From positions 34,991-98,990 of IMG/VR virus record IMGVR_UViG_3300008259_000020: a DNA stretch of 64,000 nt; one strand, written 5' to 3'. Source of the stretch: a virus (Duplodnaviria > Heunggongvirae > Uroviricota > Caudoviricetes). A program made the translations under genes and the position numbers. Shown here piece by piece: positions 1 through 64,000 of this stretch; within the stretch, counting starts at the first letter, position 1, and the number at the start of each line of letters is the position of its first letter. The notes beneath the pieces were generated by a model. It did not search any database. It had not been told where the DNA came from and saw nothing but the letters and a program-made list of their open reading frames with translations.

Positions 1-1358
1 TTACAGATGTATTTTGTTAGATAATGTCCCCAACCATAATAATACATTAGGATAGAGATCCAACTAAACATATGCCCAGCAAGCATGGTTTCATAATCTA
101 CAGTTCTTGTGCTGCAAACAGCGTCAGTGTATTCAACAATATAGTCTTTTAAGTCCTTGGTACTTAGATAATATGTATCAAGAGGAACAGTTTTAGTTTT
201 TATGCCCCAGCGTTGTTGATATTTAGGATCTCCCATTGTGGCATTATTGGTAATAACCAGTGGATGTATCATTAAGAAACTATCCTGCCCTAGGTCGATT
301 AACTTTTGTATGCCTGTTTTAAGAGATTCGTAAGTTTCTTCAGGCATTGGCCATATAAGTTCGCTGTACGTTGGAATGTTTTCTTCTTTATAACGTTCTA
401 AGTAATGCTTTACTTCGTTTTCTTTTATATTAAAACGTTCACTGGCTTCAAGAGTAGGGTCGTTAAAACTTTGCATAGCAAACGTAACACCTTTGAATAT
501 GTCAACGCCGTTTGCTTTATTCATCATTGCTATTTCAAAGTTGCGATCGACATTGTTTTTAGCCCAAGTAGCATCCCACCAACGTGGATAACCGTACTTC
601 TTTTTAGTGTCAATAACATATTGTGTTATTTCAACGTCTCTTTCTAGTAATCCCCAATTGCTATCGCATACACTGACATATTCTATTCTATTGCGACCCA
701 TCCAGTCAATTTCTGCTTTGACACGATTTATATCAAACAGTGTTAGTTTATTCCAGTAACCGTCGCCGATATCACAGAACGCACAATGATAAGGACAGCC
801 TCTTAGTGTTTCAAATGTGACTTGCCACATAGTATCTTCAGGATAATTGGCCATAATAGGTTCATAAAACCCTTCTAGTATAGGACTTGGTATGTCTGAT
901 ATATCTAGAACTCTAGCAGCCATTTTTGGCATGTGAGTGCGAGTTTGCACATGAGGAATGTCGTTGTAGTTGTCCTCTCTTGCTAATATTTCTTTAAAGG
1001 CACGTTCTCCTTCTCCGTGAACTGCTAGATCAAACATAGGATATCGGTCAAAAAACTCAGGATCACGTTTGTGAATTTGTGGTCCGCCTACAACAATCTT
1101 ACAATTGGGCCATAATTTTTTAATTTCACGTGCCAGTGTTTGATTATATTCCCAATTCCATACGTAACTACTCATAGCAACCATCGAAGGATTGTCCATA
1201 GTTTTTACATAATCAGTAGGAGGTATTTTTTCAATAAGTGTGTCTTTGAGATTCCAGTTTTCATTGCGAGCGTATAGCCATTGATAAGCAATTGCCAATG
1301 GTAAAAACTTATTAGGTCCGTAAGCATCAACAACTTGTACTAGATAAATGTTTTTCAT
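1..1358 (-). CDS. B12-binding radical SAM protein, partial (start at 1358, C-terminus runs off the left edge)
   Basis: Translating the minus strand from the ATG at 1358 gives MKNIYLVQVVDAYGPNKF... with a Rossmann-like N-terminal region and a canonical CPYHCAFCD (CxxxCxxC) radical-SAM cluster motif. The ORF track lists no complete ORF here, so the frame must continue past position 1. The start overlaps the upstream stop (ATGA). Confidence 0.6.
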   Translation of the reverse strand, partial: MKNIYLVQVVDAYGPNKFLPLAIAYQWLYARNENWNLKDTLIEKIPPTDYVKTMDNPSMVAMSSYVWNWEYNQTLAREIKKLWPNCKIVVGGPQIHKRDPEFFDRYPMFDLAVHGEGERAFKEILAREDNYNDIPHVQTRTHMPKMAARVLDISDIPSPILEGFYEPIMANYPEDTMWQVTFETLRGCPYHCAFCDIGDGYWNKLTLFDINRVKAEIDWMGRNRIEYVSVCDSNWGLLERDVEITQYVIDTKKKYGYPRWWDATWAKNNVDRNFEIAMMNKANGVDIFKGVTFAMQSFNDPTLEASERFNIKENEVKHYLERYKEENIPTYSELIWPMPEETYESLKTGIQKLIDLGQDSFLMIHPLVITNNATMGDPKYQQRWGIKTKTVPLDTYYLSTKDLKDYIVEYTDAVCSTRTVDYETMLAGHMFSWISILMYYYGWGHYLTKYIC

Positions 1359-1876
1359 CTTAAGAATTCACGCCAATCTAACTCGTACTTTATCGAATCA
1401 ATCTTATGTATACCAATAAGATAAAGAACGTAAGAAGCAACACTACTACCACGACCGACTCCCCAAACAATATTGTTTTCTCGCATAAAATCCACAAGAT
1501 AGATCATGTACCTAAGTAGATTTTCTAAATCACGATCTAAGTAGGCAGATAATTCTTCTGCCATACGCTGAACTTGTACGTGATTGTCGCAGCGTTTATA
1601 AAGATATTCTAGTACGTCTATATCTTTATAGTTATCTGGCATATACCAGTCTTTTTGACAAAGATTGTCAAATTCAGATTTATTCACGTCTAACGGTACA
1701 TAGGCAGTTAACGTTGGCAACCCTAGTTCTTCCGATGCTTGATTAAATTTTTCTACATCGTCACTGGGATCGCAAAGTACAACATGACACATGTCCTGTC
1801 GACCCGAATATATCATATCAATTAAGTCGCGATTACTGAATCGCGGAATACCGAGATTGTCTGTTTTCAAAAGCAT
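1355..1876 (-). CDS. DnaE-like (C-family DNA polymerase III alpha) internal fragment, 173 aa
   Basis: C-terminal ...YMIYLVDFMRENNIVWGVGRGSSVASYVLYLIGIHKIDSIKYELDWREFLR matches the DnaE segment ...[49 protein letters not shown]. The protein ends just before where the palm PDFDIDF motif would be. Confidence 0.5.
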   Translation of the reverse strand: MLLKTDNLGIPRFSNRDLIDMIYSGRQDMCHVVLCDPSDDVEKFNQASEELGLPTLTAYVPLDVNKSEFDNLCQKDWYMPDNYKDIDVLEYLYKRCDNHVQVQRMAEELSAYLDRDLENLLRYMIYLVDFMRENNIVWGVGRGSSVASYVLYLIGIHKIDSIKYELDWREFLR

Positions 1877-1884
1877 ACCTTATT

Positions 1885-2115
1885 TTAGTTGATTTTGATT
1901 AAATCGTCAAGATCATCTTTGCCTTGTTCTTGCTGTTTACGTTTTGCAGCAACACGGCGTTCTTCTAAATCTAATTTATATGTATCCATCAACAAAATCA
2001 TTTGTTGTCTCACGGCGTCATTGTCAGTCATAAAGTATATAGAATTCAATCTCAACAACTTTTGCTCAATCTGAGACTCAGTTAGTTTCGATAAGTCTTC
2101 TGACATAGGGTGCAT
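1885..2115 (-). CDS. hypothetical protein (76 aa, charged, coiled-coil-like)
   Basis: Codon-consistent ORF tightly packed against its neighbours. Confidence 0.4.
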   Translation of the reverse strand: MHPMSEDLSKLTESQIEQKLLRLNSIYFMTDNDAVRQQMILLMDTYKLDLEERRVAAKRKQQEQGKDDLDDLIKIN

Positions 2116-2678
2116 TATGCAAACATTCCAAGATATCTTACAAATGCAGTTACGCCGCCGTCAAATGTACTAACTTCAATTAATTTTGGTTCAGTTGACG
2201 ATGTTGCAGTAAGAGGGGATGGATAGCCAGTAGCATACTTAACAGTTCCGCCTTCTGATGTTAGTGTAACATTCCATACATTGTCGTCACTGTATAAGAA
2301 CAGTCTCATAACCGAATAGTTTTCTGCGGCAAAGTCAGTGAATCTTAGTGTAACATCCGATTCTACTTTTATAACATGAACGTGTCCAGTTCCCCAAGAA
2401 ATATCTACGTTTGTAGTACTGCTCAATCCAGTAGCATAAGTTTCATTGGTAAGTTGTGTGGTTGCTAATAATGCTGCTTCGATGATTTGATTTCCACCAA
2501 AGTTATTGTTTTGATCTACTCTTGCAACACCGTCCTGCAGATCACCTATTTCATTTCTTGCTGTATTTAACGCAGTCTTGATAATATTAAAATTATCACG
2601 GAACCCCTGACTATCGTTGTCAACCCCGGCTACTGGGAAGTTTTCATCTATTGTACTTGCTATAATTGTACTTGCCAT
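2115..2678 (-). CDS. tail-fibre associated protein with a degenerate form of the shared N-terminal fibre domain
   Basis: N-terminus ...DNDSQGFRDNFNIIKTALNTARNEIGDLQDG resembles the NDGTGDxLRxAFxKxNxNF motif of the downstream fibre paralogs. A TATTTATCG late-promoter-like motif lies upstream. Confidence 0.45.
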   Translation of the reverse strand: MASTIIASTIDENFPVAGVDNDSQGFRDNFNIIKTALNTARNEIGDLQDGVARVDQNNNFGGNQIIEAALLATTQLTNETYATGLSSTTNVDISWGTGHVHVIKVESDVTLRFTDFAAENYSVMRLFLYSDDNVWNVTLTSEGGTVKYATGYPSPLTATSSTEPKLIEVSTFDGGVTAFVRYLGMFA

Positions 2679-2711
2679 TTTAAATTCCTTAATTTGTAAT
2701 ATTTATCGTTG

Positions 2712-5700
2712 TTATACGTTAAATTGATAATTTGCGAACAATATATACTGTTCTGTGCTGTTGCTGGTTGTTGCATCTATGATATATCTGTCAACTTCAA
2801 AGTTCAGTAAACTAAAGTCAAACCCAGAATTTGTGATATTATTTTTTATAGTGCTGCTGTAACCAGGCTTTGTATATACCAACGGTAATGCTAATACATA
2901 GTCGATTTCCGATAAACTGCCATTTTGTGCAGTACGCATCCACAGTGGTAAAAAGTCTCTAGAACTTTCTCCAGTTTCTTTTATATTTGCTCTCATATTA
3001 TCAATATTTGATATGTATTTTTTAACATCGTTTTGCTGTGATGATTTTATTGCGTTACTGTCTGCTGTAATAGTGTTTGTAGTTGGTTTATATCTAAATC
3101 TCCACGGAGCACCGGCATCTCCCGAAGGCTGAACAATAGTAGCATTGAACACAATATTTGTACCATCTCTTGTTAGAACTCTCAGTGCGCCGTTTGCGTT
3201 GTAAATAACTTCACTGCCGTCTCTTACAATAATAATCAAGTCCTCAGACACAAGTGGTATTGCAATTCCACCGTCTCTACCGCCAAGGTCTATAGTAATA
3301 GAACCATCACGTCCGCCAAATATGTCGTCTAATGGTTCGTACTTAACACTGTCTACTGTAATTTTTCCAGATCTATTTACAGTTTGGAAGAATTGTTTTG
3401 CTTTTCCAGACCTCGGTTTAGCCGGGTCTATTAGATCAACATATACAACTTCGTAGATTACTTCGTTGCTGCCTGGGTTTTTAGCAACCGCAGTTTTCAA
3501 TTCTCCAAACAAGAAACGTTTCTTTTTGTGATTTTTTGCTGTTGCACTAACAAAAGTTGCAATATCGTTTGTTTCAATTCCTGCATATATCAACGCACGT
3601 AATTTTTTCTGTATACCAAAATTAGAATCGCTGGGTCTGTAAACACTTCTAGGATCGAAAATCCGTGAGTCATTGATAAATTCGTCAAAAGATTGTTTTT
3701 GAGCAGGTATCAAAAATGGCTGAACAAAAATATTACTGTAAGTAAGATTGTCTTTGTCGTTTATTGATAGAGTAAATGTTCTAGAAACAGCACTAAATCC
3801 AAATCGATCTCTTGCCAATACTGTAAATGTATAGTCTCTGTCCAGTGAAGTAGTACTGCCGTCAAAAGTAGTAGTGCCGCCATCAAAGAAAGTAAGTCCA
3901 GGGTTTTCTACTGTGCCCGATATCGGAACTTTACCTACAATTTCTCCATCTAGTTTCAGTGTTAATCCTGGTGGCAATCTGCCTGAAACTAGATTATATT
4001 TCATATTTGCATCAGGGACTGTACTTTCTGCTTGAACAGACAGTGTGCTAATTCTGTTGGCCGGTAAAACACCAAGATTGCTGTCAGTGATCCATGTAAT
4101 TGTACTGTCAATTTCTCCAAGCAGTTTCAGTGTAAATGTTTTGCTTTTTGATGCAGTATCGACTTCTGCACGTGGAAACGATTTACTAAATCCAGCACCA
4201 ACATAGGTAGCCAAACTCAATTGTCTGCCAACGTCAAATGTTCTAGTCAGTGGTTGATCTAATAGTATTCTATCATTTAATCCAATTTGTGTTAGAACAA
4301 TGGCAGTGCTATCGGAAGTATGAAATAGGCTATTAATGTAACTGGTATTTCTATTTTGTGCAGTTGCAGGAATAACCAATCTTATTTCAGTAATATTAGA
4401 TCCGCCTGTTATAGTAACATAAGCAGGATTACCGTTGGAAGTTAACAGTTCATTTAATTTATTTGCAATTGTAGTAGTAACTGGTCCGGTTACACCTTCG
4501 TTAAGTTCGATATATGATGTAAGACTGTTGGTTGAAATTTTCCATTCAACATAAGGATAGATACTTCCGATTCTATAAACTTCGGAATCACTGAACTTTA
4601 AATTCTTTCCAGAGTAAAATAATTTATCCGACTCGCTGAGTGTAGTAACAAAGAAATAGTCTGTTCCTGTTGCAGTTTTTGTAACATTTAGTGGTGTTGC
4701 TGCTGGAGTAGGCTGCAATGTTTCAGTAAGAGTAATTGTGTCATACAATACGTTACTACCGTCAACACTTTCTACAGTATACGATCTTTGTTCTATAGCA
4801 ATTTCTTTGCCCACCAACGACTGCAAATCGTCTAAGCCATCGACGAGAGTTCTTGGTAGTTTTGCAACTCGGAATGTGCTTGTTCCAGAAAAGGCATCTT
4901 CGTAAAAACTAGCAAATACAGTAACCACACCTTGTTCTGCATTAAATCGTGTAGCAGTAATAGTAAACTTATATTCTTTGGTAATTGCTGGTTGGTATGG
5001 AACAATACCGGCAATTTCTCCAGTTTCGGAATCTAGAGTCATACCTGGCGGCAGTTCGCTCTTAGAATTGTCGTCGTTAATAGTTTCTAAAAAGTAAAGT
5101 ATATCGCCTTCGACGTTTGTAGGATCTAATACGTCAAGGTATACTGTTATAAAATTGTTTGCTCTTCTAACACCCAGATCTGCTGGTGTTAACCATACCG
5201 GAGTTCTAAAGTATGTAATGTCGGCTGTAAATACTCCATCGGCAGCCTTCATAATTGTGTTGTCTGCTCTTGTAAAGTCGTCGCCTACAACATAAATTTC
5301 AAATCGACGTTTTGCAAATGACACATTATCTGCAACTGTTACATAAAACTCGTATACTCTGTTTAATTTTTTAGGTGCTCTTGTAGGTATGTTATAGTCA
5401 TAGCCTTTGGTGTCATAGTAGTATGTGTCTAAACCGTTATCACTTGGAATAGTATAATCAAAAGGATACTTTCCGTATTCTACAACGTCGTACCCTGCAT
5501 TTAGTGCATTTACATCTAACGCTAAAAGTGGATCAACTACGCCAACAAGTCTGCCATCTCTTGTTAACTCAATGCCAGGTGGTAATTCACCTGCGCCGTC
5601 GGCAACAAAAAATTCTAAGTTGTCGCCTGCTGGTAAGTCTGTATCAGTAGCAAGAAGTTGAAAATCAATAAAACTGCTGTCTAAAATAAACAGTACGTTA

Positions 5701-6290
5701 TTTGGACCAACTGGTAGTCTGCCCTCAGGAGTTAACCACTGTGGATTATCCGGACCTTTGGTAACAATAGTAAATGTTCTATCTAATTCGCTTGATGACG
5801 TTTTTGCTCTAATTACAAAAGTACTTTGTGTAGTTCTTGCAACTTCAAATAGAGTACCTACAATTGAGTTATTTTCTAGTCTTAGTCCTGCAGGCAATTC
5901 CCCGCTGATCACTTCAGTTGTTATATCAGAGGTTTCTTCTAGTGGAAGTGCAATATTAACAGTTGTTCTTTCTTCAAAATTACCTAGTTCTGTATTATTT
6001 GGTACTGTCCATCTTGGATAATTTTCAACTATTAATCTAAAAGTTCTATCTAGTACTCCGGCAGGTGTTTGTGCTCTTATTACAAAAGAAAAGTTTGTGT
6101 TGTAAACAACTGTAGGAGCAGTGCCTACTATTGCATTTCTTTCTATTGCTAGACCAGTTGGCAAACTACCACTTAAAAAAAAGGTATTGAGTTCTGGCAT
6201 TTGCACTACCGGCAAAGGAATGTAAACTTCAGAATTTTCTGGTAATCTTCCTAGTTCTGTATTATTTGGTACTGTCCATTGTGGTAGCAT
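2712..6290 (-). CDS. large tail-fibre/structural protein (1192 aa) with N-terminal Ig-like (He_PIG / dystroglycan-type cadherin-like) repeats
   Basis: Repeated ~95-aa units WTVPNNTELG...LPxGLxLxxNxIVGT...FVIRAxT...LDRTF. Identical DNA repeats at 5984-6016 and 6250-6281. Gly/Thr/Asn-rich beta-type composition. Confidence 0.6.
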   Translation of the reverse strand: MLPQWTVPNNTELGRLPENSEVYIPLPVVQMPELNTFFLSGSLPTGLAIERNAIVGTAPTVVYNTNFSFVIRAQTPAGVLDRTFRLIVENYPRWTVPNNTELGNFEERTTVNIALPLEETSDITTEVISGELPAGLRLENNSIVGTLFEVARTTQSTFVIRAKTSSSELDRTFTIVTKGPDNPQWLTPEGRLPVGPNNVLFILDSSFIDFQLLATDTDLPAGDNLEFFVADGAGELPPGIELTRDGRLVGVVDPLLALDVNALNAGYDVVEYGKYPFDYTIPSDNGLDTYYYDTKGYDYNIPTRAPKKLNRVYEFYVTVADNVSFAKRRFEIYVVGDDFTRADNTIMKAADGVFTADITYFRTPVWLTPADLGVRRANNFITVYLDVLDPTNVEGDILYFLETINDDNSKSELPPGMTLDSETGEIAGIVPYQPAITKEYKFTITATRFNAEQGVVTVFASFYEDAFSGTSTFRVAKLPRTLVDGLDDLQSLVGKEIAIEQRSYTVESVDGSNVLYDTITLTETLQPTPAATPLNVTKTATGTDYFFVTTLSESDKLFYSGKNLKFSDSEVYRIGSIYPYVEWKISTNSLTSYIELNEGVTGPVTTTIANKLNELLTSNGNPAYVTITGGSNITEIRLVIPATAQNRNTSYINSLFHTSDSTAIVLTQIGLNDRILLDQPLTRTFDVGRQLSLATYVGAGFSKSFPRAEVDTASKSKTFTLKLLGEIDSTITWITDSNLGVLPANRISTLSVQAESTVPDANMKYNLVSGRLPPGLTLKLDGEIVGKVPISGTVENPGLTFFDGGTTTFDGSTTSLDRDYTFTVLARDRFGFSAVSRTFTLSINDKDNLTYSNIFVQPFLIPAQKQSFDEFINDSRIFDPRSVYRPSDSNFGIQKKLRALIYAGIETNDIATFVSATAKNHKKKRFLFGELKTAVAKNPGSNEVIYEVVYVDLIDPAKPRSGKAKQFFQTVNRSGKITVDSVKYEPLDDIFGGRDGSITIDLGGRDGGIAIPLVSEDLIIIVRDGSEVIYNANGALRVLTRDGTNIVFNATIVQPSGDAGAPWRFRYKPTTNTITADSNAIKSSQQNDVKKYISNIDNMRANIKETGESSRDFLPLWMRTAQNGSLSEIDYVLALPLVYTKPGYSSTIKNNITNSGFDFSLLNFEVDRYIIDATTSNSTEQYILFANYQFNV

Positions 6291-6299
6291 TTTTAGTCC

Positions 6300-7034
6300 T
6301 TATACAACTGTACCTAGATCAACTGTTCCTGCTGTAGGTGAAACAAATGATCCAAAATCTACTCCAACTTGGTTGATTACCCAACTTAAAATACTGTTGC
6401 TAGTAATACTTGAAAATTCTCCAAAATCAAAACTCTCAATATAACGTCCTATAGAGTCGTAGTAATTTACTGTTTCGCTTCCTGTTTCTGAACTTTGTAT
6501 ATCAGTCAGTGTCACTTTTGTTGCAACGACACTAGGTGTTACAATACTTTGTGTAGCAATATAATTAACATTTGTAATTTGTTTATTATTAGCATTAAGG
6601 TTTCCACCAAGTACTGGTGTTGTTTCATTAACCAAGGCACCGTTGATTGTAATAGTTTTATTATTTTCGTTAATTCCTACAACAATTCCGCTGGCACCAA
6701 AGATATTGTAGTTTAAGCCAGGACCTGCAATCAAACTTCCAGCATCGCCTGTGATAATAAAGTTACCAGTAGGGGATATGGTATCAATAACAATAGTATT
6801 GTCAAGTTCTTGTAATGTTACACTGTTTCCAGCAACTAAACGTCTAAAATTTAAAACGTTGTCAACTGTGTTAGCGTACACTCTAGCACCAGCAGAACCT
6901 AAGTTTGCTGCACTTTGAAATGCAATCAGTTCAATCTCTTGAAAGTTTTGATTTATCTTGATAAAGGCTTCTCGAAGATCATCACCTGTTCCGTCGTTAG
7001 CCGAGTTGCCCACATTGATATTTTGAATAGCCAT
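6300..7034 (-). CDS. tail-fibre protein paralog (244 aa) with the conserved N-terminal domain
   Basis: N-terminus MAIQNINVGNSANDGTGDDLREAFIKINQNFQEIE, shared with 8393-9256 and 9256-14844. Confidence 0.6.
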   Translation of the reverse strand: MAIQNINVGNSANDGTGDDLREAFIKINQNFQEIELIAFQSAANLGSAGARVYANTVDNVLNFRRLVAGNSVTLQELDNTIVIDTISPTGNFIITGDAGSLIAGPGLNYNIFGASGIVVGINENNKTITINGALVNETTPVLGGNLNANNKQITNVNYIATQSIVTPSVVATKVTLTDIQSSETGSETVNYYDSIGRYIESFDFGEFSSITSNSILSWVINQVGVDFGSFVSPTAGTVDLGTVV

Positions 7035-7064
7035 TTTAATCCCCGTTTTAAGTATTTATCGATA

Positions 7065-8360
7065 TTACGGAGCCGCAGGAGGGTTGTACAAGTTAACCCA
7101 TCCTGCTGTAGGTACAAAACTAACATAGGACGCTATACCAACGTATACTTGAACTTGACTTGTAGTTTCATTGTAAATTATGTCACCCAATTGCGGGGTT
7201 AATGCATTTCTTTGTGTAGTAGTTAATACTGGCAACTGAAACACACCTGCAAATATGCTAACTCTACTTGTTGCAGTTCCTGGAGTAATATTAATACTAC
7301 CAGCCGCGCCAATAGTTACATTAGACTTTCCAGGAATACCTTGTAGATCACCGTAGTAAACTGTATTTTGAACATACGAATTACTAAAATATCTCGAGTC
7401 TGACCCTAGGTCATAGACATTGGTTGTATCGGGTATGATACTGTTATAAAATGAAATTGCACTTTGACTTTTTATCTGTAGTGTGCTAGTGCCGCCGATG
7501 ATCAATATTCCAGCGTTTGAATCAACAGTTATTGTTTCATTGGTGTCAAACAATAGATTTCCTGTACTTCTTAGTGATGTACCGGAAACTTGCCCATTTG
7601 CAGTCAACCCTCCTACTGTAATACTATTTGTAGTTGCGTTACTGCGATCTGTAATAGCATCTAGTGTATCTGCTTCGGCAGTTAGATAATTGTTTGGGTT
7701 AGTAAGACCGTTATAAGGAGTATACCCTAGAGCATCTATAACATCTCCTGATGTTAAAGTAAAACTTGTTGTTGAAAATTGAATGCCATTTTCTGATCCA
7801 TTAATTTGTAAAAACTTACCAGCCTGACCTGAATAGGTGTTGGGTGTATCAGTTAAACCAGTTAATGAAAGTTCACTTATGTATCCTTCGGGGTTAAAAT
7901 CATCGTAAGGAGTATATCCTAGAGCATTAATAATATCGCTGCTAGATAGTACGGGCTTATTGTTTAAGTCGTTGTAATTTCCAGTTGTTGCAACAGTTGC
8001 TAGTACGGGCTTATTGTTTAAGTCGTTATAATTTCCAGTTGTTGCAACATTAGCAAATGCAGGAACATTATTTAAATCGTCCCAGTCTACTAGTTCTAAG
8101 ATGTTAGTATCGTTTATTCTAACCACACCTGTGACATTTAAGTTAGCGTTAGTAGAAATACTACCTGTAACAGTAACAGATCCACCTATAGTTGCGTTGC
8201 CCGATGTTTGAACAGTTGCAGAACTTATACTGTTAATCACTGATAAACTAGTAACGCCTACTAATCCGTTGCCAGTTAAATTAAGATTATCTCCAGACGG
8301 CAATTCTTTAATTTGGTTACCCGAACTAGTGTCAACAATAAGTGGAAATCTATTTGCCAT
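7065..8360 (-). CDS. tail-fibre protein (431 aa) with internal tandem repeats
   Basis: Tandem 18-aa repeat NNKPVLATVATTGNYNDL encoded by a 2x54-bp DNA tandem at about 7945-8052. Repeated ALGYTPY motif. Gly/Thr/Asn-rich. Confidence 0.55.
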   Translation of the reverse strand: MANRFPLIVDTSSGNQIKELPSGDNLNLTGNGLVGVTSLSVINSISSATVQTSGNATIGGSVTVTGSISTNANLNVTGVVRINDTNILELVDWDDLNNVPAFANVATTGNYNDLNNKPVLATVATTGNYNDLNNKPVLSSSDIINALGYTPYDDFNPEGYISELSLTGLTDTPNTYSGQAGKFLQINGSENGIQFSTTSFTLTSGDVIDALGYTPYNGLTNPNNYLTAEADTLDAITDRSNATTNSITVGGLTANGQVSGTSLRSTGNLLFDTNETITVDSNAGILIIGGTSTLQIKSQSAISFYNSIIPDTTNVYDLGSDSRYFSNSYVQNTVYYGDLQGIPGKSNVTIGAAGSINITPGTATSRVSIFAGVFQLPVLTTTQRNALTPQLGDIIYNETTSQVQVYVGIASYVSFVPTAGWVNLYNPPAAP

Positions 8361-8392
8361 TTTTTATTCCTATTTTATGTATTTATCGTATC

Positions 8393-9256
8393 TTACCAAG
8401 TGTCGCCCGACCAAGCAACTCGTTTCCAAATGTTAGTGACACCGTCATGGTTTTGTGTGCAGTAGTACATATATGTACTGTCAAATGCTACTGATCCCAC
8501 GTAATCATCGCTAACACCTATACTTGTAGATGGCACCGCGGAAAGTATTCTTACATATTCCGTAATAAGAACAACGGTTTTACCACCGCTAGTATTTCCA
8601 TCTCCGATTTGTACTTGCGATATTCCATCTTGGGAAACTATAAAGTTTGTATAGACGTTGTTATTATCAACTTCCCCGACAATCTTACCTGCCACACCAT
8701 CTACCAGTAGTGTGCTGTCGTCAGCGAATACACTACCAGTGACATCACCATCTAGTGAAGTTTGTGGTCCTGTATAGGCAGTAATCTGTACCGTGGCATC
8801 TGGAAATGTCAACGCTCCTGCACTATCAAATTTCCAGATTCGACTTCCGCCGACATACGTAACTTCGATTCCGGCTCCGTAGCCATCCTCCACCCAAATG
8901 TAAGTACCGTCTGTACTTTGTAACTGAGCGAGCGGTGCTTGGATATCAATAATTTCGCCTGTAGGGTTAGTTATACCATTGGCATCAAAAACAATATTAC
9001 CCAAACTGGGTATAGTCGGTTTATTGGTTAAATCATTGTAACTGCCACTGAATGTGGAATATTGACTAAGACTAACGCTGTTGCCACCACTTATAGCTAA
9101 TGTGTTTCCTACTAAAGTCAATGTTTGAGCATCAGTGTTTACTGCACGATCATACAATTCAGTAAAGTTGCTGTTGATCTTAGTAAAGGCTGTACGTAGC
9201 GGATCGCCATCGCCTTTGTTTGCACTCGACCCTATGTTAATGTTCTGCTTTGCCAT
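8393..9256 (-). CDS. tail-fibre protein paralog (287 aa) with the conserved N-terminal domain
   Basis: N-terminus MAKQNINIGSSANKGDGDPLRTAFTKINSNFTELY. Its start overlaps the stop of the upstream gene at 9256. Confidence 0.6.
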   Translation of the reverse strand: MAKQNINIGSSANKGDGDPLRTAFTKINSNFTELYDRAVNTDAQTLTLVGNTLAISGGNSVSLSQYSTFSGSYNDLTNKPTIPSLGNIVFDANGITNPTGEIIDIQAPLAQLQSTDGTYIWVEDGYGAGIEVTYVGGSRIWKFDSAGALTFPDATVQITAYTGPQTSLDGDVTGSVFADDSTLLVDGVAGKIVGEVDNNNVYTNFIVSQDGISQVQIGDGNTSGGKTVVLITEYVRILSAVPSTSIGVSDDYVGSVAFDSTYMYYCTQNHDGVTNIWKRVAWSGDTW

Positions 9257-12200
9257 TATACTCTTCCTACTACTACTTCAACAACGCCTCTAACATCGTC
9301 TAACTTGTTAGAAACTGCTTTACCTATTACAGTACCAACACGAGGATCATTGTCAACTATGCCGTATCCTGGTATTGCACTTGTAACAATCAAGTCACCT
9401 TTTTGTACCTTGCCAAGAACCTTAACTGGTACACGCCCTTGCAGTGCAACCCCAGTTACAAAATCGCCTTCTAATGCACTGTTCATCAAGTGCGCTGGAT
9501 TGGTTGTAACAACACCTGCTACACGTCGATCGCCCTTAACATTGGTTACAGTAACTTCTTGTTCGCCACCAAACACCAGTACAGTACCGGGTTCGTATGC
9601 TACGTCAGAAAGATAGTTTTCTGCCAAGTCAGCATACAATGCTTCTGTAGCAGTACCGTTGAATGTTGTAGCATAAACAGTATTCCAACGTCTTGTACTT
9701 AGACCCAGCATCTGTCCGCTGTCTGTTGGACTGTTTAACCCAGGTATAATATTACCACCCATAGTAAGTATACCAGCAACAGTAACGTTATTAGGAAGAC
9801 CTATAGTAACTGTTCCACCTGCTTGTGCTACTGTGGTTTCGTTTGCAGTTGCAGCAAATGTCAGTGTTCCTCCTAGAGCGATACTACTTGCTGTAGTGCC
9901 ATCTGTTACAGAAATGCTGCTGTTTGCAAGTTTGCTATTTGCAATTCCGCTTGTTAGTATTGATATCCATCCACTGCTAGCAGTAAATTCTGCACTGTTA
10001 AAACTAGCAAGACCTCTATCGCCTTGTGTGATTCCAGTTGCGTTTGCTCTAGTTGTGGCAGCGTTCATACTCAATTTACTTTGAGCAATTGCTGCTGATG
10101 CACTTACATCAGCATTAACAATAGATCCTGAGTTGTATTGTGCGCTTAATACACCTGCAGAATAAGTAAATGTAACGTCGCTAACCAACGGATCTGAAGA
10201 AAATGCTTCGTTGGTCCACTTGCTAGTAGATCCGTTATAAACTAAAATCTCAGCATTTGCAGGAGTTACAATTGCAACATCGTCTAGTTCTGACAATTCA
10301 TCTTGTGCTGCTAGTAATCCATCAACATAATTTTTATTAACAGCATCTGTTCCAGCAGTCGGGGATCCTAGGTTAGTAATTTGATTACCACCCATACTTA
10401 GATTGCCAGTCATAGTATCGCCGGCTTTTCTAATAGCGCCGCCGCCGATGATGTCTCCTAATAGTAGTGCATCACCGTCTCTGTCCCATCCTAAACGTTT
10501 GTTAATGTAACCTTCGACTGCGGTTTCAGTAGGTACACTATCGCCAGTTGCGTTAGTAAATGTAGTATCTGGTGAAAACTCGTTAACTCTAACACCACGT
10601 TTGAAACCAATACCGTCGATGTTTGTTAGAACAAGTGCAGCGTTAAATGTAACACGACCGGTGCCTTGGTCAACTGTAAAGAATCTACCTACACGGAAGA
10701 AACCGTCTTGGTCAGTACTTGCAAAGAACACACGTCCTCTTACACGTTCTTGTACCTGTGCTTTGGTATTGAATCCGTTGCTATCCACTGCTTGTTCGTC
10801 AGTTACTGCGGCTTCAATTGGTGCACCGTAAATTCTATCAGGATAGTTAGAAGTGTTGTATCCACCAGTACCGATATCCAGGAAGTCATGACTTGTTGCA
10901 CGAGTAGTACTGATATTAACAGTGATATTGGCAGTTGCCCCAGTATCTAAACCTGCTTTGAGTGTGATATTGTCACCTATTGAACTGTCTGCTCTTACAG
11001 CAATACCTGTTCCAACATACGTAGGGTGAATACTGTACACATCAGTAAATGTAATAATACCTAGAGTATCACCGTTTAATCCAGATGTTCCGCTGGTATC
11101 AACAATTTCAGAATAACCTGTAATTTCAAACTGTTTGCCGCCCCAAGTAAATACCATTCCTAGTATTCTTGTTTTATCAACAGTATCGAGTCTTGCAATT
11201 ACAATATTAAGATCTCCTACTGTTCTTCCAAGTGTAGTTCCACCTGTAGGAGCAGTTCCTATAGTGCTGCTAACTGTGTAGTTTACACCTAAGTTGTAAC
11301 TGGCTCTATCATTGTCCACATTCAAGTCAATGTAAGAAAAGTTATCATCAACACCAACAACTGCCTGTGTACCAACAACCGGAATACCACTAACAATTGT
11401 ATTTTCAAATGCAATTGTTCTGTATGTATAAACTGGATACTCGTTAAATATAAAAGCAGTACTAGGTCTTGTTAGAACGTCTGAAGTGATTCCGTTTACA
11501 TAGAAGTTTTGTTTTGCACGATAAACTGCCAACGTGCCAAACCCAGTAAGTTCTTGGATACCAGTGTCTGCGGTTGCAACACCACTGGTTAGATCAAGTC
11601 TCCATATTTTTGCACGAATAGTACTTGTACTGTCGCACAATGAACTTACAAGGTTTGATGGAATTTCTAATCCTGTATCGGTAACGCTTACAACTTCGTA
11701 AGGTTGATACAATCCAGTGGTATGAAGAATTTCAATTTCGCTGGCATTTAGCGGATAGTCGGTTAAGTCGTAAACATAAACAGCAACATCGTTTTCATTT
11801 GCAGTAAAGTTTCTATTTACAACTGTATATGGTGCAGTTCCTAGAGCAGTGCTGCCGCCTTCAACTATTTGATCACTAGCATTAAAACTACCACCGGTTA
11901 TGTTTTCAATATACAGTATGGTATTGCCGCCCACTACATCAAAAAATGCCAATTGACCTGTAACTGTTCCAGTTACTTGATCTTGCTTGATATTTTCGCC
12001 AGCAGTGAGCAATGCACTTACATCGCCTGTTACTGTTACTTCTTGTTCAACTACATATATTTTTGCAGGCTGTACAAGAGGCTGTACAAGACTTGCTACT
12101 CTTGAAACTTCGTCAGGATCGCTGCCTTCTGCAACCATACCAAACGTACCGTAACTGTTGTTACCAGTTAGTGATCGTATCTGCGAACCGTTGCGTGAAT

Positions 12201-14844
12201 AATAACCTGTGTGACAATAATAAGTAAACACACTTACAAGTTCTGATAATGCGTTGTTTGTTGCAATTACACCATAACCTAAATCATTGATTTGTGTGTA
12301 GTCGTTTGCAAGCATACTCTTGTTACCAGAACCCTGGAGAACAGTATCTATTTCCCCAAGAGCACTATCAACCATGTTGTCTAAACCAATGCCGTTGTTG
12401 CTGGTTTCATCAAGGATAAGTGTCGCTGTAGCAAGACCAGCACCGTCGTTGGGCACATAATTGGCAATTGCATTAACTTGATATCTTGCACCATTAATAA
12501 AGAACGAACACGGAGTTCTAGGTTTTCTAATACCAAGTCCACTTGTTGCAGGTGCTTCGATTTGTAGTGTAAAGTTGTCGTCTTTGTCTACAATAGTAAT
12601 TGGCATGTTGTAAACATAACCGTCAATAAACATACCACCGCGGAATGCCTTGCGATTCAAACTTCCGCTAAAACTAGTACAAGTTTGTGCATATGGTGAT
12701 CTAGTTAAAATACTACCAGTTGGATCCAACGCCATCATAAATCCACCATGACGTTGACCAGTAATATTACGTAACAGTGTGGCGTCGTTCATTAAGAAGA
12801 CATCCATTTCGTTGTTGTTCTTTGGCGTACTATTTGGGTTACTTGGATCTGTTAGATAGTGATAACCATAATAACCAATTGTTGAACTGTCACTAGGATC
12901 AACATGCATATCGCCGCCTGTTGCAGTAGTTAACCCGTCGATTGTAGCATCTCTATAGAAATAAGTTCTAGCATGTATCGAAGTCGACACACCTGCTGCT
13001 GGACGAATAATCACACGACGGAATTCATCACCCTTGATAGATACGTTTTCAGGAACACGTATTGGTAGTTGTTCATCGTAAATTCCAGATTCGACTCTGA
13101 TTGCAATTTGATCTCTTTTTACAAAGTTTGCATATTCAAGTTCTTCATTGGCAACAAATTCTTTGGTGTCAACTAATTGAAGTTGCACAGTATCATATGT
13201 TGGTGCACCAACAGTATCGGCACCTCTTTGATAAGTTACAACCTGTCCAACTGCACCAGATGTTTTACCTCTAATTAACTTTCCTGGAATAATGTCGACA
13301 TTTGGGTTAGCAATACTTGGATTTCCTGACTGTGTGGTGTACTTGTCAGGACCACTGAATACAAAGATAGTATAATAGTTTGATGATTCAACTAAACTTG
13401 GGTCAGCAACTGCTGGGTTAATCATTGCAAGAACATCATCAAATCTGTTTGATGCTGCTGTATACCAAGGATTTGATATAGTTCCTAGTGCAGTTGCAAT
13501 TTCAGCAAGCATTCTTGTTTTCGCTCTTTGTATTGCATATGCAGTTTCAGTATATTGACCTTGACTGCTAATTGCAAATTCAGCACTTGGATTCGAAAAG
13601 TATCTTAAACCTGCGTAGCGTGATAGATAATTATGTTTTATCAATCCTGTGCTTGCACCAATATCGAGTTTGATAGAATCTAAAATTAAACCTAGATCTC
13701 TGCGGCAAATAGACTCTGTATAGATAAATGTAGGATATTCATCGGCAATATCAGCAATTACATCATCAATAATACCAGACTTTTCCAGTGCAATAGTATC
13801 GTAAACTGTTTCCTGATCGCCACTGATTGAATATCCAAACGGATTACCAGATGTGTCTGTAGCAACAATATACGAAGTTGGTTCATCTAAACCATCTGTG
13901 TATGTAATATCCATAACATATGGTCCAAGGTCGACTGGCGATGCTTCTTGAATTCTTTCTGCTTTAGCACAAGCCGCAGCAATACTTGCAAATGAGTATG
14001 CTTCACTTCTGCCTTGTTTTCCGGGCGGGGTAGTTAATTGGTCATCACTGCCATTTTTAGTAACAAACAAATTAACAGTTGACGAATACGATGTACTGTC
14101 TACATAAAACTTTGTTGCTGCTTGGAGATCTGCGGTACTGTTTGGAGTACCAAAACCCTGGAATGGAAATGGATGGTCCGAAAGTGTTAGAGCACCGGTC
14201 ATAGTGTCCCCAGACTTCTTTACCACTTCTTGTACACGAGGTACTTGTGTACCACTTGCGCCTGCAGGAACATTTAATGCTCCGGTCATAGTATCGCCGG
14301 TAACATTTATATATTTGTTATCTGCATATCCTTTGGTTATTACTAGATTTGCGGTAGTAATAGGATCTCCAGGATGTGCAGCGTTCCAGTCTGTTACAAG
14401 AGTGCCAATTGTGGCATCGTTTGTTAACAAGTTTTGTGTTGTATTATTATATGCTGCTACAGAACCTAATTGTAATGGATTGGTAGTTTCTGGTGACGGA
14501 TCGTCTGCAAGTTTGGTATTAACTGCACGGACAACAAGTTTATTGTCAACAACGTTAAATGCTATGGTGTTGGCGGTATCCAACGGATTGTTTGTTCCTG
14601 CATCAGAAACTAAATCATAAAAGTCAACTCCTGTGCCATCTTGTTTAACTAAAACAACTTTGCCTTCGTTACCCAAGTAGGTATCTGGTGTATCGTTTAG
14701 TGTTGTAAATCCAATTTGACCACCTAGACCAAAAACTGCATAAAGTTCGCCGAAGTTTTCATTTACTTTGCGAAACGACTCACGAATACTGTCGCCTGTG
14801 CCGTCATTGCCCTCTACGCCGATATTGACTTCTTGTTTTGCCAT
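9256..14844 (-). CDS. giant tail-fibre/tailspike protein (1862 aa), beta-helix-like
   Basis: N-terminus MAKQEVNIGVEGNDGTGDSIRESFRKVNENFGELY. Duplicated GDTMTGAL fibre motif. Long Gly/Asn/Thr-rich parallel-beta-like middle. Distinct C-terminal ~120 aa (LYADLAENY...) that may be a chaperone-like module; I could not confirm that. Confidence 0.6.
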   Translation of the reverse strand: MAKQEVNIGVEGNDGTGDSIRESFRKVNENFGELYAVFGLGGQIGFTTLNDTPDTYLGNEGKVVLVKQDGTGVDFYDLVSDAGTNNPLDTANTIAFNVVDNKLVVRAVNTKLADDPSPETTNPLQLGSVAAYNNTTQNLLTNDATIGTLVTDWNAAHPGDPITTANLVITKGYADNKYINVTGDTMTGALNVPAGASGTQVPRVQEVVKKSGDTMTGALTLSDHPFPFQGFGTPNSTADLQAATKFYVDSTSYSSTVNLFVTKNGSDDQLTTPPGKQGRSEAYSFASIAAACAKAERIQEASPVDLGPYVMDITYTDGLDEPTSYIVATDTSGNPFGYSISGDQETVYDTIALEKSGIIDDVIADIADEYPTFIYTESICRRDLGLILDSIKLDIGASTGLIKHNYLSRYAGLRYFSNPSAEFAISSQGQYTETAYAIQRAKTRMLAEIATALGTISNPWYTAASNRFDDVLAMINPAVADPSLVESSNYYTIFVFSGPDKYTTQSGNPSIANPNVDIIPGKLIRGKTSGAVGQVVTYQRGADTVGAPTYDTVQLQLVDTKEFVANEELEYANFVKRDQIAIRVESGIYDEQLPIRVPENVSIKGDEFRRVIIRPAAGVSTSIHARTYFYRDATIDGLTTATGGDMHVDPSDSSTIGYYGYHYLTDPSNPNSTPKNNNEMDVFLMNDATLLRNITGQRHGGFMMALDPTGSILTRSPYAQTCTSFSGSLNRKAFRGGMFIDGYVYNMPITIVDKDDNFTLQIEAPATSGLGIRKPRTPCSFFINGARYQVNAIANYVPNDGAGLATATLILDETSNNGIGLDNMVDSALGEIDTVLQGSGNKSMLANDYTQINDLGYGVIATNNALSELVSVFTYYCHTGYYSRNGSQIRSLTGNNSYGTFGMVAEGSDPDEVSRVASLVQPLVQPAKIYVVEQEVTVTGDVSALLTAGENIKQDQVTGTVTGQLAFFDVVGGNTILYIENITGGSFNASDQIVEGGSTALGTAPYTVVNRNFTANENDVAVYVYDLTDYPLNASEIEILHTTGLYQPYEVVSVTDTGLEIPSNLVSSLCDSTSTIRAKIWRLDLTSGVATADTGIQELTGFGTLAVYRAKQNFYVNGITSDVLTRPSTAFIFNEYPVYTYRTIAFENTIVSGIPVVGTQAVVGVDDNFSYIDLNVDNDRASYNLGVNYTVSSTIGTAPTGGTTLGRTVGDLNIVIARLDTVDKTRILGMVFTWGGKQFEITGYSEIVDTSGTSGLNGDTLGIITFTDVYSIHPTYVGTGIAVRADSSIGDNITLKAGLDTGATANITVNISTTRATSHDFLDIGTGGYNTSNYPDRIYGAPIEAAVTDEQAVDSNGFNTKAQVQERVRGRVFFASTDQDGFFRVGRFFTVDQGTGRVTFNAALVLTNIDGIGFKRGVRVNEFSPDTTFTNATGDSVPTETAVEGYINKRLGWDRDGDALLLGDIIGGGAIRKAGDTMTGNLSMGGNQITNLGSPTAGTDAVNKNYVDGLLAAQDELSELDDVAIVTPANAEILVYNGSTSKWTNEAFSSDPLVSDVTFTYSAGVLSAQYNSGSIVNADVSASAAIAQSKLSMNAATTRANATGITQGDRGLASFNSAEFTASSGWISILTSGIANSKLANSSISVTDGTTASSIALGGTLTFAATANETTVAQAGGTVTIGLPNNVTVAGILTMGGNIIPGLNSPTDSGQMLGLSTRRWNTVYATTFNGTATEALYADLAENYLSDVAYEPGTVLVFGGEQEVTVTNVKGDRRVAGVVTTNPAHLMNSALEGDFVTGVALQGRVPVKVLGKVQKGDLIVTSAIPGYGIVDNDPRVGTVIGKAVSNKLDDVRGVVEVVVGRV

Positions 14845-14856
14845 ATTTCTACTCCA

Positions 14857-15222
14857 TTAAATAGCAGGTACTGCTAATTTATCCATATCAAAATTTACAC
14901 TCACACCACAACCACAACTGCTCTTGGCATTTGGATTGCGAATTTCAAAATTGCTGCCTACTAGACTGCGAATGTAATCTACTTCAGTTCCTATTAAAAA
15001 CATAAGGCTGTGTGAGCCTACTACAAATCTACCAGCGTTATCTGTGTGTATAACAACGTCGTTGGGTTCTAGATCTGACGGATGTGCTACAGTTCCCCAA
15101 TCATATTCAAACCCTGCACAGCCACCACCACGTAGATTCAAACTAATTGCATAGCAATTGTTTTCCTTGCATAGCATATCGATTTGTTTTTTAGCAGATT
15201 CTGTAAGAGTGCAAACTTCCAT
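14857..15222 (-). CDS. IscA/HesB-type iron-sulfur cluster insertion protein
   Basis: ...LRGGGCAGFEYDW...SCGCG... matches the HesB/IscA family signature. Confidence 0.7.
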   Translation of the reverse strand: MEVCTLTESAKKQIDMLCKENNCYAISLNLRGGGCAGFEYDWGTVAHPSDLEPNDVVIHTDNAGRFVVGSHSLMFLIGTEVDYIRSLVGSNFEIRNPNAKSSCGCGVSVNFDMDKLAVPAI

Positions 15223-15283
15223 AACATTCCCTTTCTAATATTTATAGGTATTTTTTATAATCTTAATGTAACTAAATACATAT

Positions 15284-15571
15284 ATGTTTATCAAACAAAG
15301 CATAGTCGAAACCTCACACGTGAGAAAAAGCAAGTCCGGTGTTGAACATACCTACACACGCAAGAAAACTGTTGTTCACTTTAGATGTGATAACTGCGGT
15401 GAAGAATTCACACGTGAAAGAGGATCTATGGATCCCAAGCGATTAAGCAATAATTATTTTCACGTATGTTCTGAGTGCGATATAAAAAAATTCGCCCAAC
15501 GCAAGGGCGTTGAGCGTAAACGTGTATGGACATTAAATGCCAGTTCAGATTTGCCTATTAGCAAACTTTAA
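15284..15571 (+). CDS. zinc-ribbon protein (95 aa)
   Basis: CDNCG...CSECD pairs. One of the few plus-strand genes. An AT-rich TATAAT-containing region lies upstream. Confidence 0.45.
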   Translation: MFIKQSIVETSHVRKSKSGVEHTYTRKKTVVHFRCDNCGEEFTRERGSMDPKRLSNNYFHVCSECDIKKFAQRKGVERKRVWTLNASSDLPISKL

Positions 15572-15894
15572 TCAGAACGTCTATTAAATGCTTGTATTGC
15601 TGTTTTGCGTTCGTTGCTTTCAATTCGTAGTTTACGTTCTAATGTGGCTAGTCTAGCATCTTGCTCTCTAACCTTCTGTTCAAGACTTTGAACATACTTT
15701 TGTGTAGGCACACTACGTTCGACACCATCTTCGCCGAGTATAGAATAGTGGTCAGCGCCTTGTCCGCGCAAACCACCTAGTACACGATTGGTGTTTTTTG
15801 TTTCCTGTGACGGTCTGTTGCCGCCATACATGCGATTTAAATAACTCATACAGTATTTATTTTTTAGACTGTTCAAACAACTCAATAGAGGCAA
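15568..15894 (-). CDS. hypothetical protein (108 aa)
   Basis: ORF flanked by neighbouring genes. Confidence 0.35.
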   Translation of the reverse strand: MPLLSCLNSLKNKYCMSYLNRMYGGNRPSQETKNTNRVLGGLRGQGADHYSILGEDGVERSVPTQKYVQSLEQKVREQDARLATLERKLRIESNERKTAIQAFNRRSD

Positions 15895-16927
15895 GATTTT
15901 TGCACTTTGCCTCTACCATAATGTCTGCCCACGTCCAATGACTCAATGCCCAATCATTACATGCTGTATTCCAACAATAATCACTGTGTGCTCTTAGTTT
16001 GGCTTTTTTGTATCCACTTTCGAGCAGTGTTGCCATGTCTGGTCGTACACTTGTATCAAAATTCTGTAATACATCTTCACGGCTAATGCTATAATGCATA
16101 GCAGGACGTACACCGCGCCAACTATCAACAATGCGTTCAATACGACTGTCATCGGGCTCGATGTATTCACCTGTCTTGACCCAATGGTGATGAATGTCCA
16201 GCACCAATGCTACATGATCAGCAAGTTCTAGGCTTGCGTCGAGTCCCCAGGAGTTTTCGTCGTTTTCGATAGTAATACAGTTTCTTGCCTCTGGAGACAG
16301 TCTTGGAAGTACGTCGATGATACCGGCTGGACCTTTTCTACCGGAGATGTGGACGTTACACTTGAAGTCTTGCCAACTCTTACCGTAGCCCATCCACCTG
16401 ATGAGATTCGCATGATATTCAAACTCCTCAATACTACGTTCTACAATTTCCGGATTCTCACTGGCCAACACAGTAAACTGACCAGGATGCATACTGACTC
16501 TTACATCCAATGCTCTAGCAGTTTCGCCAACCATTCCGTAGTGTTTTTCGCAGTATGCAACTACGTCTGGCTTGCCCCAAAAATAACTCCAACTGGCCTC
16601 AGTAGCACAAGGAAGTTGATTACTACCCAGTCGCACCATTCTAAGTTCAGGAGCCAAACTGCCTACATATTCCACTAGCCGTTTTGCTGCGTCAGCGTTA
16701 TGTTCCATGATGTCCCAAAGACGTTGTTCAGCAACATCACGAGTTTGTCTGTTGAGCCATGCAACAGTTGTGCATTTTTCTGTTAAAGGACGTTGTAATT
16801 CTTCAAGCAATTTAGGCTTGAGTGTTTGATCCTCATGAAGATATTTACAAGCAAATCCTATACGTTTGTGCATTCTAGTTCCTCTCGCCAAACAATAATG
16901 TTGGCAGTATACTCTGTTACATTCCAA
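15857..16927 (-). CDS. uvdE: UV-damage endonuclease (UvdE family, TIM barrel)
   Basis: RIGFACKYL (UvdE N-terminal box), ITIENDENSW (ENDE/ENDD box) and VLDIHHHWV (DxHHH box). The true start may be the internal MHKRIG. Confidence 0.6.
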   Translation of the reverse strand: MECNRVYCQHYCLARGTRMHKRIGFACKYLHEDQTLKPKLLEELQRPLTEKCTTVAWLNRQTRDVAEQRLWDIMEHNADAAKRLVEYVGSLAPELRMVRLGSNQLPCATEASWSYFWGKPDVVAYCEKHYGMVGETARALDVRVSMHPGQFTVLASENPEIVERSIEEFEYHANLIRWMGYGKSWQDFKCNVHISGRKGPAGIIDVLPRLSPEARNCITIENDENSWGLDASLELADHVALVLDIHHHWVKTGEYIEPDDSRIERIVDSWRGVRPAMHYSISREDVLQNFDTSVRPDMATLLESGYKKAKLRAHSDYCWNTACNDWALSHWTWADIMVEAKCKNLASIELFEQSKK

Positions 16928-17071
16928 TTGTTAGGATCGCCAAATTTTGAACGAGTTCTAATCAATACTTCATCTTTGGTCTCGCCGTACTCGTAGCCGA
17001 GGAACGTAAGACCTGCATATATCATGTATGTTCTTATCATGCTTTCACTATATGCGACTTCTCTAGTTTTG

Positions 17072-17959
17072 TCAATACCAATTTGATCTAGGCCAGTTAT
17101 CAACGCAATCAGGTATGTTTGGTTCTCCGTGAAATACTGCAATATTTGTATTTTGTGAAATATTAGGAGTTCCGGATTTTGTAAAATTACGTTTACCGTT
17201 TACAAACCCTAATTCTTTACGACCGCGCATTTCCCATTTATAACTTTGTATCCAATCGTCCGGCCAAAACACATGGTCTGTAATAGATTTAAACATCCAG
17301 TCTTGATCACCTTGATATCTTGCAACATTTCTTTGTGTATTTTGTTTGAATTCTTGATAAGCCGCGTTGTAATGTCCTATTTTAAATCTAAAAACACTAC
17401 TGTTCATTCTGTCCCAGTTAGGACGTATTTGTCTATTAAAGTCTCTTATAATTACAAATGACTTTTCTGAACGATAAGCAAACAAATTATCAATGTTTCT
17501 AAAAACAATCAAGTCTAAATCTAAAAACAATGCTGTACCGTGTATGCCCAATTCATTGCTCAAAAACCAAGGCTTATACCACCAGCCACTAACTGGCAAC
17601 ACGGGCAACGGCATTGTTTTAATATGACTATCTATACCTTTGGAATTTTCAGTATAACATACAAATTCGTAGTCTATTGTAAGATTACGTTTAACCATGT
17701 TGTAAAGTTTGTTTACGTATTCAGGTCCGTATTTGTTACCCCATTTTAAACAAACCACATAGTTCTTGTTTGTAGATTGTTTGTATGCTTCGAGATAGCC
17801 TCTTACATAATCGGTTCGCTCAACAGTAGAAAGGCCCTGTTTTTCTAGGGCCTTTCTTGCTTTTCTTTCACTTTTGGATTCAGTCCACTGTTTCATCAAA
17901 CGACATCTTCTGTGTTGTGTAGGGTGTATAGATTGCACTGTTAGCACCGTGCTCTGCAC
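17072..17959 (-). CDS. putative GT-A fold glycosyltransferase (DxD)
   Basis: Nucleotide-sugar transferase-like segment YVVCLKWGNKYGPEYVNKLYNMVKRN and a LDLDLIV DxD motif. Start uncertain (overlaps 17880-18368). Confidence 0.4.
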   Translation of the reverse strand: MQSTVLTVQSIHPTQHRRCRLMKQWTESKSERKARKALEKQGLSTVERTDYVRGYLEAYKQSTNKNYVVCLKWGNKYGPEYVNKLYNMVKRNLTIDYEFVCYTENSKGIDSHIKTMPLPVLPVSGWWYKPWFLSNELGIHGTALFLDLDLIVFRNIDNLFAYRSEKSFVIIRDFNRQIRPNWDRMNSSVFRFKIGHYNAAYQEFKQNTQRNVARYQGDQDWMFKSITDHVFWPDDWIQSYKWEMRGRKELGFVNGKRNFTKSGTPNISQNTNIAVFHGEPNIPDCVDNWPRSNWY

Positions 17960-18368
17960 ATTCTACACTTTCACACCAGCAGCGTCCGTTGGTTTTTGCA
18001 CGAACTAGTTCGTCAGCAAACTTCCACGCATGATATGCAAAACGTTCTGCACCTACACCGTCAAACACACGGATCTCTGCTAGATCCAATGCTTCAAGTT
18101 CACGGAACTTCTCAATATGAGGATCGTCGACATCCAGTGCTACTTTATGATCAAAGTTGTCTTCAAGCCATGCTTTAAGCGGTTTAAGTCCACCAAAGTC
18201 TACTGCCCAGTTTTTGTTGTCTAGTTCACTGCATCCAAATGTAAATTTAAACTGTAAACTATAACCATGCAGCAAATGGCAATGTGAATGATCTGCGTTA
18301 GGTTGACGGAACACTGCACTCAAACCAATGTTGTGTCCGTATGTTTTTGTACTATAATATTTTCCCAT
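17880..18368 (-). CDS. queD: 6-pyruvoyl-tetrahydropterin synthase / QueD-like protein
   Basis: HSHCHLLHGYS (CxxxHGH-type zinc motif) and DFGGLKPLKAWLEDNFDHKVAL align with E. coli QueD. Start chosen at MGKYYS, which has an upstream GAGGAAAAATT Shine-Dalgarno; the ORF track extends to 18446. Confidence 0.65.
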   Translation of the reverse strand: MGKYYSTKTYGHNIGLSAVFRQPNADHSHCHLLHGYSLQFKFTFGCSELDNKNWAVDFGGLKPLKAWLEDNFDHKVALDVDDPHIEKFRELEALDLAEIRVFDGVGAERFAYHAWKFADELVRAKTNGRCWCESVECAEHGANSAIYTPYTTQKMSFDETVD

Positions 18369-18435
18369 AATTTTTCCTCGTTGGGTGAGGGGGCGGAATG
18401 TTTTAAGTGGGTCGATCCCTATATAGTCCACTGTA

Positions 18436-18753
18436 TTACTTATCATCGACTGATGTTAGTTGTTGAGAATCTAAAATAGCTCTACGCATGTCTTTGACTT
18501 CTTGAATAACTATTTCGATTTCATTAGTTGACTTGGTTAACACTTTTGCAAGATATATGATGTTTTTCATTGTCCACCACCACCAAGTAATTGCAGTTAC
18601 AATGTATAAACTCAATGCAATATAAAATAGAATCTGAAGTTCAACAACATCTAATCTATAAAATAATAGCAAAATTGCAGTCGAAACTATAGGAAGCATT
18701 ACGGCTGCACGATTCCACCAAATAATTTCTTTTTCAATTTTTTCTAAATCCAT
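18436..18753 (-). CDS. small membrane protein (105 aa, about 2 TM)
   Basis: Hydrophobic stretches AVMLPIVSTAILLLFY and YIALSLYIVTAITWWWW. Confidence 0.4.
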   Translation of the reverse strand: MDLEKIEKEIIWWNRAAVMLPIVSTAILLLFYRLDVVELQILFYIALSLYIVTAITWWWWTMKNIIYLAKVLTKSTNEIEIVIQEVKDMRRAILDSQQLTSVDDK

Positions 18754-18771
18754 TGTACAATATTTATTTTA

Positions 18772-19080
18772 CTACTGTTTCTCTAAATAGTCTACGTTTA
18801 TTACACGTTCATATACAAACGATCTCCAGCCGTTGGCATTAACGTCCCACACTGTAATAGTGCCAGGTTTGCCATCTTTTACACCCTTAGGATGATTTAC
18901 TTCAGGAATGTGCAATAGATTTTTTGTACAGGTCATTACACGTTCGTCACCATCTAATTTTTTGAAGGTGACTACAACTGTGTTTTCTTGTAAAACTTCA
19001 ACCAACTTTTCCTCTGTTGGAATATTTTTAATTTTTGCTATTGTATCTTTTACTATATTCGTCATAGAACATTTTTCCAA
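18772..19080 (-). CDS. hypothetical protein (102 aa)
   Basis: ORF with compact spacing. Confidence 0.35.
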   Translation of the reverse strand: MEKCSMTNIVKDTIAKIKNIPTEEKLVEVLQENTVVVTFKKLDGDERVMTCTKNLLHIPEVNHPKGVKDGKPGTITVWDVNANGWRSFVYERVINVDYLEKQ

Positions 19081-19753
19081 TTAACTTGTGTGTTTCGATT
19101 CCTGGGTGGCTTAGATCTCTAGCACTTTTGCAGTTACAAACTTCATAGTTATCTTCAAAATCAAGGTCAACAATTTCTATATTGTTTTCATAACAGATAT
19201 GTTTTATTGCTAACATATGCACTTGACGAAATTTATCAAGAGATTCATCGTTTAACAGATATTTTTTAATATTGTTAGAGTGGTCTGTCCACCATGCTAC
19301 CGGTGTCCATATAGACTCAACAGTATTGTAAACTTCGTATCTTTCTTTTGAAGGTATAAACATAAAAATTCTTTTTACTTTCATACCTTCGTTTAAAAGT
19401 CCAGTTAAAGATCTATAGCACCCTCCTAAACTGCCACCAGGTATACCTGCATTATAAAATGGTTCAGAGAAGTGCTTTTTTAAATGATTGTACCAAACAT
19501 CTTGTTCGTTAACTCCAATTCCAAACGTATTACTACAACCTAACGCCAAATTGTAGTAATCATCGGAGAAGTCTGCGTCATTTCTAAAACCATACTTGTC
19601 AGTTTTATACATTATATTCTTACCAGTCCATCCCAACTTTTTTAAAAGTTCAGGGTTTAATTTTAAGTTTTTTTTAAAATTTTCTCGTGAGTCGGACGGC
19701 AGCCAATCCGACTCGAAATTTGTAGGTAATTTATTGTTAAAATTTGTATTCAT
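19028..19753 (-). CDS. SGNH/GDSL-like hydrolase paralog 1
   Basis: GCSNTFG (nucleophile block) and DLSHPG (Asp-His block). Paralog of 26379-27092. Confidence 0.4.
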   Translation of the reverse strand: MNTNFNNKLPTNFESDWLPSDSRENFKKNLKLNPELLKKLGWTGKNIMYKTDKYGFRNDADFSDDYYNLALGCSNTFGIGVNEQDVWYNHLKKHFSEPFYNAGIPGGSLGGCYRSLTGLLNEGMKVKRIFMFIPSKERYEVYNTVESIWTPVAWWTDHSNNIKKYLLNDESLDKFRQVHMLAIKHICYENNIEIVDLDFEDNYEVCNCKSARDLSHPGIETHKLIGKMFYDEYSKRYNSKN

Positions 19754-20370
19754 TATCTTTTTTCAACAACCTTATCGGCCAACCCATATTCTACTGCTTC
19801 TTCTGCTGATAGGAATGTGTCAAACTTCATGGTGTCGAACATGTCTCCGTAGGTCTTGCCTTTTGCATTGTGTTTTACATACAGTTCTGTAAGACGCTGG
19901 TTAATGCGTTGGCTCTCTTCAAAACTACGACGAGCATCTTCAAACTGTAGTTCTTGCACGTGAACACTACCGCGTGTTCCTGGTGTACCCGAACTTACAC
20001 GGTGAATCATTGTACGTGATTGAGGCAATACATAACGCTTGCCTGCTGCACCTGCTTGTGCAAGAAAACTGCCCATGCTAGCGGCTTGACCCATAACAAT
20101 AGTGCTAACGTCTGGTTTGATAAACTGCATGGTATCGTAGATAGCAAGACCAGCAGTAACCAGTCCGCCTGGGCTATTGATGTAAAGATTGATGTCTTTT
20201 TCAGCATCTACACTTTCAAGAAACAGCATTTGTGCTACAACAAGATTGGCCATGTTGTCTTCAACTGGTCCGTTGAGCATGATAATGCGATCTTTAAGCA
20301 AACGGCTATAGATGTCGTAAGAACGTTCGCCGCGTGATTCTTGTTCGATTACGATAGGTACTAGTGGCAT
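19753..20370 (-). CDS. clpP: ATP-dependent Clp protease proteolytic subunit ClpP
   Basis: [61 protein letters not shown] carries the canonical Ser-His-Asp context and full-length similarity to bacterial ClpP. Confidence 0.9.
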
Positions 20371-20384
20371 TGTATTTCCTTTTA

Positions 20385-21572
20385 TTATAGTGCTTTTAGT
20401 AGAATAGTGTCTTCGTTGATACGTCCGCTGAGTTTAGTGTCAGTGGTTTTAATTTCGTCTAAGAAACGACGCAACTTGATCTTGCCTGCTGCCTTAAATT
20501 CTTTCAGTGTTTCTTCGGGCTTGCGAAGTGTCTTTTGCACACTTTTTTCTTCGTCGTAACCAATAAGAGCACTGCCCTTAACAGTCATTACGCTAGCATC
20601 TTCAGCAGCAACATACTTGCCAAGTTTGCGTGTCTTGATGTTGAATACCCAGATTTCTGCGGCTCCAATCAAGTCCAGCGGGTTAACACTTGCAAGTTGA
20701 TACTTTTCGTCCATTGCTTTGAATTTCAACTTAGCAACGATCTTGTCCTTGCTAGGTGCTTTCTTCACACGCGGCTTACGAGTTGCTTTACTGGTGTCAA
20801 TAACCAGCATACAAGCGCCTACAAGCGTCTCTAGTGCAGTTAGGTATGCTTGTGCATCTTTTTTACTAAGGTGGCTGTAGCCTTCGCGCAATTGCTGTGC
20901 CATATCCTTTTCACGCTCGTCTTTGATCTTGGCAATGGTTTGCGGAGTAGGCAAGTTCTGAATCAAACGTACTTCTTCAAGTTCGCTTTGATAGTTAGAC
21001 ATGATCTTACGTGCATGAGCCTGCGTCACTTTATACTTTGCAAAGTGAGCAGTAAAGTCAAATCCTTTAGGATCAAAGGTTGTCTTATCCGTAACAAAAC
21101 CTTCCAGCCACGCTTCGATGTCTTCCATTGCTTCTGCGGCTTGATCAGCAATACGTTCTTGAATTGTAGGCACAGGTGCAGAGGATTTAGCCGTCTTTTC
21201 TGCTGCACGATCCTTTTTAGCAACCTCTTTGCCTTCTTCGATAAGACCGTCAAGATAACGTTTAAAACCGTTAACATAATCTGTAGGAGGAGCAAGATTA
21301 TTCAGCAGCCAGTGTGCAGTGATTGCCCAATGACTGTAATTAGCCGTCTTCCATTCTGGCAAACGGTTAATGTGTGCAGCATCAGTCTTAGGAAGAAATC
21401 TCTTCACGTATTCTTTGATCTTATTGCTCCATTCGCGGCTTTCAATTTCGTAATGAACGAAATGCTTTGCCTTCCAGAATGTGTCAGTTGGAGCAAGTGC
21501 AAAGCCACTAAGACGACGAGTTGCACGAACAGTTGCTTTTTTCTTGGGTTTAAGAGCGGTAGTACGAGCCAT
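20385..21572 (-). CDS. hypothetical basic protein (395 aa) immediately upstream of clpP
   Basis: Long Lys/Ala/Glu-rich ORF with no recognisable motif. Confidence 0.4.
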
Positions 21573-21620
21573 GTAGATCTCCTCTGTGTTTATAAAATAT
21601 ACGACACTATACAGTAAATG

Positions 21621-21881
21621 TCAACCGCCGTATTTAATCCTATAGAAGGTTTCATACTTGCCATCAAGTTCAAATCCTACTACATATGTAGTCATGAATG
21701 TTGCAGCATTGGCATAATTTTCTAACACTTTTACTTCCGTTGCGTGATCTGCTAGATACTTGAACCATTCCATGGTTCTGTATGCGTTGTCTAGTGTTTT
21801 GTCAAGTTCGACACTGTTTAATATTTGTCCACGCATACTCGAGCCGTGATAGCCTTCTACATCAAACGGCACTTTAATCAT
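21621..21881 (-). CDS. hypothetical protein (86 aa)
   Basis: ORF. Confidence 0.35.
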   Translation of the reverse strand: MIKVPFDVEGYHGSSMRGQILNSVELDKTLDNAYRTMEWFKYLADHATEVKVLENYANAATFMTTYVVGFELDGKYETFYRIKYGG

Positions 21882-22251
21882 ACTGACTATCTACTAATTT
21901 TAATAGCATTTGATACCTTTCGTAAGCAATTTTTGCTGCGGGATTGTTGTTACGAATACGTAATTCTTTTTCGTGACCGTCAACAATCGATTTAGCATAA
22001 CCAGAATAATGATGAGTATCTCTCCAGTTTAGTTGTTCCTCCCAGTATTTTTCCATGCCAATCAGTGTTTCGAAGTCACGCTTGGGCATGTCAATTTGAA
22101 CACTGGGTTCGTATTCGAAGTCGAGATCAAACGGTTCGTAATTAGGGGTTAGAGAGTCCATGCTCATACGCTTGGGCACAGCATAGCGTCTATGCCCAGG
22201 TTGTACGTGAGCACGGTACTTTTTCTTAAAATGTTCTACTTCATCTGTCAT
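21874..22251 (-). CDS. hypothetical protein (125 aa)
   Basis: ORF overlapping its neighbours by a few nucleotides. Confidence 0.35.
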   Translation of the reverse strand: MTDEVEHFKKKYRAHVQPGHRRYAVPKRMSMDSLTPNYEPFDLDFEYEPSVQIDMPKRDFETLIGMEKYWEEQLNWRDTHHYSGYAKSIVDGHEKELRIRNNNPAAKIAYERYQMLLKLVDSQYD

Positions 22252-22513
22252 TAACTAATGTTCCGTATTTCATAGCAAATATGCTGCCGTATTTGGTGTT
22301 GTTAGGCACAAAGAAAACATTGTGGTAAGTTTCGTAAGAATCAACTGCACGGCCAAATTTATCCACTACTGGTACTTCTTCAAAGTAGAGTTTTTGTACT
22401 GCTTTACGAGCAAGTGCAGTGTCAATACCCAATACTGCGACGGCAGCAAATGGACTAGACTCCGGCGGAGGATGCCCAATATGTCCCATAATTCTACCAA
22501 GTTTGTAGATCAC
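22241..22513 (-). CDS. hypothetical protein (90 aa)
   Basis: ORF. Confidence 0.35.
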   Translation of the reverse strand: MIYKLGRIMGHIGHPPPESSPFAAVAVLGIDTALARKAVQKLYFEEVPVVDKFGRAVDSYETYHNVFFVPNNTKYGSIFAMKYGTLVNDR

Positions 22514-23835
22514 AGTTTTTCTCCAGGTGCAAATCCACGGAATGTTTTGAAACGTGGAAAACGTAGGCTGTAGGTGCCATCTTGATTCTGTGTTACTGCA
22601 TCAGCCCTAACTTCCACAAGAGATCCAGCAAGACTATCACGGTCAGCCCAAAAAGCAATACGCTGCTCGTCTGTGAGACCGCTACCAACATTGACCCTAA
22701 TATCTTTCCCGTCATCCTGCCCAGCGCATACCAAAGCCCCGAGTCTTCCTGTGTTTTTTCCTGTGCCTTCTTCATAGCCAACAATCTCCAGTGTTACTTC
22801 GATAAACGGTTTTGCTTTAAGCCAACTTGCACTGCGCTTGCACTCGTAAGGTGCATCAACGTCTTTGATCATCACACCTTCATACCCACCGTCTACAGCC
22901 GCCTTATTAAGTGCTACAAAGCGTAGGTAGCCTTCTGCGGTATCCAGGTCTACAGTTTCCCAACCCAGTGCTGTAACGTGCTGTAGCGTGTTTGCGTGGT
23001 CTTCAACCCAATGACTGACCATTTCACTGCGAACACTTTGGTTAAAACTATAAACTTTGTTCTTAAAATTACCCAGCGGAATAATGTCAAACAAGTTCAA
23101 CACTGCATCCTTTGCATCGACATCTTTCTTACGCTGCACTTGACGCATAAGATCTTGAAAACTAGCACTCATAATTTCGCCATCAAGTACCAACGGATAC
23201 GGTGCAGGATGATCTTTCAACACAGCACGAATTTCTTCAATGATGTGATCAAAGTTATGAAACTGTTTGCCATTACGACTAAACATTTCAATGCTTTTAC
23301 CGTGTACATCATTGATAACAACGAGCACACGAACGCCGTCTAGTTTAACTTCAATCTGTTTCTTGCCACGCATTTTATCTTCGTGGTTAGCACTGTCGTG
23401 AGCAAGTTGGCATTCAAATACCGGCACTTGATACTCAGGGTGTTTTTTACACACTTTGTTAACAGTTTTTTCGCTCATGCCACAACGCAGGTCTTTGATA
23501 AGAATACGACGATACCAATCATTCCACTGTCGCTGTGTAGCAACGTTCATTGCTAGTTCGATAGCATCACGTGCAGCATGACCTGTTAAGTTTCGATACT
23601 GCAAATCTTGGGCAAGTTTCAGGAAAACAGTCCACGGTAGCCCTTGGCCTGCATCCGCGTTTTTAAATGGCACCTGCTTGACACCGTATGTGATCAATGG
23701 GTCCAGTGCCATTCTAACACCTTCAAAAAACTCGTCAAGACCTTCTGCAACTGCTGCCGCTAGAATTGCTTCTTTGTCCAGTCGGCTGTTGTGATTTTCA
23801 AGGTTGCGAATAATCACGTCTGGTTGTGTACGCAT
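22510..23835 (-). CDS. ATP-dependent DNA ligase
   Basis: Motif I KLDGVRVLVV (KxDG), EGVMIKD (motif IV) and an OB-fold-like C-terminus. Typical length of 441 aa. Confidence 0.8.
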   Translation of the reverse strand: MRTQPDVIIRNLENHNSRLDKEAILAAAVAEGLDEFFEGVRMALDPLITYGVKQVPFKNADAGQGLPWTVFLKLAQDLQYRNLTGHAARDAIELAMNVATQRQWNDWYRRILIKDLRCGMSEKTVNKVCKKHPEYQVPVFECQLAHDSANHEDKMRGKKQIEVKLDGVRVLVVINDVHGKSIEMFSRNGKQFHNFDHIIEEIRAVLKDHPAPYPLVLDGEIMSASFQDLMRQVQRKKDVDAKDAVLNLFDIIPLGNFKNKVYSFNQSVRSEMVSHWVEDHANTLQHVTALGWETVDLDTAEGYLRFVALNKAAVDGGYEGVMIKDVDAPYECKRSASWLKAKPFIEVTLEIVGYEEGTGKNTGRLGALVCAGQDDGKDIRVNVGSGLTDEQRIAFWADRDSLAGSLVEVRADAVTQNQDGTYSLRFPRFKTFRGFAPGEKL

Positions 23836-23888
23836 GGAAACTCCTTTGGTTAGTTTGATTATAACTTAAACGATATTTTAGTCAAGAG

Positions 23889-23914
23889 AAAAGGCACCCT
23901 AGGGTGCCTTTTGT
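23889..23914. terminator. bidirectional intrinsic terminator hairpin
   Basis: aaaaGGCACCCTAGGGTGCCtttt: a perfect GC-rich stem flanked by A and T runs. Confidence 0.6.
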
Positions 23915-23925
23915 ATCTGTTGCGT

Positions 23926-24010
23926 TGGTGCCCACTGCCGGACTCGAACCGGCACTCCAGAGGAAGCAAATTTTAAGTCTGCCGCGGCTACCAATTTCAC
24001 CAAGCGGGCA
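23926..24010 (-). tRNA. tRNA-Leu (UAA), type II, CCA encoded
   Basis: Minus-strand cloverleaf: acceptor TGCCCGC/GTGGGCA, anticodon loop CTTAAAA, long variable arm, T-arm GCCGGTTCGAGTCCGGC, 3' CCA. Confidence 0.75.
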
Positions 24011-24012
24011 TT

Positions 24013-24408
24013 TTATTTTTTATACTTATCACCGGTAACTTGACCGGCACTCATTATAATAACTGGAATACGTTTAATATTCATTTCACGAAATGCAAAG
24101 TAACGATGATGTCCATCAATTACTTGATAAGTGTTTTCTCGTGGAATTCTTCTTACTAGTATTGGAGGTATCTTGCTGATATCTCGTTTTATCTGTTTTT
24201 TAATACTGTTTATATTTGCTCTAGCATCAACATCTTTAGTATCACCTTTACCGTCTCCTTCGAATCTAGATCGGATCTGATTCATAGGCATTACAACAAC
24301 TCGGTTGTATTCGTTTTTAAAATCAGTTACATTGGCACCGACAGTACTGTCACCAGTTTCAGGATCAACGTCTTTGGTTATTTTTGCTACTACTTCAAAT
24401 ATTTTCAT
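24013..24408 (-). CDS. ParB-like nuclease domain protein
   Basis: YQVIDGHHRYFAFRE is the ParB/Srx DGHHR box. Start set at MKIFEVV because the longer ORF would overlap tRNA-Leu(CAA). Confidence 0.55.
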   Translation of the reverse strand: MKIFEVVAKITKDVDPETGDSTVGANVTDFKNEYNRVVVMPMNQIRSRFEGDGKGDTKDVDARANINSIKKQIKRDISKIPPILVRRIPRENTYQVIDGHHRYFAFREMNIKRIPVIIMSAGQVTGDKYKK

Positions 24409-24423
24409 ATAGTATTTATTATT

Positions 24424-24507
24424 TGGTGCCCCAGGAGGGACTTGAACCCCCACGCCTTGCGGCAAAAGATTTTGAATCTTCCGTGGCTACCATTACACCA
24501 CTAGGGC
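24424..24507 (-). tRNA. tRNA-Leu (CAA), type II, CCA encoded
   Basis: Acceptor GCCCTAG/CTGGGGC, anticodon loop TTCAAAA, long variable arm, T-arm GGGGGTTCAAGTCCCTC. Confidence 0.7.
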
Positions 24508-24732
24508 AAAGTGTTGTTTAAAGGTGGCATCAGCACTTGTCTAGTACAAATTTATCGGGCCCAGCTGCGTTCAAACAACTATGTGTCTGTTTTTACACCT
24601 ACGTAAGGACTAGAATGTTTTTTATCCTTACTCCTTTAAACAATATAGTAATTAGCCTAGCAATAACCTATAGCATATCGCCGGGTCGCGGTCGACTCAC
24701 TTCCCTTACACCCCCAAGGTGCAGGCTAAAAT

Positions 24733-24808
24733 TGGTTGCGGTGGGCAGGACTCGAACCTGCGATTTACTGGTTATGAGCCAGTCGAGATGCCGCTTCTCT
24801 ACCCCGCA
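24733..24808 (-). tRNA. tRNA with CAU anticodon (Met, fMet or Ile2), imperfect acceptor/T junction
   Basis: D-arm GAGAAGCGGCATCTC, anticodon arm ACTGG-CTCATAA-CCAGT, T-arm GCAGGTTCGAGTCCTGC. The acceptor pairing has a mismatch or an extra C, so the boundaries are approximate. Confidence 0.5.
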
Positions 24809-24959
24809 ATATTCTGTTTACACATACACCCCAGCGCATTGCGTGTTTCAGTAAAGTTTGGGTGGCCGACCCTCATCTACGGGATGTATGTGTAAACAGA
24901 CTTAACTAGTTGAACAGTCTCGGAAATGGAGTAGTCGCCTACAGCCAAGTGGGTCGGAA

Positions 24960-26095
24960 CTCGAAAACTGTTCAACAAGTTAAGTTAAAAGATATGCCAA
25001 TCCTCTTATCACTTTCCACAAACGGTACCGGTTTTTGAACTAACATATCGTCAAACTTAATTTTTGCATAGGCTGAGATTATGCCTTGCTGTAGGAGCCT
25101 TTGACCATTACCGTTAGCCTTGCGAGCCACGTTCTGTCGTTATCCACAAGAGCCTTTTACGGTCATCTTGTATCTCCCAGTGGTGCCTTTTTTGGAGAGT
25201 GGCGTTTCTCTCGTCGCACGTTGCTACTCGTCCTTCTATCTTTCGTCTGCCTTGCGAGCAGTTCACAGTCGCTAAACCGTTACGCTATCTTTCCGAACAA
25301 CTACATCAGCCTTGCGAGCATCCGTAGACCACATTCTCTTGCGAGTGTGGCATTAACCACCTTTCACAACGTACCGGGACAGTCTTTCGCTTTTGTTTAT
25401 CAAAGAAGGGATTGAACCTTCGCCGATTCCGTTCAATGGAATTGCTCTACCGCTGAGCTATTTGCGAACCTACTTCGATGTGCTGTCCCAGTTGCTTCAC
25501 GTCTTGTTAGACGCAAAATACAACACACCGACTGTCTTTTGCCTTGCGGGCTACTCAACGTCTTTTTAAGTATCCGGGGCCTAACCCTTCCACTCTCAAG
25601 ATGCTAACTTGCCTTTGCTTGCGGGCTCAGACTAGTTAACTACCTGTTAACTTTCGGCATTCGTTAGTTTGGCTGAACAGTGTTTGGGCGCCAACCCTCT
25701 TATCGCTCACCGACCGGCTCTGCGACTATCCTTTCGGACACTATTCCTAACTTACTGCCTACCGCCTTTCTACGGACGGGAGTTGCTTTCGGTACCCGAG
25801 TCAACTCTAGTTCAGGCTTGCTTAGATGGACCATTGCTGGCGCAAGTTTATAGGAAACCTTGCTTTGGGTGCATTACTGCACTTACCCTTACGTGGACGC
25901 TAAGCCGCCCATCTTACTGTGTTTACAACGATATATTGTTTATCTTATCGTCAGTCGATAGACATAGTGGTTAGCATTGCCATTTCAACTTATTGTCAGT
26001 AGCGTGTGGCCCTGTTGTTTCGCTAGGAACCACCCTAGTTACTTGACAGTGCTACTACCCAATATACCTGTGTAAACACAGTGTTTACCAAATTA
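24960..26095. other. ~1.1-kb ORF-poor region inside the tRNA array carrying an iterated 11-13-mer (A)GCCTTGCG(A/G)GC(A)
   Basis: Copies at about 25111, 25251 and 25311 (identical AGCCTTGCGAGCA) and variants at 25341, 25533 and 25616. Only short plus-strand ORFs that look spurious. Confidence 0.4.
25400..25470 (-). ncRNA. degenerate tRNA-like element (D-, anticodon- and T-arms present, acceptor stem unpaired)
   Basis: TAGCTCAGCGGTAGAGC D-arm, ATTCC-ATTGAAC-GGAAT anticodon arm (UGA anticodon with a short variable arm) and GAAGGTTCAATCCCTTC T-arm, but the 5' and 3' ends pair at only 5 of 7 positions. Confidence 0.35.
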
Positions 26096-26200
26096 TCAAA
26101 GAGCGTGTAAACAACTTCTTGCTTACTTGTTTAATATAGTGCATGTTGCACCAAAGGTCAACCACTTTTTTATCTTTTTTTATTTTTTTTTGGAGCGGGT
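26096..26200. repeat. copy A of a ~100-bp dispersed repeat (TCAAAGAGCGTGTAA...TTTTTT...GGAGC)
   Basis: Shares an identical 15-mer TCAAAGAGCGTGTAA and a conserved downstream CTTGC-TTACT-TGTTTA-ATAG-G segment and T-runs with copy B at 28940-29037. Confidence 0.6.
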
Positions 26201-26266
26201 AACGGGATTCGAACCCGTGACCTGGTGCTTGGCAAGCAGCCGCTCTACCCCTGAGCTACACCCGCA
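26191..26266 (-). tRNA. tRNA-Gly (GCC), CCA encoded
   Basis: Acceptor GCGGGTG/TACCCGC, D-arm GCTCAGGGGTAGAGC, anticodon loop TTGCCAA (one C:C mismatch in the stem), T-arm ACGGGTTCGAATCCCGT. Confidence 0.65.
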
Positions 26267-26312
26267 TTTTAAGTTTGTAGTGATTATTAAATTCACTATG
26301 TAGACAATTTAA

Positions 26313-26388
26313 TGGTGCCGGTAGAGAGATTCGAACTCCCCACCTGATGATTACTAATCAACTGCTCTACCAAATGAGCTATACCGGC
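26313..26388 (-). tRNA. tRNA, anticodon ambiguous (loop TTAGTAA, formally AGU; self-complementary TGATTA/TAATCA)
   Basis: Acceptor GCCGGTA/TACCGGC, D-arm GCTCATTTGGTAGAGC, T-arm GGGAGTTCGAATCTCTC and CCA. The anticodon arm GTTGA-TTAGTAA-TCATC has a T:T mismatch. Confidence 0.55.
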
Positions 26389-27092
26389 AAATTATTATAA
26401 AATGGAATAACCACATTTTCAGCAAATGCTTCGTGTTGTTTTCCTGAAGGATGATCATCTCCCGGTGTAGGAAAGTCGTTGGGCATGTTATCTCTAGACC
26501 ATTCGTAGCAACCCTTAACTGGTACAAATCTTGTCCAGTCTACCATTTCTTTTAAATATTCTGTTTGCATAGTATTGACATTACTCTCATCAAATGTGCT
26601 TTGATTCATATTACTAAAAAAGTATTTTATATTATTTACTTTCAAGTAATTTTGCAATCTTAGAATATTTTCATAGGTTCTGATTAAATCAAATGTGTTG
26701 TTTGTATAAATCTTATAATGATTCGTTGAAAATCGACTAGGAAAACTTGCATTAATCAATACCCATTTGCCTGCAGGATCATTTTTTGGCCACGCTAGGT
26801 GACTGGCTTCGGATATGTTTGGCTTTGATAATTGATTTAATACAAATGAGTTTTCTACATAAAATGATGCTCTGTTGGCAGCACTCCACATAACCCCAAC
26901 TACTATATCTTTCGATTCTACATTGTTTTTGAATAAATCATTAACTTGATAAATTGCACGTCTAGCGATATGCTCATTTCCATTACTGCCCAATCCCATT
27001 GGGTAATGGGCATATTTCATTTTTTTTGCAAAATGAAAGGGCCAAGTATGATTGTCGTATGTAAATGAGCATCCGCTTGATACAAAGTGCAT
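26379..27092 (-). CDS. SGNH/GDSL-like hydrolase paralog 2
   Basis: SGCSFTY near the N-terminus and DDHPSG near the C-terminus. Homologous in layout to 19028-19753. Confidence 0.4.
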   Translation of the reverse strand: MHFVSSGCSFTYDNHTWPFHFAKKMKYAHYPMGLGSNGNEHIARRAIYQVNDLFKNNVESKDIVVGVMWSAANRASFYVENSFVLNQLSKPNISEASHLAWPKNDPAGKWVLINASFPSRFSTNHYKIYTNNTFDLIRTYENILRLQNYLKVNNIKYFFSNMNQSTFDESNVNTMQTEYLKEMVDWTRFVPVKGCYEWSRDNMPNDFPTPGDDHPSGKQHEAFAENVVIPFYNNLPV

Positions 27093-27183
27093 ATTTTATT
27101 TATCCCTCATATAGATCTTCGTAATCAATATCGTCATCGTCTTCTAACCAATCGGTATCGGACGAAGTTTGATCAACAGTTTA

Positions 27184-27260
27184 ATGGTCGGAGTGACAGG
27201 ATTTGAACCCACGACATCTTGGTCCCAAACCAAGCGCTCTACCAAACTGAGCTACACTCC
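27184..27260 (-). tRNA. tRNA-Pro (UGG)
   Basis: Acceptor CGGAGTG/CACTCCG, loop TTTGGGA, T-loop TTCAAAT, CCA. Confidence 0.75.
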
Positions 27261-27266
27261 GATATA

Positions 27267-27342
27267 CTGGCTGGGAAGGGTGGATTCGAACCACCAACCA
27301 ACGGATTCAAAGTCCGGTACTCTACCAATTGAGCTACTTCCC
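27267..27342 (-). tRNA. tRNA-Gln (UUG)
   Basis: Acceptor TGGGAAG/CTTCCCA, anticodon arm CCGGA-CTTTGAA-TCCGT, T-arm GGTGGTTCGAATCCACC, CCA. Confidence 0.8.
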
Positions 27343-27348
27343 AACATT

Positions 27349-27431
27349 TTGGTGCGGATAGAGGGACTCGAACCCCCACGCTTACGCACTAGTTCCTAAG
27401 ACTAGCGTGGCTACCATTACACCATATCCGC
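27349..27431 (-). tRNA. tRNA-Leu (UAG), type II
   Basis: Acceptor GCGGATA/TATCCGC, anticodon arm CTAGT-CTTAGGA-ACTAG, long variable arm, T-arm GGGGGTTCGAGTCCCTC, CCA. Confidence 0.8.
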
Positions 27432-27435
27432 ATTA

Positions 27436-27511
27436 ATGGTGCCCCCAGCAGGACTTGAACCCGCGACCCCCTGATTACAAATCAGGTGCTCTACCAGCTG
27501 AGCTATAAGGG
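27436..27511 (-). tRNA. tRNA-Thr (UGU)
   Basis: Acceptor GCCCTTA/TGGGGGC, anticodon arm CCTGA-TTTGTAA-TCAGG, T-arm GCGGGTTCAAGTCCTGC, CCA. Confidence 0.8.
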
Positions 27512-27521
27512 CAAAAACTTT

Positions 27522-27595
27522 TTGGAGCGGGTAACGAGATTCGAACTCGTGACAAGAGCTTGGAAGGCTCGCATGTTACCGCTACACCATACCCG
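27522..27595 (-). tRNA. tRNA-Gly (UCC)
   Basis: Acceptor GCGGGTA/TACCCGC, loop CTTCCAA, T-arm ACGAGTTCGAATCTCGT, CCA. Confidence 0.75.
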
Positions 27596-27602
27596 CATTA
27601 TA

Positions 27603-27678
27603 TTGGCGACCTGTACCGGGATCGAACCGGTGTTCTTCTGCGTGACAGGCAGACGTATTAACCACTTTACCAACAGGC
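27603..27678 (-). tRNA. tRNA-Asp (GUC)
   Basis: Perfect acceptor GGCCTGT/ACAGGTC, anticodon arm TCTGC-CTGTCAC-GCAGA, T-arm ACCGGTTCGATCCCGGT, CCA. Confidence 0.85.
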
Positions 27679-27869
27679 CAAAAGCATCACACACGGCTTA
27701 CAAGTTCCGTCCCACCACTATGTGAAAGGTGTGATGCAACACTGTATACTACGCCGTTCCAAACCAACATCTAGTGTTGATATGCTATTTAAAGCCACGC
27801 ACTGCTATTTCAAACAGTTACTCACGATGCTATGCTTACGCTACTAGGAGGTTCACAGTGTGTTTATTA

Positions 27870-27957
27870 TGGCGGAAGCGGTGAGATTCGAACTCACGGT
27901 ACCTTGCGGTACGCTGGTTTTCAAGACCAGAGCCATCAACCACTCGGCCACACTTCC
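27870..27957 (-). tRNA. tRNA-Ser (UGA), type II
   Basis: Acceptor GGAAGTG/CGCTTCC, anticodon arm CTGGT-CTTGAAA-ACCAG, long variable arm CGTACCGCAAGGTACC, T-arm GTGAGTTCGAATCTCAC, CCA. Confidence 0.85.
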
Positions 27958-27964
27958 GTATATT

Positions 27965-28040
27965 TGGCACAGGAGCAAGGACTTGAACCCTGGACATTCG
28001 GTTTTGGAGACCGACGCTCTACCAACTGAGCTACACCTGC
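27965..28040 (-). tRNA. tRNA-Trp (CCA)
   Basis: D-arm GCTCAGTTGGTAGAGC, anticodon arm TCGGT-CTCCAAA-ACCGA, T-arm CAGGGTTCAAGTCCTTG. The acceptor has one T:T mismatch. Confidence 0.7.
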
Positions 28041-28046
28041 ATATAT

Positions 28047-28121
28047 TGGTGCGGAATGAGAGGGTCGAACTCCCGACAACCTCGGTGTAAACGAGGGGCT
28101 CTACCACTGAGCTAATTCCGC
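28047..28121 (-). tRNA. tRNA-Val (UAC)
   Basis: Acceptor GCGGAAT/ATTCCGC, anticodon arm CCTCG-TTTACAC-CGAGG, T-arm GGGAGTTCGACCCTCTC, CCA. Confidence 0.85.
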
Positions 28122-28124
28122 ATA

Positions 28125-28340
28125 TCACTGTTTACCGCGTGACTAGAAAACTTGCCATCAAAGCGGGATTTGTTAATTGCTTGTTAATCTCTGGGCTTCC
28201 CCGTTAATCTTCAAGTTCTTAACTGGTCTCGGACTGCAACTTTGATACCGTGTTTACTGATTGTGCAGTACTGTTCAAGTTAAACAACTTACACAATGTT
28301 CAACGCGGCTTTTCTAGCCCCTCGGAAAACAGTGATTATA
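28125..28340. mobile_element. ~215-bp insertion-like element bounded by 12-bp terminal inverted repeats inside the tRNA array (MITE-like, or a structured RNA)
   Basis: ATATCACTGTTT at 28129-28140 pairs with AAACAGTGAT(T)ATAT at 28327-28341. Inner arms CTAGAAAAC and GCTTTTCTAG. No ORF, and it occupies the only long gap between tRNA-Val and tRNA-Ala. Confidence 0.35.
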
Positions 28341-28344
28341 TTAA

Positions 28345-28420
28345 TGGTGGACCCTGCCGGGATCGAACCGGCGACATTATGCTTGCAAAGCATACGCTCT
28401 CCCAACTGAGCTAAGAGCCC
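28345..28420 (-). tRNA. tRNA-Ala (UGC)
   Basis: Acceptor GGGCTCT/AGGGTCC, anticodon arm TATGC-TTTGCAA-GCATA, T-arm GCCGGTTCGATCCCGGC, CCA. Confidence 0.85.
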
Positions 28421-28436
28421 GTATATTGGCGGAGCG

Positions 28437-28524
28437 TCTGGGAGTCGAACCCAGTCTACCCTTGCGGGTAGTGCAGATTAGCAATCTGGTGCCTTACCGT
28501 CCGGCCCACGCTCCGTATATTTGG
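28437..28524 (-). tRNA. tRNA-Ser (GCU), type II
   Basis: Acceptor GGAGCGT/ACGCTCC, anticodon arm CAGAT-TGCTAAT-ATCTG, long variable arm, T-arm CTGGGTTCGACTCCCAG, CCA. Confidence 0.8.
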
Positions 28525-28531
28525 CTCCTCG

Positions 28532-28607
28532 TGCTGGGCTCGAACCAGCGACACTTTGATTAACAGTCAAATACTCTACCAACTGAGCTAACGAGGAACA
28601 CTAACTC
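28532..28607 (-). tRNA. tRNA-Asn (GUU)
   Basis: Acceptor TCCTCGT/ACGAGGA, anticodon arm TTTGA-CTGTTAA-TCAAA, T-arm GCTGGTTCGAGCCCAGC, CCA. Confidence 0.85.
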
Positions 28608-28939
28608 TACTTACAGCTACACAGAAACTTAGCATAACGACCTCCGGACGGCCCTCTGCGAGTATATCTGTGTATGTGTAAATAAACTCTACTTACAACT
28701 GCTAACGTGTAGGATTTGCACCTACAAGCGGACCGCCGTCCTATTTGCTACACCGCGTAGTTAAGCTGACTCGAACAGCACACCGCAACCCAACGGACCA
28801 CGGACTCGAACCGTGTTTACTTCTATTCATTAGCATGTGTAAGTAGAGTCATTCTCTACTTACCCCACAATTATCGACTTTCGTCTATGTAGGTGTTGTT
28901 TGAAGTTTCTAAACGAAACAAAACAACTGATCTAAATTT

Positions 28940-29037
28940 TCAAAGAGCGTGTAACTTGCGTTACTGTTTGTTTAGTTAACATAGCGTATATTTTTTACTG
29001 TGTCAACTGTTTTTTTCTTTTTTATTTTCGGAGCATC
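28940..29037. repeat. copy B of the ~100-bp dispersed repeat
   Basis: TTTCAAAGAGCGTGTAACTTGCGTTACTGTTTGTTTAGTTAACATAGCG...TTTTTTTCTTTTTTATTTTCGGAGC aligns with copy A. Confidence 0.6.
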
Positions 29038-29119
29038 TAAACTGTTGTTCTTTGCGTCCTATGTATGTGTTATATAGTGTGTGCCTGTACTTGTCAACCG
29101 TCTTTTTGAACTACTAATG

Positions 29120-29160
29120 AAAAAACCCTCCCAGTTTTGCTAGGAGGGTTTTGAAACTTT
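29120..29160. terminator. bidirectional intrinsic terminator
   Basis: aaaaaaCCCTCCcagttttgctaGGAGGGttttg. Confidence 0.6.
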
Positions 29161-29328
29161 GCGAACTCGGTTTGTTCTTAGTCTCGTACCCCTCCAGAGC
29201 ATAGGTCAACGCCTGGATTACTTGATCCGGCTGTCCATAACTGCACTGTTGTGGTCGAGAGTTTCATTGAACTTCTTTGTCCTTTGTTGTATTATATTTA
29301 TCTCTTTGAGACAAAAACTCAAATTTGG

Positions 29329-29712
29329 TTAACGCTTGTCTAGAGACTTTTGTACCAGTTGTTGATAGATAGCATGTAACACATCACTGTTGTCTTTGAT
29401 TTCATCTTTGTTTTGATAATCAACTAATTGGCGTTCTGCTAAGATATGTGTTGTATATTGGTACGGAAAACTTTTATCAGAATCTTCGCCCCAGTAACTG
29501 TGTTTATCTGCTTCGTTCAACAGGACATGTGCAGAAGCATAAATGCCGTCTTTACTGATGTCATATGCTATAGCAATATCACCAGTTGCTGATCCTGTTA
29601 TTTTTTTCTTTCTTCCTAAGACACCAATTGCAACACTTACGTTGTGCAGATTTTCTGACTCAACTGTGTTGTGGTCGTATGTAAAAGCGTAAAGTTTAAT
29701 ATTTGCAGGCAT
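29329..29712 (-). CDS. hypothetical protein (127 aa)
   Basis: ORF; first gene downstream of the intergenic region and terminator. Confidence 0.4.
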   Translation of the reverse strand: MPANIKLYAFTYDHNTVESENLHNVSVAIGVLGRKKKITGSATGDIAIAYDISKDGIYASAHVLLNEADKHSYWGEDSDKSFPYQYTTHILAERQLVDYQNKDEIKDNSDVLHAIYQQLVQKSLDKR

Positions 29713-29767
29713 AGTGTTCCCCTTTAAACTACTTATCCAAGTAAGTCAACAATATTAATAAATTTGA

Positions 29768-30148
29768 TCAACTATAGTTGTAGTGGAAAGAACCAGTCCA
29801 ATGAAATCCTGGAGGATTATCATTGCCTTCTGGATCAGTGAGTTTGTAAAGTACTTCTGGTACAAATTTTCCAGCACGGTCAAAAAACTCTACACGATCT
29901 AGTACCTCTGCGCCCATAGCATAATAGTCTCCAAAGTGTTCTTTGAACTCGTTAAGGGCACGTTCCTCCGGTGTGTTTTTAGTAGTTTTGTCAAATTGCC
30001 AACGCCCGTTTTCGTCAATATAACTCTTGTTTACATAGTCGTCCTGACGCGGGCTAGCACGAGTCACCATTGTCATTACAGTGCGACCTTCACCAGTAGC
30101 ACCATAATCACAGAGTACGTATACGTTTGGATCTGTTTTTTCTTGCAT
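29768..30148 (-). CDS. hypothetical protein (126 aa)
   Basis: ORF. Confidence 0.4.
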   Translation of the reverse strand: MQEKTDPNVYVLCDYGATGEGRTVMTMVTRASPRQDDYVNKSYIDENGRWQFDKTTKNTPEERALNEFKEHFGDYYAMGAEVLDRVEFFDRAGKFVPEVLYKLTDPEGNDNPPGFHWTGSFHYNYS

Positions 30149-30149
30149 G

Positions 30150-30479
30150 TTATCCTCCAGTAGATGATCCTGTGCTTGGATTGTCGAAGTGTTGTACGCT
30201 GGTTAGTTTGGTTTTCCAATAGCCAAAGCCTGTGCCGGTTGTGCCATCGTCCCAGGTTTCTAGGGCATAGTAGTGTTCTAGCCAAACAGTGTGTCCGTCG
30301 TTTAGTTCAGTAGGACAAAATGCAAAGTACTTTACTACACGTCTGTCGCCTGTTTTTTGTTTGTCAGTTTTCCAACGCATCATCTTCATCCAATGTAACC
30401 CATTTGGTTTCTTCATAGTAAGACATAAAGAAAGTATCGTTGTGATCAGGTTTTCCGTAAACCATAATCGCAGGGCCAT
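30150..30479 (-). CDS. hypothetical protein (109 aa)
   Basis: ORF abutting its neighbours; overlaps 30364-30630 in another frame, so one of the two may be wrong. Confidence 0.3.
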   Translation of the reverse strand: MALRLWFTENLITTILSLCLTMKKPNGLHWMKMMRWKTDKQKTGDRRVVKYFAFCPTELNDGHTVWLEHYYALETWDDGTTGTGFGYWKTKLTSVQHFDNPSTGSSTGG

Positions 30480-30630
30480 CTGTATCTTCAGTAAGCCAGA
30501 TGTGATGGAAGATTAGGTCACTGGGCTGATCCAATTCTTCTGTTAGATGAGCAAGTTCTTGAGCGATCTTTTTACGCTGATTTTCTGTGAACTCAGGGTG
30601 TTCACTTTCCCATTCAATGTTGTGTGTCAT
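30364..30630 (-). CDS. hypothetical acidic protein (88 aa)
   Basis: ORF with ATGA-type coupling to 30627-30836. Confidence 0.3.
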   Translation of the reverse strand: MTHNIEWESEHPEFTENQRKKIAQELAHLTEELDQPSDLIFHHIWLTEDTDGPAIMVYGKPDHNDTFFMSYYEETKWVTLDEDDALEN

Positions 30631-30825
30631 TGTGAATTCTCTGCGGCTTCCATAATAAAGTCAATTGCATCGTTGATTACAAACTCGTTAAAGATGCCGT
30701 GATAGTTGTTCCAAATCTCAGCAGCAACCCAGTCCCATACTACAGCACCATCTTTCATGTAATGTGCTTGATTTTTACCAATAGTGCTGATAATCCAAAC
30801 TGCAAGACGGTGTACGTTTTCAAAA

Positions 30826-31155
30826 TCACTCATTGATATTCTCCACAGTGTGTTCTCCAATTTCAATACGCACAATCTGATCAGGTGCATACCAAGTTTT
30901 ATCAATTGTAATGCCTTTAGTAGCACGTTTGTCAAGCCACTCTCGAACGTCATCTTCGAGATGAACTCGCATCATAAAATTGCCAAAACTCGCATCATCA
31001 AATTCGATAACGCGATTAAACGGCGTGTCCACGCCTTTGATGTAAATACGGAAGTTTTGTGTATAACGACGCAGTGGATCAGTTTCGTAACGTTTCTGAT
31101 CCTCAGTACGAGGATCCCACATCCATTTCAAAGTATCAAGCAGTTTCATCAGCAT
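30826..31155 (-). CDS. hypothetical protein (109 aa)
   Basis: ORF. The overlapping 30627-30953 ORF probably starts at its internal MSDFENV, so the real overlap is small. Confidence 0.4.
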   Translation of the reverse strand: MLMKLLDTLKWMWDPRTEDQKRYETDPLRRYTQNFRIYIKGVDTPFNRVIEFDDASFGNFMMRVHLEDDVREWLDKRATKGITIDKTWYAPDQIVRIEIGEHTVENINE

Positions 31156-31262
31156 TGCTCCTTGTATGTGTTTAATATACAGTATTTGTGTTAGTTGTCA
31201 ATTAGATTAAAACGTGTAAGAACAAACATTTGCAATTTTGTTCTACAACCGGTCAAGAGAAA

Positions 31263-31290
31263 AGGGCCCTAAGGCCCTGATCTTTTTATT
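31263..31290. terminator. intrinsic terminator
   Basis: GGGCCCTAAGGCCC hairpin followed by a T-run; its loop resembles the 23889 terminator. Confidence 0.5.
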
Positions 31291-32698
31291 GCTTTACAGG
31301 AGTAGCAGCAACAGTTGGATCCACTTGCAGATCTTTGGCAGTCTTGATCATCAACATCTGCATAAAAGTATCTACAGTGCCCAGTGCATTACCTGCCGTT
31401 CCACCTTCGCCGCCAATCACAGTGGCAGGAACATTGATCTTGCTGGCAGCGTCTGCCCAAACTTTTTGTGCTTCTGTCCATGCAGCCAGTTTTTGTGCAA
31501 GAGCACCGTCAGCAAGTAGAATTGCTTCTTTGGCGTAGGCTTCAGCATCGGCAGCAACAGTTACGGCTTCGGCATCGATTCGCGCTCGGTCTAGATTGAT
31601 TGCAGCCGTTTGCTTGGCAATTTCTGCTTCTTCACGAACACGTTCTGCTTCAATCAGTGCCAATTTCTTGGTAGTTTCGGCATTAGTGGTCTTTTCAATT
31701 TGCTCAACTTTTGCTTCTGCTTGACGCTTGGCAATATCAGTTTCACCTTGTTGGATAGCAAGCAAACGCTGTTCTTCCTGTTCAAGACGCTGTTCACGTG
31801 CTACAACTCGACGACTTGCTGCCTTCTTACGCTCGCCAATTTGACGTTCATATTCGTCATCAGGATCAATGTTTTCAAGAATAGCACTTGCTACAGTAAC
31901 ACCAATTTCAGTAAAGTCGTGCGGTGTGCGAACATCATTACCAGCAGTGTCTGTAATTTTTTCCATCAACACTTTACGAACTTCAGTATCGCCTACGTCG
32001 CTGGTATCCTGTGCTACATCACTGTCACTAGCAGCAGCACGACTACGAATCACACCACCTGCTTGGTTAAGACTGATTTGACGAACTTGGGCACGACCTT
32101 TTTCAATTGCATCTTTGAATTCGCTCTTAAACTGGTCACGCTTACCGCCGCTGTAGTATTCTTCCATGGTAAACATGTTAGACACACTGTCAAGACTTGC
32201 AGTAACAGCAGGCTTTAGAGTAGTGTTAATCAGACGCTCGGGTGTACGGAAGGTACGTGCCATTTCAAGAAACTGTGCAGAGTCTTGCGGAATACCAAAG
32301 CGAGTAGTTTGAGTTACATCACCGGTCCAGTTGTCTGCTAGACGAACACGGTAGGGCTCTGCAATCGAACCTTGGAACACAGTGCCTGCATTTTCACCAG
32401 TTGCATCAAGAGTATGTGCTACAGTAATGTAATGCGGCCACGCAGTGCTAGTACCCCATCCTGCAAAATACCAACCGGTTTCGCAAGTTGAAGTTTCGTT
32501 ACCAAAAATAGTTCGAGTGTGCTGGCAAAAACCAGCGTCGTTATAACCAACAGATCCGCCAAGGCTAAACACACCAGCCAAAGCAAACATTACAACAGAT
32601 CCAAGCGTTTTTACTTTGCGTAGCATAGGATCGACTGGAACAAACAGAACTGCAAAAGCACCAAGCAAGAACAGAACTCCAACAAAAATACCGAACAT
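31286..32698 (-). CDS. SPFH/band-7 (HflK/flotillin-like) membrane protein with a long coiled-coil tail
   Basis: N-terminal TM segment, an SPFH-like core (TRFGIPQDSAQFLEMARTF...) and then about 200 aa of A/E/K/Q-rich coiled coil. Confidence 0.5.
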   Translation of the reverse strand: MFGIFVGVLFLLGAFAVLFVPVDPMLRKVKTLGSVVMFALAGVFSLGGSVGYNDAGFCQHTRTIFGNETSTCETGWYFAGWGTSTAWPHYITVAHTLDATGENAGTVFQGSIAEPYRVRLADNWTGDVTQTTRFGIPQDSAQFLEMARTFRTPERLINTTLKPAVTASLDSVSNMFTMEEYYSGGKRDQFKSEFKDAIEKGRAQVRQISLNQAGGVIRSRAAASDSDVAQDTSDVGDTEVRKVLMEKITDTAGNDVRTPHDFTEIGVTVASAILENIDPDDEYERQIGERKKAASRRVVAREQRLEQEEQRLLAIQQGETDIAKRQAEAKVEQIEKTTNAETTKKLALIEAERVREEAEIAKQTAAINLDRARIDAEAVTVAADAEAYAKEAILLADGALAQKLAAWTEAQKVWADAASKINVPATVIGGEGGTAGNALGTVDTFMQMLMIKTAKDLQVDPTVAATPVKQ

Positions 32699-32899
32699 GT
32701 ATATCTCCTTTTGTTACGGTGTCGTTTAAGTGTTTTATGTATACTTTAGTTTCTTCTTGAAGTCAAGAAGTTTTTGTTGATATTTGTCATAGTTGTCGAT
32801 ATGATCTTGAACAGCATTTTCAACAACTCGGCAAACAACATAGATGCCACCAAACAGTGCAATGTTAGGCAACACATACCATAGAACGATTTCCAGCAT

Positions 32900-33448
32900 T
32901 TACTTAATCCTCAATTCTTCAATGTTAACGGGCGTGTAGTCAACGGCTTCTACACTCATATTGCGATATGGTCCTTCTGGACTAGGGTTTTGATGGATAT
33001 GTCCGTGGACATTAAGGAATGTCTTTTGAACTGTTCCTACATCACCTTCTGCAACAAAAACCCGTAAGTTGCTAGGATGAACAGGAACGTGTGTTAGTAG
33101 CAAGCCAAATTCAGAGAACATACGCCACATGTGAACTTTGGAGAAGAATCCGCCGCTGCTCAAATACTTGATGTCATCGTGATTGCCCACAATCAGCCGC
33201 TTTTGGCCATGCAGTTTAGGCCACAACTTTTGAAAGTATTCACGGTCGCCAAACATCACGTCACCCAAGTGATATACTTTGTCACCGGGTTTCACACGGC
33301 TGTTCCACTGTTCAACCATGTAGTCATCCATTTCCTTTACAGAGGAGAATCTAGCACCACGGACGAGTTTGCCAGTGGTGCTGTCTGTAAACGTTAGAAT
33401 ATTTGCGTGATTGAAGTGTGTATCACTGATTACCCAAATATCACTCAT
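32900..33448 (-). CDS. calcineurin-like metallophosphoesterase 1
   Basis: MPP motifs ISDTHFNH, HLGDVMFGD, VGNHD and VHGHIH. Confidence 0.7.
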   Translation of the reverse strand: MSDIWVISDTHFNHANILTFTDSTTGKLVRGARFSSVKEMDDYMVEQWNSRVKPGDKVYHLGDVMFGDREYFQKLWPKLHGQKRLIVGNHDDIKYLSSGGFFSKVHMWRMFSEFGLLLTHVPVHPSNLRVFVAEGDVGTVQKTFLNVHGHIHQNPSPEGPYRNMSVEAVDYTPVNIEELRIK

Positions 33449-33449
33449 G

Positions 33450-33938
33450 TTAATCTCCTTTTAGTTTGAACACACCAAGTACCAGTCTGCTTTCCGGTTG
33501 ACGAATACCAGCACGAACTACCATTTCGTTGTTTTCGTTGTAGCGAATCAACCAGTTCAAGTAGTCAGTGCTCCACAGAGGAATGTTGGTAATACGCTGC
33601 AACATATCCTTAGGATAGTCATGCATTGCATATTGATCACCCAGATACTTTTTGTTCTTAAGATAAAAGAAAGTTTTTCTACGCTCAAAGTAATCTTTGG
33701 TAAGAGGCTTGAATGAGATCTCGTAATCTTTGCGAATGTCAGCAGGCAACTTTTTAATAGCACTCTCACGAATGATATAGTGCTTCTTGAGTTTGCCTTT
33801 GGCACGGCTTTTGAGATCACTCTTATGAGTCTGTTGCTGTTGATAGGTTAACATAGCAAACTCCTTTCTAATAAAATCTGCTTCTAGTTTCTCGTATTCT
33901 TCTTCTAGCATACTTTCGATATCTTTAAATGTCAACAT
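33450..33938 (-). CDS. hypothetical basic protein (162 aa)
   Basis: ORF; ATGA coupling with the upstream metallophosphoesterase. Confidence 0.4.
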   Translation of the reverse strand: MLTFKDIESMLEEEYEKLEADFIRKEFAMLTYQQQQTHKSDLKSRAKGKLKKHYIIRESAIKKLPADIRKDYEISFKPLTKDYFERRKTFFYLKNKKYLGDQYAMHDYPKDMLQRITNIPLWSTDYLNWLIRYNENNEMVVRAGIRQPESRLVLGVFKLKGD

Positions 33939-34611
33939 CTTTGTACTTTCCTTCTCGACTCCATTCGTCTAATACATCTGCAATTTCTAACATTGCTGCG
34001 GCTACTGCATGATTATCACCCCAATAACTGTAAACGTGAATGTTAATTCCCATAAGTATACCTCTCTATGATTCAACATACAACTCAATCACAGTTCTGT
34101 CAAGTCAGAACTTGCCTTAAATCCATTTTGAATTATTATAGTGTGATCAACGTAGTTGATCAGTTAAGTCTTTCGCAGGCTCAATCCTTAACATATTATT
34201 CTTTTAGAGAGATTCTATCTAGATTTGGATTCACACTTAGCCTTCTTACAGGCTAAGGCAAGTAAGACTCTATCTGAGTTCTTTCATCACACTCATATTC
34301 AAAAACCTACTGTGTAAGGAAAAGGCGGTTGTGCTGTACCTTTTTACTTTGTGCTTAATTACAACGCGGATTCGCAAAACAATAATATGAGCAATTGTTT
34401 TGCTGTCTGTAGGTTCCAAACGTCAGGAGAGCCTACTCATTTTCTCCAGTCACGGAGACACGAATTACGGACTTACAAGGCGTGCGAGAACCACGCCAGG
34501 AACACCACCAGATCCAACCGCATCTGCGGGCTCAAGGTGACCTTACGGCTAAACTGTGCTGTATATAGCCTTTGCTTGCCTAGTTGTGCCTAATACTAAG
34601 ACCGGACAATC

Positions 34612-34974
34612 TTAGTCGTTTCTTTTTGCCTTACAACGGTTGATGTATTCTTCTGCTTCATCTTTTGTATAGAACCAATGTTCTAGATGATGTTCGTCCT
34701 CGCCCGCCCACTCATCATAGATCTGTCCATCTGGATAGCGGAAATGGTATTCGGTGATACGATCTTCATCAAAACGAACATCGCCTTCTTCGATGTGTGT
34801 TACCTTGCCGCAATATTCGATAACGATGATGTTATATTCCCAATGATCTCGATCATACCGAAACCATTCAACACCATCAATTACAGTTTTGATTTTATTT
34901 TTTGTAAATGCATTGTTTTTTTCGTCGGCAATATAAACTTTATCGCCAAACTTTAAAGTGTTAAATTTGATCAT
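34612..34974 (-). CDS. hypothetical protein (120 aa)
   Basis: ORF. Confidence 0.4.
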   Translation of the reverse strand: MIKFNTLKFGDKVYIADEKNNAFTKNKIKTVIDGVEWFRYDRDHWEYNIIVIEYCGKVTHIEEGDVRFDEDRITEYHFRYPDGQIYDEWAGEDEHHLEHWFYTKDEAEEYINRCKAKRND

Positions 34975-34985
34975 TTTAACTCCTA

Positions 34986-35399
34986 CTACTTTGTTTCCTT
35001 GGCAATCATTTTGTATCCGTTTCCTGTTGGATGTACACCGTCCTTGCTCATTGGATATGCCCTAGTATCTACGACACTGTCACCAAACTGTTTAGCAATG
35101 ACAAGTGCAGCATACCTAGATTCTTCGTTGTTTGCACTGAGAATCCAAATAACGTCACCCGAGATAAGTTCACGCAAGGCCAGCATTGGCCCATAGGACT
35201 CTACGTAGCCATCATTGGAACCTAGACTAATAATGGTCTTTTTGGATTCAGTTAACACAAAATGTCTATACAAGCCGTTGGCATAATCCTCGGAATTGAT
35301 ACCCGATTTAGCCTGCACAACACATTCTGGCCGCATCTGGCCGATGCCAACTGCAATACTATCGCCTAAAATCAAACATTCAATCATTGTTATCTCCAA
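34986..35399 (-). CDS. SGNH/GDSL hydrolase
   Basis: ILGDSIAVG (block I), GSNDG (block III) and DGVHPT (block V). Confidence 0.6.
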   Translation of the reverse strand: MEITMIECLILGDSIAVGIGQMRPECVVQAKSGINSEDYANGLYRHFVLTESKKTIISLGSNDGYVESYGPMLALRELISGDVIWILSANNEESRYAALVIAKQFGDSVVDTRAYPMSKDGVHPTGNGYKMIAKETK

Positions 35400-35727
35400 T
35401 TAAATTAGACTCTTTGACCGTCTTAAATCGTTCATGATATTCTCGGTCATCAAACGTTTTCTTGTATTGCTCTGCACCAAGGTTGATCAAGTATTCAACG
35501 TGAGCAAGATCACAGTTGGCAGAGGGTTCCTTCAAGTAAGCCAAGTTCCAGCCGTGCCGGTGAACGCAACGACCATAGTAGAGAGCATACCCGTCGCCAT
35601 GCAGTTCGATGGTGTATTGCGGTTCACAAGCACAAGGCTTCAACAGTGTTTCCCAGTCAGTCATAGCATTACTCCTAATACGATTCCAAAAGCAAACACA
35701 AGACCTATAGCACTGATCACATACCAA
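35380..35727 (-). CDS. Cys-rich hypothetical protein (115 aa)
   Basis: ORF with several CxxC-like pairs. Confidence 0.35.
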   Translation of the reverse strand: MVCDQCYRSCVCFWNRIRSNAMTDWETLLKPCACEPQYTIELHGDGYALYYGRCVHRHGWNLAYLKEPSANCDLAHVEYLINLGAEQYKKTFDDREYHERFKTVKESNLIGDNND

Positions 35728-35790
35728 AATGCTGGACCTAAAATCATACCAGCAGCATAGAAAACAAAGTAAGGAAACTCAATAATTTTT

Positions 35791-36213
35791 TTAATCATGG
35801 TCATAAGCCTTCAAAAAGTTTTCCATATACTTGCGAATGTTCTCTGCTCCTACGGGATTCATACTATGAACATGATATCCAAATCCCACAGGCAACCGTA
35901 GTTTGTTATCCATCACATGGTCACAAAACCATTTGGCAAAGGTGTAGCCAGTTTTCTCGCCTGTGTCTTTTTCGTAATGTTCGTCTGCCAAGTCATGGTC
36001 AAAACTGATCATAGTGGGCAAGCCATACTTTTCCACACACCAAACAGCATCATCCATGCTGCGGCAGATCACTACGTTTTTGTAAGGTCCGTAGTTGTAA
36101 CGCACATCACCGGGGAAGCGAATGTCATCTAAAAACAGTGTCCAGGTCATTTTACATTCCCATCCAAGCAGCACATTCATCCCAACGAACGTTGGTAGTG
36201 ATTGACTTTTCAA
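35791..36213 (-). CDS. hypothetical protein (140 aa)
   Basis: ORF immediately downstream of the RNA ligase. Confidence 0.35.
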   Translation of the reverse strand: MKSQSLPTFVGMNVLLGWECKMTWTLFLDDIRFPGDVRYNYGPYKNVVICRSMDDAVWCVEKYGLPTMISFDHDLADEHYEKDTGEKTGYTFAKWFCDHVMDNKLRLPVGFGYHVHSMNPVGAENIRKYMENFLKAYDHD

Positions 36214-37190
36214 TGTGATCCAATATCATAGCACGACCGTCACGATCACCAAAACGACCAAACACATACACAGCCGCAAACGGATCGCGGTTCTTGATCG
36301 TAGGCATCCACTCCTGTGCATAACGCTTGCGATCAAGTCCTGACGCAACAACAGTGTTCCAGTAACGATCATACTTTTCCACAGTGTTGTGCAAACGTTC
36401 TGCAAATCTGCGTTCAAAGTCACGCACACGATCTGCCTGCACTTTAGGCAACATAGGAACAACATCATCAACTTCTTCGTTGAGGATCAAGTTCACAATG
36501 TTACGATCAAACACAATACGATCCACAGTCTTGTGAATACGCACGTACCAGTCGTTCTTGATTTTGCACATGTGACCATCTGCAAAGCGGATGATGTCGC
36601 CTTCACGACCTTCTGCACCACGCTGACGAGCAATGTAGTCAACAAGATTGCCTGCTACACTACCATACTGCGTAACAGTGTTGAACGGACAAGAGATATC
36701 CATTGCATATTCGCCAGTCAAGTTGTCACGAGTACCAAGATACACAAGGTCTGCTGCCTCATAAGCCAGCACAATCTGGTTAAATGGGCTTACCCACTCA
36801 AACAGCGGAGTTAATCCAAGATCAACCATAGTGCGAAGCCATTCCTTCAATCTGCGGTCCTGAGCAGCAAGCCACGCCTCGGCATCCATAGCAACCGACG
36901 TCACTCCCATTTTGGTAGCCAGTCGCAGGTGCCCATCAACCAAGATCGGACGTAAGAGCACCATCAGGACCAAAGATAAGACCACGGCATTCACGACGAA
37001 TCGCACCGCCCAAGTCGTCTGGGCCAGTCATGTCAAAGGTATCGGCCATAGCCACCACATAGTTGACCACAGTATAGCCTTCACGTTCGGCTACGACAAA
37101 TTCGTCACGGCCTTCTACGTGCGGCAGCACATCACTGATGTGACGGATCAGAGGAAAACGGTAGTTCATGATTTTATCCTTGTGTATCAC
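36152..37190 (-). pseudogene. rnlA: RNA ligase 1 (T4 RnlA/gp63 family), apparently interrupted by a frameshift near 36936-37006
   Basis: The N-terminal frame (37190-36936) gives ...YTVVNYVVAMADTFDMTGPDDLGGAIRRECRGLIFGPDG, which matches T4 Rnl1 YRIFSYNYASY...ECRGIMFEMDG. The second frame (from 37006) gives VDGHLRLATKMGVTS...FEWVSPFNQIVLAYEAADLVYLGTRDNLTGEY...DGHMCKIKNDWYVRIH, which matches T4 ...VDYILTKEDGSL...FEFVAPTNRIVLAY...ENETGEY...DGSHFKIKSDWYVSLH. The two frames overlap by about 70 nt. Motif I reads TKMG, not the canonical KxDG. Confidence 0.6.
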
Positions 37191-37225
37191 CTACCCTAGT
37201 GTTATAGCACAAGGATAGGCAGTTG

Positions 37226-37744
37226 TCAATCACTGATTCTGTTGCCATACATGTCGTAGCAGCGAACAGCATCGAATCCTTCGTCAACAGTAGGGCGAAC
37301 AAAACTATCCATCATTGATTCAATTACATGATCAGGAATAGTTTTGCCTGGACGGCTAGCCATACGGTGCTGCCAATCTTCCCACTGGCTATCACCCGCT
37401 GGCAAGAGGATGCACTCGCACTCAACACGATAGCCAGCGTTACGCATACGATTAATGATCTTACGACGCTTGCCAACACCAAGGTTGGTCTGATCCCAGA
37501 TGACATCCTTACGAAGAGTAACTATCGAGTTCAACTTCCGTTCGTTGAACTCCGTCGCAGCCTTAATGTTTAAAGAAAACGCCTCGTTATAAGTGATGCC
37601 GTTGTCTTCAGCAACCGTATCGATATACATATCGGTGCTGTAGATCCAAGTGTCTTCAGAGATCATTCTCTGAATGAGAGTGCTCTTACCGGTAGCAGGC
37701 AACCCAACCATCACAGTACAAGTAGGCATGTTTTCTCCAATCAA
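37226..37744 (-). CDS. polynucleotide 5'-kinase (T4 Pnk N-terminal kinase-domain homolog, stand-alone)
   Basis: P-loop VMVGLPATGKSTL and DQTNLGVGKRRKIINRMRNAGYRV align with the T4 PseT kinase domain (GCPGSGKST ... SDTNLNPERR...). Confidence 0.65.
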   Translation of the reverse strand: MIGENMPTCTVMVGLPATGKSTLIQRMISEDTWIYSTDMYIDTVAEDNGITYNEAFSLNIKAATEFNERKLNSIVTLRKDVIWDQTNLGVGKRRKIINRMRNAGYRVECECILLPAGDSQWEDWQHRMASRPGKTIPDHVIESMMDSFVRPTVDEGFDAVRCYDMYGNRISD

Positions 37745-37950
37745 TACTTAAAGTTTCCACTCGCTTCGTTATCTTTGAAACCAGTCATATATGCTTCGAT
37801 TTCATTAGGAGTCATACGATCCTCAGGAATTAATTCGCTGGATCCGGTGCCACCAACGTAGTAGTGAGGAACACATGGACGACGGTAGTAACTATCAGCA
37901 CCACCGCGATCGTAGGGTCCACCATGACGTCTATCGTTAGATTGAGACAT
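37741..37950 (-). CDS. small Gly/Tyr/Arg-rich protein (69 aa)
   Basis: ORF between the kinase and phosphatase genes. Confidence 0.35.
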   Translation of the reverse strand: MSQSNDRRHGGPYDRGGADSYYRRPCVPHYYVGGTGSSELIPEDRMTPNEIEAYMTGFKDNEASGNFKY

Positions 37951-37976
37951 TAGGTTATTCCTTTTCTATTTATGTA

Positions 37977-38207
37977 TCAGTGACGAACGAGATGAACGCG
38001 GCCAAGGAGCGTAGCAAGAGCGTATTCGATCGCCTCCATCGCCTGCGCCTTGGTAATGTTATTCGAGTCGTACTGTGACTCTGCGAGTTTAATCAGCTGA
38101 GCGAGTTCTTCATTAGTCATACCGCAGATTGCAGTTTTGACTTCTTCGAGGCTATTAAAGGTAGTCATTGTCGTGTTCCTTTTGTTTCCTACAGATATAG
38201 AATACAC
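37977..38207 (-). CDS. small hypothetical protein (76 aa)
   Basis: ORF. Confidence 0.35.
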   Translation of the reverse strand: MYSISVGNKRNTTMTTFNSLEEVKTAICGMTNEELAQLIKLAESQYDSNNITKAQAMEAIEYALATLLGRVHLVRH

Positions 38208-38239
38208 TGATTCTAAACGAATGTAAATAGAAAAGTTGT

Positions 38240-38701
38240 TTAGAAGTCCTCATCACCTTGGTATACGTTGAAAACAAAGATACCTTCTTCACGCCACATA
38301 CGAACAACTCGCGGACGATCGTCAAACACCATGTCAGGCTTACGGCCGTAGTCAGCAATGATCTCGTCAAGGATTTCACGCTTGACAATATCGTCACCAC
38401 GGAAGTCGTCTGCCTTACGCATGTACAGTTTGGCAGTGTAGTTCCAAAAGCGGTTGTCCTGCAACCACTTCATAGTAGCATCACGACTACGCTCGTTGCG
38501 TCCGCTTGCAAAGATGATTTCGTTACCAGCAGCCTTCAGCGAGTGAAATGCTTCTGCAACATATGGATTCACAGCATCGTTTGGAATACCAGCATCAAAT
38601 GCCTTCCAGTTCTTTGGCTTGCTACGAACGTAGTCCAGCCGGTGTTCGATGTTAGCCAGTGTGCCGTCGATATCAAAAACAACTAGCATTTTATCCCTCA
38701 T
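38240..38701 (-). CDS. polynucleotide 3'-phosphatase (HAD family; T4 Pnk C-terminal domain homolog, stand-alone)
   Basis: VVFDIDGTLA (DxDGT nucleophile motif) and FDDRPRVVRMWREEGIFVFNVYQGD align with T4 PseT VIFDVDGTLA ... [24 protein letters not shown]. Confidence 0.7.
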   Translation of the reverse strand: MRDKMLVVFDIDGTLANIEHRLDYVRSKPKNWKAFDAGIPNDAVNPYVAEAFHSLKAAGNEIIFASGRNERSRDATMKWLQDNRFWNYTAKLYMRKADDFRGDDIVKREILDEIIADYGRKPDMVFDDRPRVVRMWREEGIFVFNVYQGDEDF

Positions 38702-38848
38702 TTTATTACCCTATGTGTGTTTATAGCATAAGGTAAACAGTGTGTCAACCTCAATGCCGATTCTTATCTTTGTTTTGGTGGATTATTTCTTTAACTATCC
38801 ACCAAAACAGTGGAATGTAAGCAACTATCATGGCAATACCGAGTGCCA

Positions 38849-39163
38849 TTATTCTACACGAACCTTGTTTTCGTTGGTAGGAACAAAGTCAAAAGTTTCC
38901 GGAGAACTCCAACGACCCATACCAAACAGGCCTGCAACGCTACCCCATTGGCCTACAAAGCCAGTGTACTTGCCTGATTCATCGCGGCAAAGCAAATCTA
39001 CCTGATTGATAGTAGAGTCACCATTGCCCGAACTAAATTCCCAAGACACAATCTCTTTGCAGGGCTTCGCTGGGTAATAAATGGTTTCTGCTGAAACACC
39101 CGAATACATTAGAATCAGTGCCAGCGTAACAGCAACACGGTGAAGTTTGGTTTTCAGTTTCAT
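38849..39163 (-). CDS. small secreted protein with a signal peptide
   Basis: MKLKTKLHRVAVTLALILMYSGVSA signal-like N-terminus. Confidence 0.4.
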   Translation of the reverse strand: MKLKTKLHRVAVTLALILMYSGVSAETIYYPAKPCKEIVSWEFSSGNGDSTINQVDLLCRDESGKYTGFVGQWGSVAGLFGMGRWSSPETFDFVPTNENKVRVE

Positions 39164-39222
39164 GTTAGTGCCTTTCTATTGCCTATGTATTAATATACGA
39201 CAGTTTAGGATTTTGTCAACTT

Positions 39223-39597
39223 CTATTTGTGCAGTGCAAATTGACGCATGTATTCCAGTTCTTCTTCTTTATAAACAAACACCCACATGCAGGTAACTTC
39301 ACTACGAGTAAACACATCACCGTAGTAGTTGCGGTATGGATATGTAGGATCTGTAGTAAATCCCCAGTGTGCAACATTCATTGAGATCTTGCTCATGACA
39401 TCCATGGGCTCGTGCAAAACTAGTGTAGTACCGAAGTTGCGATCTTCACGCCATGCTATTACAGCATCACGAAATTCAAAAACGTCGGGAATCTGTGAGT
39501 CGAAGTCTGCCTGAGCATGGGCAGCCTGTGCCATAGCCTTACCTGGGTTCATATCCCACAGGTCGCGACGCATAACGATGTAAAATCTTGGTTCCAT
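39223..39597 (-). CDS. peptidyl-tRNA hydrolase, PTH2 family
   Basis: YIVMRRDLWDMNPGKAMAQAAHAQ matches the PTH2 signature (V.R.DL.M..GK.AAQ..HA). Confidence 0.6.
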   Translation of the reverse strand: MEPRFYIVMRRDLWDMNPGKAMAQAAHAQADFDSQIPDVFEFRDAVIAWREDRNFGTTLVLHEPMDVMSKISMNVAHWGFTTDPTYPYRNYYGDVFTRSEVTCMWVFVYKEEELEYMRQFALHK

Positions 39598-39656
39598 TTT
39601 GTCCTCAATAAAAAACCTACACTAACAATATACTGCTAGTGTAGGTGTTTGTCAAG

Positions 39657-40307
39657 TTAAAGTTCTACATCCACATAGTCAAGAATGCCAATACAATGGA
39701 AATGGGTACGTCCGTACTTGTACTGCATGGTTTTGTGCCAATGTCCAAAGTACCATTCTTCAGGCTGATGAATAGCCAACATACGTGTAAATGCAGCACT
39801 GGTACGGTTAGGATATTCGGGTCCTTTGAGCAAACCACTGTTGAAGAACATTTCTCGACTGACAGTGTTTGGACAATCGTGTGTGATCATCACACGTGGC
39901 CGAACAGTGCTGTAAATGTCAATCATACGCTCTAGTTCTTCTTGGCTGAGTTCTTCCTCAGGCCACCAATCATAACCAGCAGTACGCTTGTACCAACCAG
40001 GAGGTGCATCGGGGTTATCAATGCTCCAAGCACCACCGATGAACATTACATCGTTTTCAACAGTACCGTCTTTGATCCAACCGCTCATCTCCTTACACTT
40101 AGAAGGATTGTCGTGGTTGCCACGGATAAAGCGATGATTGCCAGCAGTGTGATAGTCGTTGATGCTTTCGTGCCAGTAGTCACTTTGACCAAAACCTACA
40201 CCGAAGTCGCCGATTTGGATTGTAGGACCTTCGAACCGGTCGATGGCATAGGTTTTATAATCGTTAACCAGTCCATGAATGTCGCCAATTAGTCTTGTCA
40301 GTGTCAT
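39657..40307 (-). CDS. calcineurin-like metallophosphoesterase 2
   Basis: IGDIHG, GDFGVG, GNHD and GHWH motifs. Confidence 0.7.
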   Translation of the reverse strand: MTLTRLIGDIHGLVNDYKTYAIDRFEGPTIQIGDFGVGFGQSDYWHESINDYHTAGNHRFIRGNHDNPSKCKEMSGWIKDGTVENDVMFIGGAWSIDNPDAPPGWYKRTAGYDWWPEEELSQEELERMIDIYSTVRPRVMITHDCPNTVSREMFFNSGLLKGPEYPNRTSAAFTRMLAIHQPEEWYFGHWHKTMQYKYGRTHFHCIGILDYVDVEL

Positions 40308-40317
40308 TTTTATGCCC

Positions 40318-40536
40318 TTATGCGGCTTTGCGTATTTTTTTTGATTTTGTTTCTTTTTTTACAAAATCGTCTCGTGTGATTAGTTCTGCATCAAGTTCAG
40401 GCAATGAAAAAATCATTGCTCTTGCAGTTTTATAATCAAATGCAGTATATGTTCCTCCACCACCAGTTTCGGCCTTTTCGCGCCACGAAACTAGAATTCG
40501 AGTAGGAATAGGTTTTAGATACTCTGACTTTTTCAT
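40318..40536 (-). CDS. hypothetical protein (72 aa)
   Basis: ORF. Confidence 0.35.
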   Translation of the reverse strand: MKKSEYLKPIPTRILVSWREKAETGGGGTYTAFDYKTARAMIFSLPELDAELITRDDFVKKETKSKKIRKAA

Positions 40537-40551
40537 TTCTTTCCTCTTGTA

Positions 40552-40627
40552 TGGAGCTCCCGGAAGGATTCGAACCCTCGACCACCACGTTCGAAGCGTG
40601 GCACTCTGACCGCTGAGTTACGGAAGC
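40552..40627 (-). tRNA. tRNA-Arg (UCG)
   Basis: Acceptor GCTTCCG/CGGGAGC, anticodon arm CCACG-CTTCGAA-CGTGG, T-arm GAGGGTTCGAATCCTTC, CCA. Confidence 0.8.
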
Positions 40628-40639
40628 GTAGTATTTATT

Positions 40640-40715
40640 TGGTGCCCCCGGCAGGAGTCGAACCCACAACCTAGGGAGTAGAAATCCCTTGCTCTTCCAG
40701 TTGAGCTACGAAGGC
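40640..40715 (-). tRNA. tRNA-Arg (UCU)
   Basis: Acceptor GCCTTCG/CGGGGGC, anticodon arm AGGGA-TTTCTAC-TCCCT, T-loop TTCGACT, CCA. Confidence 0.8.
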
Positions 40716-40736
40716 TAAATTTCTGACAACTGACAA

Positions 40737-40806
40737 AGTGCAAAGGGACTCGAACCCTTGTCTCCGACTCCACGCCGGCGTCCTATCCTCTAGACGATAC
40801 ACACGA
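40737..40806 (-). ncRNA. degenerate tRNA-like element (Glu-type D-arm, good T-arm, no acceptor pairing, no CCA)
   Basis: TCGTCTAGAGGATAGGACG D-arm (compare E. coli tRNA-Glu), T-arm AAGGGTTCGAGTCCCTT, no foldable anticodon stem and no 3' complement. Confidence 0.3.
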
Positions 40807-41081
40807 TCATTGCAGCACTTTTCTATATCTCGACAACGACATCGAAGTTACTGCAACAAAAGGTCAGTTGCCACGGTGGTTGCCGCCACCTATTCTTTAT
40901 CTCTTATTTATTTCTTGTGTATACTATACATGATCTTTTCACGCATGTCAACGCATATACAGCACCAGCAGCTTATATGTTTAGTTTTCTTGCCACGCAT
41001 GTTGACGTTTGCCGAGGCGGCGCGGTGGGGCGGGCCGATGATCTGCTGGAACAGTTTATCTCGAGAAACACTGAACTCAGC

Positions 41082-41600
41082 CTATTCTAATTCGTCTTCG
41101 AATGGGTATCTTCTCACTGCTAGCAATTTTCTAACAGGATATGCACTAAAGTTAACACTGTTATCTTGATTTCCACCAAGCACCAAATAGTATTCTTGAC
41201 CATTGTGATAGGTTGAAGTTACAAAGAATCCAACATGACCTTTCCAATTGGCATTGCCACGCTTAAACACAACAACATCACCTGATTCTGGTTCGTCTAC
41301 TTCTACGCCCCAATCAAGAAAACTTCTTGCCAGTAGAGGATGTTCTGCATATTCATCAGACCCAGGTAATCCAGTTTCTGCAAGCACTGCATTTACAAAT
41401 GCAGCACACCATTCAGTGGCAACTGGATCAACACCGATAAAATCTTTTATTTCTGCTCTATGACTCTTTTCACTCCACCCTAGTTTTTCTGTTGCAGCAA
41501 CCAATGGTTCTGGCGGTGTCGGTGAAGTAGTAAACAATTGAATTTTTGCACAAGCAGATACTGATAGTAACAGTACTGTTAGTAACATAGCCCTCATCAT
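41082..41600 (-). CDS. secreted CHAP/NlpC-P60-type cysteine peptidase (candidate endolysin or cell-wall hydrolase)
   Basis: Signal peptide MMRAMLLTVLLLSVSACA. Catalytic-type Cys in TEWCAAFVNAVL and His in GHVGFF. A TATAAATA late-promoter-like motif sits just upstream. Confidence 0.5.
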   Translation of the reverse strand: MMRAMLLTVLLLSVSACAKIQLFTTSPTPPEPLVAATEKLGWSEKSHRAEIKDFIGVDPVATEWCAAFVNAVLAETGLPGSDEYAEHPLLARSFLDWGVEVDEPESGDVVVFKRGNANWKGHVGFFVTSTYHNGQEYYLVLGGNQDNSVNFSAYPVRKLLAVRRYPFEDELE

Positions 41601-41648
41601 AAAAATATTTATAGAATAGGTCTAGATAGAAATAGTACAGTTTAACTT

Positions 41649-41724
41649 TGGCACTCCCGGCAGGACTCGAACCTGCAACAATCACCTTCGTAGGGTGGCG
41701 CTCTTCCAGTTGAGCTACGGAAGT
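41649..41724 (-). tRNA. tRNA-Arg (ACG)
   Basis: Acceptor ACTTCCG/CGGGAGT, loop CTACGAA, T-arm GCAGGTTCGAGTCCTGC, CCA. Confidence 0.75.
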
Positions 41725-41730
41725 ATCGTT

Positions 41731-41805
41731 TGGTACCGTGTATAGGATTTGAACCTATTCCGACGCAGTCACAGTGCGGTATGCTACCCTTACACCAAGC
41801 ACGGC
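41731..41805 (-). tRNA. tRNA-His (GUG)
   Basis: Loop CTGTGAC, T-arm ATAGGTTCAAATCCTAT, CCA. The acceptor has one terminal mismatch. Confidence 0.65.
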
Positions 41806-41812
41806 ATTATTC

Positions 41813-41887
41813 TGGTTGCCCCTACTAGATTTGAACTAGTGACCTATCCCTTATCAGGGGATTGCTCTACCACTGAGCTAAGAGGCA
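41813..41887 (-). tRNA. tRNA-Ile (GAU)
   Basis: Acceptor TGCCTCT/AGGGGCA, anticodon arm ATCCC-CTGATAA-GGGAT, T-arm ACTAGTTCAAATCTAGT, CCA. Confidence 0.8.
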
Positions 41888-41988
41888 ATATTCATTGTTT
41901 AGAAGATACACTGACCAATACCATTTCTGGTCCGATAGGTTTATTTTATGTGGCGGCCTAAATGCCACTCAGTGTATCATCAAACCAA

Positions 41989-42064
41989 TGGTGAACCGGG
42001 TGGGATTCGAACCCACGTACTCCGATTAAAAGTCGGGTGCTAAAACCACCTCAGCTACCGGTCC
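41989..42064 (-). tRNA. tRNA-Lys (UUU)
   Basis: Acceptor GGACCGG/CCGGTTC, loop CTTTTAA, T-arm GTGGGTTCGAATCCCAC, CCA. Confidence 0.75.
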
Positions 42065-42123
42065 ACGTTTCGTTTGTCGCTTTCTTCTTTGTTACGTTTT
42101 CGTTTCATTTTTGTTCCTTGAAT

Positions 42124-42201
42124 TGGTGTACCGGGTGGGAGTTGAACCCACGACCTTCGGATTAAGAGTCCGCGGCTCTAACCTGGCTGAGCTACCGGTG
42201 C
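42124..42201 (-). tRNA. tRNA-Lys (CUU)
   Basis: Anticodon arm GCGGA-CTCTTAA-TCCGA, T-arm GTGGGTTCAACTCCCAC, CCA, long D-loop. Confidence 0.75.
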
Positions 42202-42220
42202 ATTAATAGTTGTATGTTTG

Positions 42221-42664
42221 TTAGTTACACCACGACTGCTTTTTGTCGCCGTAGTATTCTCTAGCATAACCTTGTTCAATAAGCATCTGTGTTAGGCTCT
42301 TACCGTCGATAAGAACATCACCTAGCACTCTGCCGCCGAACTTGTCCCACTCATAAAATACAATTTGAGTAGTCTTGGCTTTTGCAACTAAATCTTTTGT
42401 AAATTTACTTGCAGCATCACCCATGTCGCCTTCTTTTTTACATTCTGCTCTGCCACCTTTTTCAGGTGTATCTACGCCCCATACACGAAGTGATAGTTTC
42501 TTCGGAAGTGGATCTAGCAAGAACTTTGCTTCAAATTCAACTGTATCACCATCTACTACACGTAGAATTTTTAAGTCGTGTGCTACACCAGTTGGCTTTT
42601 TTACTTCAGCAAATGCAGTGGATGCAGCAACAATCAGTGCTACAGTTAAAAGTATTTTTTTCAT
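42221..42664 (-). CDS. secreted staphylococcal-nuclease (SNase/thermonuclease) homolog
   Basis: Signal peptide MKKILLTVALIVAASTAFA. ILRVVDGDTVEF and RVWGVDTPEK match the SNase Ca-site and active-site boxes. Confidence 0.7.
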   Translation of the reverse strand: MKKILLTVALIVAASTAFAEVKKPTGVAHDLKILRVVDGDTVEFEAKFLLDPLPKKLSLRVWGVDTPEKGGRAECKKEGDMGDAASKFTKDLVAKAKTTQIVFYEWDKFGGRVLGDVLIDGKSLTQMLIEQGYAREYYGDKKQSWCN

Positions 42665-42709
42665 TATGTTCTCCTAAATACTAGAATATTTATAACAAAA
42701 AAACAATTA

Positions 42710-42785
<76 letters not shown>

Positions 42786-42791
42786 ATATTT

Positions 42792-42876
42792 TGGTGGGAG
42801 AGGAGGGAATCGAACCCGTCCGTGCGTTGCCGCGATGGAGTTACAGTCCACTGCCTCACCTTGAGGCGTCTCTCCC
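42792..42876 (-). tRNA. tRNA-Tyr (GUA), type II (bacterial-type long variable arm)
   Basis: Acceptor GGGAGAG/CTCTCCC, loop CTGTAAC, long variable arm, T-loop TTCGATT, CCA. Confidence 0.8.
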
Positions 42877-42882
42877 TTATTT

Positions 42883-42959
42883 TGGTAGGACATACGGGTT
42901 TCGAACCCGTTTCTCCGCCTTGAAAGGGCGGCGACCTTCGCCAAGAAGTCCAATGTCCC
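42883..42959 (-). tRNA. tRNA-Glu (UUC)
   Basis: Acceptor GGGACAT/ATGTCCT, anticodon arm CCGCC-CTTTCAA-GGCGG, T-arm ACGGGTTCGAAACCCGT, CCA. Confidence 0.8.
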
Positions 42960-42965
42960 ATAGTT

Positions 42966-43040
42966 TGGTGATGTAGGCTGGATTCGAACCAGCAACCTAC
43001 GGCGTATGAGACCGTTGCACTACCGTTGTGCTACCACATC
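42966..43040 (-). tRNA. tRNA with CAU anticodon (Met or Ile2/lysidine)
   Basis: Acceptor GATGTGG/CTACATC, anticodon arm ACGGT-CTCATAC-GCCGT, T-arm GCTGGTTCGAATCCAGC, CCA. Confidence 0.8.
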
Positions 43041-43046
43041 ATTGTT

Positions 43047-43130
43047 TGGAGGTCGGTATGTGAATCGAACACATTACTTTGCAGTGCTATGGAGTTGCAG
43101 TCCATCCCCTTACCATCCGGGCCACCGACC
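43047..43130 (-). tRNA. tRNA-Cys (GCA)-like with an atypical 14-nt extra (variable) region
   Basis: Perfect acceptor GGTCGGT/ACCGACC, anticodon arm ATGGA-CTGCAAC-TCCAT, then AGCACTGCAAAGTA before T-arm ATGTGTTCGATTCACAT, CCA. A long variable arm is not expected for Cys. Confidence 0.55.
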
Positions 43131-43359
43131 AATTCTATTTTCAACTCCACAACCCCAAGTTAGGAGACCCACCACGTAAGTGAGATCCGAGCCGGATTTA
43201 CACCAATTCTGCTTGTGCATGTGAAAATAGAATTTGCTACGCTAGATTTTTACTCCGCCGTTACCACCAGTCGTTTCATCCTCAAGCACGCCCATTTGAG
43301 TTTGTTTATAGTGGTTACTCGCAGTCTCGTTCCGCATTTCCACTTTGATCATTAAAAAA

Positions 43360-43396
43360 CCCTCCTACCTTTTGGGTGGAGGGTGTTTCGGAAACT
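43360..43396. terminator. intrinsic terminator
   Basis: aaaaaaCCCTCCtaccttttgGGtGGAGGGtgttt, same CCCTCC/GGAGGG stem as the 29120 terminator. Confidence 0.5.
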
Positions 43397-43624
43397 TGTG
43401 TATATACTACACGTTAGTTTCGCAAACCCTCCGAGACGCCAAAGCGATACTCGCGGCATTTTTCAATGCTTCTAATCTCAAACATATGTTTAATAACGAG
43501 TTTCATAGTTCAGTGTCTTTCTTGTTTGTTTAACTTATATTGTAGTTATACTAGTTTATTTATCTCTTGTCAACAACTTTTTTTCAGTTTTGAACAATTT
43601 TATTTATCTTTTTGTTTCAACAAC

Positions 43625-43849
43625 TTAGGGTGTAAACGGTTGATTGTCTTTCCACTTTTTGTAAAGTGAGTAAGCAAACCACACCGGGCCGCCGAGTACA
43701 AAAACAACAAAATTTAGTACAAATTCGATAATAAAGTTACCAGTTGAAAGAACATCTTTTGCTTCTCGCAAACTGTCTTCGCCTTTGAACCAATCATACA
43801 CAAAATGTCCTACACCCGTAAGTGCCCACAACCAAATTAAAACTTCCAT
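43625..43849 (-). CDS. small membrane protein (74 aa)
   Basis: Two hydrophobic segments; ATGA coupling to the decarboxylase gene. Confidence 0.4.
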   Translation of the reverse strand: MEVLIWLWALTGVGHFVYDWFKGEDSLREAKDVLSTGNFIIEFVLNFVVFVLGGPVWFAYSLYKKWKDNQPFTP

Positions 43850-44977
43850 TTATACTACCTTTACTTCTAGAGGCGGAAAGCCGTTAAATGCTATAGTGCT
43901 GTATGTGCTTGTGTAAGCACCGCAACTGTTAATTACTAACACATCTCCACTCTCAATGTCAATTGGTAATTGTACTTTGTTTCTTTCATACATTACATCG
44001 GCACTATCACAGGTTGGACCAGCAAGTATACAAGGACCTGTTGGAGAATTTTCTTTGCCTAGCACAGTAAATTGATACTTGATTGCTTCGCCTTCTGTTT
44101 CTGCAAGACCACTAAATCTACCTACGTTTAGGTATACCCAACGAACCACATCCATTGATGACTTCTTACTTGCCAACAATACTTCTGAGGCAATGCAACC
44201 TGCGCTGCCTACTAAGCCGCGACCAGGTTCTACCATAATGTAGTTGGCTCCTGGAAACTGCTTACGAACACGATCCATTAGTTTTTTGCCGTATTCTTCA
44301 GGAGGTGTAATTTCTACACCGTAGTAGGCAGGAAAGCCTCCGCCGATGTTTACCAGTGTAAGTTCGTAACCGCACTGAGAGATTTCGTCCCAAAGATTAC
44401 CCATCAACTCTAGTGTGTCATACCACATCTCAGGATGTTTGGTTTGCGAACCAATGTGCCAACTGATACCAACTGGTTCAAGTCCTAGTTCTTTTGCATA
44501 GCCCATAAGGCCTAATGCCATAGCAGGATCACAACCGAACTTGCGTGACAGTGGCCATTCTGCTTCGGTTTGCCCAATCAGCACACGAATAAACACACGT
44601 GAGTTGGGTGCATGACGTGCAATTTTTTCCAGTTCTTCTTCAGCATCTGCAGAAAACAATGTAATATCGTTTCTGTATGCGTATTCGATATCTTGCCAAC
44701 GTTTTACAGTATTACCAAAACTAATGTGTTCTGGTTCTGCACCGGCAGCAAGACACATTTCAATCTCACCCATACTAGCAGCATCAAATCTACAACCTAG
44801 TTCGACAAGACGTTGTAGAATAGCAGGATGCGGATTGCTCTTTACTGCATAATGCACATGAGCATCTGGCATACCTGCTTTTAGGTTTAGATAATTTTCT
44901 TCTACAAGATCAATGTCAAGAATCAGTGTCGGACGTTCGAATGTATTGTTGCGAATGTACTGATAAATTGCGTCCAC
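43850..44977 (-). CDS. PLP-dependent Orn/Lys/Arg/DAP decarboxylase (alanine-racemase fold, group IV)
   Basis: HYAVKSNPHPAILQRLVELGCRFDAASMGEI (PLP-lysine box), EPGR in VEPGRGLVGSAG and GPTCDSADV (substrate-Cys box). Confidence 0.7.
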   Translation of the reverse strand: MDAIYQYIRNNTFERPTLILDIDLVEENYLNLKAGMPDAHVHYAVKSNPHPAILQRLVELGCRFDAASMGEIEMCLAAGAEPEHISFGNTVKRWQDIEYAYRNDITLFSADAEEELEKIARHAPNSRVFIRVLIGQTEAEWPLSRKFGCDPAMALGLMGYAKELGLEPVGISWHIGSQTKHPEMWYDTLELMGNLWDEISQCGYELTLVNIGGGFPAYYGVEITPPEEYGKKLMDRVRKQFPGANYIMVEPGRGLVGSAGCIASEVLLASKKSSMDVVRWVYLNVGRFSGLAETEGEAIKYQFTVLGKENSPTGPCILAGPTCDSADVMYERNKVQLPIDIESGDVLVINSCGAYTSTYSTIAFNGFPPLEVKVV

Positions 44978-45171
44978 TAATCTCTCCTAAAATCTACTAC
45001 GTTTTCGTCTTTGGTTTTTACAATAGAAAGTGCTGGTTTTTCTACCTGCTTGATCGGTTCAACGCCGGAAAAAAACTTTACATCTTCTCCCGACAGTTTA
45101 CGTTCTATACGATCGAGGCGCATTAAAACTTCGTCCATCATGGCGATCAGTGTATCGACTTTGTAACTCAT
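44977..45171 (-). CDS. small hypothetical protein (64 aa)
   Basis: ORF. Confidence 0.3.
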   Translation of the reverse strand: MSYKVDTLIAMMDEVLMRLDRIERKLSGEDVKFFSGVEPIKQVEKPALSIVKTKDENVVDFRRD

Positions 45172-45186
45172 AATTTTGAGACCTTG

Positions 45187-45678
45187 TTAGCGGAAAGTAA
45201 TTTGAATACGTTGACCAACTTTGTAACGACGATCTGTCATTACAGAGCCAACATGATCGCCGTAGCGATAATAAACAATGTAGCCATCTACTACCTGTTC
45301 ATCCTGATACTCGGTATGATACTTGCACTGAACTTCGGTACGATATCCTACCACTGCTTGACGATTGCCTTGGCGACCTGCTACATCAGCACCAACAATA
45401 GCGCCAAGTACAGTCATAGCATCTTTACCAGAACCGCCGCCAAATTGATTACCAATTGCACCGCCAATTAGCGCACCAGCAAGAACGTCACCAGTGCTTC
45501 CACCTTGTACACGACCATATACCGGCACTTCCACATCGTAGCAGTATTCTACTTCGACAGGATGCGAAATATAGGTATAGTTTGTAATGACTTCGGTAAC
45601 ACGAGCATTAACTGTTTCAGCAGTTGCTGAAGATGCAGTGGCAATAAGAGCAGCAGAAAGAAGTAGTGTTTTCATGAT
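45187..45678 (-). CDS. glycine-zipper (SlyB / 17-kDa-antigen-like) outer-membrane lipoprotein-like protein
   Basis: Signal peptide MKTLLLSAALIATASSATA and GALIGGAIGNQFGGGSGK...LGAIVGADVAG glycine zipper. Start set at MKTLLL, which is preceded by GAGG and a TATAAATA late-promoter motif. Confidence 0.5.
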   Translation of the reverse strand: MMKTLLLSAALIATASSATAETVNARVTEVITNYTYISHPVEVEYCYDVEVPVYGRVQGGSTGDVLAGALIGGAIGNQFGGGSGKDAMTVLGAIVGADVAGRQGNRQAVVGYRTEVQCKYHTEYQDEQVVDGYIVYYRYGDHVGSVMTDRRYKVGQRIQITFR

Positions 45679-45731
45679 AGCCTCGCTTTCGATATATTTA
45701 TACAGCAAGTCTAAAGCATTGTCAAGAGAAA

Positions 45732-46238
45732 TTATCTCTTGGTTCCAGTAAGTTGAATAGCGTATCTATCGTGCATACTTAGATTGTAAACAGCATGTGG
45801 ATCATCGCTGTCCCACTGTATCCAATCACCTGCACACCACTCGCCAAATGTTTTTCCGCAGGCCTGCGATACCTGTCCCGGCTGGCTGTCTTCAAGCATG
45901 ATGATAATACGAGTAACTTCTTCGTTGTTGAGTTTGTTGACTTGCTTGTATCTGCCAAACAAATCAACGTGCATAGGAAGATACTGTCCGGGCTTGAACA
46001 AGTTAATTGCTATTGCAATATGATCCAAATGATCAAATGCAGGAATGATATAATTGTCAACAGACTCGGGCATAGGATTTGGTTGGAAATAGTTCCACAG
46101 AGTCATATACATTTTGCTATGCCCGTGGCTGGCATACTCATTGAGTAATCTGTCGTCCTTGTGTGTATCGAACTTGTAATTGAGAGTTTTAAAGTCCTCA
46201 ATATTCCAATTTGGTTCGATATGTCCGGTGTTAAGCAT
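45732..46238 (-). CDS. hypothetical protein, possible cupin/2OG-Fe(II)-oxygenase-like
   Basis: HVDLF...H pattern. Strong upstream TATAAATA + AAGGAG; that upstream promoter/SD signal is the only solid evidence here. Confidence 0.3.
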   Translation of the reverse strand: MLNTGHIEPNWNIEDFKTLNYKFDTHKDDRLLNEYASHGHSKMYMTLWNYFQPNPMPESVDNYIIPAFDHLDHIAIAINLFKPGQYLPMHVDLFGRYKQVNKLNNEEVTRIIIMLEDSQPGQVSQACGKTFGEWCAGDWIQWDSDDPHAVYNLSMHDRYAIQLTGTKR

Positions 46239-46254
46239 TTCAATCTCCTTCGGT

Positions 46255-46665
46255 TTATTTATAAGTTAATTCCGCTAGGAGTTTGTAATTTTCCCATGCT
46301 TTTTTAGCAGCTAGGTTTGTTTCTAGATTCTCAGGTGTTAACATTACATCATACCAGTAGTGATTCATACGAGGCGGATGAGCACCATACTGTCGCGGTT
46401 GATGCATCTTCCCTTCGTTTTTCAAACTAATACAAATATCACGAACAGCCTGTTCATCCTCTGCAGGAATGTTGCTCCATTCGGGCTGACTGTACATACT
46501 TCCAAGACCATTACCGCCAGCATAACCTTCCCAAATACCAGTCCATTGTTTGTCGTCTTCTGGATCAAAATCTGTACGGGCGATGACTACTAATACTTCA
46601 TCAATGTGTACAGTGTCTTCGTAAATATCCTTTACGCAACGGCTAAGACTGGTTCCGATTTTCAT
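46255..46665 (-). CDS. hypothetical protein (136 aa)
   Basis: ORF. Confidence 0.35.
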   Translation of the reverse strand: MKIGTSLSRCVKDIYEDTVHIDEVLVVIARTDFDPEDDKQWTGIWEGYAGGNGLGSMYSQPEWSNIPAEDEQAVRDICISLKNEGKMHQPRQYGAHPPRMNHYWYDVMLTPENLETNLAAKKAWENYKLLAELTYK

Positions 46666-46904
46666 TTACGTTTCTCCAATTGATAGTTAAGGACAAAGTT
46701 TTCTACAAGTAGTTTTGTAATAGTTGCCATAGCAACAGTCAGCATGTCGCTGTCGTTGATGTCGTTAAACTGCTCTACAACACTGTTAGCCATCAAGCGA
46801 TAAGCCGCAGACTCTTCAATTGGCAACATACCCCAATCAATAGGGTCTTTGAATTCTGCTTCTTGTGCTAGATCTGCAAGTTGTTCAACTGTTAATTTTG
46901 ACAA
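46662..46904 (-). CDS. hypothetical protein (80 aa)
   Basis: ORF, ATGA-coupled. Confidence 0.35.
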   Translation of the reverse strand: MSKLTVEQLADLAQEAEFKDPIDWGMLPIEESAAYRLMANSVVEQFNDINDSDMLTVAMATITKLLVENFVLNYQLEKRK

Positions 46905-47607
46905 TTTTATAATCCGGTGTTAATCTATAATGTAATGCGTCGTGAGCAGGATGCTTGTTATACGCAACAGTGGCTTCGATCTCGATACTACGTCCAGCAG
47001 CAATCAAGTAGTCCCACACAGGAATTGCTGGACTATAAGACTCCAAGTTTAGTACCATAAGGTGATTGTGACGATCTTTAAAGTAGTAACGCCACATGTT
47101 TTCACGCTTTGCAGTTCTGTGTACTTTACCTACAAACTCAATTTCGCCGGCAAAGTAACCAGGGATACTATGCGGATTGATTGATTGTACATTTTTAAAA
47201 ATCTCAACAGTAGCAACACTCTCGTCATGAAAGCCAGGAAGTGTGATCAGCGGAGCCAGCCATTCTTTTTTGATCTTACGTGGCGAGTACAGTGCTTGAT
47301 CAACAGTTTTCATCCACTCGCTCATGTGTTGATTTTTAAGTCTACGTAACATGAAATTGTTTTGAAAGTGTTTACGAACTTGATCAGCACGTTCATATGA
47401 TTCTGAAGAAATTTCAAAATTTGCTGGGTAATTTCCACTCAAGATGTTTGTGTAAATTTCAGTGCCGTATGTGGTTTTTGAAAGTTGAACAACAGCCGCA
47501 AGAGTATCGTACGGAGTATCCACAGGGTCTGTTTCAATTTTTTTGACAGTCTCAAAGTCGTCAACGGAAAATACCACGTTAAAGGGTTGTGCTATATTCA
47601 TGTCCAA
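46885..47607 (-). CDS. hypothetical protein (240 aa)
   Basis: ORF. Confidence 0.4.
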   Translation of the reverse strand: MDMNIAQPFNVVFSVDDFETVKKIETDPVDTPYDTLAAVVQLSKTTYGTEIYTNILSGNYPANFEISSESYERADQVRKHFQNNFMLRRLKNQHMSEWMKTVDQALYSPRKIKKEWLAPLITLPGFHDESVATVEIFKNVQSINPHSIPGYFAGEIEFVGKVHRTAKRENMWRYYFKDRHNHLMVLNLESYSPAIPVWDYLIAAGRSIEIEATVAYNKHPAHDALHYRLTPDYKIVKINS

Positions 47608-48407
47608 AGACTCGCTCTAATTTTAATAAGACGGATCAGCATTTCGGTATCTTCGTCCTCGTAAGCCTTTTCCATTTCACGCATCGTGTCGTGCATTTTT
47701 GCAGTATCCCACTTGTCTGCTTCGGGATCTTCGTCGAGTAGGTCGATGCCACGTTCACGCTGATTGTCACAGTAGTTGCTCCAACCGCTTGCATCCATAG
47801 GTTCGGGACGATTAGGATATACTTCAGTCCACCAACGGTAAAGTGCAACAATCTCTTGTGCAGTTTCTGCTTGGTAAGTGGGTTTTGCTTGGCTTTTATC
47901 GTCAATCCATTCTTCGTCAGTAAGAGTCATTTCCCACGCAAGATGAGCAAGTCCTGCTTCGGCACTGCGCCAAGTTCTAGTGCGCCAACGACCTACTTGC
48001 CACCAACGCATATCTTTGGATTTTTCTTCACTCCAGCGATAGCCGCTATATGCTTTTTCGATTTCAACAAAGTCTACAAGTTCATCAAACAGGCAGTAAA
48101 GTATACGTGTATCCATATCACGATACTCACCAGGCTTAATGTGCTTAGGATGAGCAACAAGTGCGTGAGTTTGATCAATCCAACGATTTACAATGTAATA
48201 CTTTACACTGTATAAACGATCGGTAGGCCAGCAAACAAAGTTTTGCAGTTTATCCAGACCTTCTTCGGCAATCCAATAACGGATAGGATGTGATGCACGA
48301 GCAAGATTTTTCCACTGCTTCCAACCCGGGCTGGTTTCGAAGTTGGGTTTAGCAGTGCCGCGAAGCCAATCGGCAAAACGGCTGCAACTCCAGTAATTAG
48401 ATCTCAT
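47598..48407 (-). CDS. hypothetical Trp-rich protein (269 aa)
   Basis: ORF. Confidence 0.4.
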   Translation of the reverse strand: MRSNYWSCSRFADWLRGTAKPNFETSPGWKQWKNLARASHPIRYWIAEEGLDKLQNFVCWPTDRLYSVKYYIVNRWIDQTHALVAHPKHIKPGEYRDMDTRILYCLFDELVDFVEIEKAYSGYRWSEEKSKDMRWWQVGRWRTRTWRSAEAGLAHLAWEMTLTDEEWIDDKSQAKPTYQAETAQEIVALYRWWTEVYPNRPEPMDASGWSNYCDNQRERGIDLLDEDPEADKWDTAKMHDTMREMEKAYEDEDTEMLIRLIKIRASLWT

Positions 48408-48633
48408 CTTCTTTGTACTCTTTTCGATTTTTGCTATAGTTTACAGTTGCGTTCCAGAACCCGATCAATCCATGACACGCAATAGCAAGGAAAGTTGAAA
48501 AAATTTGAACTGCTCCAATGATCAGAACAGCAATAAGTGCAGTCATAATCAAGTCAACTTCGTGTGCAGTATTATAATACGCTAGACCGAATATAATAGC
48601 GTAGAATCCCAAATCCCAGAGATGCTTTTTCAT
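48397..48633 (-). CDS. small membrane protein (78 aa, 2 TM)
   Basis: Hydrophobic helices. Confidence 0.4.
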   Translation of the reverse strand: MKKHLWDLGFYAIIFGLAYYNTAHEVDLIMTALIAVLIIGAVQIFSTFLAIACHGLIGFWNATVNYSKNRKEYKEDEI

Positions 48634-48983
48634 TTTGCTTCCTTTTTAGCACGATAGTCGGCTTTGAACTGTTTTACGTCAGTGACTGCACTGGTAAGTG
48701 CGGCTGCATAGTTAATTGCAGTCTGCTCATCCAGCACAATAGTAGTATCCATTTCGGCATAGCCTTTGATGAGAATTTGCCAAATTTGCTGCCAGCGGTT
48801 CATTTTCCACCATTTAGTATGGTTCTTTGCATAGATATGAACACTAACATCAACTTCGTCTGCTTCTACATTCAGTTCATGTGAGCAATCATCATTGCCG
48901 CAACTGCAACGAATATGATACCATTTGCTATCACCCCACTCGCTGGTTTTTAAAATACCCTGTGCAGGTTGTTGTGCGTTCAT
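48630..48983 (-). CDS. zinc-finger-like hypothetical protein
   Basis: HIRCSCGNDDCSHE. Start probably the internal MNAQQP, because the longer ORF overlaps 48994-49200. Confidence 0.35.
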   Translation of the reverse strand: MNAQQPAQGILKTSEWGDSKWYHIRCSCGNDDCSHELNVEADEVDVSVHIYAKNHTKWWKMNRWQQIWQILIKGYAEMDTTIVLDEQTAINYAAALTSAVTDVKQFKADYRAKKEAK

Positions 48984-48993
48984 AATCTTCTCC

Positions 48994-49200
48994 TCAATGA
49001 ATTGTATTATAGTTGGATTCGTCGTTAGGGTCAAGTCCAAAATACTCAATACACATTCTTGCAATAGTGTTTGGTACTTCTTTTAAATGTTCTTCGCCGC
49101 GTGGAACCCATATACCTTTGAGACTGCCGTCTTTGCCAACAACCAACCCATAGTCATCGTCTTCTAGTGTTTCGCTCAGTTCTAAATAATCATGCCTCAT
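48994..49200 (-). CDS. small hypothetical protein (68 aa)
   Basis: ORF. Confidence 0.3.
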   Translation of the reverse strand: MRHDYLELSETLEDDDYGLVVGKDGSLKGIWVPRGEEHLKEVPNTIARMCIEYFGLDPNDESNYNTIH

Positions 49201-49684
49201 TGCTCTCGCCTTTTAGAGTCTCTAACATACGGTATTTGTCCAGTTGACAATGATACTCGTCTGCCGCAGATTTTAGTTTAGGATATTTGGTTTCTAGATC
49301 AAAGTCTCTGTTGATTACAACTTTTAGACTCTTGCTTATTTCGTCAAGAGATTTTTGATACTGAAGAATAGGATCTAGTTTTTCACGCTCAATGTCATCG
49401 ATCTTAACATAGTGTTGGCTTTGACTAGGATGATAACTATCCTTAGGAACAACGCCGGCATCAATCCAGTTGGCTCGGGCCTTTTCTATGCCTTCGTGAT
49501 CGACGTGTATATAGGGTCTGTCGTCACTAAACTTGCGTTCGCCACAGTTGCATTTGTAAAACCGTATCTGCCAATGCTTGGTTTTTTTGGTATCAGTATA
49601 AGTTGTATGATACTTGTCGTTGACTGCTACTAGTTCCCAATCATGCTCGTGCCGCGGAGCAAAAAGTCGTGCAATAAAGTTCAT
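49190..49684 (-). CDS. hypothetical protein (164 aa)
   Basis: ORF with a CNCGERKF zinc-ribbon-like pair. Confidence 0.35.
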   Translation of the reverse strand: MNFIARLFAPRHEHDWELVAVNDKYHTTYTDTKKTKHWQIRFYKCNCGERKFSDDRPYIHVDHEGIEKARANWIDAGVVPKDSYHPSQSQHYVKIDDIEREKLDPILQYQKSLDEISKSLKVVINRDFDLETKYPKLKSAADEYHCQLDKYRMLETLKGESNEA

Positions 49685-49935
49685 CGTTTACCCTGATAAC
49701 GTAGATCAAAAATTTTATCTCTTACACGATTATTATACCAATTACGGTCTTGCTTGTCAAGCAGTGTAAGTAGATATTCAAGATCTTCGTCGCTTAACGC
49801 CACATCAACTGCGGATTCTGCTAACACAGTATAACCTCGGTTTTTTAATTCTTCCACTATTTCGTTGTCGTCGAACTCATCGAGATCTACGTCAACGTCT
49901 ACATATGTTTCAATTGTTTTAACAGCCATTTTCAA
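49681..49935 (-). CDS. small acidic protein (84 aa)
   Basis: ORF. Confidence 0.35.
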   Translation of the reverse strand: MKMAVKTIETYVDVDVDLDEFDDNEIVEELKNRGYTVLAESAVDVALSDEDLEYLLTLLDKQDRNWYNNRVRDKIFDLRYQGKR

Positions 49936-50554
49936 TTACCTTCTTTTTGATGGTTTTGTATAATCCTGGGTTTACTTTTAATGCGTGTGGCATTAGTTCA
50001 TGTCTAATATAGTTTCTTGTGTACTTGATATCCGCATTGCTAGGATCTTCAACATACGGTACCGTGTGCATATTAGACCACAAGGCAATATCACGTTTCA
50101 TATTTAATCTAAACGGACGGATAACGTTCTTTCTACGATACGGTACAATTTTACCAGTACCGTGCAGCGAACTAAAGATCCAAGTTTCCACGCAGTCATC
50201 CAAGTGATGTCCTGTAATCACAGGTGCGTCTGTAAATAGGTCCAAGAACTCGTAGCGTTTTTCTCGCCAAAATTCTTCATGACTCATATCTTTTGGCTTG
50301 TCTTCACGAATCTTACCGCCGATAAATTTGATATCGTTTTTAATACAGTAGTCATCAACAAAGTCTAGAGTGTACATAGAATTGCTGGTTCTATGATCAA
50401 AATGTAATACAGTTACATCATGATTGTTTTGTAGAAAATTTAAAATTGCCATACTATCAATGCCGCCGGAGCAGGCAAGATATACTTTGCGGGGGAGTTT
50501 GCCTTGGATCTTAATCATATTTTTTATTATAAGGCATAGACCGCAATTGGACAA
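49919..50554 (-). CDS. tilS: tRNA(Ile)-lysidine synthetase (TilS) catalytic-domain homolog (PP-loop ATPase)
   Basis: PP-loop LACSGGIDSMAIL, HHLDDCVETWIF (compare TilS HHxDDQAET), RPFRLNMKRDI and EDPSNADIKYTRNYIRHELMP (compare TilS D.SN.d....RN.IR..llP). Confidence 0.65.
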   Translation of the reverse strand: MSNCGLCLIIKNMIKIQGKLPRKVYLACSGGIDSMAILNFLQNNHDVTVLHFDHRTSNSMYTLDFVDDYCIKNDIKFIGGKIREDKPKDMSHEEFWREKRYEFLDLFTDAPVITGHHLDDCVETWIFSSLHGTGKIVPYRRKNVIRPFRLNMKRDIALWSNMHTVPYVEDPSNADIKYTRNYIRHELMPHALKVNPGLYKTIKKKVIENGC

Positions 50555-50655
50555 GAAAAAACTATTTCATATCCACTGGAGTCATTGTGCCTGTTTCCCT
50601 ATGTTTAGTAAATGATACTGTACCGTCTGACTTTAGTCGCTAAAACGGCTCTAAC

Positions 50656-50868
50656 TCAAGTGGCTTGGTCATCTTTGTCATCGTGTTTAAGAATAATCAT
50701 ATTGTCACCGCTGCCAACTGTTTTAAGATAGCCATCTTTAGCAAGGCTATCAATGGTAGTAGAAACAGACTGTTCAACCAGATCGTAGTTTGCTTTTGTA
50801 CGACCCACTGAATATCCAAACAGTGTAAACACAACTGCGGTACCGAAGATGAAAGATTCAACAACCAT
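50656..50868 (-). CDS. small membrane protein (70 aa)
   Basis: N-terminal TM segment. Confidence 0.35.
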   Translation of the reverse strand: MVVESFIFGTAVVFTLFGYSVGRTKANYDLVEQSVSTTIDSLAKDGYLKTVGSGDNMIILKHDDKDDQAT

Positions 50869-51572
50869 TATTTTTCCTCAATATATGAAAGTTTAACGTA
50901 ATTCAATTTAGTCATCGGCAACCGAGTGTCATACTCGATCTCATGCTTTTTGGCTTTTGCCCTTATACTATATTTACTGCCGATTTCGTATTTTTTGTCT
51001 TTGTTAAAATGCACAAGATTGCCGCCAACACCAGCAATATAACTGTAAAGATTGTAGTCTTTGAGATAAAACGAACGAAGGATTTCCAGTTCGCCTGAGA
51101 TTGAACTGTCAACGTTATAATGCACAGAATCAACAAAATCAGTTTTGAGACGACGACGGTAAGCAAGATCGTGCAGTTCTCGTTGAATCATTGCAGGAAC
51201 ATAAGCAACAAAGCCTACATTCTTAGGTGTACATTCTTCGCTGCTAAACGCAGCAAACGTATCACGCTGAAACTGACTGAGATCGTTGCCAATCATAAGA
51301 AACGTGTAACGCTTGAAATGACTGCGGGCAGATTCTAGAGCAGCAACATCTTCATTCGTAACTTCAACAGGCTCGAACTGTTCAGGAACCCAGTGATTCT
51401 TGCTGCCTTCGCTGATGGCCTTGAGAGCAAACATAAACTTGATAGCATCCTTGTTGCCCCAAAAGGAAACATTGCCATCCTTATCGTATACAGTTTCTTT
51501 GTAGTAGTTTTTGTTGATACGATAGATAGCAAATGATAGTTTAAGTGCTTCATCAGTTGAAAACGTATCCAT
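50868..51572 (-). CDS. hypothetical protein (234 aa)
   Basis: ORF. Confidence 0.4.
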   Translation of the reverse strand: MDTFSTDEALKLSFAIYRINKNYYKETVYDKDGNVSFWGNKDAIKFMFALKAISEGSKNHWVPEQFEPVEVTNEDVAALESARSHFKRYTFLMIGNDLSQFQRDTFAAFSSEECTPKNVGFVAYVPAMIQRELHDLAYRRRLKTDFVDSVHYNVDSSISGELEILRSFYLKDYNLYSYIAGVGGNLVHFNKDKKYEIGSKYSIRAKAKKHEIEYDTRLPMTKLNYVKLSYIEEK

Positions 51573-51632
51573 AGCCGCCTCGTTGTGTGCCTACATGTTC
51601 AACATACAACAAGACGCACGGGTTGTCAATCT

Positions 51633-52517
51633 TTATTTTTTTTTGTTAACTTCGAACAATTTAGGATCTAGTTCTTTTTTCTTTTTTCTGTCTTTGCGCC
51701 AGCCTTCGCGCATTTTTTCTCTCTTGGCAAGTTCTTCTGCTTCTGGACTCTTTGGAGTAGGATCTGGCAAAGCCTTGACTGAGTCCAGTGTAGGAACAAA
51801 TGCATCATAGGCATTTTTATTCATCTCAAACCCAACAAATTTTCTTCCATAGCGTAGTGCGGTTCTGGCTGTGGTAAATCCTCCGCAGAACGGATCCATC
51901 ACAACATCGCCTCTGTTGCTGCTGTAAAGAACAAATTTTTCAATAAACGATTCGTTGAGTTGATTCTTGTTTTTCAATTGTCCAGGATTATGAGCCCGAG
52001 GCATGTCCTGCACTGTAAGACGGTCGTGATAACTGTCTTTTTGATCTGTGAAATAAACATTACTGTTGAATGTTCTTGTTTGCTTGCCCTTATCGGGCTT
52101 TTGCCAAAACAGAATGTGATAGTGACTGCTGACCCACTTGTTTTTTGTACTCACACCAAAACTGTATTTTGCAATGATATGATTGACTTCTTTCAAGTCA
52201 GTGCTGTGCAATGCATTTAGAATATGATGAAGGTTTGTATAACCACTTACAATATAGATACTGCCGCCCGGACGTAGTACTCTAGCACATTCGCCGATCC
52301 AGTCTTTGCTAAACTGTGCATAGGTTTCTAAAGGAACGTCCACATACCCAGGTACAACAAAACTTTCGTCACGATGATAGTGAGCGTCCAGTTTGTCGCC
52401 GTCAATACCGTAAGGCGGATCTGTAAAAATAAGATCCACGTTGCCATCGGCAACGTGGTCTTTGATTCCTGTAATGCAGTCTTGATTATAGACCTGGAAT
52501 GTCATTGCGAATTGCAT
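51633..52517 (-). CDS. DNA methyltransferase, beta-class (N6-adenine or N4-cytosine)
   Basis: Motif IV DLIFTDPPYG comes before motif I VMDPFCGGFTTARTALRYGRKFVGFE, the permuted order typical of M.PvuII/ParB-MTase-type enzymes. Confidence 0.7.
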   Translation of the reverse strand: MQFAMTFQVYNQDCITGIKDHVADGNVDLIFTDPPYGIDGDKLDAHYHRDESFVVPGYVDVPLETYAQFSKDWIGECARVLRPGGSIYIVSGYTNLHHILNALHSTDLKEVNHIIAKYSFGVSTKNKWVSSHYHILFWQKPDKGKQTRTFNSNVYFTDQKDSYHDRLTVQDMPRAHNPGQLKNKNQLNESFIEKFVLYSSNRGDVVMDPFCGGFTTARTALRYGRKFVGFEMNKNAYDAFVPTLDSVKALPDPTPKSPEAEELAKREKMREGWRKDRKKKKELDPKLFEVNKKK

Positions 52518-53046
52518 CCATAATTAGTTGCTTTAGATTATTATTATACGTGTTTTCACAAAGGATACGACCAGAAACTTCCGTAATTGCTGCTTTGGGT
52601 ACTTTAACAACAACACCGTCGCCTTGAACTTTGGCATGTTTCAACACTGTCTTTTTGTCGAGAACAAAAGCACCGTCGTTGCGTACTACAATCACACAAT
52701 CTGCTACATGTGATTCGGGCAAGGTTTTGTTCTTGTTGGTGCCATTTGTGTTGCTTAGTTTTACTTCGTAGTTTTTACGTAGACTACCATCTTTTTTGTA
52801 CATATTATCGCTGAGTTGACTTTTTAATTCAACGTCGATGTTGTGTTTTGGCCAAACGTAATCTCTGTGATCTTCACCGACATATTTTAGATTATTGTTT
52901 GAGTGTGTTTCTACTGTTAGTTCTGCAATCAGACCTTTGAGAAATCTCCATTGTGCATCATTAAAGTCTTCAAGAGAGTTTCCATATTCAACAATTCCTT
53001 GCCAATTAAACGCCTTTAGATCTGTTAGGATTTCTGTGTTTAGCAT
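52486..53046 (-). CDS. hypothetical protein overlapping the MTase start by 32 nt
   Basis: ORF; no clear nuclease motif. Confidence 0.35.
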   Translation of the reverse strand: MLNTEILTDLKAFNWQGIVEYGNSLEDFNDAQWRFLKGLIAELTVETHSNNNLKYVGEDHRDYVWPKHNIDVELKSQLSDNMYKKDGSLRKNYEVKLSNTNGTNKNKTLPESHVADCVIVVRNDGAFVLDKKTVLKHAKVQGDGVVVKVPKAAITEVSGRILCENTYNNNLKQLIMDAIRNDIPGL

Positions 53047-53095
53047 TGTATGTTCCTTTAAATTTTAATAAGTATAACATCAATTTATCATGGTG

Positions 53096-53641
53096 TCAAG
53101 ACAAAAACAACCTAAAGTGATCTGCTAGGGTCATAGTTGTGTCTACTGATACACCGTCGTGAGTTACAAACAGATTTGCTGTATCAAAGCAATACTGATA
53201 GCGGCACCAAAAGTTATAGATATCTGGTGTGCGGCTAGCCCAACCCTTTTCACGTAGCAGTGTGTCTTTTTCTACGCTGATACGTGCTGTGGGCATATTG
53301 CAAGCCTGTGTAGGAGTAATTACACCAGCCAACAATAGATCTCGAACGGTGCTGTTAGGAACCATGTGTTCAAAAATTCCGTTGCCTTCGAGCCCTACTT
53401 CAACGTAGTGTGCGCCAAAGTTTTCTTTGATGCAGTAGCCATGATAACGCCGCAGTGCATTGTCGATATCATCACGAATCAAACGATAAGTCTGTTCATC
53501 GTTTTTGGTATTATGATACAGGTAAACAAGACGAGTAAGATTGTTAGTAACGTATGCTGCCGTAGCAGCATACGATTCTAGGTTACGTTTAGTGCGAACA
53601 TATACAGGTTCGCGAAAACGTTCAATTGCTTCTTTGAGCAT
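53096..53641 (-). CDS. hypothetical protein (181 aa)
   Basis: ORF. Confidence 0.35.
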   Translation of the reverse strand: MLKEAIERFREPVYVRTKRNLESYAATAAYVTNNLTRLVYLYHNTKNDEQTYRLIRDDIDNALRRYHGYCIKENFGAHYVEVGLEGNGIFEHMVPNSTVRDLLLAGVITPTQACNMPTARISVEKDTLLREKGWASRTPDIYNFWCRYQYCFDTANLFVTHDGVSVDTTMTLADHFRLFLS

Positions 53642-54700
53642 TTAAGCAGCCTTTTTAGGAAACAGTCCAGGAGCAGGATTTTCAGCAAGTTGAAGTTTTG
53701 CACCGTCGCCGTGGTAAGGAAGGTTGAGTTTGCCGCCGTTGATTATGTACAGTTCACGAATGAAGTTAGACATAATGTTTGGTGCATCCCAACCGCGACC
53801 CGGCGAAACATAACTCACTTGCAGTTTTGCTTTTTCTTTGAACAAAGAACCATTAACCGAAGTACTGCGATTGAATGTTTGTGCAATGGTTTGCAGAACT
53901 TCTAGCATCCAACCATCAGGCAGTTCCTGACGACTATCAAGACGGCTCAGTTCATATAGCCCGATGTACAAGTCTTGGTTAACTTCTTCGTCGTGTTTGT
54001 ACACAGTTACAATTGCATTGAGAATACTGTCAAGGGTTTTGCCGCTCTTGTCAACGTCGATGCCTTTGTAGGCATATGCAAAGTGTGAAAAGAAGTAATC
54101 GTTGGATCCGCGCAATTTAACACTACGACGAGTGCCTTTGTCTTCAAGATCAATTCCGTTCTCATCAAATTGATCCTGCATAGTACGAGCCTTGAAGTTC
54201 TTTTCTTCGGTACTGCCAAGTTTGTAACGAGTAAGAGCGTTACGATGCAGATCGCCGGGGCTCAGTTTCTTAACACCAGACTCGTTGAGTTCTTCAAATG
54301 CATAACTAGGAAATGCAGGGTCGTCGGTGTTTACAACAGTGCAAGGAACATGTTCGTAGCCAAGCAATGCAGTTGCAATAGTACGGTGTTGCCCGTCATA
54401 GGTTAGAATTTGTTTTGCACCATTCACACGGCAAGCAGATGCAGGTGTGCAAAGACGAGGATCATATTTTTTAAGAATGGTAATGATGTGTTTGATGATT
54501 ACATCACGTTGAACTTCGTAGTCAATCCAAAGTTCGTTGATTGGAACAAGTTTTCCACCTTCGGGAAATTTATGTCCGTTGACATCTACACGATTACGAA
54601 AGATCGCAAGATTTTCATCTTTGATAGCAAAATTGGCAGCAAGATCGACTTTGACGTCGGCAATTATATCCGTAAGTTTACGGGTCGCACGTTTGTTCAT
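53642..54700 (-). CDS. DGQHR-domain protein (DndB/DpdB-like, ParB-fold)
   Basis: ILTYDGQHRTIATALLG contains the literal DGQHR hallmark of the DndB/DpdB ParB-like family. Confidence 0.55.
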   Translation of the reverse strand: MNKRATRKLTDIIADVKVDLAANFAIKDENLAIFRNRVDVNGHKFPEGGKLVPINELWIDYEVQRDVIIKHIITILKKYDPRLCTPASACRVNGAKQILTYDGQHRTIATALLGYEHVPCTVVNTDDPAFPSYAFEELNESGVKKLSPGDLHRNALTRYKLGSTEEKNFKARTMQDQFDENGIDLEDKGTRRSVKLRGSNDYFFSHFAYAYKGIDVDKSGKTLDSILNAIVTVYKHDEEVNQDLYIGLYELSRLDSRQELPDGWMLEVLQTIAQTFNRSTSVNGSLFKEKAKLQVSYVSPGRGWDAPNIMSNFIRELYIINGGKLNLPYHGDGAKLQLAENPAPGLFPKKAA

Positions 54701-54787
54701 TTATTTTCTCCATTGAACAATTCAACTGCTAGGAGCACAATGCCCTTCGCTTTAGTTAATATAAACGATGATTAGTCTGTTGTCAAG

Positions 54788-55003
54788 TTAAATTCTAAAC
54801 ATAATTCTGCCTTTGTCAAGATCGTATGGTGTCATTTCAATTTTAACACGATCACCTTGTACCAGGCGAATTTTGAACTGGCGCATTTTGCCTCCAGTAT
54901 AACAGGTTACTCTATGCCCGTTTTCTAATTCAACACGAAATGTTTGATTGGGCAGTACCTCTATGATACTGCCTTCTAATTCTAATATATCTTCTTTAGC
55001 CAT
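54788..55003 (-). CDS. infA: translation initiation factor IF-1
   Basis: [71 protein letters not shown] is collinear with E. coli IF-1 ([69 protein letters not shown]). Confidence 0.85.
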
Positions 55004-55178
55004 TCTCTACCTTGGATATAGCGACGCCACCTTCTTCTAACACTTCAATCTTTAAGACGTCGCCTGGTTTCCAGCCCAACTGTTCAGCAATTTCCTGAGG
55101 AATATTCATTAACACGTTCTCAGGGTCGCCGTTGATGTCTTGAAACACTTCTTCAACTGAATACGTTTTATTTACCAA
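54996..55178 (-). CDS. AbrB/MazE (SpoVT-AbrB) fold small protein
   Basis: [33 protein letters not shown] fits the swapped-hairpin antitoxin/AbrB consensus. Overlaps infA by 8 nt. Confidence 0.45.
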
Positions 55179-55350
55179 AACGTTCTCTCCATTTGCCTTG
55201 TAGAGTATCTACCAAGTTCTTTGGCATTAATTTAACACTTTTCAATGTACTGTTGTCTTTCTTTTTTTCTTTAACATGTGCAACAGCATTGCCGCTGCTG
55301 GTAGCACTAACTATATATCTATTTTTTTCTGTTACTATTTCCCAGCGCAT
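55168..55350 (-). CDS. small basic protein (60 aa)
   Basis: ORF overlapping the AbrB-like gene by 11 nt; first gene of a three-gene mini-operon. Confidence 0.3.
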   Translation of the reverse strand: MRWEIVTEKNRYIVSATSSGNAVAHVKEKKKDNSTLKSVKLMPKNLVDTLQGKWRERFGK

Positions 55351-55528
55351 TGTTCTTCCTTGTTTGGCGATCCGTTAGCCACACACTGTTGGACGAGTGC
55401 TTGTGACCCTTAACTAACTTTGAGATTCGTAGTCATAGATTTCGTTAGTTAAGATTTATGGTTTCGGCAGTAGGCCGCGACGGACCAAGCGCGGCACTCT
55501 ACTGCTGTTACTAGACTACGATAGATCT

Positions 55529-55547
55529 TAGCACTTGTCAAGTGCTA
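55529..55547. promoter_or_regulatory. perfect 9-1-9 palindrome TAGCACTTG-T-CAAGTGCTA in a divergent intergenic region (candidate operator)
   Basis: Lies between the minus-strand infA mini-operon and the plus-strand cassette at 55604. A TTGACT -35-like box sits at about 55556. Confidence 0.4.
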
Positions 55548-55603
55548 TTTTAAAAAGTCGTTGACTGCGCTAAATACAATACGCAAGGCGTGAGGGCGCA
55601 CTT

Positions 55604-55882
55604 ATGGATTTTTTATCACTTGTTGGCGAAGTAGGCTTTCCTATAGCCGGGGCATTAGCAGCCGGGGGATTTGTTTTCTTAACACTAAAGTTTATTCTAG
55701 CAGGAGTAACTGGAAGTGTTACAACTCTAAAGAATATTATTGCACAACTGGATAACCGTGTGCAAACTATGAATAATGATTTAGTTAAAATTGATGCATT
55801 ATTGAGTTATGCATTGAGTGTTAAGCCTAACATAGATCGTATTGCTGCAAACGAAGGTAAAAATGATGCGAGACGTGACTAA
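55604..55882 (+). CDS. single-pass membrane / coiled-coil protein, paralog A
   Basis: GFPIAGALAAGGFVFLTLKFILAGV TM segment, then a coiled coil. Paralog of the next gene (shared GFPI..A..G.FVF and L..RV..M.ND). Confidence 0.45.
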   Translation: MDFLSLVGEVGFPIAGALAAGGFVFLTLKFILAGVTGSVTTLKNIIAQLDNRVQTMNNDLVKIDALLSYALSVKPNIDRIAANEGKNDARRD

Positions 55883-56226
55883 TGGAATTTGACATAGCAG
55901 GTGCAATTAAAGACTTTGGATTTCCTATCATTGCAGCAATGGGCATGGGCTACTTTGTTTTCTTTATATGGAAATGGGTAACCGAAGAAATTGATCCAGT
56001 TGTTGGCGAAACAATGGGTACATTGATTAAACTTGTTGATCGTGTACGCATGTTAGACAACGACATGATACGTCTAAACAGCAAACTAACAATGGTATTA
56101 GAATATCGCCAGCACCTAGATATGTTACCACAGGATAAAAAAGATGATCTTGATGAAATAATCAACAAGTATCAAAGTCGAAGTCAAGTGTTCAACAGCA
56201 CTGGCAGAGAAGATAAAAAAAAATAA
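55882..56226 (+). CDS. single-pass membrane / coiled-coil protein, paralog B
   Basis: DFGFPIIAAMGMGYFVFFIWKWV TM segment, then LVDRVRMLDNDMIRLNSKL; ATGA-coupled to paralog A. Confidence 0.45.
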   Translation: MEFDIAGAIKDFGFPIIAAMGMGYFVFFIWKWVTEEIDPVVGETMGTLIKLVDRVRMLDNDMIRLNSKLTMVLEYRQHLDMLPQDKKDDLDEIINKYQSRSQVFNSTGREDKKK

Positions 56227-56243
56227 TAGAGGGAGAACCAGAA

Positions 56244-56579
56244 ATGGCAAGAACACCAAGAACACCAAAAACACTACAAGAAGACAGTCAGTTCAACAAG
56301 TTTGACACAGACGGCGACGGAGTTGTTTCCGACGACGAACTTGCAAAAGCAGAACGTATTGTTGACTTAGAAAACAAGGATCAAAAAGAAGACCAACTTA
56401 GAAGAATGGCATGGGTAGCCATGTTAAGTATGGTTGTCTTTACAGTACTATTGTTTTTACCTTTTATTGGAATTGAAAGATTGGCAGCATTGGATAATAT
56501 CCTAAGCATGTTCTACATTGCACAAGCAGGCGTAGTAGCATCATTCTTCGGATCCAGTGCTTATATGAGTCGTTCATAA
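56244..56579 (+). CDS. EF-hand calcium-binding membrane protein
   Basis: DTDGDGVVSDDE is a canonical 12-residue EF-hand loop (D1, D3, D5, G6, E12), followed by two TM segments. Confidence 0.5.
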   Translation: MARTPRTPKTLQEDSQFNKFDTDGDGVVSDDELAKAERIVDLENKDQKEDQLRRMAWVAMLSMVVFTVLLFLPFIGIERLAALDNILSMFYIAQAGVVASFFGSSAYMSRS

Positions 56580-56600
56580 CGAACGTTTTATTTGAATAAT

Positions 56601-56640
56601 AACAAGGAGCCTGTGGGCTCCTTGTCTGCTTTTTTATTTT
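56601..56640 (+). terminator. rho-independent terminator
   Basis: CAAGGAGCCtgtgGGCTCCTTG followed by tctgcttttttatttt. Confidence 0.7.
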
Positions 56641-56688
56641 GTATCTGATATATATGTATAAGACATAGAACAAAAAGGCAAAACTAGC

Positions 56689-56928
56689 ATGATTTGGATA
56701 GATTATAATATAACTCAAGCCGGCGGCAATTTTAGAGTCGAAGGTGAATGGCCTGGAGAAGTTATGGGGCTCGACAGACAGGGCAATCCCGGAAACAAGA
56801 AACGTCCGTTGTATCAACCCGGTGATGTTTTTATAGTTAACAAGGATGGGTGGCTTGTTAAACAAGAAGAATTGACATCACTGATGTTAACATATGAGAG
56901 TAAAAAATCTACTTTGTCAGGGCAATAA
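56689..56928 (+). CDS. hypothetical protein (79 aa)
   Basis: ORF after the terminator; its end overlaps the convergent cyclase gene. Confidence 0.3.
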   Translation: MIWIDYNITQAGGNFRVEGEWPGEVMGLDRQGNPGNKKRPLYQPGDVFIVNKDGWLVKQEELTSLMLTYESKKSTLSGQ

Positions 56929-58951
56929 ACACGCCATTCCAATCTGCTGGCAATGTTTGCGTTTTCATGTATTCACAACGTTCAATCCACATATCGTAGT
57001 ATTTTTCCATTTTGCCGTCAAATGCTCTGCGAATTAAATTACACTGTTCTATTGCTTCATCAAACTGTTTCATACGATATAGTTTGTGCATTTGATCATG
57101 ATGTTTTTTACTGGTTTTCCATGTTGGTTTAACATCGTCTAATACAGTATAGATAGCAACACCTACAGTTTTACCTTTAACTGCTAAGTCATCTACTTTG
57201 AGGAAGAAGAATTCGTCTTTGCACTGTTCTACTGTAGCGCCACCCACGAGTAATAAGCAGCCGTATTCTTTACATTTTGATTCGATTCTTGCGGCGGTGC
57301 TGACTGCGTCTCCAAGTACGTCGTAACTGTGACGTTTGGTTGACCCCATTTCTCCGATGTATCCGAGACCTGTGTTGATTCCGGCGCCCATGCCAACTGG
57401 TGGTCTTCCTTGGGGTATGATGACTGTTTCATTAAAATTCTCTACTGCTCGTAACATTTTTAAACCAGTAGCAACTGCTGTCTTTGCATGTTCAGGATCG
57501 TCTACTGGTGCATTGTGTATATGCATACTTGCATCACCGATATATTTAATAATCATACCGTTTGCATCTAGCACAGGCTGTGTGATAGCATCCATGTATC
57601 CATTCATTATTTTAGTAAGTCCTGCAACATCGTCGCCGAAACTTTCACCTAATGGTGTAAAGCCACGTAAATCGCTAAACAGTATGCTTACTTCTTTCTT
57701 CATGCCTTTCTTGACAAGATCTGGGTTTGTTTGCAATAACTTAACTACGGCAGGTGATGCATATCCTTCGAACTGTTTCTTGATTGCTTGCTTTTGTAAG
57801 AACTCACTTACAAATTTGATTACATAACGTATAATACCTACAAGCAATAGAAACGCCGCAGGTAAAAATCCATCAATCAAGAAGTTGTAGGTAGCAAAGG
57901 CATAGATGCTACCACCGATTGACCCACCTACAAGTATTACAAAAATGCCAATGCCCGCATAAGTCCAACGTGCAGCAACTATTAGTGCTAATCCGGCAAG
58001 TACAAATGCTAATAATTCGGCACCTGGTGACCATGCAGGGCGTTCTATGTTACTTGCATTAAACACTGTGCCTAACATCATAGCCTGTAGTTCATGTGGC
58101 CACACGCCGCCTTTGGCTGTTGCAATTGGTTGTGTAATGCCAGCCGCAGTAGGACCTACAAATACTATACCTCCGGCAAAGTCTGCAGGTAGTTCTGCTG
58201 CACTGTGACTGCTAAAGCCTTGACTCCAGTCTAACCATACTCTACCAAGTCCATCAGTTTGTAGTACACCGTATTGCGGAATTCGTAATTTGTCAACTCC
58301 CAACGGTGATAATTTGATTTGGAAACTAGGATCCCCTGCTAGAACTCTAAGCACTTCCATAGTAACGTTAGGGTATAGTATTCCTCCACTTTCTAGTACT
58401 AGCGGAGCACGTCTGACAACTCCATCAATTTCTGGAAAGGTATTGATAATTCCTGACCCAACTGCTGCATTTTCAATGGCAGGCACGTTTGCTGTGATGC
58501 CAGGCACGGCAGGGATAAGATCAATAAAGTCACTATTAATGATACTAGCACCAGGGTTGATTGGTTCATTTTTATTTTCCTCAGTTCCTAACATTGTAAC
58601 TACAACAGGATAATTACCCATAGTAGTTGATAGTATCCTGTCTTGTCCTGCTCTGTCTGTTTCGCTCATCAACACGTTAAACACAACTAGTCCTGCGCCA
58701 CGTGCATATAGATCCTCTATTAGTTTAGCATAATCGCCTCTTGGCCAAGGCCACTGACCGCGAGCAGTAATACTTGCTTCATCTATATTAACTGTATAAA
58801 TGTTATTTTCTACAGGTGCTTGATTTACTATCAACTGATCAAAATATCGTAAACGTAGACTTTCCAAAAAATCAGGGTTACTGAACTGTAACCAGCCCAA
58901 CAACCCTAAAATTACAATGCTCCAAACAGGTGATAATAACAGTTTTTTCAC
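56909..58951 (-). CDS. CHASE2 sensor-domain class III adenylate/guanylate cyclase
   Basis: N-terminal signal/TM, then a periplasmic CHASE2-like region, three TM segments, then the cyclase core ILFSDLRGFTPLGESFGDD...IKYIGDASM...GINTGLGYIGEMGS...VLGDAVSTAARIES (metal-binding Asp and transition-state residues in the canonical CHD arrangement). Confidence 0.7.
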   Translation of the reverse strand: MKKLLLSPVWSIVILGLLGWLQFSNPDFLESLRLRYFDQLIVNQAPVENNIYTVNIDEASITARGQWPWPRGDYAKLIEDLYARGAGLVVFNVLMSETDRAGQDRILSTTMGNYPVVVTMLGTEENKNEPINPGASIINSDFIDLIPAVPGITANVPAIENAAVGSGIINTFPEIDGVVRRAPLVLESGGILYPNVTMEVLRVLAGDPSFQIKLSPLGVDKLRIPQYGVLQTDGLGRVWLDWSQGFSSHSAAELPADFAGGIVFVGPTAAGITQPIATAKGGVWPHELQAMMLGTVFNASNIERPAWSPGAELLAFVLAGLALIVAARWTYAGIGIFVILVGGSIGGSIYAFATYNFLIDGFLPAAFLLLVGIIRYVIKFVSEFLQKQAIKKQFEGYASPAVVKLLQTNPDLVKKGMKKEVSILFSDLRGFTPLGESFGDDVAGLTKIMNGYMDAITQPVLDANGMIIKYIGDASMHIHNAPVDDPEHAKTAVATGLKMLRAVENFNETVIIPQGRPPVGMGAGINTGLGYIGEMGSTKRHSYDVLGDAVSTAARIESKCKEYGCLLLVGGATVEQCKDEFFFLKVDDLAVKGKTVGVAIYTVLDDVKPTWKTSKKHHDQMHKLYRMKQFDEAIEQCNLIRRAFDGKMEKYYDMWIERCEYMKTQTLPADWNGVFIALTK

Positions 58952-59199
58952 AATTTTTTTCCTAACAGTTTTGCTTTTAGTGCATCCATTTCTTGAGATT
59001 TATTTTTTACCGGGTGTTTTTCTTCCGCCACCACATACTGGGATTGTGCTTTAGAATTTTTATAGGGTTCTTGGTCCCATCCATTGCGGCTTCTAATAGC
59101 GGCGATGCGGGCCTGAATTTCAGCAACTCTAACAGAGATTTCTGATGCTCCGGGGTTTTCATTTGCTTCTTTCAAGAATAGATTTCTAAACCAGTTCAT
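58948..59199 (-). CDS. small hypothetical protein (83 aa)
   Basis: ATGA-coupled to the cyclase; TATAAA-rich late-promoter-like sequence upstream. Confidence 0.35.
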   Translation of the reverse strand: MNWFRNLFLKEANENPGASEISVRVAEIQARIAAIRSRNGWDQEPYKNSKAQSQYVVAEEKHPVKNKSQEMDALKAKLLGKKL

Positions 59200-59285
59200 T
59201 TAGTATATTTATTTTATAAACTCTATAATTTTAAATTATAGTTAGTTAGAAAGATAGGCTCCGAAGAGCCTATCTTGTTTTTACA

Positions 59286-61295
59286 TTAGAACTTTAGTGA
59301 AAGACCAGCACTGATTGATGTGCTGCTTGATGTTTCTGTTCCAAACTGTGTTGCTGAAACATTTACATTTGCTTTTCCTATGTCTTTGTTAACGCCAATC
59401 CCTAGCTTTGTGCTACCATCAGTGTTATAAATTGCACTCAAATTTACCAATCCTACATCTACGTCAGCACCAATAGTTGCATAGCCGTAGGTTTCTTCAG
59501 AACCGGTGTTGACCAGTTTGGCTTGTATGCTTCCTATTTCGCCATACCCATCAGTTGATTTTTTGCCAACAGTATACCCTAATATTGGATGTACAACATT
59601 TGTATTTGGACGTAGTTCAATGCTTGCCCAATTATCAGTTGCCGATGTTAATCCGTGTGCAGAAAAGTATGGACTAAAAAGTACACAGCAAGGACCAATA
59701 GTTCTACTGTACGCTAGATCAGTTGACGCAGTGTTAGCAGTACCGGTGATTGTAAATTTTTCCATTTCTTTGCCAACTGTTATACCAATTTTAGTTGTTC
59801 TTGACGCACCAGTTGAATTGTTACCTGACAACTCCGATGACATGCTAACAAGGCCGCCGCCTATTATTAAACCACTGTCAGTTGTGGTATTTACACCTAG
59901 TGAGAAGTACTGTGTATCAGCAGTGTATCCGGTGTCTGTTTCACTGCTGATGCGTCCGGCGTTAACACCAGAACCGAATCCAATGTTATGTGCTAGATTT
60001 AGGTCTAACATTGCATTTATTTGGTCCATACGTCCTATAAATGGTAGAGGGAAAGTAATTGCTGTAGTGATGTCATTGCGTAATACTGTTGTGACTGTTG
60101 GTGTTCCATCTGTTACAACAACACTGCTGTCACTGTAAGTATCTGTAGTACGCACAAATGATGTGGTAGTTACATCAACTGGTGTTGTTGTAGTTGTTGT
60201 GGTTTCACGAGCAATTGTTTGCACGCCATCTGCTACACTGCTGTCGTGTGTTGTAATACTTGCTGTTAGCACAGGAAGTGTTGTACTCGGTGCTTCGGTT
60301 GTTGAAGTTATTGTAGCAGTTGTAGTAGAAGTAATAGTAGGTGTGCCGCCACCGCTTGCTGCATCAGTTGCACTTCCCACGTCGGTTAGTGTCCATCCAG
60401 TTGGTAACACGCCGGGTGTTCCGCCGCCAGCACCACCGTCAATTGCAGAATCTGCTGCATCAAACGCACTTGGTCCAAATATATAAGCATAACTTGCTGT
60501 GAGAATATCGCCTGCGCTAACACTTAACCAATTCCACGAAAGACCAATTGTATCATCTGCATTACAATATAGTACGCCTGCGCCGCAAGATGCATCTGCA
60601 TTTATGTATGAATCTGCTTCTGAGCTCCAACTGTTGATGCCTGCTGCTACGTTTGTATCTGTTGAATATAAACCTAGTGCATAACGTGAAACAGTTGCTT
60701 CGCTGAATGCAACGTTAGTTGATGGGATACCTGAGTAACCTAATACGTTGTCTGTGCTTGAGCTATCGCCGGCCATACCTTGGCTATCCGGATCGATAAA
60801 TTTACCAAACCAAACACTTGATGCTGCACTACCAGCAACAATTGTTGTTGTCACATCAACAAATGATGCAGTTGTACCCAATGTAAATGTATTTGTAACA
60901 TTCCATGTTGAACTGCCAAATGCTCTATCGCCGCTCCATGTTAACGTGTTAGTACCGTCAGTTAATCCGTCTGCATCAACAAATGATGTAGAACCGGTAT
61001 TGTTGTTTGCAGCATTGACGCCGTCAACCTTAAGAGAGAATCCGTCAAACGGTGCTCCTGGTGTTAGATAATCAAAGCCAGCGTTGAATGTTCCTGTTCC
61101 AGTTGGATCGAATAGTAGGCCAGGACTGGTTCCGCCACCGCTTCCAAATGTACCGGAGTTTTTGTTTACACCAGCCTTAACCCAATTATTTTCAAGTACA
61201 CCCATGCTGGATGTGCCATTAATGCTACTGGTATCAGCAAATGCTGTTGTGCTTAGTAAAAGAGCCAGCACAGTGCCCCCTATTATTCGTCTCAT
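59286..61295 (-). CDS. large secreted Thr/Ser/Gly-rich protein with a C-terminal outer-membrane beta-barrel signature (terminal Phe)
   Basis: Signal peptide MRRIIGGTVLALLLSTTAFA, poly-Thr linker TTTTTTTPVDVTTT, C-terminal alternating hydrophobic pattern ending ...SAGLSLKF. Confidence 0.45.
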   Translation of the reverse strand: MRRIIGGTVLALLLSTTAFADTSSINGTSSMGVLENNWVKAGVNKNSGTFGSGGGTSPGLLFDPTGTGTFNAGFDYLTPGAPFDGFSLKVDGVNAANNNTGSTSFVDADGLTDGTNTLTWSGDRAFGSSTWNVTNTFTLGTTASFVDVTTTIVAGSAASSVWFGKFIDPDSQGMAGDSSSTDNVLGYSGIPSTNVAFSEATVSRYALGLYSTDTNVAAGINSWSSEADSYINADASCGAGVLYCNADDTIGLSWNWLSVSAGDILTASYAYIFGPSAFDAADSAIDGGAGGGTPGVLPTGWTLTDVGSATDAASGGGTPTITSTTTATITSTTEAPSTTLPVLTASITTHDSSVADGVQTIARETTTTTTTPVDVTTTSFVRTTDTYSDSSVVVTDGTPTVTTVLRNDITTAITFPLPFIGRMDQINAMLDLNLAHNIGFGSGVNAGRISSETDTGYTADTQYFSLGVNTTTDSGLIIGGGLVSMSSELSGNNSTGASRTTKIGITVGKEMEKFTITGTANTASTDLAYSRTIGPCCVLFSPYFSAHGLTSATDNWASIELRPNTNVVHPILGYTVGKKSTDGYGEIGSIQAKLVNTGSEETYGYATIGADVDVGLVNLSAIYNTDGSTKLGIGVNKDIGKANVNVSATQFGTETSSSTSISAGLSLKF

Positions 61296-61323
61296 TTTTT
61301 GCCCTCCATGAGATCTTGTTATG

Positions 61324-61674
61324 TTATTTAAGTTGTAGTTCTATTCCTAAAACCACGCCTATATTAGTTTCGTCGTTGTTTTTTTCAAAACCTGGCGCAA
61401 CAAAAAATCTTGCCTTTCCCATATCGTAAGTGCCTCTAGCATACGGAGTAATTGCACCAAGTTCTTCATAGCCTGTTGCTATAGTAAACTCGATACCTGT
61501 TTTTTCAGTTGGTTCTAGTCTATAACCTCCGTAAAGACTAATCCTTTCTTCGCTGTTGTAGTATGCGCCTGCGATAAAATTATTTTCTTGTAATCTTAAA
61601 TGCGGATGTAGACTATTGTAATCTCCCTCCATTCCTAAATGACTGCTTAATGCCATTGCCCATATTAAATCCAT
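61324..61674 (-). CDS. hypothetical protein (116 aa) in the curli-like cluster
   Basis: ORF between the FecR-like and large OM proteins; possible accessory factor. Confidence 0.3.
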   Translation of the reverse strand: MDLIWAMALSSHLGMEGDYNSLHPHLRLQENNFIAGAYYNSEERISLYGGYRLEPTEKTGIEFTIATGYEELGAITPYARGTYDMGKARFFVAPGFEKNNDETNIGVVLGIELQLK

Positions 61675-61677
61675 TTG

Positions 61678-62772
61678 TTACTCCTGTTGATTGATATTAA
61701 TTGTATTATTTCCTACACCTATCCTATATCCGTATATACTAAATCCATTTTGAACCACACCCAGTGTATACCCATATCCTTGACTTAACATTAAATCAAT
61801 CATATGAGAATTTTCGCTTCTTCTAAAAATATTATTAGGCGGAACCTCGTCATAAAATATTCCTGTTTCAGGATCCAATCCTAAAAACTTTTCTTCAAAA
61901 AACGCAGTATTTTGTGTGTCTAGTTCGCTTAATAACTTTTGCATCACTTCTTTCATCACTGCTGTCAGTTGATCTACAAACACTTCGTTGAGATATGTGT
62001 TTGTATCCAAGTCTGTTACCCATATATTTTTAATACCCTCCACAAGCGGATCCTTGTCTAATTCATCAAAAGCCAAAAAGTCTATGTCTAGTAAATCAAC
62101 TGCTGGCTGTGCATCTTCTGCTGCTTCGTCATAAGGATCAACTCGTCTAACAATCAGCATACTACGAAGCATGTCTTCGGGCAGTTCTAATATTACAGGT
62201 GGTTTAGGTACCATACCGTTATGAGCAACCACTGTGGTCTGAAAGGCTTGATTCATTATAACTATACCTTCGTCTGTTTCAACAGTTATTTCGCCAACCA
62301 CGCACATGCCAGCAGTGTTGCAACTTGGCAACAGTGTAACCATACTGCCGCCGATTTCGTCTACAATCATCATAAAGTCTGTTCCACGTACACCGATAGT
62401 TGCACTTGGTGTTTCGATATTAACATTTTGTCTGCTGTTCTTAGCAATAGCGCCACTGGCATAACGAACAGCACCTAGCGTTGCTCGCATACTCAATTCA
62501 CCAGTACCACTGTTAGGATCATACACAAACTCATCAATGACCATGCGGCTGTGTTCAGTAACATCAACACGAGTATCGTCCGCAAACTGTAATTGCATAC
62601 GACCGTTGGCAGTAGCAATTGTATCTTGCATTTCGAGTCCTACACCTTGTTCTCCGAGTATCTCTGTGGACTCACGCTTAACAATACCACTGCCATCGAT
62701 GGTTGCTATTTCGCCTACATTGGCATATGCGGTATTAGCTATCAACAGCAATGGTATAATATATTTCAGCAT
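61678..62772 (-). CDS. periplasmic FecR-domain protein with a C-terminal curlin-like motif
   Basis: Signal peptide MLKYIIPLLLIANTAYA. FecR-type beta-sandwich pattern GEIATIDGSGIVKRE...MQDTIATANGRMQLQFADDTRVDVTEHSRMVID. C-terminus VQNGFSIYGYRIGVGNNTININQQE. Confidence 0.4.
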   Translation of the reverse strand: MLKYIIPLLLIANTAYANVGEIATIDGSGIVKRESTEILGEQGVGLEMQDTIATANGRMQLQFADDTRVDVTEHSRMVIDEFVYDPNSGTGELSMRATLGAVRYASGAIAKNSRQNVNIETPSATIGVRGTDFMMIVDEIGGSMVTLLPSCNTAGMCVVGEITVETDEGIVIMNQAFQTTVVAHNGMVPKPPVILELPEDMLRSMLIVRRVDPYDEAAEDAQPAVDLLDIDFLAFDELDKDPLVEGIKNIWVTDLDTNTYLNEVFVDQLTAVMKEVMQKLLSELDTQNTAFFEEKFLGLDPETGIFYDEVPPNNIFRRSENSHMIDLMLSQGYGYTLGVVQNGFSIYGYRIGVGNNTININQQE

Positions 62773-63464
62773 TAATCAGTCTGTGTAATTGTTACAGTCC
62801 CGTCGTTGGCCGTTGATGTTACATTAACGGTCTTGTCCGTTAATCCGCTTTGTGTTATGTTGATATTATTTCCGCCACCTGTTAAATCATAGGTAATACT
62901 GTGTCCGTTTACACCGCCTGCATCATCTTGATCTATGGTAACAGTGTTGCCGCTGGCTGCTAAACTATTGTCAATGGTAAATGTAACATCAGCATTGGTT
63001 GCATCCAAGTTGGCTAAAATAACGTTGCCGTCGCCGTCGATGGTAAATTCTGCTACAAGGTTATCTGTAACTTTATTTTCACCAATATATACGCTAAAGT
63101 CGTTGCTGTTTCCATTAACTGTAATGTCAACTGTTACAATTTCGCAGTTTGCGCCGTTTGTTATATCGCAGGTTAAATCAACTGTGTTGCTGTCCCCGTT
63201 GAATATCCAGTCACCTGTATATGTATTGCCCTTAATAGTTGCTGCTATAACGTTATAATCGCCGTTTTGTGTAATATCAAATGTCATATCATCACCTGAA
63301 AGCAAGGCAGGTGCAGTTGTTGACAGGTCGCCGATCTTGTTGCCAGAACCGGTTTGACTAACAGTCAATGCAAGGTTGTCCCCTATTTGTTGTATGTAGA
63401 TTTCGTTAGCCAAGGCCGCAGAACTAACTAGTACAAACAAGGCCCCTATTATTATTTTTTTCAT
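62772..63464 (-). CDS. curlin-repeat (CsgA/CsgB-like) secreted beta-solenoid protein
   Basis: Signal peptide MKKIIIGALFVLVSSAALA. IQQIGDNLALTVSQTGSGNKIG fits the curlin repeat Q-x-G-x-x-N-x-A-x-x-x-Q-x-G-x-G-N, followed by many NG.(N/S)N..(I/V).(Q/D) repeats. Confidence 0.5.
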   Translation of the reverse strand: MKKIIIGALFVLVSSAALANEIYIQQIGDNLALTVSQTGSGNKIGDLSTTAPALLSGDDMTFDITQNGDYNVIAATIKGNTYTGDWIFNGDSNTVDLTCDITNGANCEIVTVDITVNGNSNDFSVYIGENKVTDNLVAEFTIDGDGNVILANLDATNADVTFTIDNSLAASGNTVTIDQDDAGGVNGHSITYDLTGGGNNINITQSGLTDKTVNVTSTANDGTVTITQTD

Positions 63465-63476
63465 TTTTTATTGCCC

Positions 63477-64000
63477 TCATTTAAAACTCCACAGCTCTCT
63501 ACGAGCTCCTTCGTATATTAGTTCTATTATTCCTGCCTCTATTGCTGCCCTCACAGCATAGTTGGTAGGTTCGTTGACACTAAATCCACTCTCGATTTCC
63601 AGTGCCTTGGTGCTCATGTCTAAGAACTTAAATACATCTGCACCAGTTTTGTGACTAGCTATAGTTTTCTCAGTAGCCACACTTATTAGCACTCTTCCTG
63701 TGCTAACACTTACTAAACGCATTGCAACTGTTACAGTATCTACTCTGTACTCCGATCCTGCGCCTATTCCAAAGTAACGTGCTCCGGTTCCTCCTGTTGC
63801 TACGTTACTGTCATATCCCACTATTCCGCCTTCTAGTATCAACCCTGCAAATTGCATAGGATTCAATGGATCAGGATTGTCTAAATAATTTTCTCTTGTT
63901 TGACGTATAAGTTGACGTTCTGCAATTACATTGTCCATGCCTACACGTTCTACAACTTCAAACCAACTGCCGTTGCCTACCTGCATCAGTGCATCTATTA
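63477..64000 (-). CDS. csgG: CsgG-family curli secretion channel lipoprotein, partial (N-terminus beyond the right edge)
   Basis: EGGIVGYDSNVATGGTGARYFGIGAGSEYRVDTVTVAMRLVSVSTGRVLISVATEKTI...NEPTNYAVRAAIEAGIIELIYEGARRELW is collinear with E. coli CsgG EGSIIGYESNVKSGGVGARYFGIGADTQYQLDQIAVNLRVVNVSTGEILSSVNTSKTI...NEPVMLCLMSAIETGVIFLINDGIDRGLW. Confidence 0.8.
   Translation of the reverse strand, partial: IDALMQVGNGSWFEVVERVGMDNVIAERQLIRQTRENYLDNPDPLNPMQFAGLILEGGIVGYDSNVATGGTGARYFGIGAGSEYRVDTVTVAMRLVSVSTGRVLISVATEKTIASHKTGADVFKFLDMSTKALEIESGFSVNEPTNYAVRAAIEAGIIELIYEGARRELWSFK

Follow-up and report, generated by a model that had tools for sequence, protein, structure and literature searches.

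A phage-borne type VIII secretion gene cluster with a FecR/CHASE2 sensor pair and a predicted autotransporter

The genes at 56.9-64.0 kb of the window, by which we mean the whole 64,000-nucleotide stretch of DNA analysed, constitute a genuine curli-type (type VIII) secretion gene cluster that is carried by a phage, and are a copy of the phage type VIII cluster already described in SAR11 and OM43 phages. An earlier note on this DNA had held that no phage-borne CsgG-type system was described. This does not stand: Pelagibacter phage HTVC008M and Methylophilales phage Melnitz carry such genes annotated in the order CsgF, CsgG, curlin repeat, FecR, a second curlin or hypothetical protein and an adenylate/guanylate cyclase, and the phage cluster is treated at length in PMC7029224 (2020), PMC9004378 (2022) and PMC9599517 (2022), the last of which reports its expression in ocean metatranscriptomes. 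What sets the present copy apart is the presence of an autotransporter surface protein inside the cluster. The features of the region are:

63477..64000, minus strand: CsgG outer-membrane channel lipoprotein, C-terminal part (Pfam CsgG PF03783)
62772..63464, minus strand: 230-aa secreted curlin-repeat protein (family profile, homologues, AF2 model)
61678..62772, minus strand: 364-aa periplasmic FecR-domain protein (PF04773 E 2e-10; phrog_37870 3.7e-97)
61324..61674, minus strand: 116-aa conserved small protein, beta-rich (45 homologues, all 107-127 aa)
59286..61295, minus strand: 669-aa predicted type Va autotransporter (ORF list, structure model)
59251..59276, minus strand: perfect 11-bp hairpin with a TTCG loop, 10 nt past the autotransporter stop codon (read directly)
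58948..59199, minus strand: 83-aa small protein, no signal peptide (ORF list)
56909..58951, minus strand: 680-aa membrane sensor cyclase (CHASE2 1.6e-37; Guanylate_cyc 1.1e-17)
56244..56928, plus strand: co-occurring small genes for a 111-aa and a 79-aa protein (homologues by the cluster in Melnitz and HTVC008M)
55604..56226, plus strand: two paralogous small membrane/coiled-coil proteins of 92 and 114 aa (phrog_18771 8e-30 and 2e-29)

The minus-strand genes lie at the coordinates given earlier (ORF list) and run in the order truncated CsgG, 230-aa curlin-like protein, FecR-domain protein, 116-aa protein, 669-aa protein, 83-aa protein and CHASE2/class III cyclase. Their computed intergenic gaps of -4 to +86 nt amount to an operon-like packing, which bears out the previous description of co-directional, tightly spaced genes, and the order is, as had been remarked, unlike the enterobacterial csgBAC/csgDEFG arrangement. 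The leftward extension of the cluster to the CHASE2 cyclase and the four small plus-strand genes had been overlooked. The gene set is conserved across the 47 CsgG-anchored viral loci having sufficient DNA (FecR in 47, the cyclase in 46, a curlin relative in 45 and CsgF in 45), which speaks for selection acting on the set as a whole, and a related CsgG is encoded on at least 589 IMG/VR contigs. CsgE, CsgC and CsgD are absent from the cluster, and the occurrence of only one curlin-like gene in this copy implies that it has no separate nucleator. A search near the cluster for late promoters of the T4 consensus returned none.

The partial ORF at the right edge of the window is a CsgG homolog, as originally proposed. 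Its 5' end is lost at the window edge, leaving about 174 codons of a 259-codon gene, and this part alone matches PF03783 with an E-value of 1.6e-41 (142 bits, the Pfam cut-off being 20.8 bits). The full-length copy on a near-identical contig (L003:8517-9296) matches the same family at 1.4e-50 and, over its 259 aa, the E. coli CsgG structures also at 1.4e-50; both a lipobox (LTGC) and the constriction-loop Asn-Phe are present in it. In tblastn against the complete genomes it is 57% identical to CsgG of HTVC008M and 53% to that of Melnitz. Just upstream of CsgG on the near-identical contigs is a 147-aa CsgF (L003:8077-8520, PF10614 at 1.2e-10). The suggested extension to the right for CsgE/CsgF-like and phage genes thus recovered CsgF followed by phage genes, with CsgE absent.

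For the 230-aa protein, which the earlier note had read as a curlin-repeat protein, the signal-like N-terminus, indicative of a Sec signal, and the relationship to curlins at the family level were confirmed; by itself, however, it matches Pfam Curlin_rpt only weakly, over residues 20-39 (E 0.0049, 17.2 bits), and so falls below the 20.7-bit cut-off, whereas the CsgG and FecR profiles proposed along with this one were both recovered. Curlin_rpt is matched by 34 of its 48 aligned homologues (best 3.8e-9), and the two top PDB matches of the family profile are curlin structures, namely 8c50 (1.2e-3) and CsgA 8enq (0.026). The repeat motifs exceed their frequency in shuffled sequences (4 versus 0.74 for Q-x-G and 8 versus 2.84 for G-x-x-N), and the Q/G/N positions are invariant over the 48 homologues. 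The protein is 42% identical to Melnitz gp101 and 35% to the HTVC008M 'CsgB', and a signal-peptide curlin-repeat protein occurs directly 3' of CsgG in 45 of the 47 phage clusters. It scores far under the NCBIfam equivalog cut-offs for CsgA and CsgB. Structure prediction, suggested as a test for a beta-solenoid, gave an all-beta AlphaFold (AF2) model (pLDDT 85, pTM 0.83), for which Foldseek returned no significant fold match, the beta-helix neighbours being non-significant. The protein is likely to be the CsgG substrate and fibre subunit.

The FecR-domain protein has a cleavable, signal-like N-terminus and its PF04773 match agrees with the earlier assignment as a periplasmic FecR-domain protein; the curlin-like C-terminus also claimed for it was not recovered, with no Curlin_rpt match at E<=0.1 and an hhalign probability of 8% against the curlin family. 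It is 44-46% identical to its HTVC008M and Melnitz homologues and possesses a conserved 170-aa C-terminal extension, with sharing over the full length restricted to phage-derived copies. It is not an anti-sigma factor. The 680-aa cyclase combines an N-terminal TM helix, a periplasmic CHASE2 domain, a TM bundle and a class III cyclase domain. Its best PDB matches are adenylate cyclases, and it is 50% identical to Melnitz gp104 and 35% to the HTVC008M counterpart. Both metal-binding Asp residues and the Lys, Thr and Arg are kept, the specificity residues (Lys/Thr) being of the adenylate type; the catalytic Asn is replaced by Ser, so that activity may be reduced. FecR genes adjoin those of CHASE2-cyclases in Myxococcota, Planctomycetia, Caulobacterales and other chromosomes with no CsgG there. 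FecR and CHASE2-cyclase are a common bacterial sensor pair that occurs without CsgG, and to judge from gene neighborhood alone the phage FecR-domain protein probably acts together with the CHASE2 sensor.

Between FecR and the cyclase lies a variable slot filled by exported or outer-membrane proteins, which may be the autotransporter, the 116-aa protein or a second curlin. The 669-aa protein had been described as a Thr-rich outer-membrane protein with a terminal Phe. These features hold, and the structural model adds a C-terminal 12-strand barrel. Its layout comprises a signal peptide (1-20), a passenger (about 30-290), Thr-rich long beta-hairpins (about 320-415), a linker helix (425-437) and the barrel (443-669) ending in the terminal Phe. 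On this modelled architecture, no part of which calls for export by CsgG, it is a classical, self-exporting type Va autotransporter; there is no sequence-level match to Pfam Autotransporter. The modelled passenger is not a beta-helix but a galactose-mutarotase-like beta-supersandwich, followed by the Thr-rich hairpins. No tblastn match to the autotransporter was found in any GenBank phage record. In 59 of the 80 viral loci that encode it, CsgG, FecR or the cyclase lies within 10 kb, with the autotransporter in several different positions (36-67% identity); in some phages it is placed between CsgF and CsgG, not beside FecR, and it is carried by only 6 of the 47 CsgG-anchored clusters. The 116-aa protein is present in 22 of the 80 autotransporter loci and 11 of the 47 CsgG loci. 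It has no clear signal peptide and no PDB match, its homologues have no Pfam annotation, and its weak matches are to OMP_b-brl (0.038) and the PagP-like phrog_3600 (7.8e-8).

Among the smaller elements, the hairpin after the autotransporter has no following U-run on the sense strand and was flagged by the terminator scan, which overall performed at chance level, on the opposite strand only; possibly it acts in 3'-end formation or RNA stability and so splits the cluster into two units. The 83-aa protein has no match in Pfam, PHROG or NCBIfam, and a homologue (42% identity) occupies the same position in locus L009; the 4-nt overlap of its stop with the cyclase start suggests translational coupling. 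The 92- and 114-aa proteins show identities of 81% to Melnitz gp97 and 56% to gp98, and accompany the cluster in 40 of the 47 CsgG loci. They match neither a Pfam histidine kinase at E<=0.1 nor any holin family, and their genes are probably those named 'HK' in PMC9599517. The 111-aa protein has an EF-hand-like motif (EF-hand_5 1.6e-5, just below the cut-off) and a hydrophobic C-terminal half, and the 79-aa protein, p79, recurs in 29 of 80 loci.

The carrier is a large, tRNA-rich, myovirus-like marine phage distinct from the SAR11/OM43 carriers. The window contains 30 tRNA genes and PHROG matches to tail fibre, baseplate, ligase and methylase, the one other gene of this phage that was tested has its nearest relatives in Alishewanella and Sinorhizobium phages, and related clusters were found on contigs of 200-364 kb. 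As the window ends inside CsgG its right flank is invisible there, and cluster-bearing contigs have also been binned into MAGs of many taxa, both of which could favor a segment of host chromosome beside a prophage end or an assembly chimera. This reading is already refuted, and we give it practically no weight. Six independent assemblies (JGI, ENA, NCBI) with identical joins are 99.8-100% identical to the window over the shared sequence, and five of the six keep the whole cluster, the other (L006) departing right after the FecR gene. Chimerism and host DNA are excluded by the near-identical metagenome contigs, which just past the edge carry CsgF and genes for ribosomal S21, heme oxygenase, a bilin reductase and ClpS. 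Further, phage-family genes flank the cluster on both sides, GC is level across its boundary, the complete genomes of isolated lytic phages contain it, full-cluster MAG contigs have phage genes themselves (e.g. RegA, DNA ligase and endolysin in L018), and among the best 80 loci CsgG is beside FecR in no true bacterial chromosome. The contiguity with the phage that had been assumed is hence upheld.

The explanation we favor, though with some reserve, is that the cluster remodels the surface of the infected cell in conjunction with cAMP signaling. The infecting phage would place the cluster proteins into the envelope of a host that possibly has no curli genes, with CsgF-capped CsgG as the outer-membrane channel. 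The 230-aa curlin-like subunit would pass through CsgG unfolded and polymerize at the surface as a beta-solenoid fibre. The autotransporter would insert itself using the host Sec and BAM machinery and display its sugar-enzyme-like beta-sandwich on the Thr-rich stalk, adding another, independent adhesin to the surface. The FecR-domain protein would act as periplasmic partner of the CHASE2 cyclase, in an arrangement like that of many bacteria, so that cAMP, and not iron uptake, would be coupled to a cue from the envelope or from outside the cell. The likely outcome would be aggregation or adhesion ('sibling capture') or the exclusion of other phages, with cAMP signaling tuning host physiology or timing; the aggregation and superinfection-exclusion ideas are already found in PMC7029224, PMC9004378 and PMC9599517. 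Against this explanation are the sub-threshold Curlin_rpt score of the 230-aa protein and the lack of a significant fold match for its model, the missing CsgE, CsgC, CsgD and nucleator, the Ser at the catalytic Asn position of the cyclase, and the absence of clumping, by cytometry or TEM, in Melnitz-infected cells (Buchholz et al., PMC9004378).

Two other readings appear to us unlikely, and equally so. The cluster could be mainly a phage-installed signaling chain across the envelope and not a fibre factory, in which surface proteins (the autotransporter, the curlin polymer and perhaps the 116-aa protein) relay a cue from outside or from the envelope via periplasmic FecR to the CHASE2 cyclase, and cAMP reprograms the host or times lysis. 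FecA-FecR and the NsrA-CyaK/CyaD pathway of Sinorhizobium are its precedents: the FecR domain of E. coli contacts outer-membrane FecA (PMC5498481), and an outer-membrane beta-barrel receptor acts upstream of the CHASE2 adenylate cyclases of S. meliloti (PMC7529298). FecR and the cyclase match every other component in constancy and pair in bacteria without CsgG, and what fills the slot between the two is exported or located in the outer membrane. Such a chain, however, leaves the near-universal CsgG, CsgF and curlin-repeat protein unexplained; moreover, the autotransporter is infrequent and in some phages distant from FecR, and none of the cluster's products was identified as a cAMP receptor protein. 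Alternatively, CsgG with or without CsgF could be just a gated outer-membrane pore, for lysis timing (Buchholz et al.) or the entry of larger solutes or cofactors (Zaragoza-Solas et al., Wittmers et al.), and the repeat protein no fibre subunit. This would agree with the lack of the CsgE gate, CsgC and CsgD, the unclumped Melnitz-infected cultures, the two small membrane/coiled-coil proteins that go with the cluster, and the relative L018, with its weak holin match (1.6e-4) for a 135-aa slot ORF and its endolysin about 1.8 kb past the cyclase. Yet the signal-peptide curlin-repeat protein, with its near-constant presence and invariant Q/G/N positions, would be hard to keep if it were unused, and the 92/114-aa proteins match no holin family. 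An outer-membrane pore alone, in addition, cannot depolarize the inner membrane. Far less probable than either is that the cyclase is the signal generator of a phage-carried, Pycsar-like cyclic-nucleotide immunity. Its cyclase domain does match the PADLOC PycC models (8.9e-16), but over the generic class III cyclase fold only; the ten cluster proteins gave neither a PADLOC effector nor any other PADLOC match, and the adenylate-type specificity residues, CHASE2 architecture and FecR partner fit bacterial signaling cyclases.

The phage cluster can be compared with several known systems. With the clusters of pelagimyophages, Melnitz and HTVC023P-type pelagipodophages (HTVC008M genome; PMC7029224, PMC9004378, PMC9599517) the present copy agrees in gene set and order, from the pair of small membrane proteins through CsgF, CsgG and the curlin-repeat and FecR-domain proteins to the CHASE2 adenylate cyclase, and likewise has no CsgE, CsgC or CsgD. 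It differs in that: 1) the second curlin-like gene of the FecR-cyclase slot is replaced by those of the 116-aa protein and the 669-aa autotransporter, with no tblastn match to either in the cluster regions of HTVC008M and Melnitz; 2) the small membrane-protein genes, directly upstream of CsgF in other phages, are inverted past the cyclase on the opposite strand; and 3) the carrier phage is different, with its 30 tRNA genes and about 40% GC. Enterobacterial curli (csgBAC/csgDEFG; E. coli, Salmonella) have in common with the phage cluster a clear CsgG with lipobox and Asn-Phe constriction, a CsgF fitting its Pfam model and a substrate candidate with a Sec signal and imperfect Q/N/G-rich repeats. 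They are, however, encoded in two divergent operons rather than a single co-directional run, the phage cluster is without CsgE, CsgC and CsgD and has FecR, a CHASE2 cyclase and an autotransporter linked to it, and the 230-aa protein, unlike enterobacterial curlins, carries a pair of conserved Cys, is irregular in its middle repeats and does not pass the CsgA/CsgB equivalog models. The bacterial FecR/CHASE2 comparators are the Burkholderia BiofilmReg operon, in which a CHASE2 kinase is encoded along with a periplasmic FecR-domain protein (PMC5192318), and S. meliloti CyaD1/CyaD2/CyaK with smc02177 and NsrA, where expression of smc02177, a FecR-domain gene, depends on cAMP/Clr and is driven by the CHASE2 cyclases (PMC5498481, PMC7529298). 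As in the phage, a signal-peptide FecR-domain gene is beside that of a membrane protein with periplasmic CHASE2, and the fetched bacterial loci have the same class III cyclase output (29-35% identity over the full length); unlike in the phage cluster, CsgG, CsgF and curlin genes are not nearby. Compared to the type Va autotransporters NalP, AIDA-I, Hbp, BrkA and EstA, the predicted 669-aa autotransporter differs in its passenger, which is not a beta-helix, and in that phages encode it, in genetic linkage with a type VIII system.

The genes that an earlier note had read, from the sequence alone, as a curli-like module at 59286-64000 are all present; that reading stopped at 59286, and the cluster runs on to a cyclase gene. 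The core genes are all co-directional, with intergenic gaps of -4 to +86 nt, and the layout in the window is as follows:

63477-64000, minus strand: partial ORF, Pfam CsgG (1.6e-41)
62772-63464, minus strand: 230-aa ORF, weak Pfam Curlin_rpt match (E 0.0049; 17.2 bits against a cut-off of 20.7)
61678-62772, minus strand: 364-aa ORF, Pfam FecR (2e-10)
61324-61674, minus strand: 116-aa ORF, weak Pfam OMP_b-brl match (E 0.038)
59286-61295, minus strand: 669-aa ORF, no Pfam match
58948-59199, minus strand: 83-aa ORF, no Pfam match
56909-58951, minus strand: 680-aa ORF, Pfam CHASE2 (1.6e-37) and class III cyclase domain (1.1e-17)
55604-56928, plus strand: four small genes that accompany the cluster in other phages

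The fragment at the right edge is a CsgG homolog, as the earlier note had held, scoring 142.4 bits with the Pfam model PF03783 (cut-off 20.8; 1.6e-41). The full-length copy on L003, one of several near-identical contigs, has 259 residues, reaches 172 bits with the Pfam CsgG model and matches the E. coli CsgG structures at 1.4e-50. Just outside the window this copy displays: 1) a lipobox (...LFLTGCVS...), and 2) the Asn-Phe pair of the constriction loop (...PADNFSS..., aligned to E. coli PASNFS); it does not share the tyrosine of the E. coli constriction. Following the sequence to the right, as the earlier note had advised, brought up a CsgF gene and phage genes, with no match to CsgE. The CsgF protein (147 aa) precedes CsgG on the extended contigs and is identified by its Pfam model alone (PF10614, 1.2e-10), sequence comparison with solved CsgF structures giving no match. 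Among the cluster and flanking ORFs no Pfam match to CsgE, CsgC or CsgD was found. A tblastn search of 50,697 GenBank phage records with the CsgG fragment retrieved the Pelagibacter phage HTVC008M (57% identity) and four isolates of the Methylophilales phage Melnitz (53%). Distant CsgG-like genes (28-29% identity), mostly annotated as hypothetical, come from five Brevundimonas jumbo phages of 348-357 kb, and a 1,499-bp record that bears the name Salmonella phage S.Kent 1-2-1 shows 45% identity to CsgG and is probably a fragment of the host csgG.

The 230-aa protein encoded next to CsgG is likely to be a divergent curlin-repeat protein and the CsgG substrate. Its own Curlin_rpt (PF07012) match, a single stretch at residues 20-39, falls below the cut-off; hence the curlin repeats claimed in the earlier note are sub-threshold in the protein itself and recovered at the level of its family, in which 34 of 48 homologs match at E<=0.01 (best 3.8e-9). 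A total of 122 homologs were found, and an alignment of 48 of them showed that the Q, G and N positions of the N- and C-terminal repeats are invariant. The two best PDB matches of the family profile are curlins, namely 8c50 (1.2e-3) and E. coli CsgA (8enq, 0.026). Compared with shuffled sequences, the protein is enriched in both Q-x-G (4 against 0.74 expected) and G-x-x-N (8 against 2.84) motifs, and its AlphaFold (AF2) model is all-beta with 16 strands (pLDDT 85, pTM 0.83). A Foldseek search of the PDB with this model yielded nothing significant, only beta-helix proteins at E 0.07 or worse, so that a beta-solenoid fold is suggested by the model and the motifs. Judged by its sequence the protein is not an ortholog of CsgA or CsgB, the corresponding NCBIfam models giving 12.7 bits (cut-off 160) and 13.5 bits (cut-off 165) respectively.

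The 364-aa protein contains the FecR domain named in the earlier note (PF04773; residues 50-143; 41.4 bits against a cut-off of 24; 2e-10), which directly follows a signal-like hydrophobic N-terminus. The curlin-like C-terminus also ascribed to it was not recovered: it has no Curlin_rpt match, and hhalign against the curlin family gave a probability of 8% and aligned a different region. We rejected a role as a FecR-type anti-sigma regulator of iron-citrate uptake, as the protein lacks the anti-sigma architecture, a CHASE2 cyclase adjoins, and Pfam detected no sigma-factor or TonB-dependent-receptor gene among the neighbors of the FecR gene. We scanned 185,579 species genomes with the FecR alignment and examined the best 80 loci. 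On true chromosomes (Myxococcota, Planctomycetia, Caulobacterales and others) the FecR-domain gene adjoins a full-length homolog of the CHASE2 cyclase (29-35% identity), and none of the true chromosomes among these best 80 loci has a CsgG gene near FecR. Six loci (L012-L016 and L018) hold most or all of the cluster, all on contigs binned into MAGs. These MAGs are labeled Rhodobacteraceae, Pirellulales, Pelagibacter, Flavobacteriaceae and Luteolibacter, and the flanks of L018, which were examined, encode the phage proteins RegA, DNA ligase and endolysin; bacterial hosts deduced from such bins would be unreliable. As every full cluster lies on a short MAG contig and no chromosome combines CsgG with FecR, this sample offers no bacterial donor layout.

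The same pair of genes is common in bacteria that lack CsgG, which argues that the FecR-domain protein is a periplasmic partner of the CHASE2 cyclase rather than an iron regulator. Comparable arrangements have been described: in Burkholderia a periplasmic FecR-domain protein is encoded beside a CHASE2 kinase (PMC5192318); the FecR-domain gene smc02177 of Sinorhizobium meliloti is expressed in a cAMP/Clr-dependent manner, driven by CHASE2 cyclases (PMC5498481), and the outer-membrane barrel receptor NsrA acts upstream of these cyclases (PMC7529298). The signal-like N-terminus of the phage FecR-domain protein and its lack of an anti-sigma architecture suggest that, together with the CHASE2 cyclase, it constitutes an envelope-sensing cAMP pair. 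We infer that such a pair became fused to the type VIII secretion cluster, and that its two members are in contact. In single cells of SAR11 (five Pelagibacteraceae loci, L039, L063 and L072-L074) a FecR-domain gene lies a few kb from a CHASE2 gene, the proteins showing 31-33% and 22-24% identity to the respective phage proteins; thus, the lineage infected by the known curli phages itself encodes a related sensor pair.

The 680-aa cyclase scores above the cut-offs with both CHASE2 (129.9 bits) and Guanylate_cyc (64.6 bits), and retains both metal-binding aspartates, the adenine-type lysine, and the threonine and arginine. The position of the catalytic asparagine is occupied by serine in the window, in Melnitz and in the related locus L009, and by asparagine in HTVC008M and the bacterial proteins. 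Hence, cyclase activity is predicted from the key residues that are kept, but with serine at the catalytic position, and we consider it likely. In the population variant represented by L003 an in-frame deletion of 129 nt (43 codons) in the CHASE2 domain, at about 58215-58343 of the window, shortens the cyclase (L003 13822-15735) to 637 aa from 680.

The 669-aa protein is, on its predicted structure, a type Va autotransporter. In the structural model (pLDDT 78.8) a signal peptide is followed by a beta-sandwich passenger at about 30-290, long Thr-rich hairpins, a short helix at 425-437 and a barrel at 443-669 that ends in a phenylalanine. Thus, the model displays a C-terminal 12-strand barrel, an internal linker helix and a terminal aromatic residue, the attributes of a translocator. 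Its best Foldseek matches are autotransporter translocators, led by NalP (1.8e-8) and followed by EstA, BrkA, EspP, Hbp and AIDA-I. No Pfam family matched the protein at E<=0.1, PF03797 (Autotransporter) included; a homolog (P0064) has a precomputed PF03797 match. As an autotransporter would be exported by itself through Sec and BAM, it should be independent of CsgG. More than 1500 homologs of the family come from metagenomes, and tblastn with the autotransporter found no match among the 50,697 GenBank phage records. A scan of IMG/VR with the autotransporter alignment, for which 80 loci with 10-kb flanks were fetched, showed CsgG, FecR or the cyclase within these flanks in 59 of the 80. Identity across the loci ranges from 36 to 67%, and the usual site of the gene is between FecR and the cyclase, as in the window; in several phages it is located between CsgF and CsgG, or upstream. 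The survival of this linkage through rearrangement argues for a functional tie between the autotransporter and the cluster. On a phage contig of about 139 kb (L010/L011, 10001-11821) a homolog with 52% identity occurs without curli genes; a T4-type spanin gene and one for a lipase lie nearby, and the autotransporter homolog is followed by a homolog of the 111-aa EF-hand/TM protein. The autotransporter is unmentioned in the three papers on phage curli genes (PMC7029224, PMC9004378 and PMC9599517), and we found no open-access text that links one to these clusters.

A scan anchored on CsgG recovered at least 589 viral (IMG/VR) contigs with a related CsgG. In the 47 of the best 80 CsgG loci that include enough downstream DNA, FecR is present in all 47, the cyclase in 46, CsgF in 45, at least one curlin-like gene likewise in 45, small membrane proteins in 40, a second curlin-like gene in 15, the 116-aa protein in 11 and the autotransporter in 6. 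These counts define a constant core of CsgF, CsgG, one curlin-like protein, FecR and the CHASE2 cyclase, and a variable slot between FecR and the cyclase, whose filling in the window, the 116-aa protein plus the autotransporter, is a minority type. The 116-aa protein has no NCBIfam or PDB match and no Pfam match beyond that to OMP_b-brl; all of its 45 homologs are of the same size. One contig (L006; NCBI GCA_031546225.1) matches the window at 100% identity from CsgF over CsgG and the curlin-like gene to FecR, and diverges directly after FecR, from its position 11098 on, into unrelated genes (PAPS-reductase-like and others), without the 116-aa gene, the autotransporter or the cyclase. This contig represents a recombinant variant, or else its assembly is broken at the variable slot.

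Two of the plus-strand genes beyond the cyclase encode proteins of 92 and 114 aa with 81% and 56% identity (tblastn) to Melnitz gp97 and gp98, the first and second of two genes directly upstream of CsgF in that phage; relative to Melnitz they are inverted here. Judging from their position they may be the "HK" genes of the published cluster (PMC9599517), and Pfam shows no kinase domain in either protein at E<=0.1. At 59251-59276, 10 nt past the stop codon of the autotransporter gene, lies a perfect hairpin of 11 bp with a TTCG tetraloop, which is followed, upstream of the 83-aa gene, by a TATAAT-like element; the two may mark the boundary of two transcription units. The T4 late-promoter consensus TATAAATA does not occur near the cluster and has a chance frequency in the window, and scans for sigma-70 promoters and terminators were likewise at chance level; hence, the timing of expression cannot be read from these signals.

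The GC content remains level, at about 0.40-0.42, on passing into the cluster. Searched for by exact sequence, the FecR protein occurs on at least 23 contigs, and the six that were fetched (L003-L008, from JGI, ENA and NCBI assemblies) are 99.8-100% identical to the window over the shared sequence. Past the window edge and CsgF, the right flank encodes a bilin reductase, heme oxygenase, ClpS, HSP20, an IMPDH-like dehydrogenase and ribosomal protein S21, gene types typical of marine phages, several of which match PHROG families. On L003 the stretch 1953-6467 carries S21, the dehydrogenase, ClpS, heme oxygenase and a ferredoxin-dependent bilin reductase, with HSP20 on sister contigs; these pigment-pathway genes occur in a phage that is otherwise unlike a cyanophage. 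Within the window PHROG matches include tail fiber, baseplate wedge, ATP-dependent DNA ligase, endonuclease and DNA methylase. Two very large minus-strand ORFs lie at 2712-6290 and 9256-14844; the 1862-aa product has the tail-fiber and baseplate-wedge matches and the 1192-aa product has no PHROG match. The earlier note had also entertained host chromosome beside a prophage end or a chimeric join. No integrase or attachment site is involved, and both alternatives are excluded; an origin of the cluster in host DNA or chimerism is extremely improbable.

The window further contains 30 tRNA genes, an unusually high number for a phage, in two minus-strand arrays (23926-28597 and 40552-43130) that cover most amino acids. 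Taken with the presence of related clusters on contigs of 200-364 kb, this points to a large or jumbo myovirus. A 71-aa minus-strand ORF (54788-55003) resembles translation initiation factor IF-1, the gene on an identical contig matching PF01176 (eIF-1a), and overlaps a 60-aa MazE/AbrB-like ORF (54996-55178, minus; PF04014). The IF-1-like gene beside tRNA arrays, with S21 nearby, suggests an investment of the phage in translation. Megablast with 56-64 kb and 1-25 kb gave no match among the 50,697 phage records, so this is a phage without a close sequenced relative, for which only protein-level searches are informative. One further gene of the phage was tested, and is nearest to those of Alishewanella phages and the Sinorhizobium phage phiN3.

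Given the observed identity, architecture, linkage and conservation of its parts, the best-supported reading of the cluster is that the phage remodels the surface of the infected cell. CsgG and CsgF would export the curlin-like subunit, which would then be polymerized outside the cell; the autotransporter would add an independent adhesin or lectin; and the FecR/CHASE2 pair would turn an envelope cue into cAMP. It speaks against fiber formation that Melnitz infections show no clumping (PMC9004378), that the curlin scores are weak, and that both CsgE and a separate nucleator are missing. One alternative puts sensing before the fiber, and we regard such a sensor-first role as unlikely. Just as doubtful is a composite envelope device, more than a borrowed curli operon, in which the type VIII fiber system, the type Va autotransporter and the FecR/CHASE2 adenylate cyclase would operate jointly, the surface-exposed proteins forming the outer end of a trans-envelope sensor with a cAMP output. 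Were it correct, the cAMP output would let the phage read conditions at the cell surface or among neighboring cells and adjust host physiology or the timing of lysis, the FecR-cyclase slot would be a swappable "antenna" (a second curlin, the 116-aa protein or an autotransporter), and the autotransporter family would be a new phage-specific component.

It is similarly improbable that the cluster provides only a pore, for lysis timing or import, and the near-universal presence of the curlin gene and CsgF speaks against this. Slightly in its favor, the slot after FecR in L018 holds a 135-aa ORF (8932-9339) with a weak holin match (phrog_3427, 1.6e-4), and a strong endolysin match (13599-14375) lies about 1.8 kb beyond the cyclase, which lends faint support to the lysis link proposed for Melnitz. 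A Pycsar-like or other defense system is very improbable: the generic cyclase domain alone matches PycC, and none of the ten cluster proteins matches an effector (PycTM or PycTIR).

If, as we prefer, the cluster builds fibers or adhesins on infected cells, it bears on aggregation, particle formation and competition between phages in the most abundant marine bacteria. Across ocean viromes such phage clusters are widespread, as the number of IMG/VR contigs with a related CsgG attests, and their hosts, SAR11 and OM43, lack curli genes. The present data extend the cluster beyond the pelagiphage/Melnitz group to large phages rich in tRNA genes, and show that its slot also holds other exported proteins, including a previously unremarked family of phage autotransporters.

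A phage-borne CsgG system is itself not new, and the earlier note was mistaken in holding that none had been described. Its reading of the region as a phage curli-type cluster was correct, as synteny and homologous proteins show. Type VIII secretion genes in phages were first reported by Zaragoza-Solas et al. in 2020, with the idea of "sibling capture" (PMC7029224); Buchholz et al. (2022) described Melnitz and proposed a pore or a role in lysis timing (PMC9004378); and Wittmers et al. (2022) reported the order HK-CsgF-CsgG-CsgA/B-FecR-second CsgA/B-adenylate cyclase in podo- and myo-pelagiphages, with alphaproteobacterial affinities, metatranscriptomic expression and presence at all 65 GOV2.0 stations (PMC9599517). 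Dedicated PHROG families exist for the phage CsgF, CsgG, FecR and cyclase proteins. In HTVC008M and Melnitz the annotated order is CsgF, CsgG, curlin-associated repeat, FecR-domain protein, second curlin-like or hypothetical protein and adenylate/guanylate cyclase, and the syntenic CsgF-CsgG-curlin repeat-FecR-adenylate cyclase run that marks the published phage clusters is found in the present phage genome. Five window proteins show 35-57% identity (tblastn) to their counterparts in these two phages, including the CsgG fragment (57% HTVC008M, 53% Melnitz), the 230-aa repeat protein (42% to Melnitz gp101, 35% HTVC008M), the FecR-domain protein (44-46% to both) and the cyclase (50% Melnitz, 35% HTVC008M). 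The enterobacterial csgBAC/csgDEFG system differs in its CsgE, CsgC and CsgD genes and its divergent two-operon layout, whereas the phage cluster lacks these genes and has a co-directional core. Relative to HTVC008M and Melnitz, the slot in the window is filled by the autotransporter and the 116-aa protein and the block of small genes is inverted, and the carrier, with its 30 tRNA genes and a tested gene nearest to the Alishewanella and Sinorhizobium phiN3 phages, is unlike the pelagiphages.
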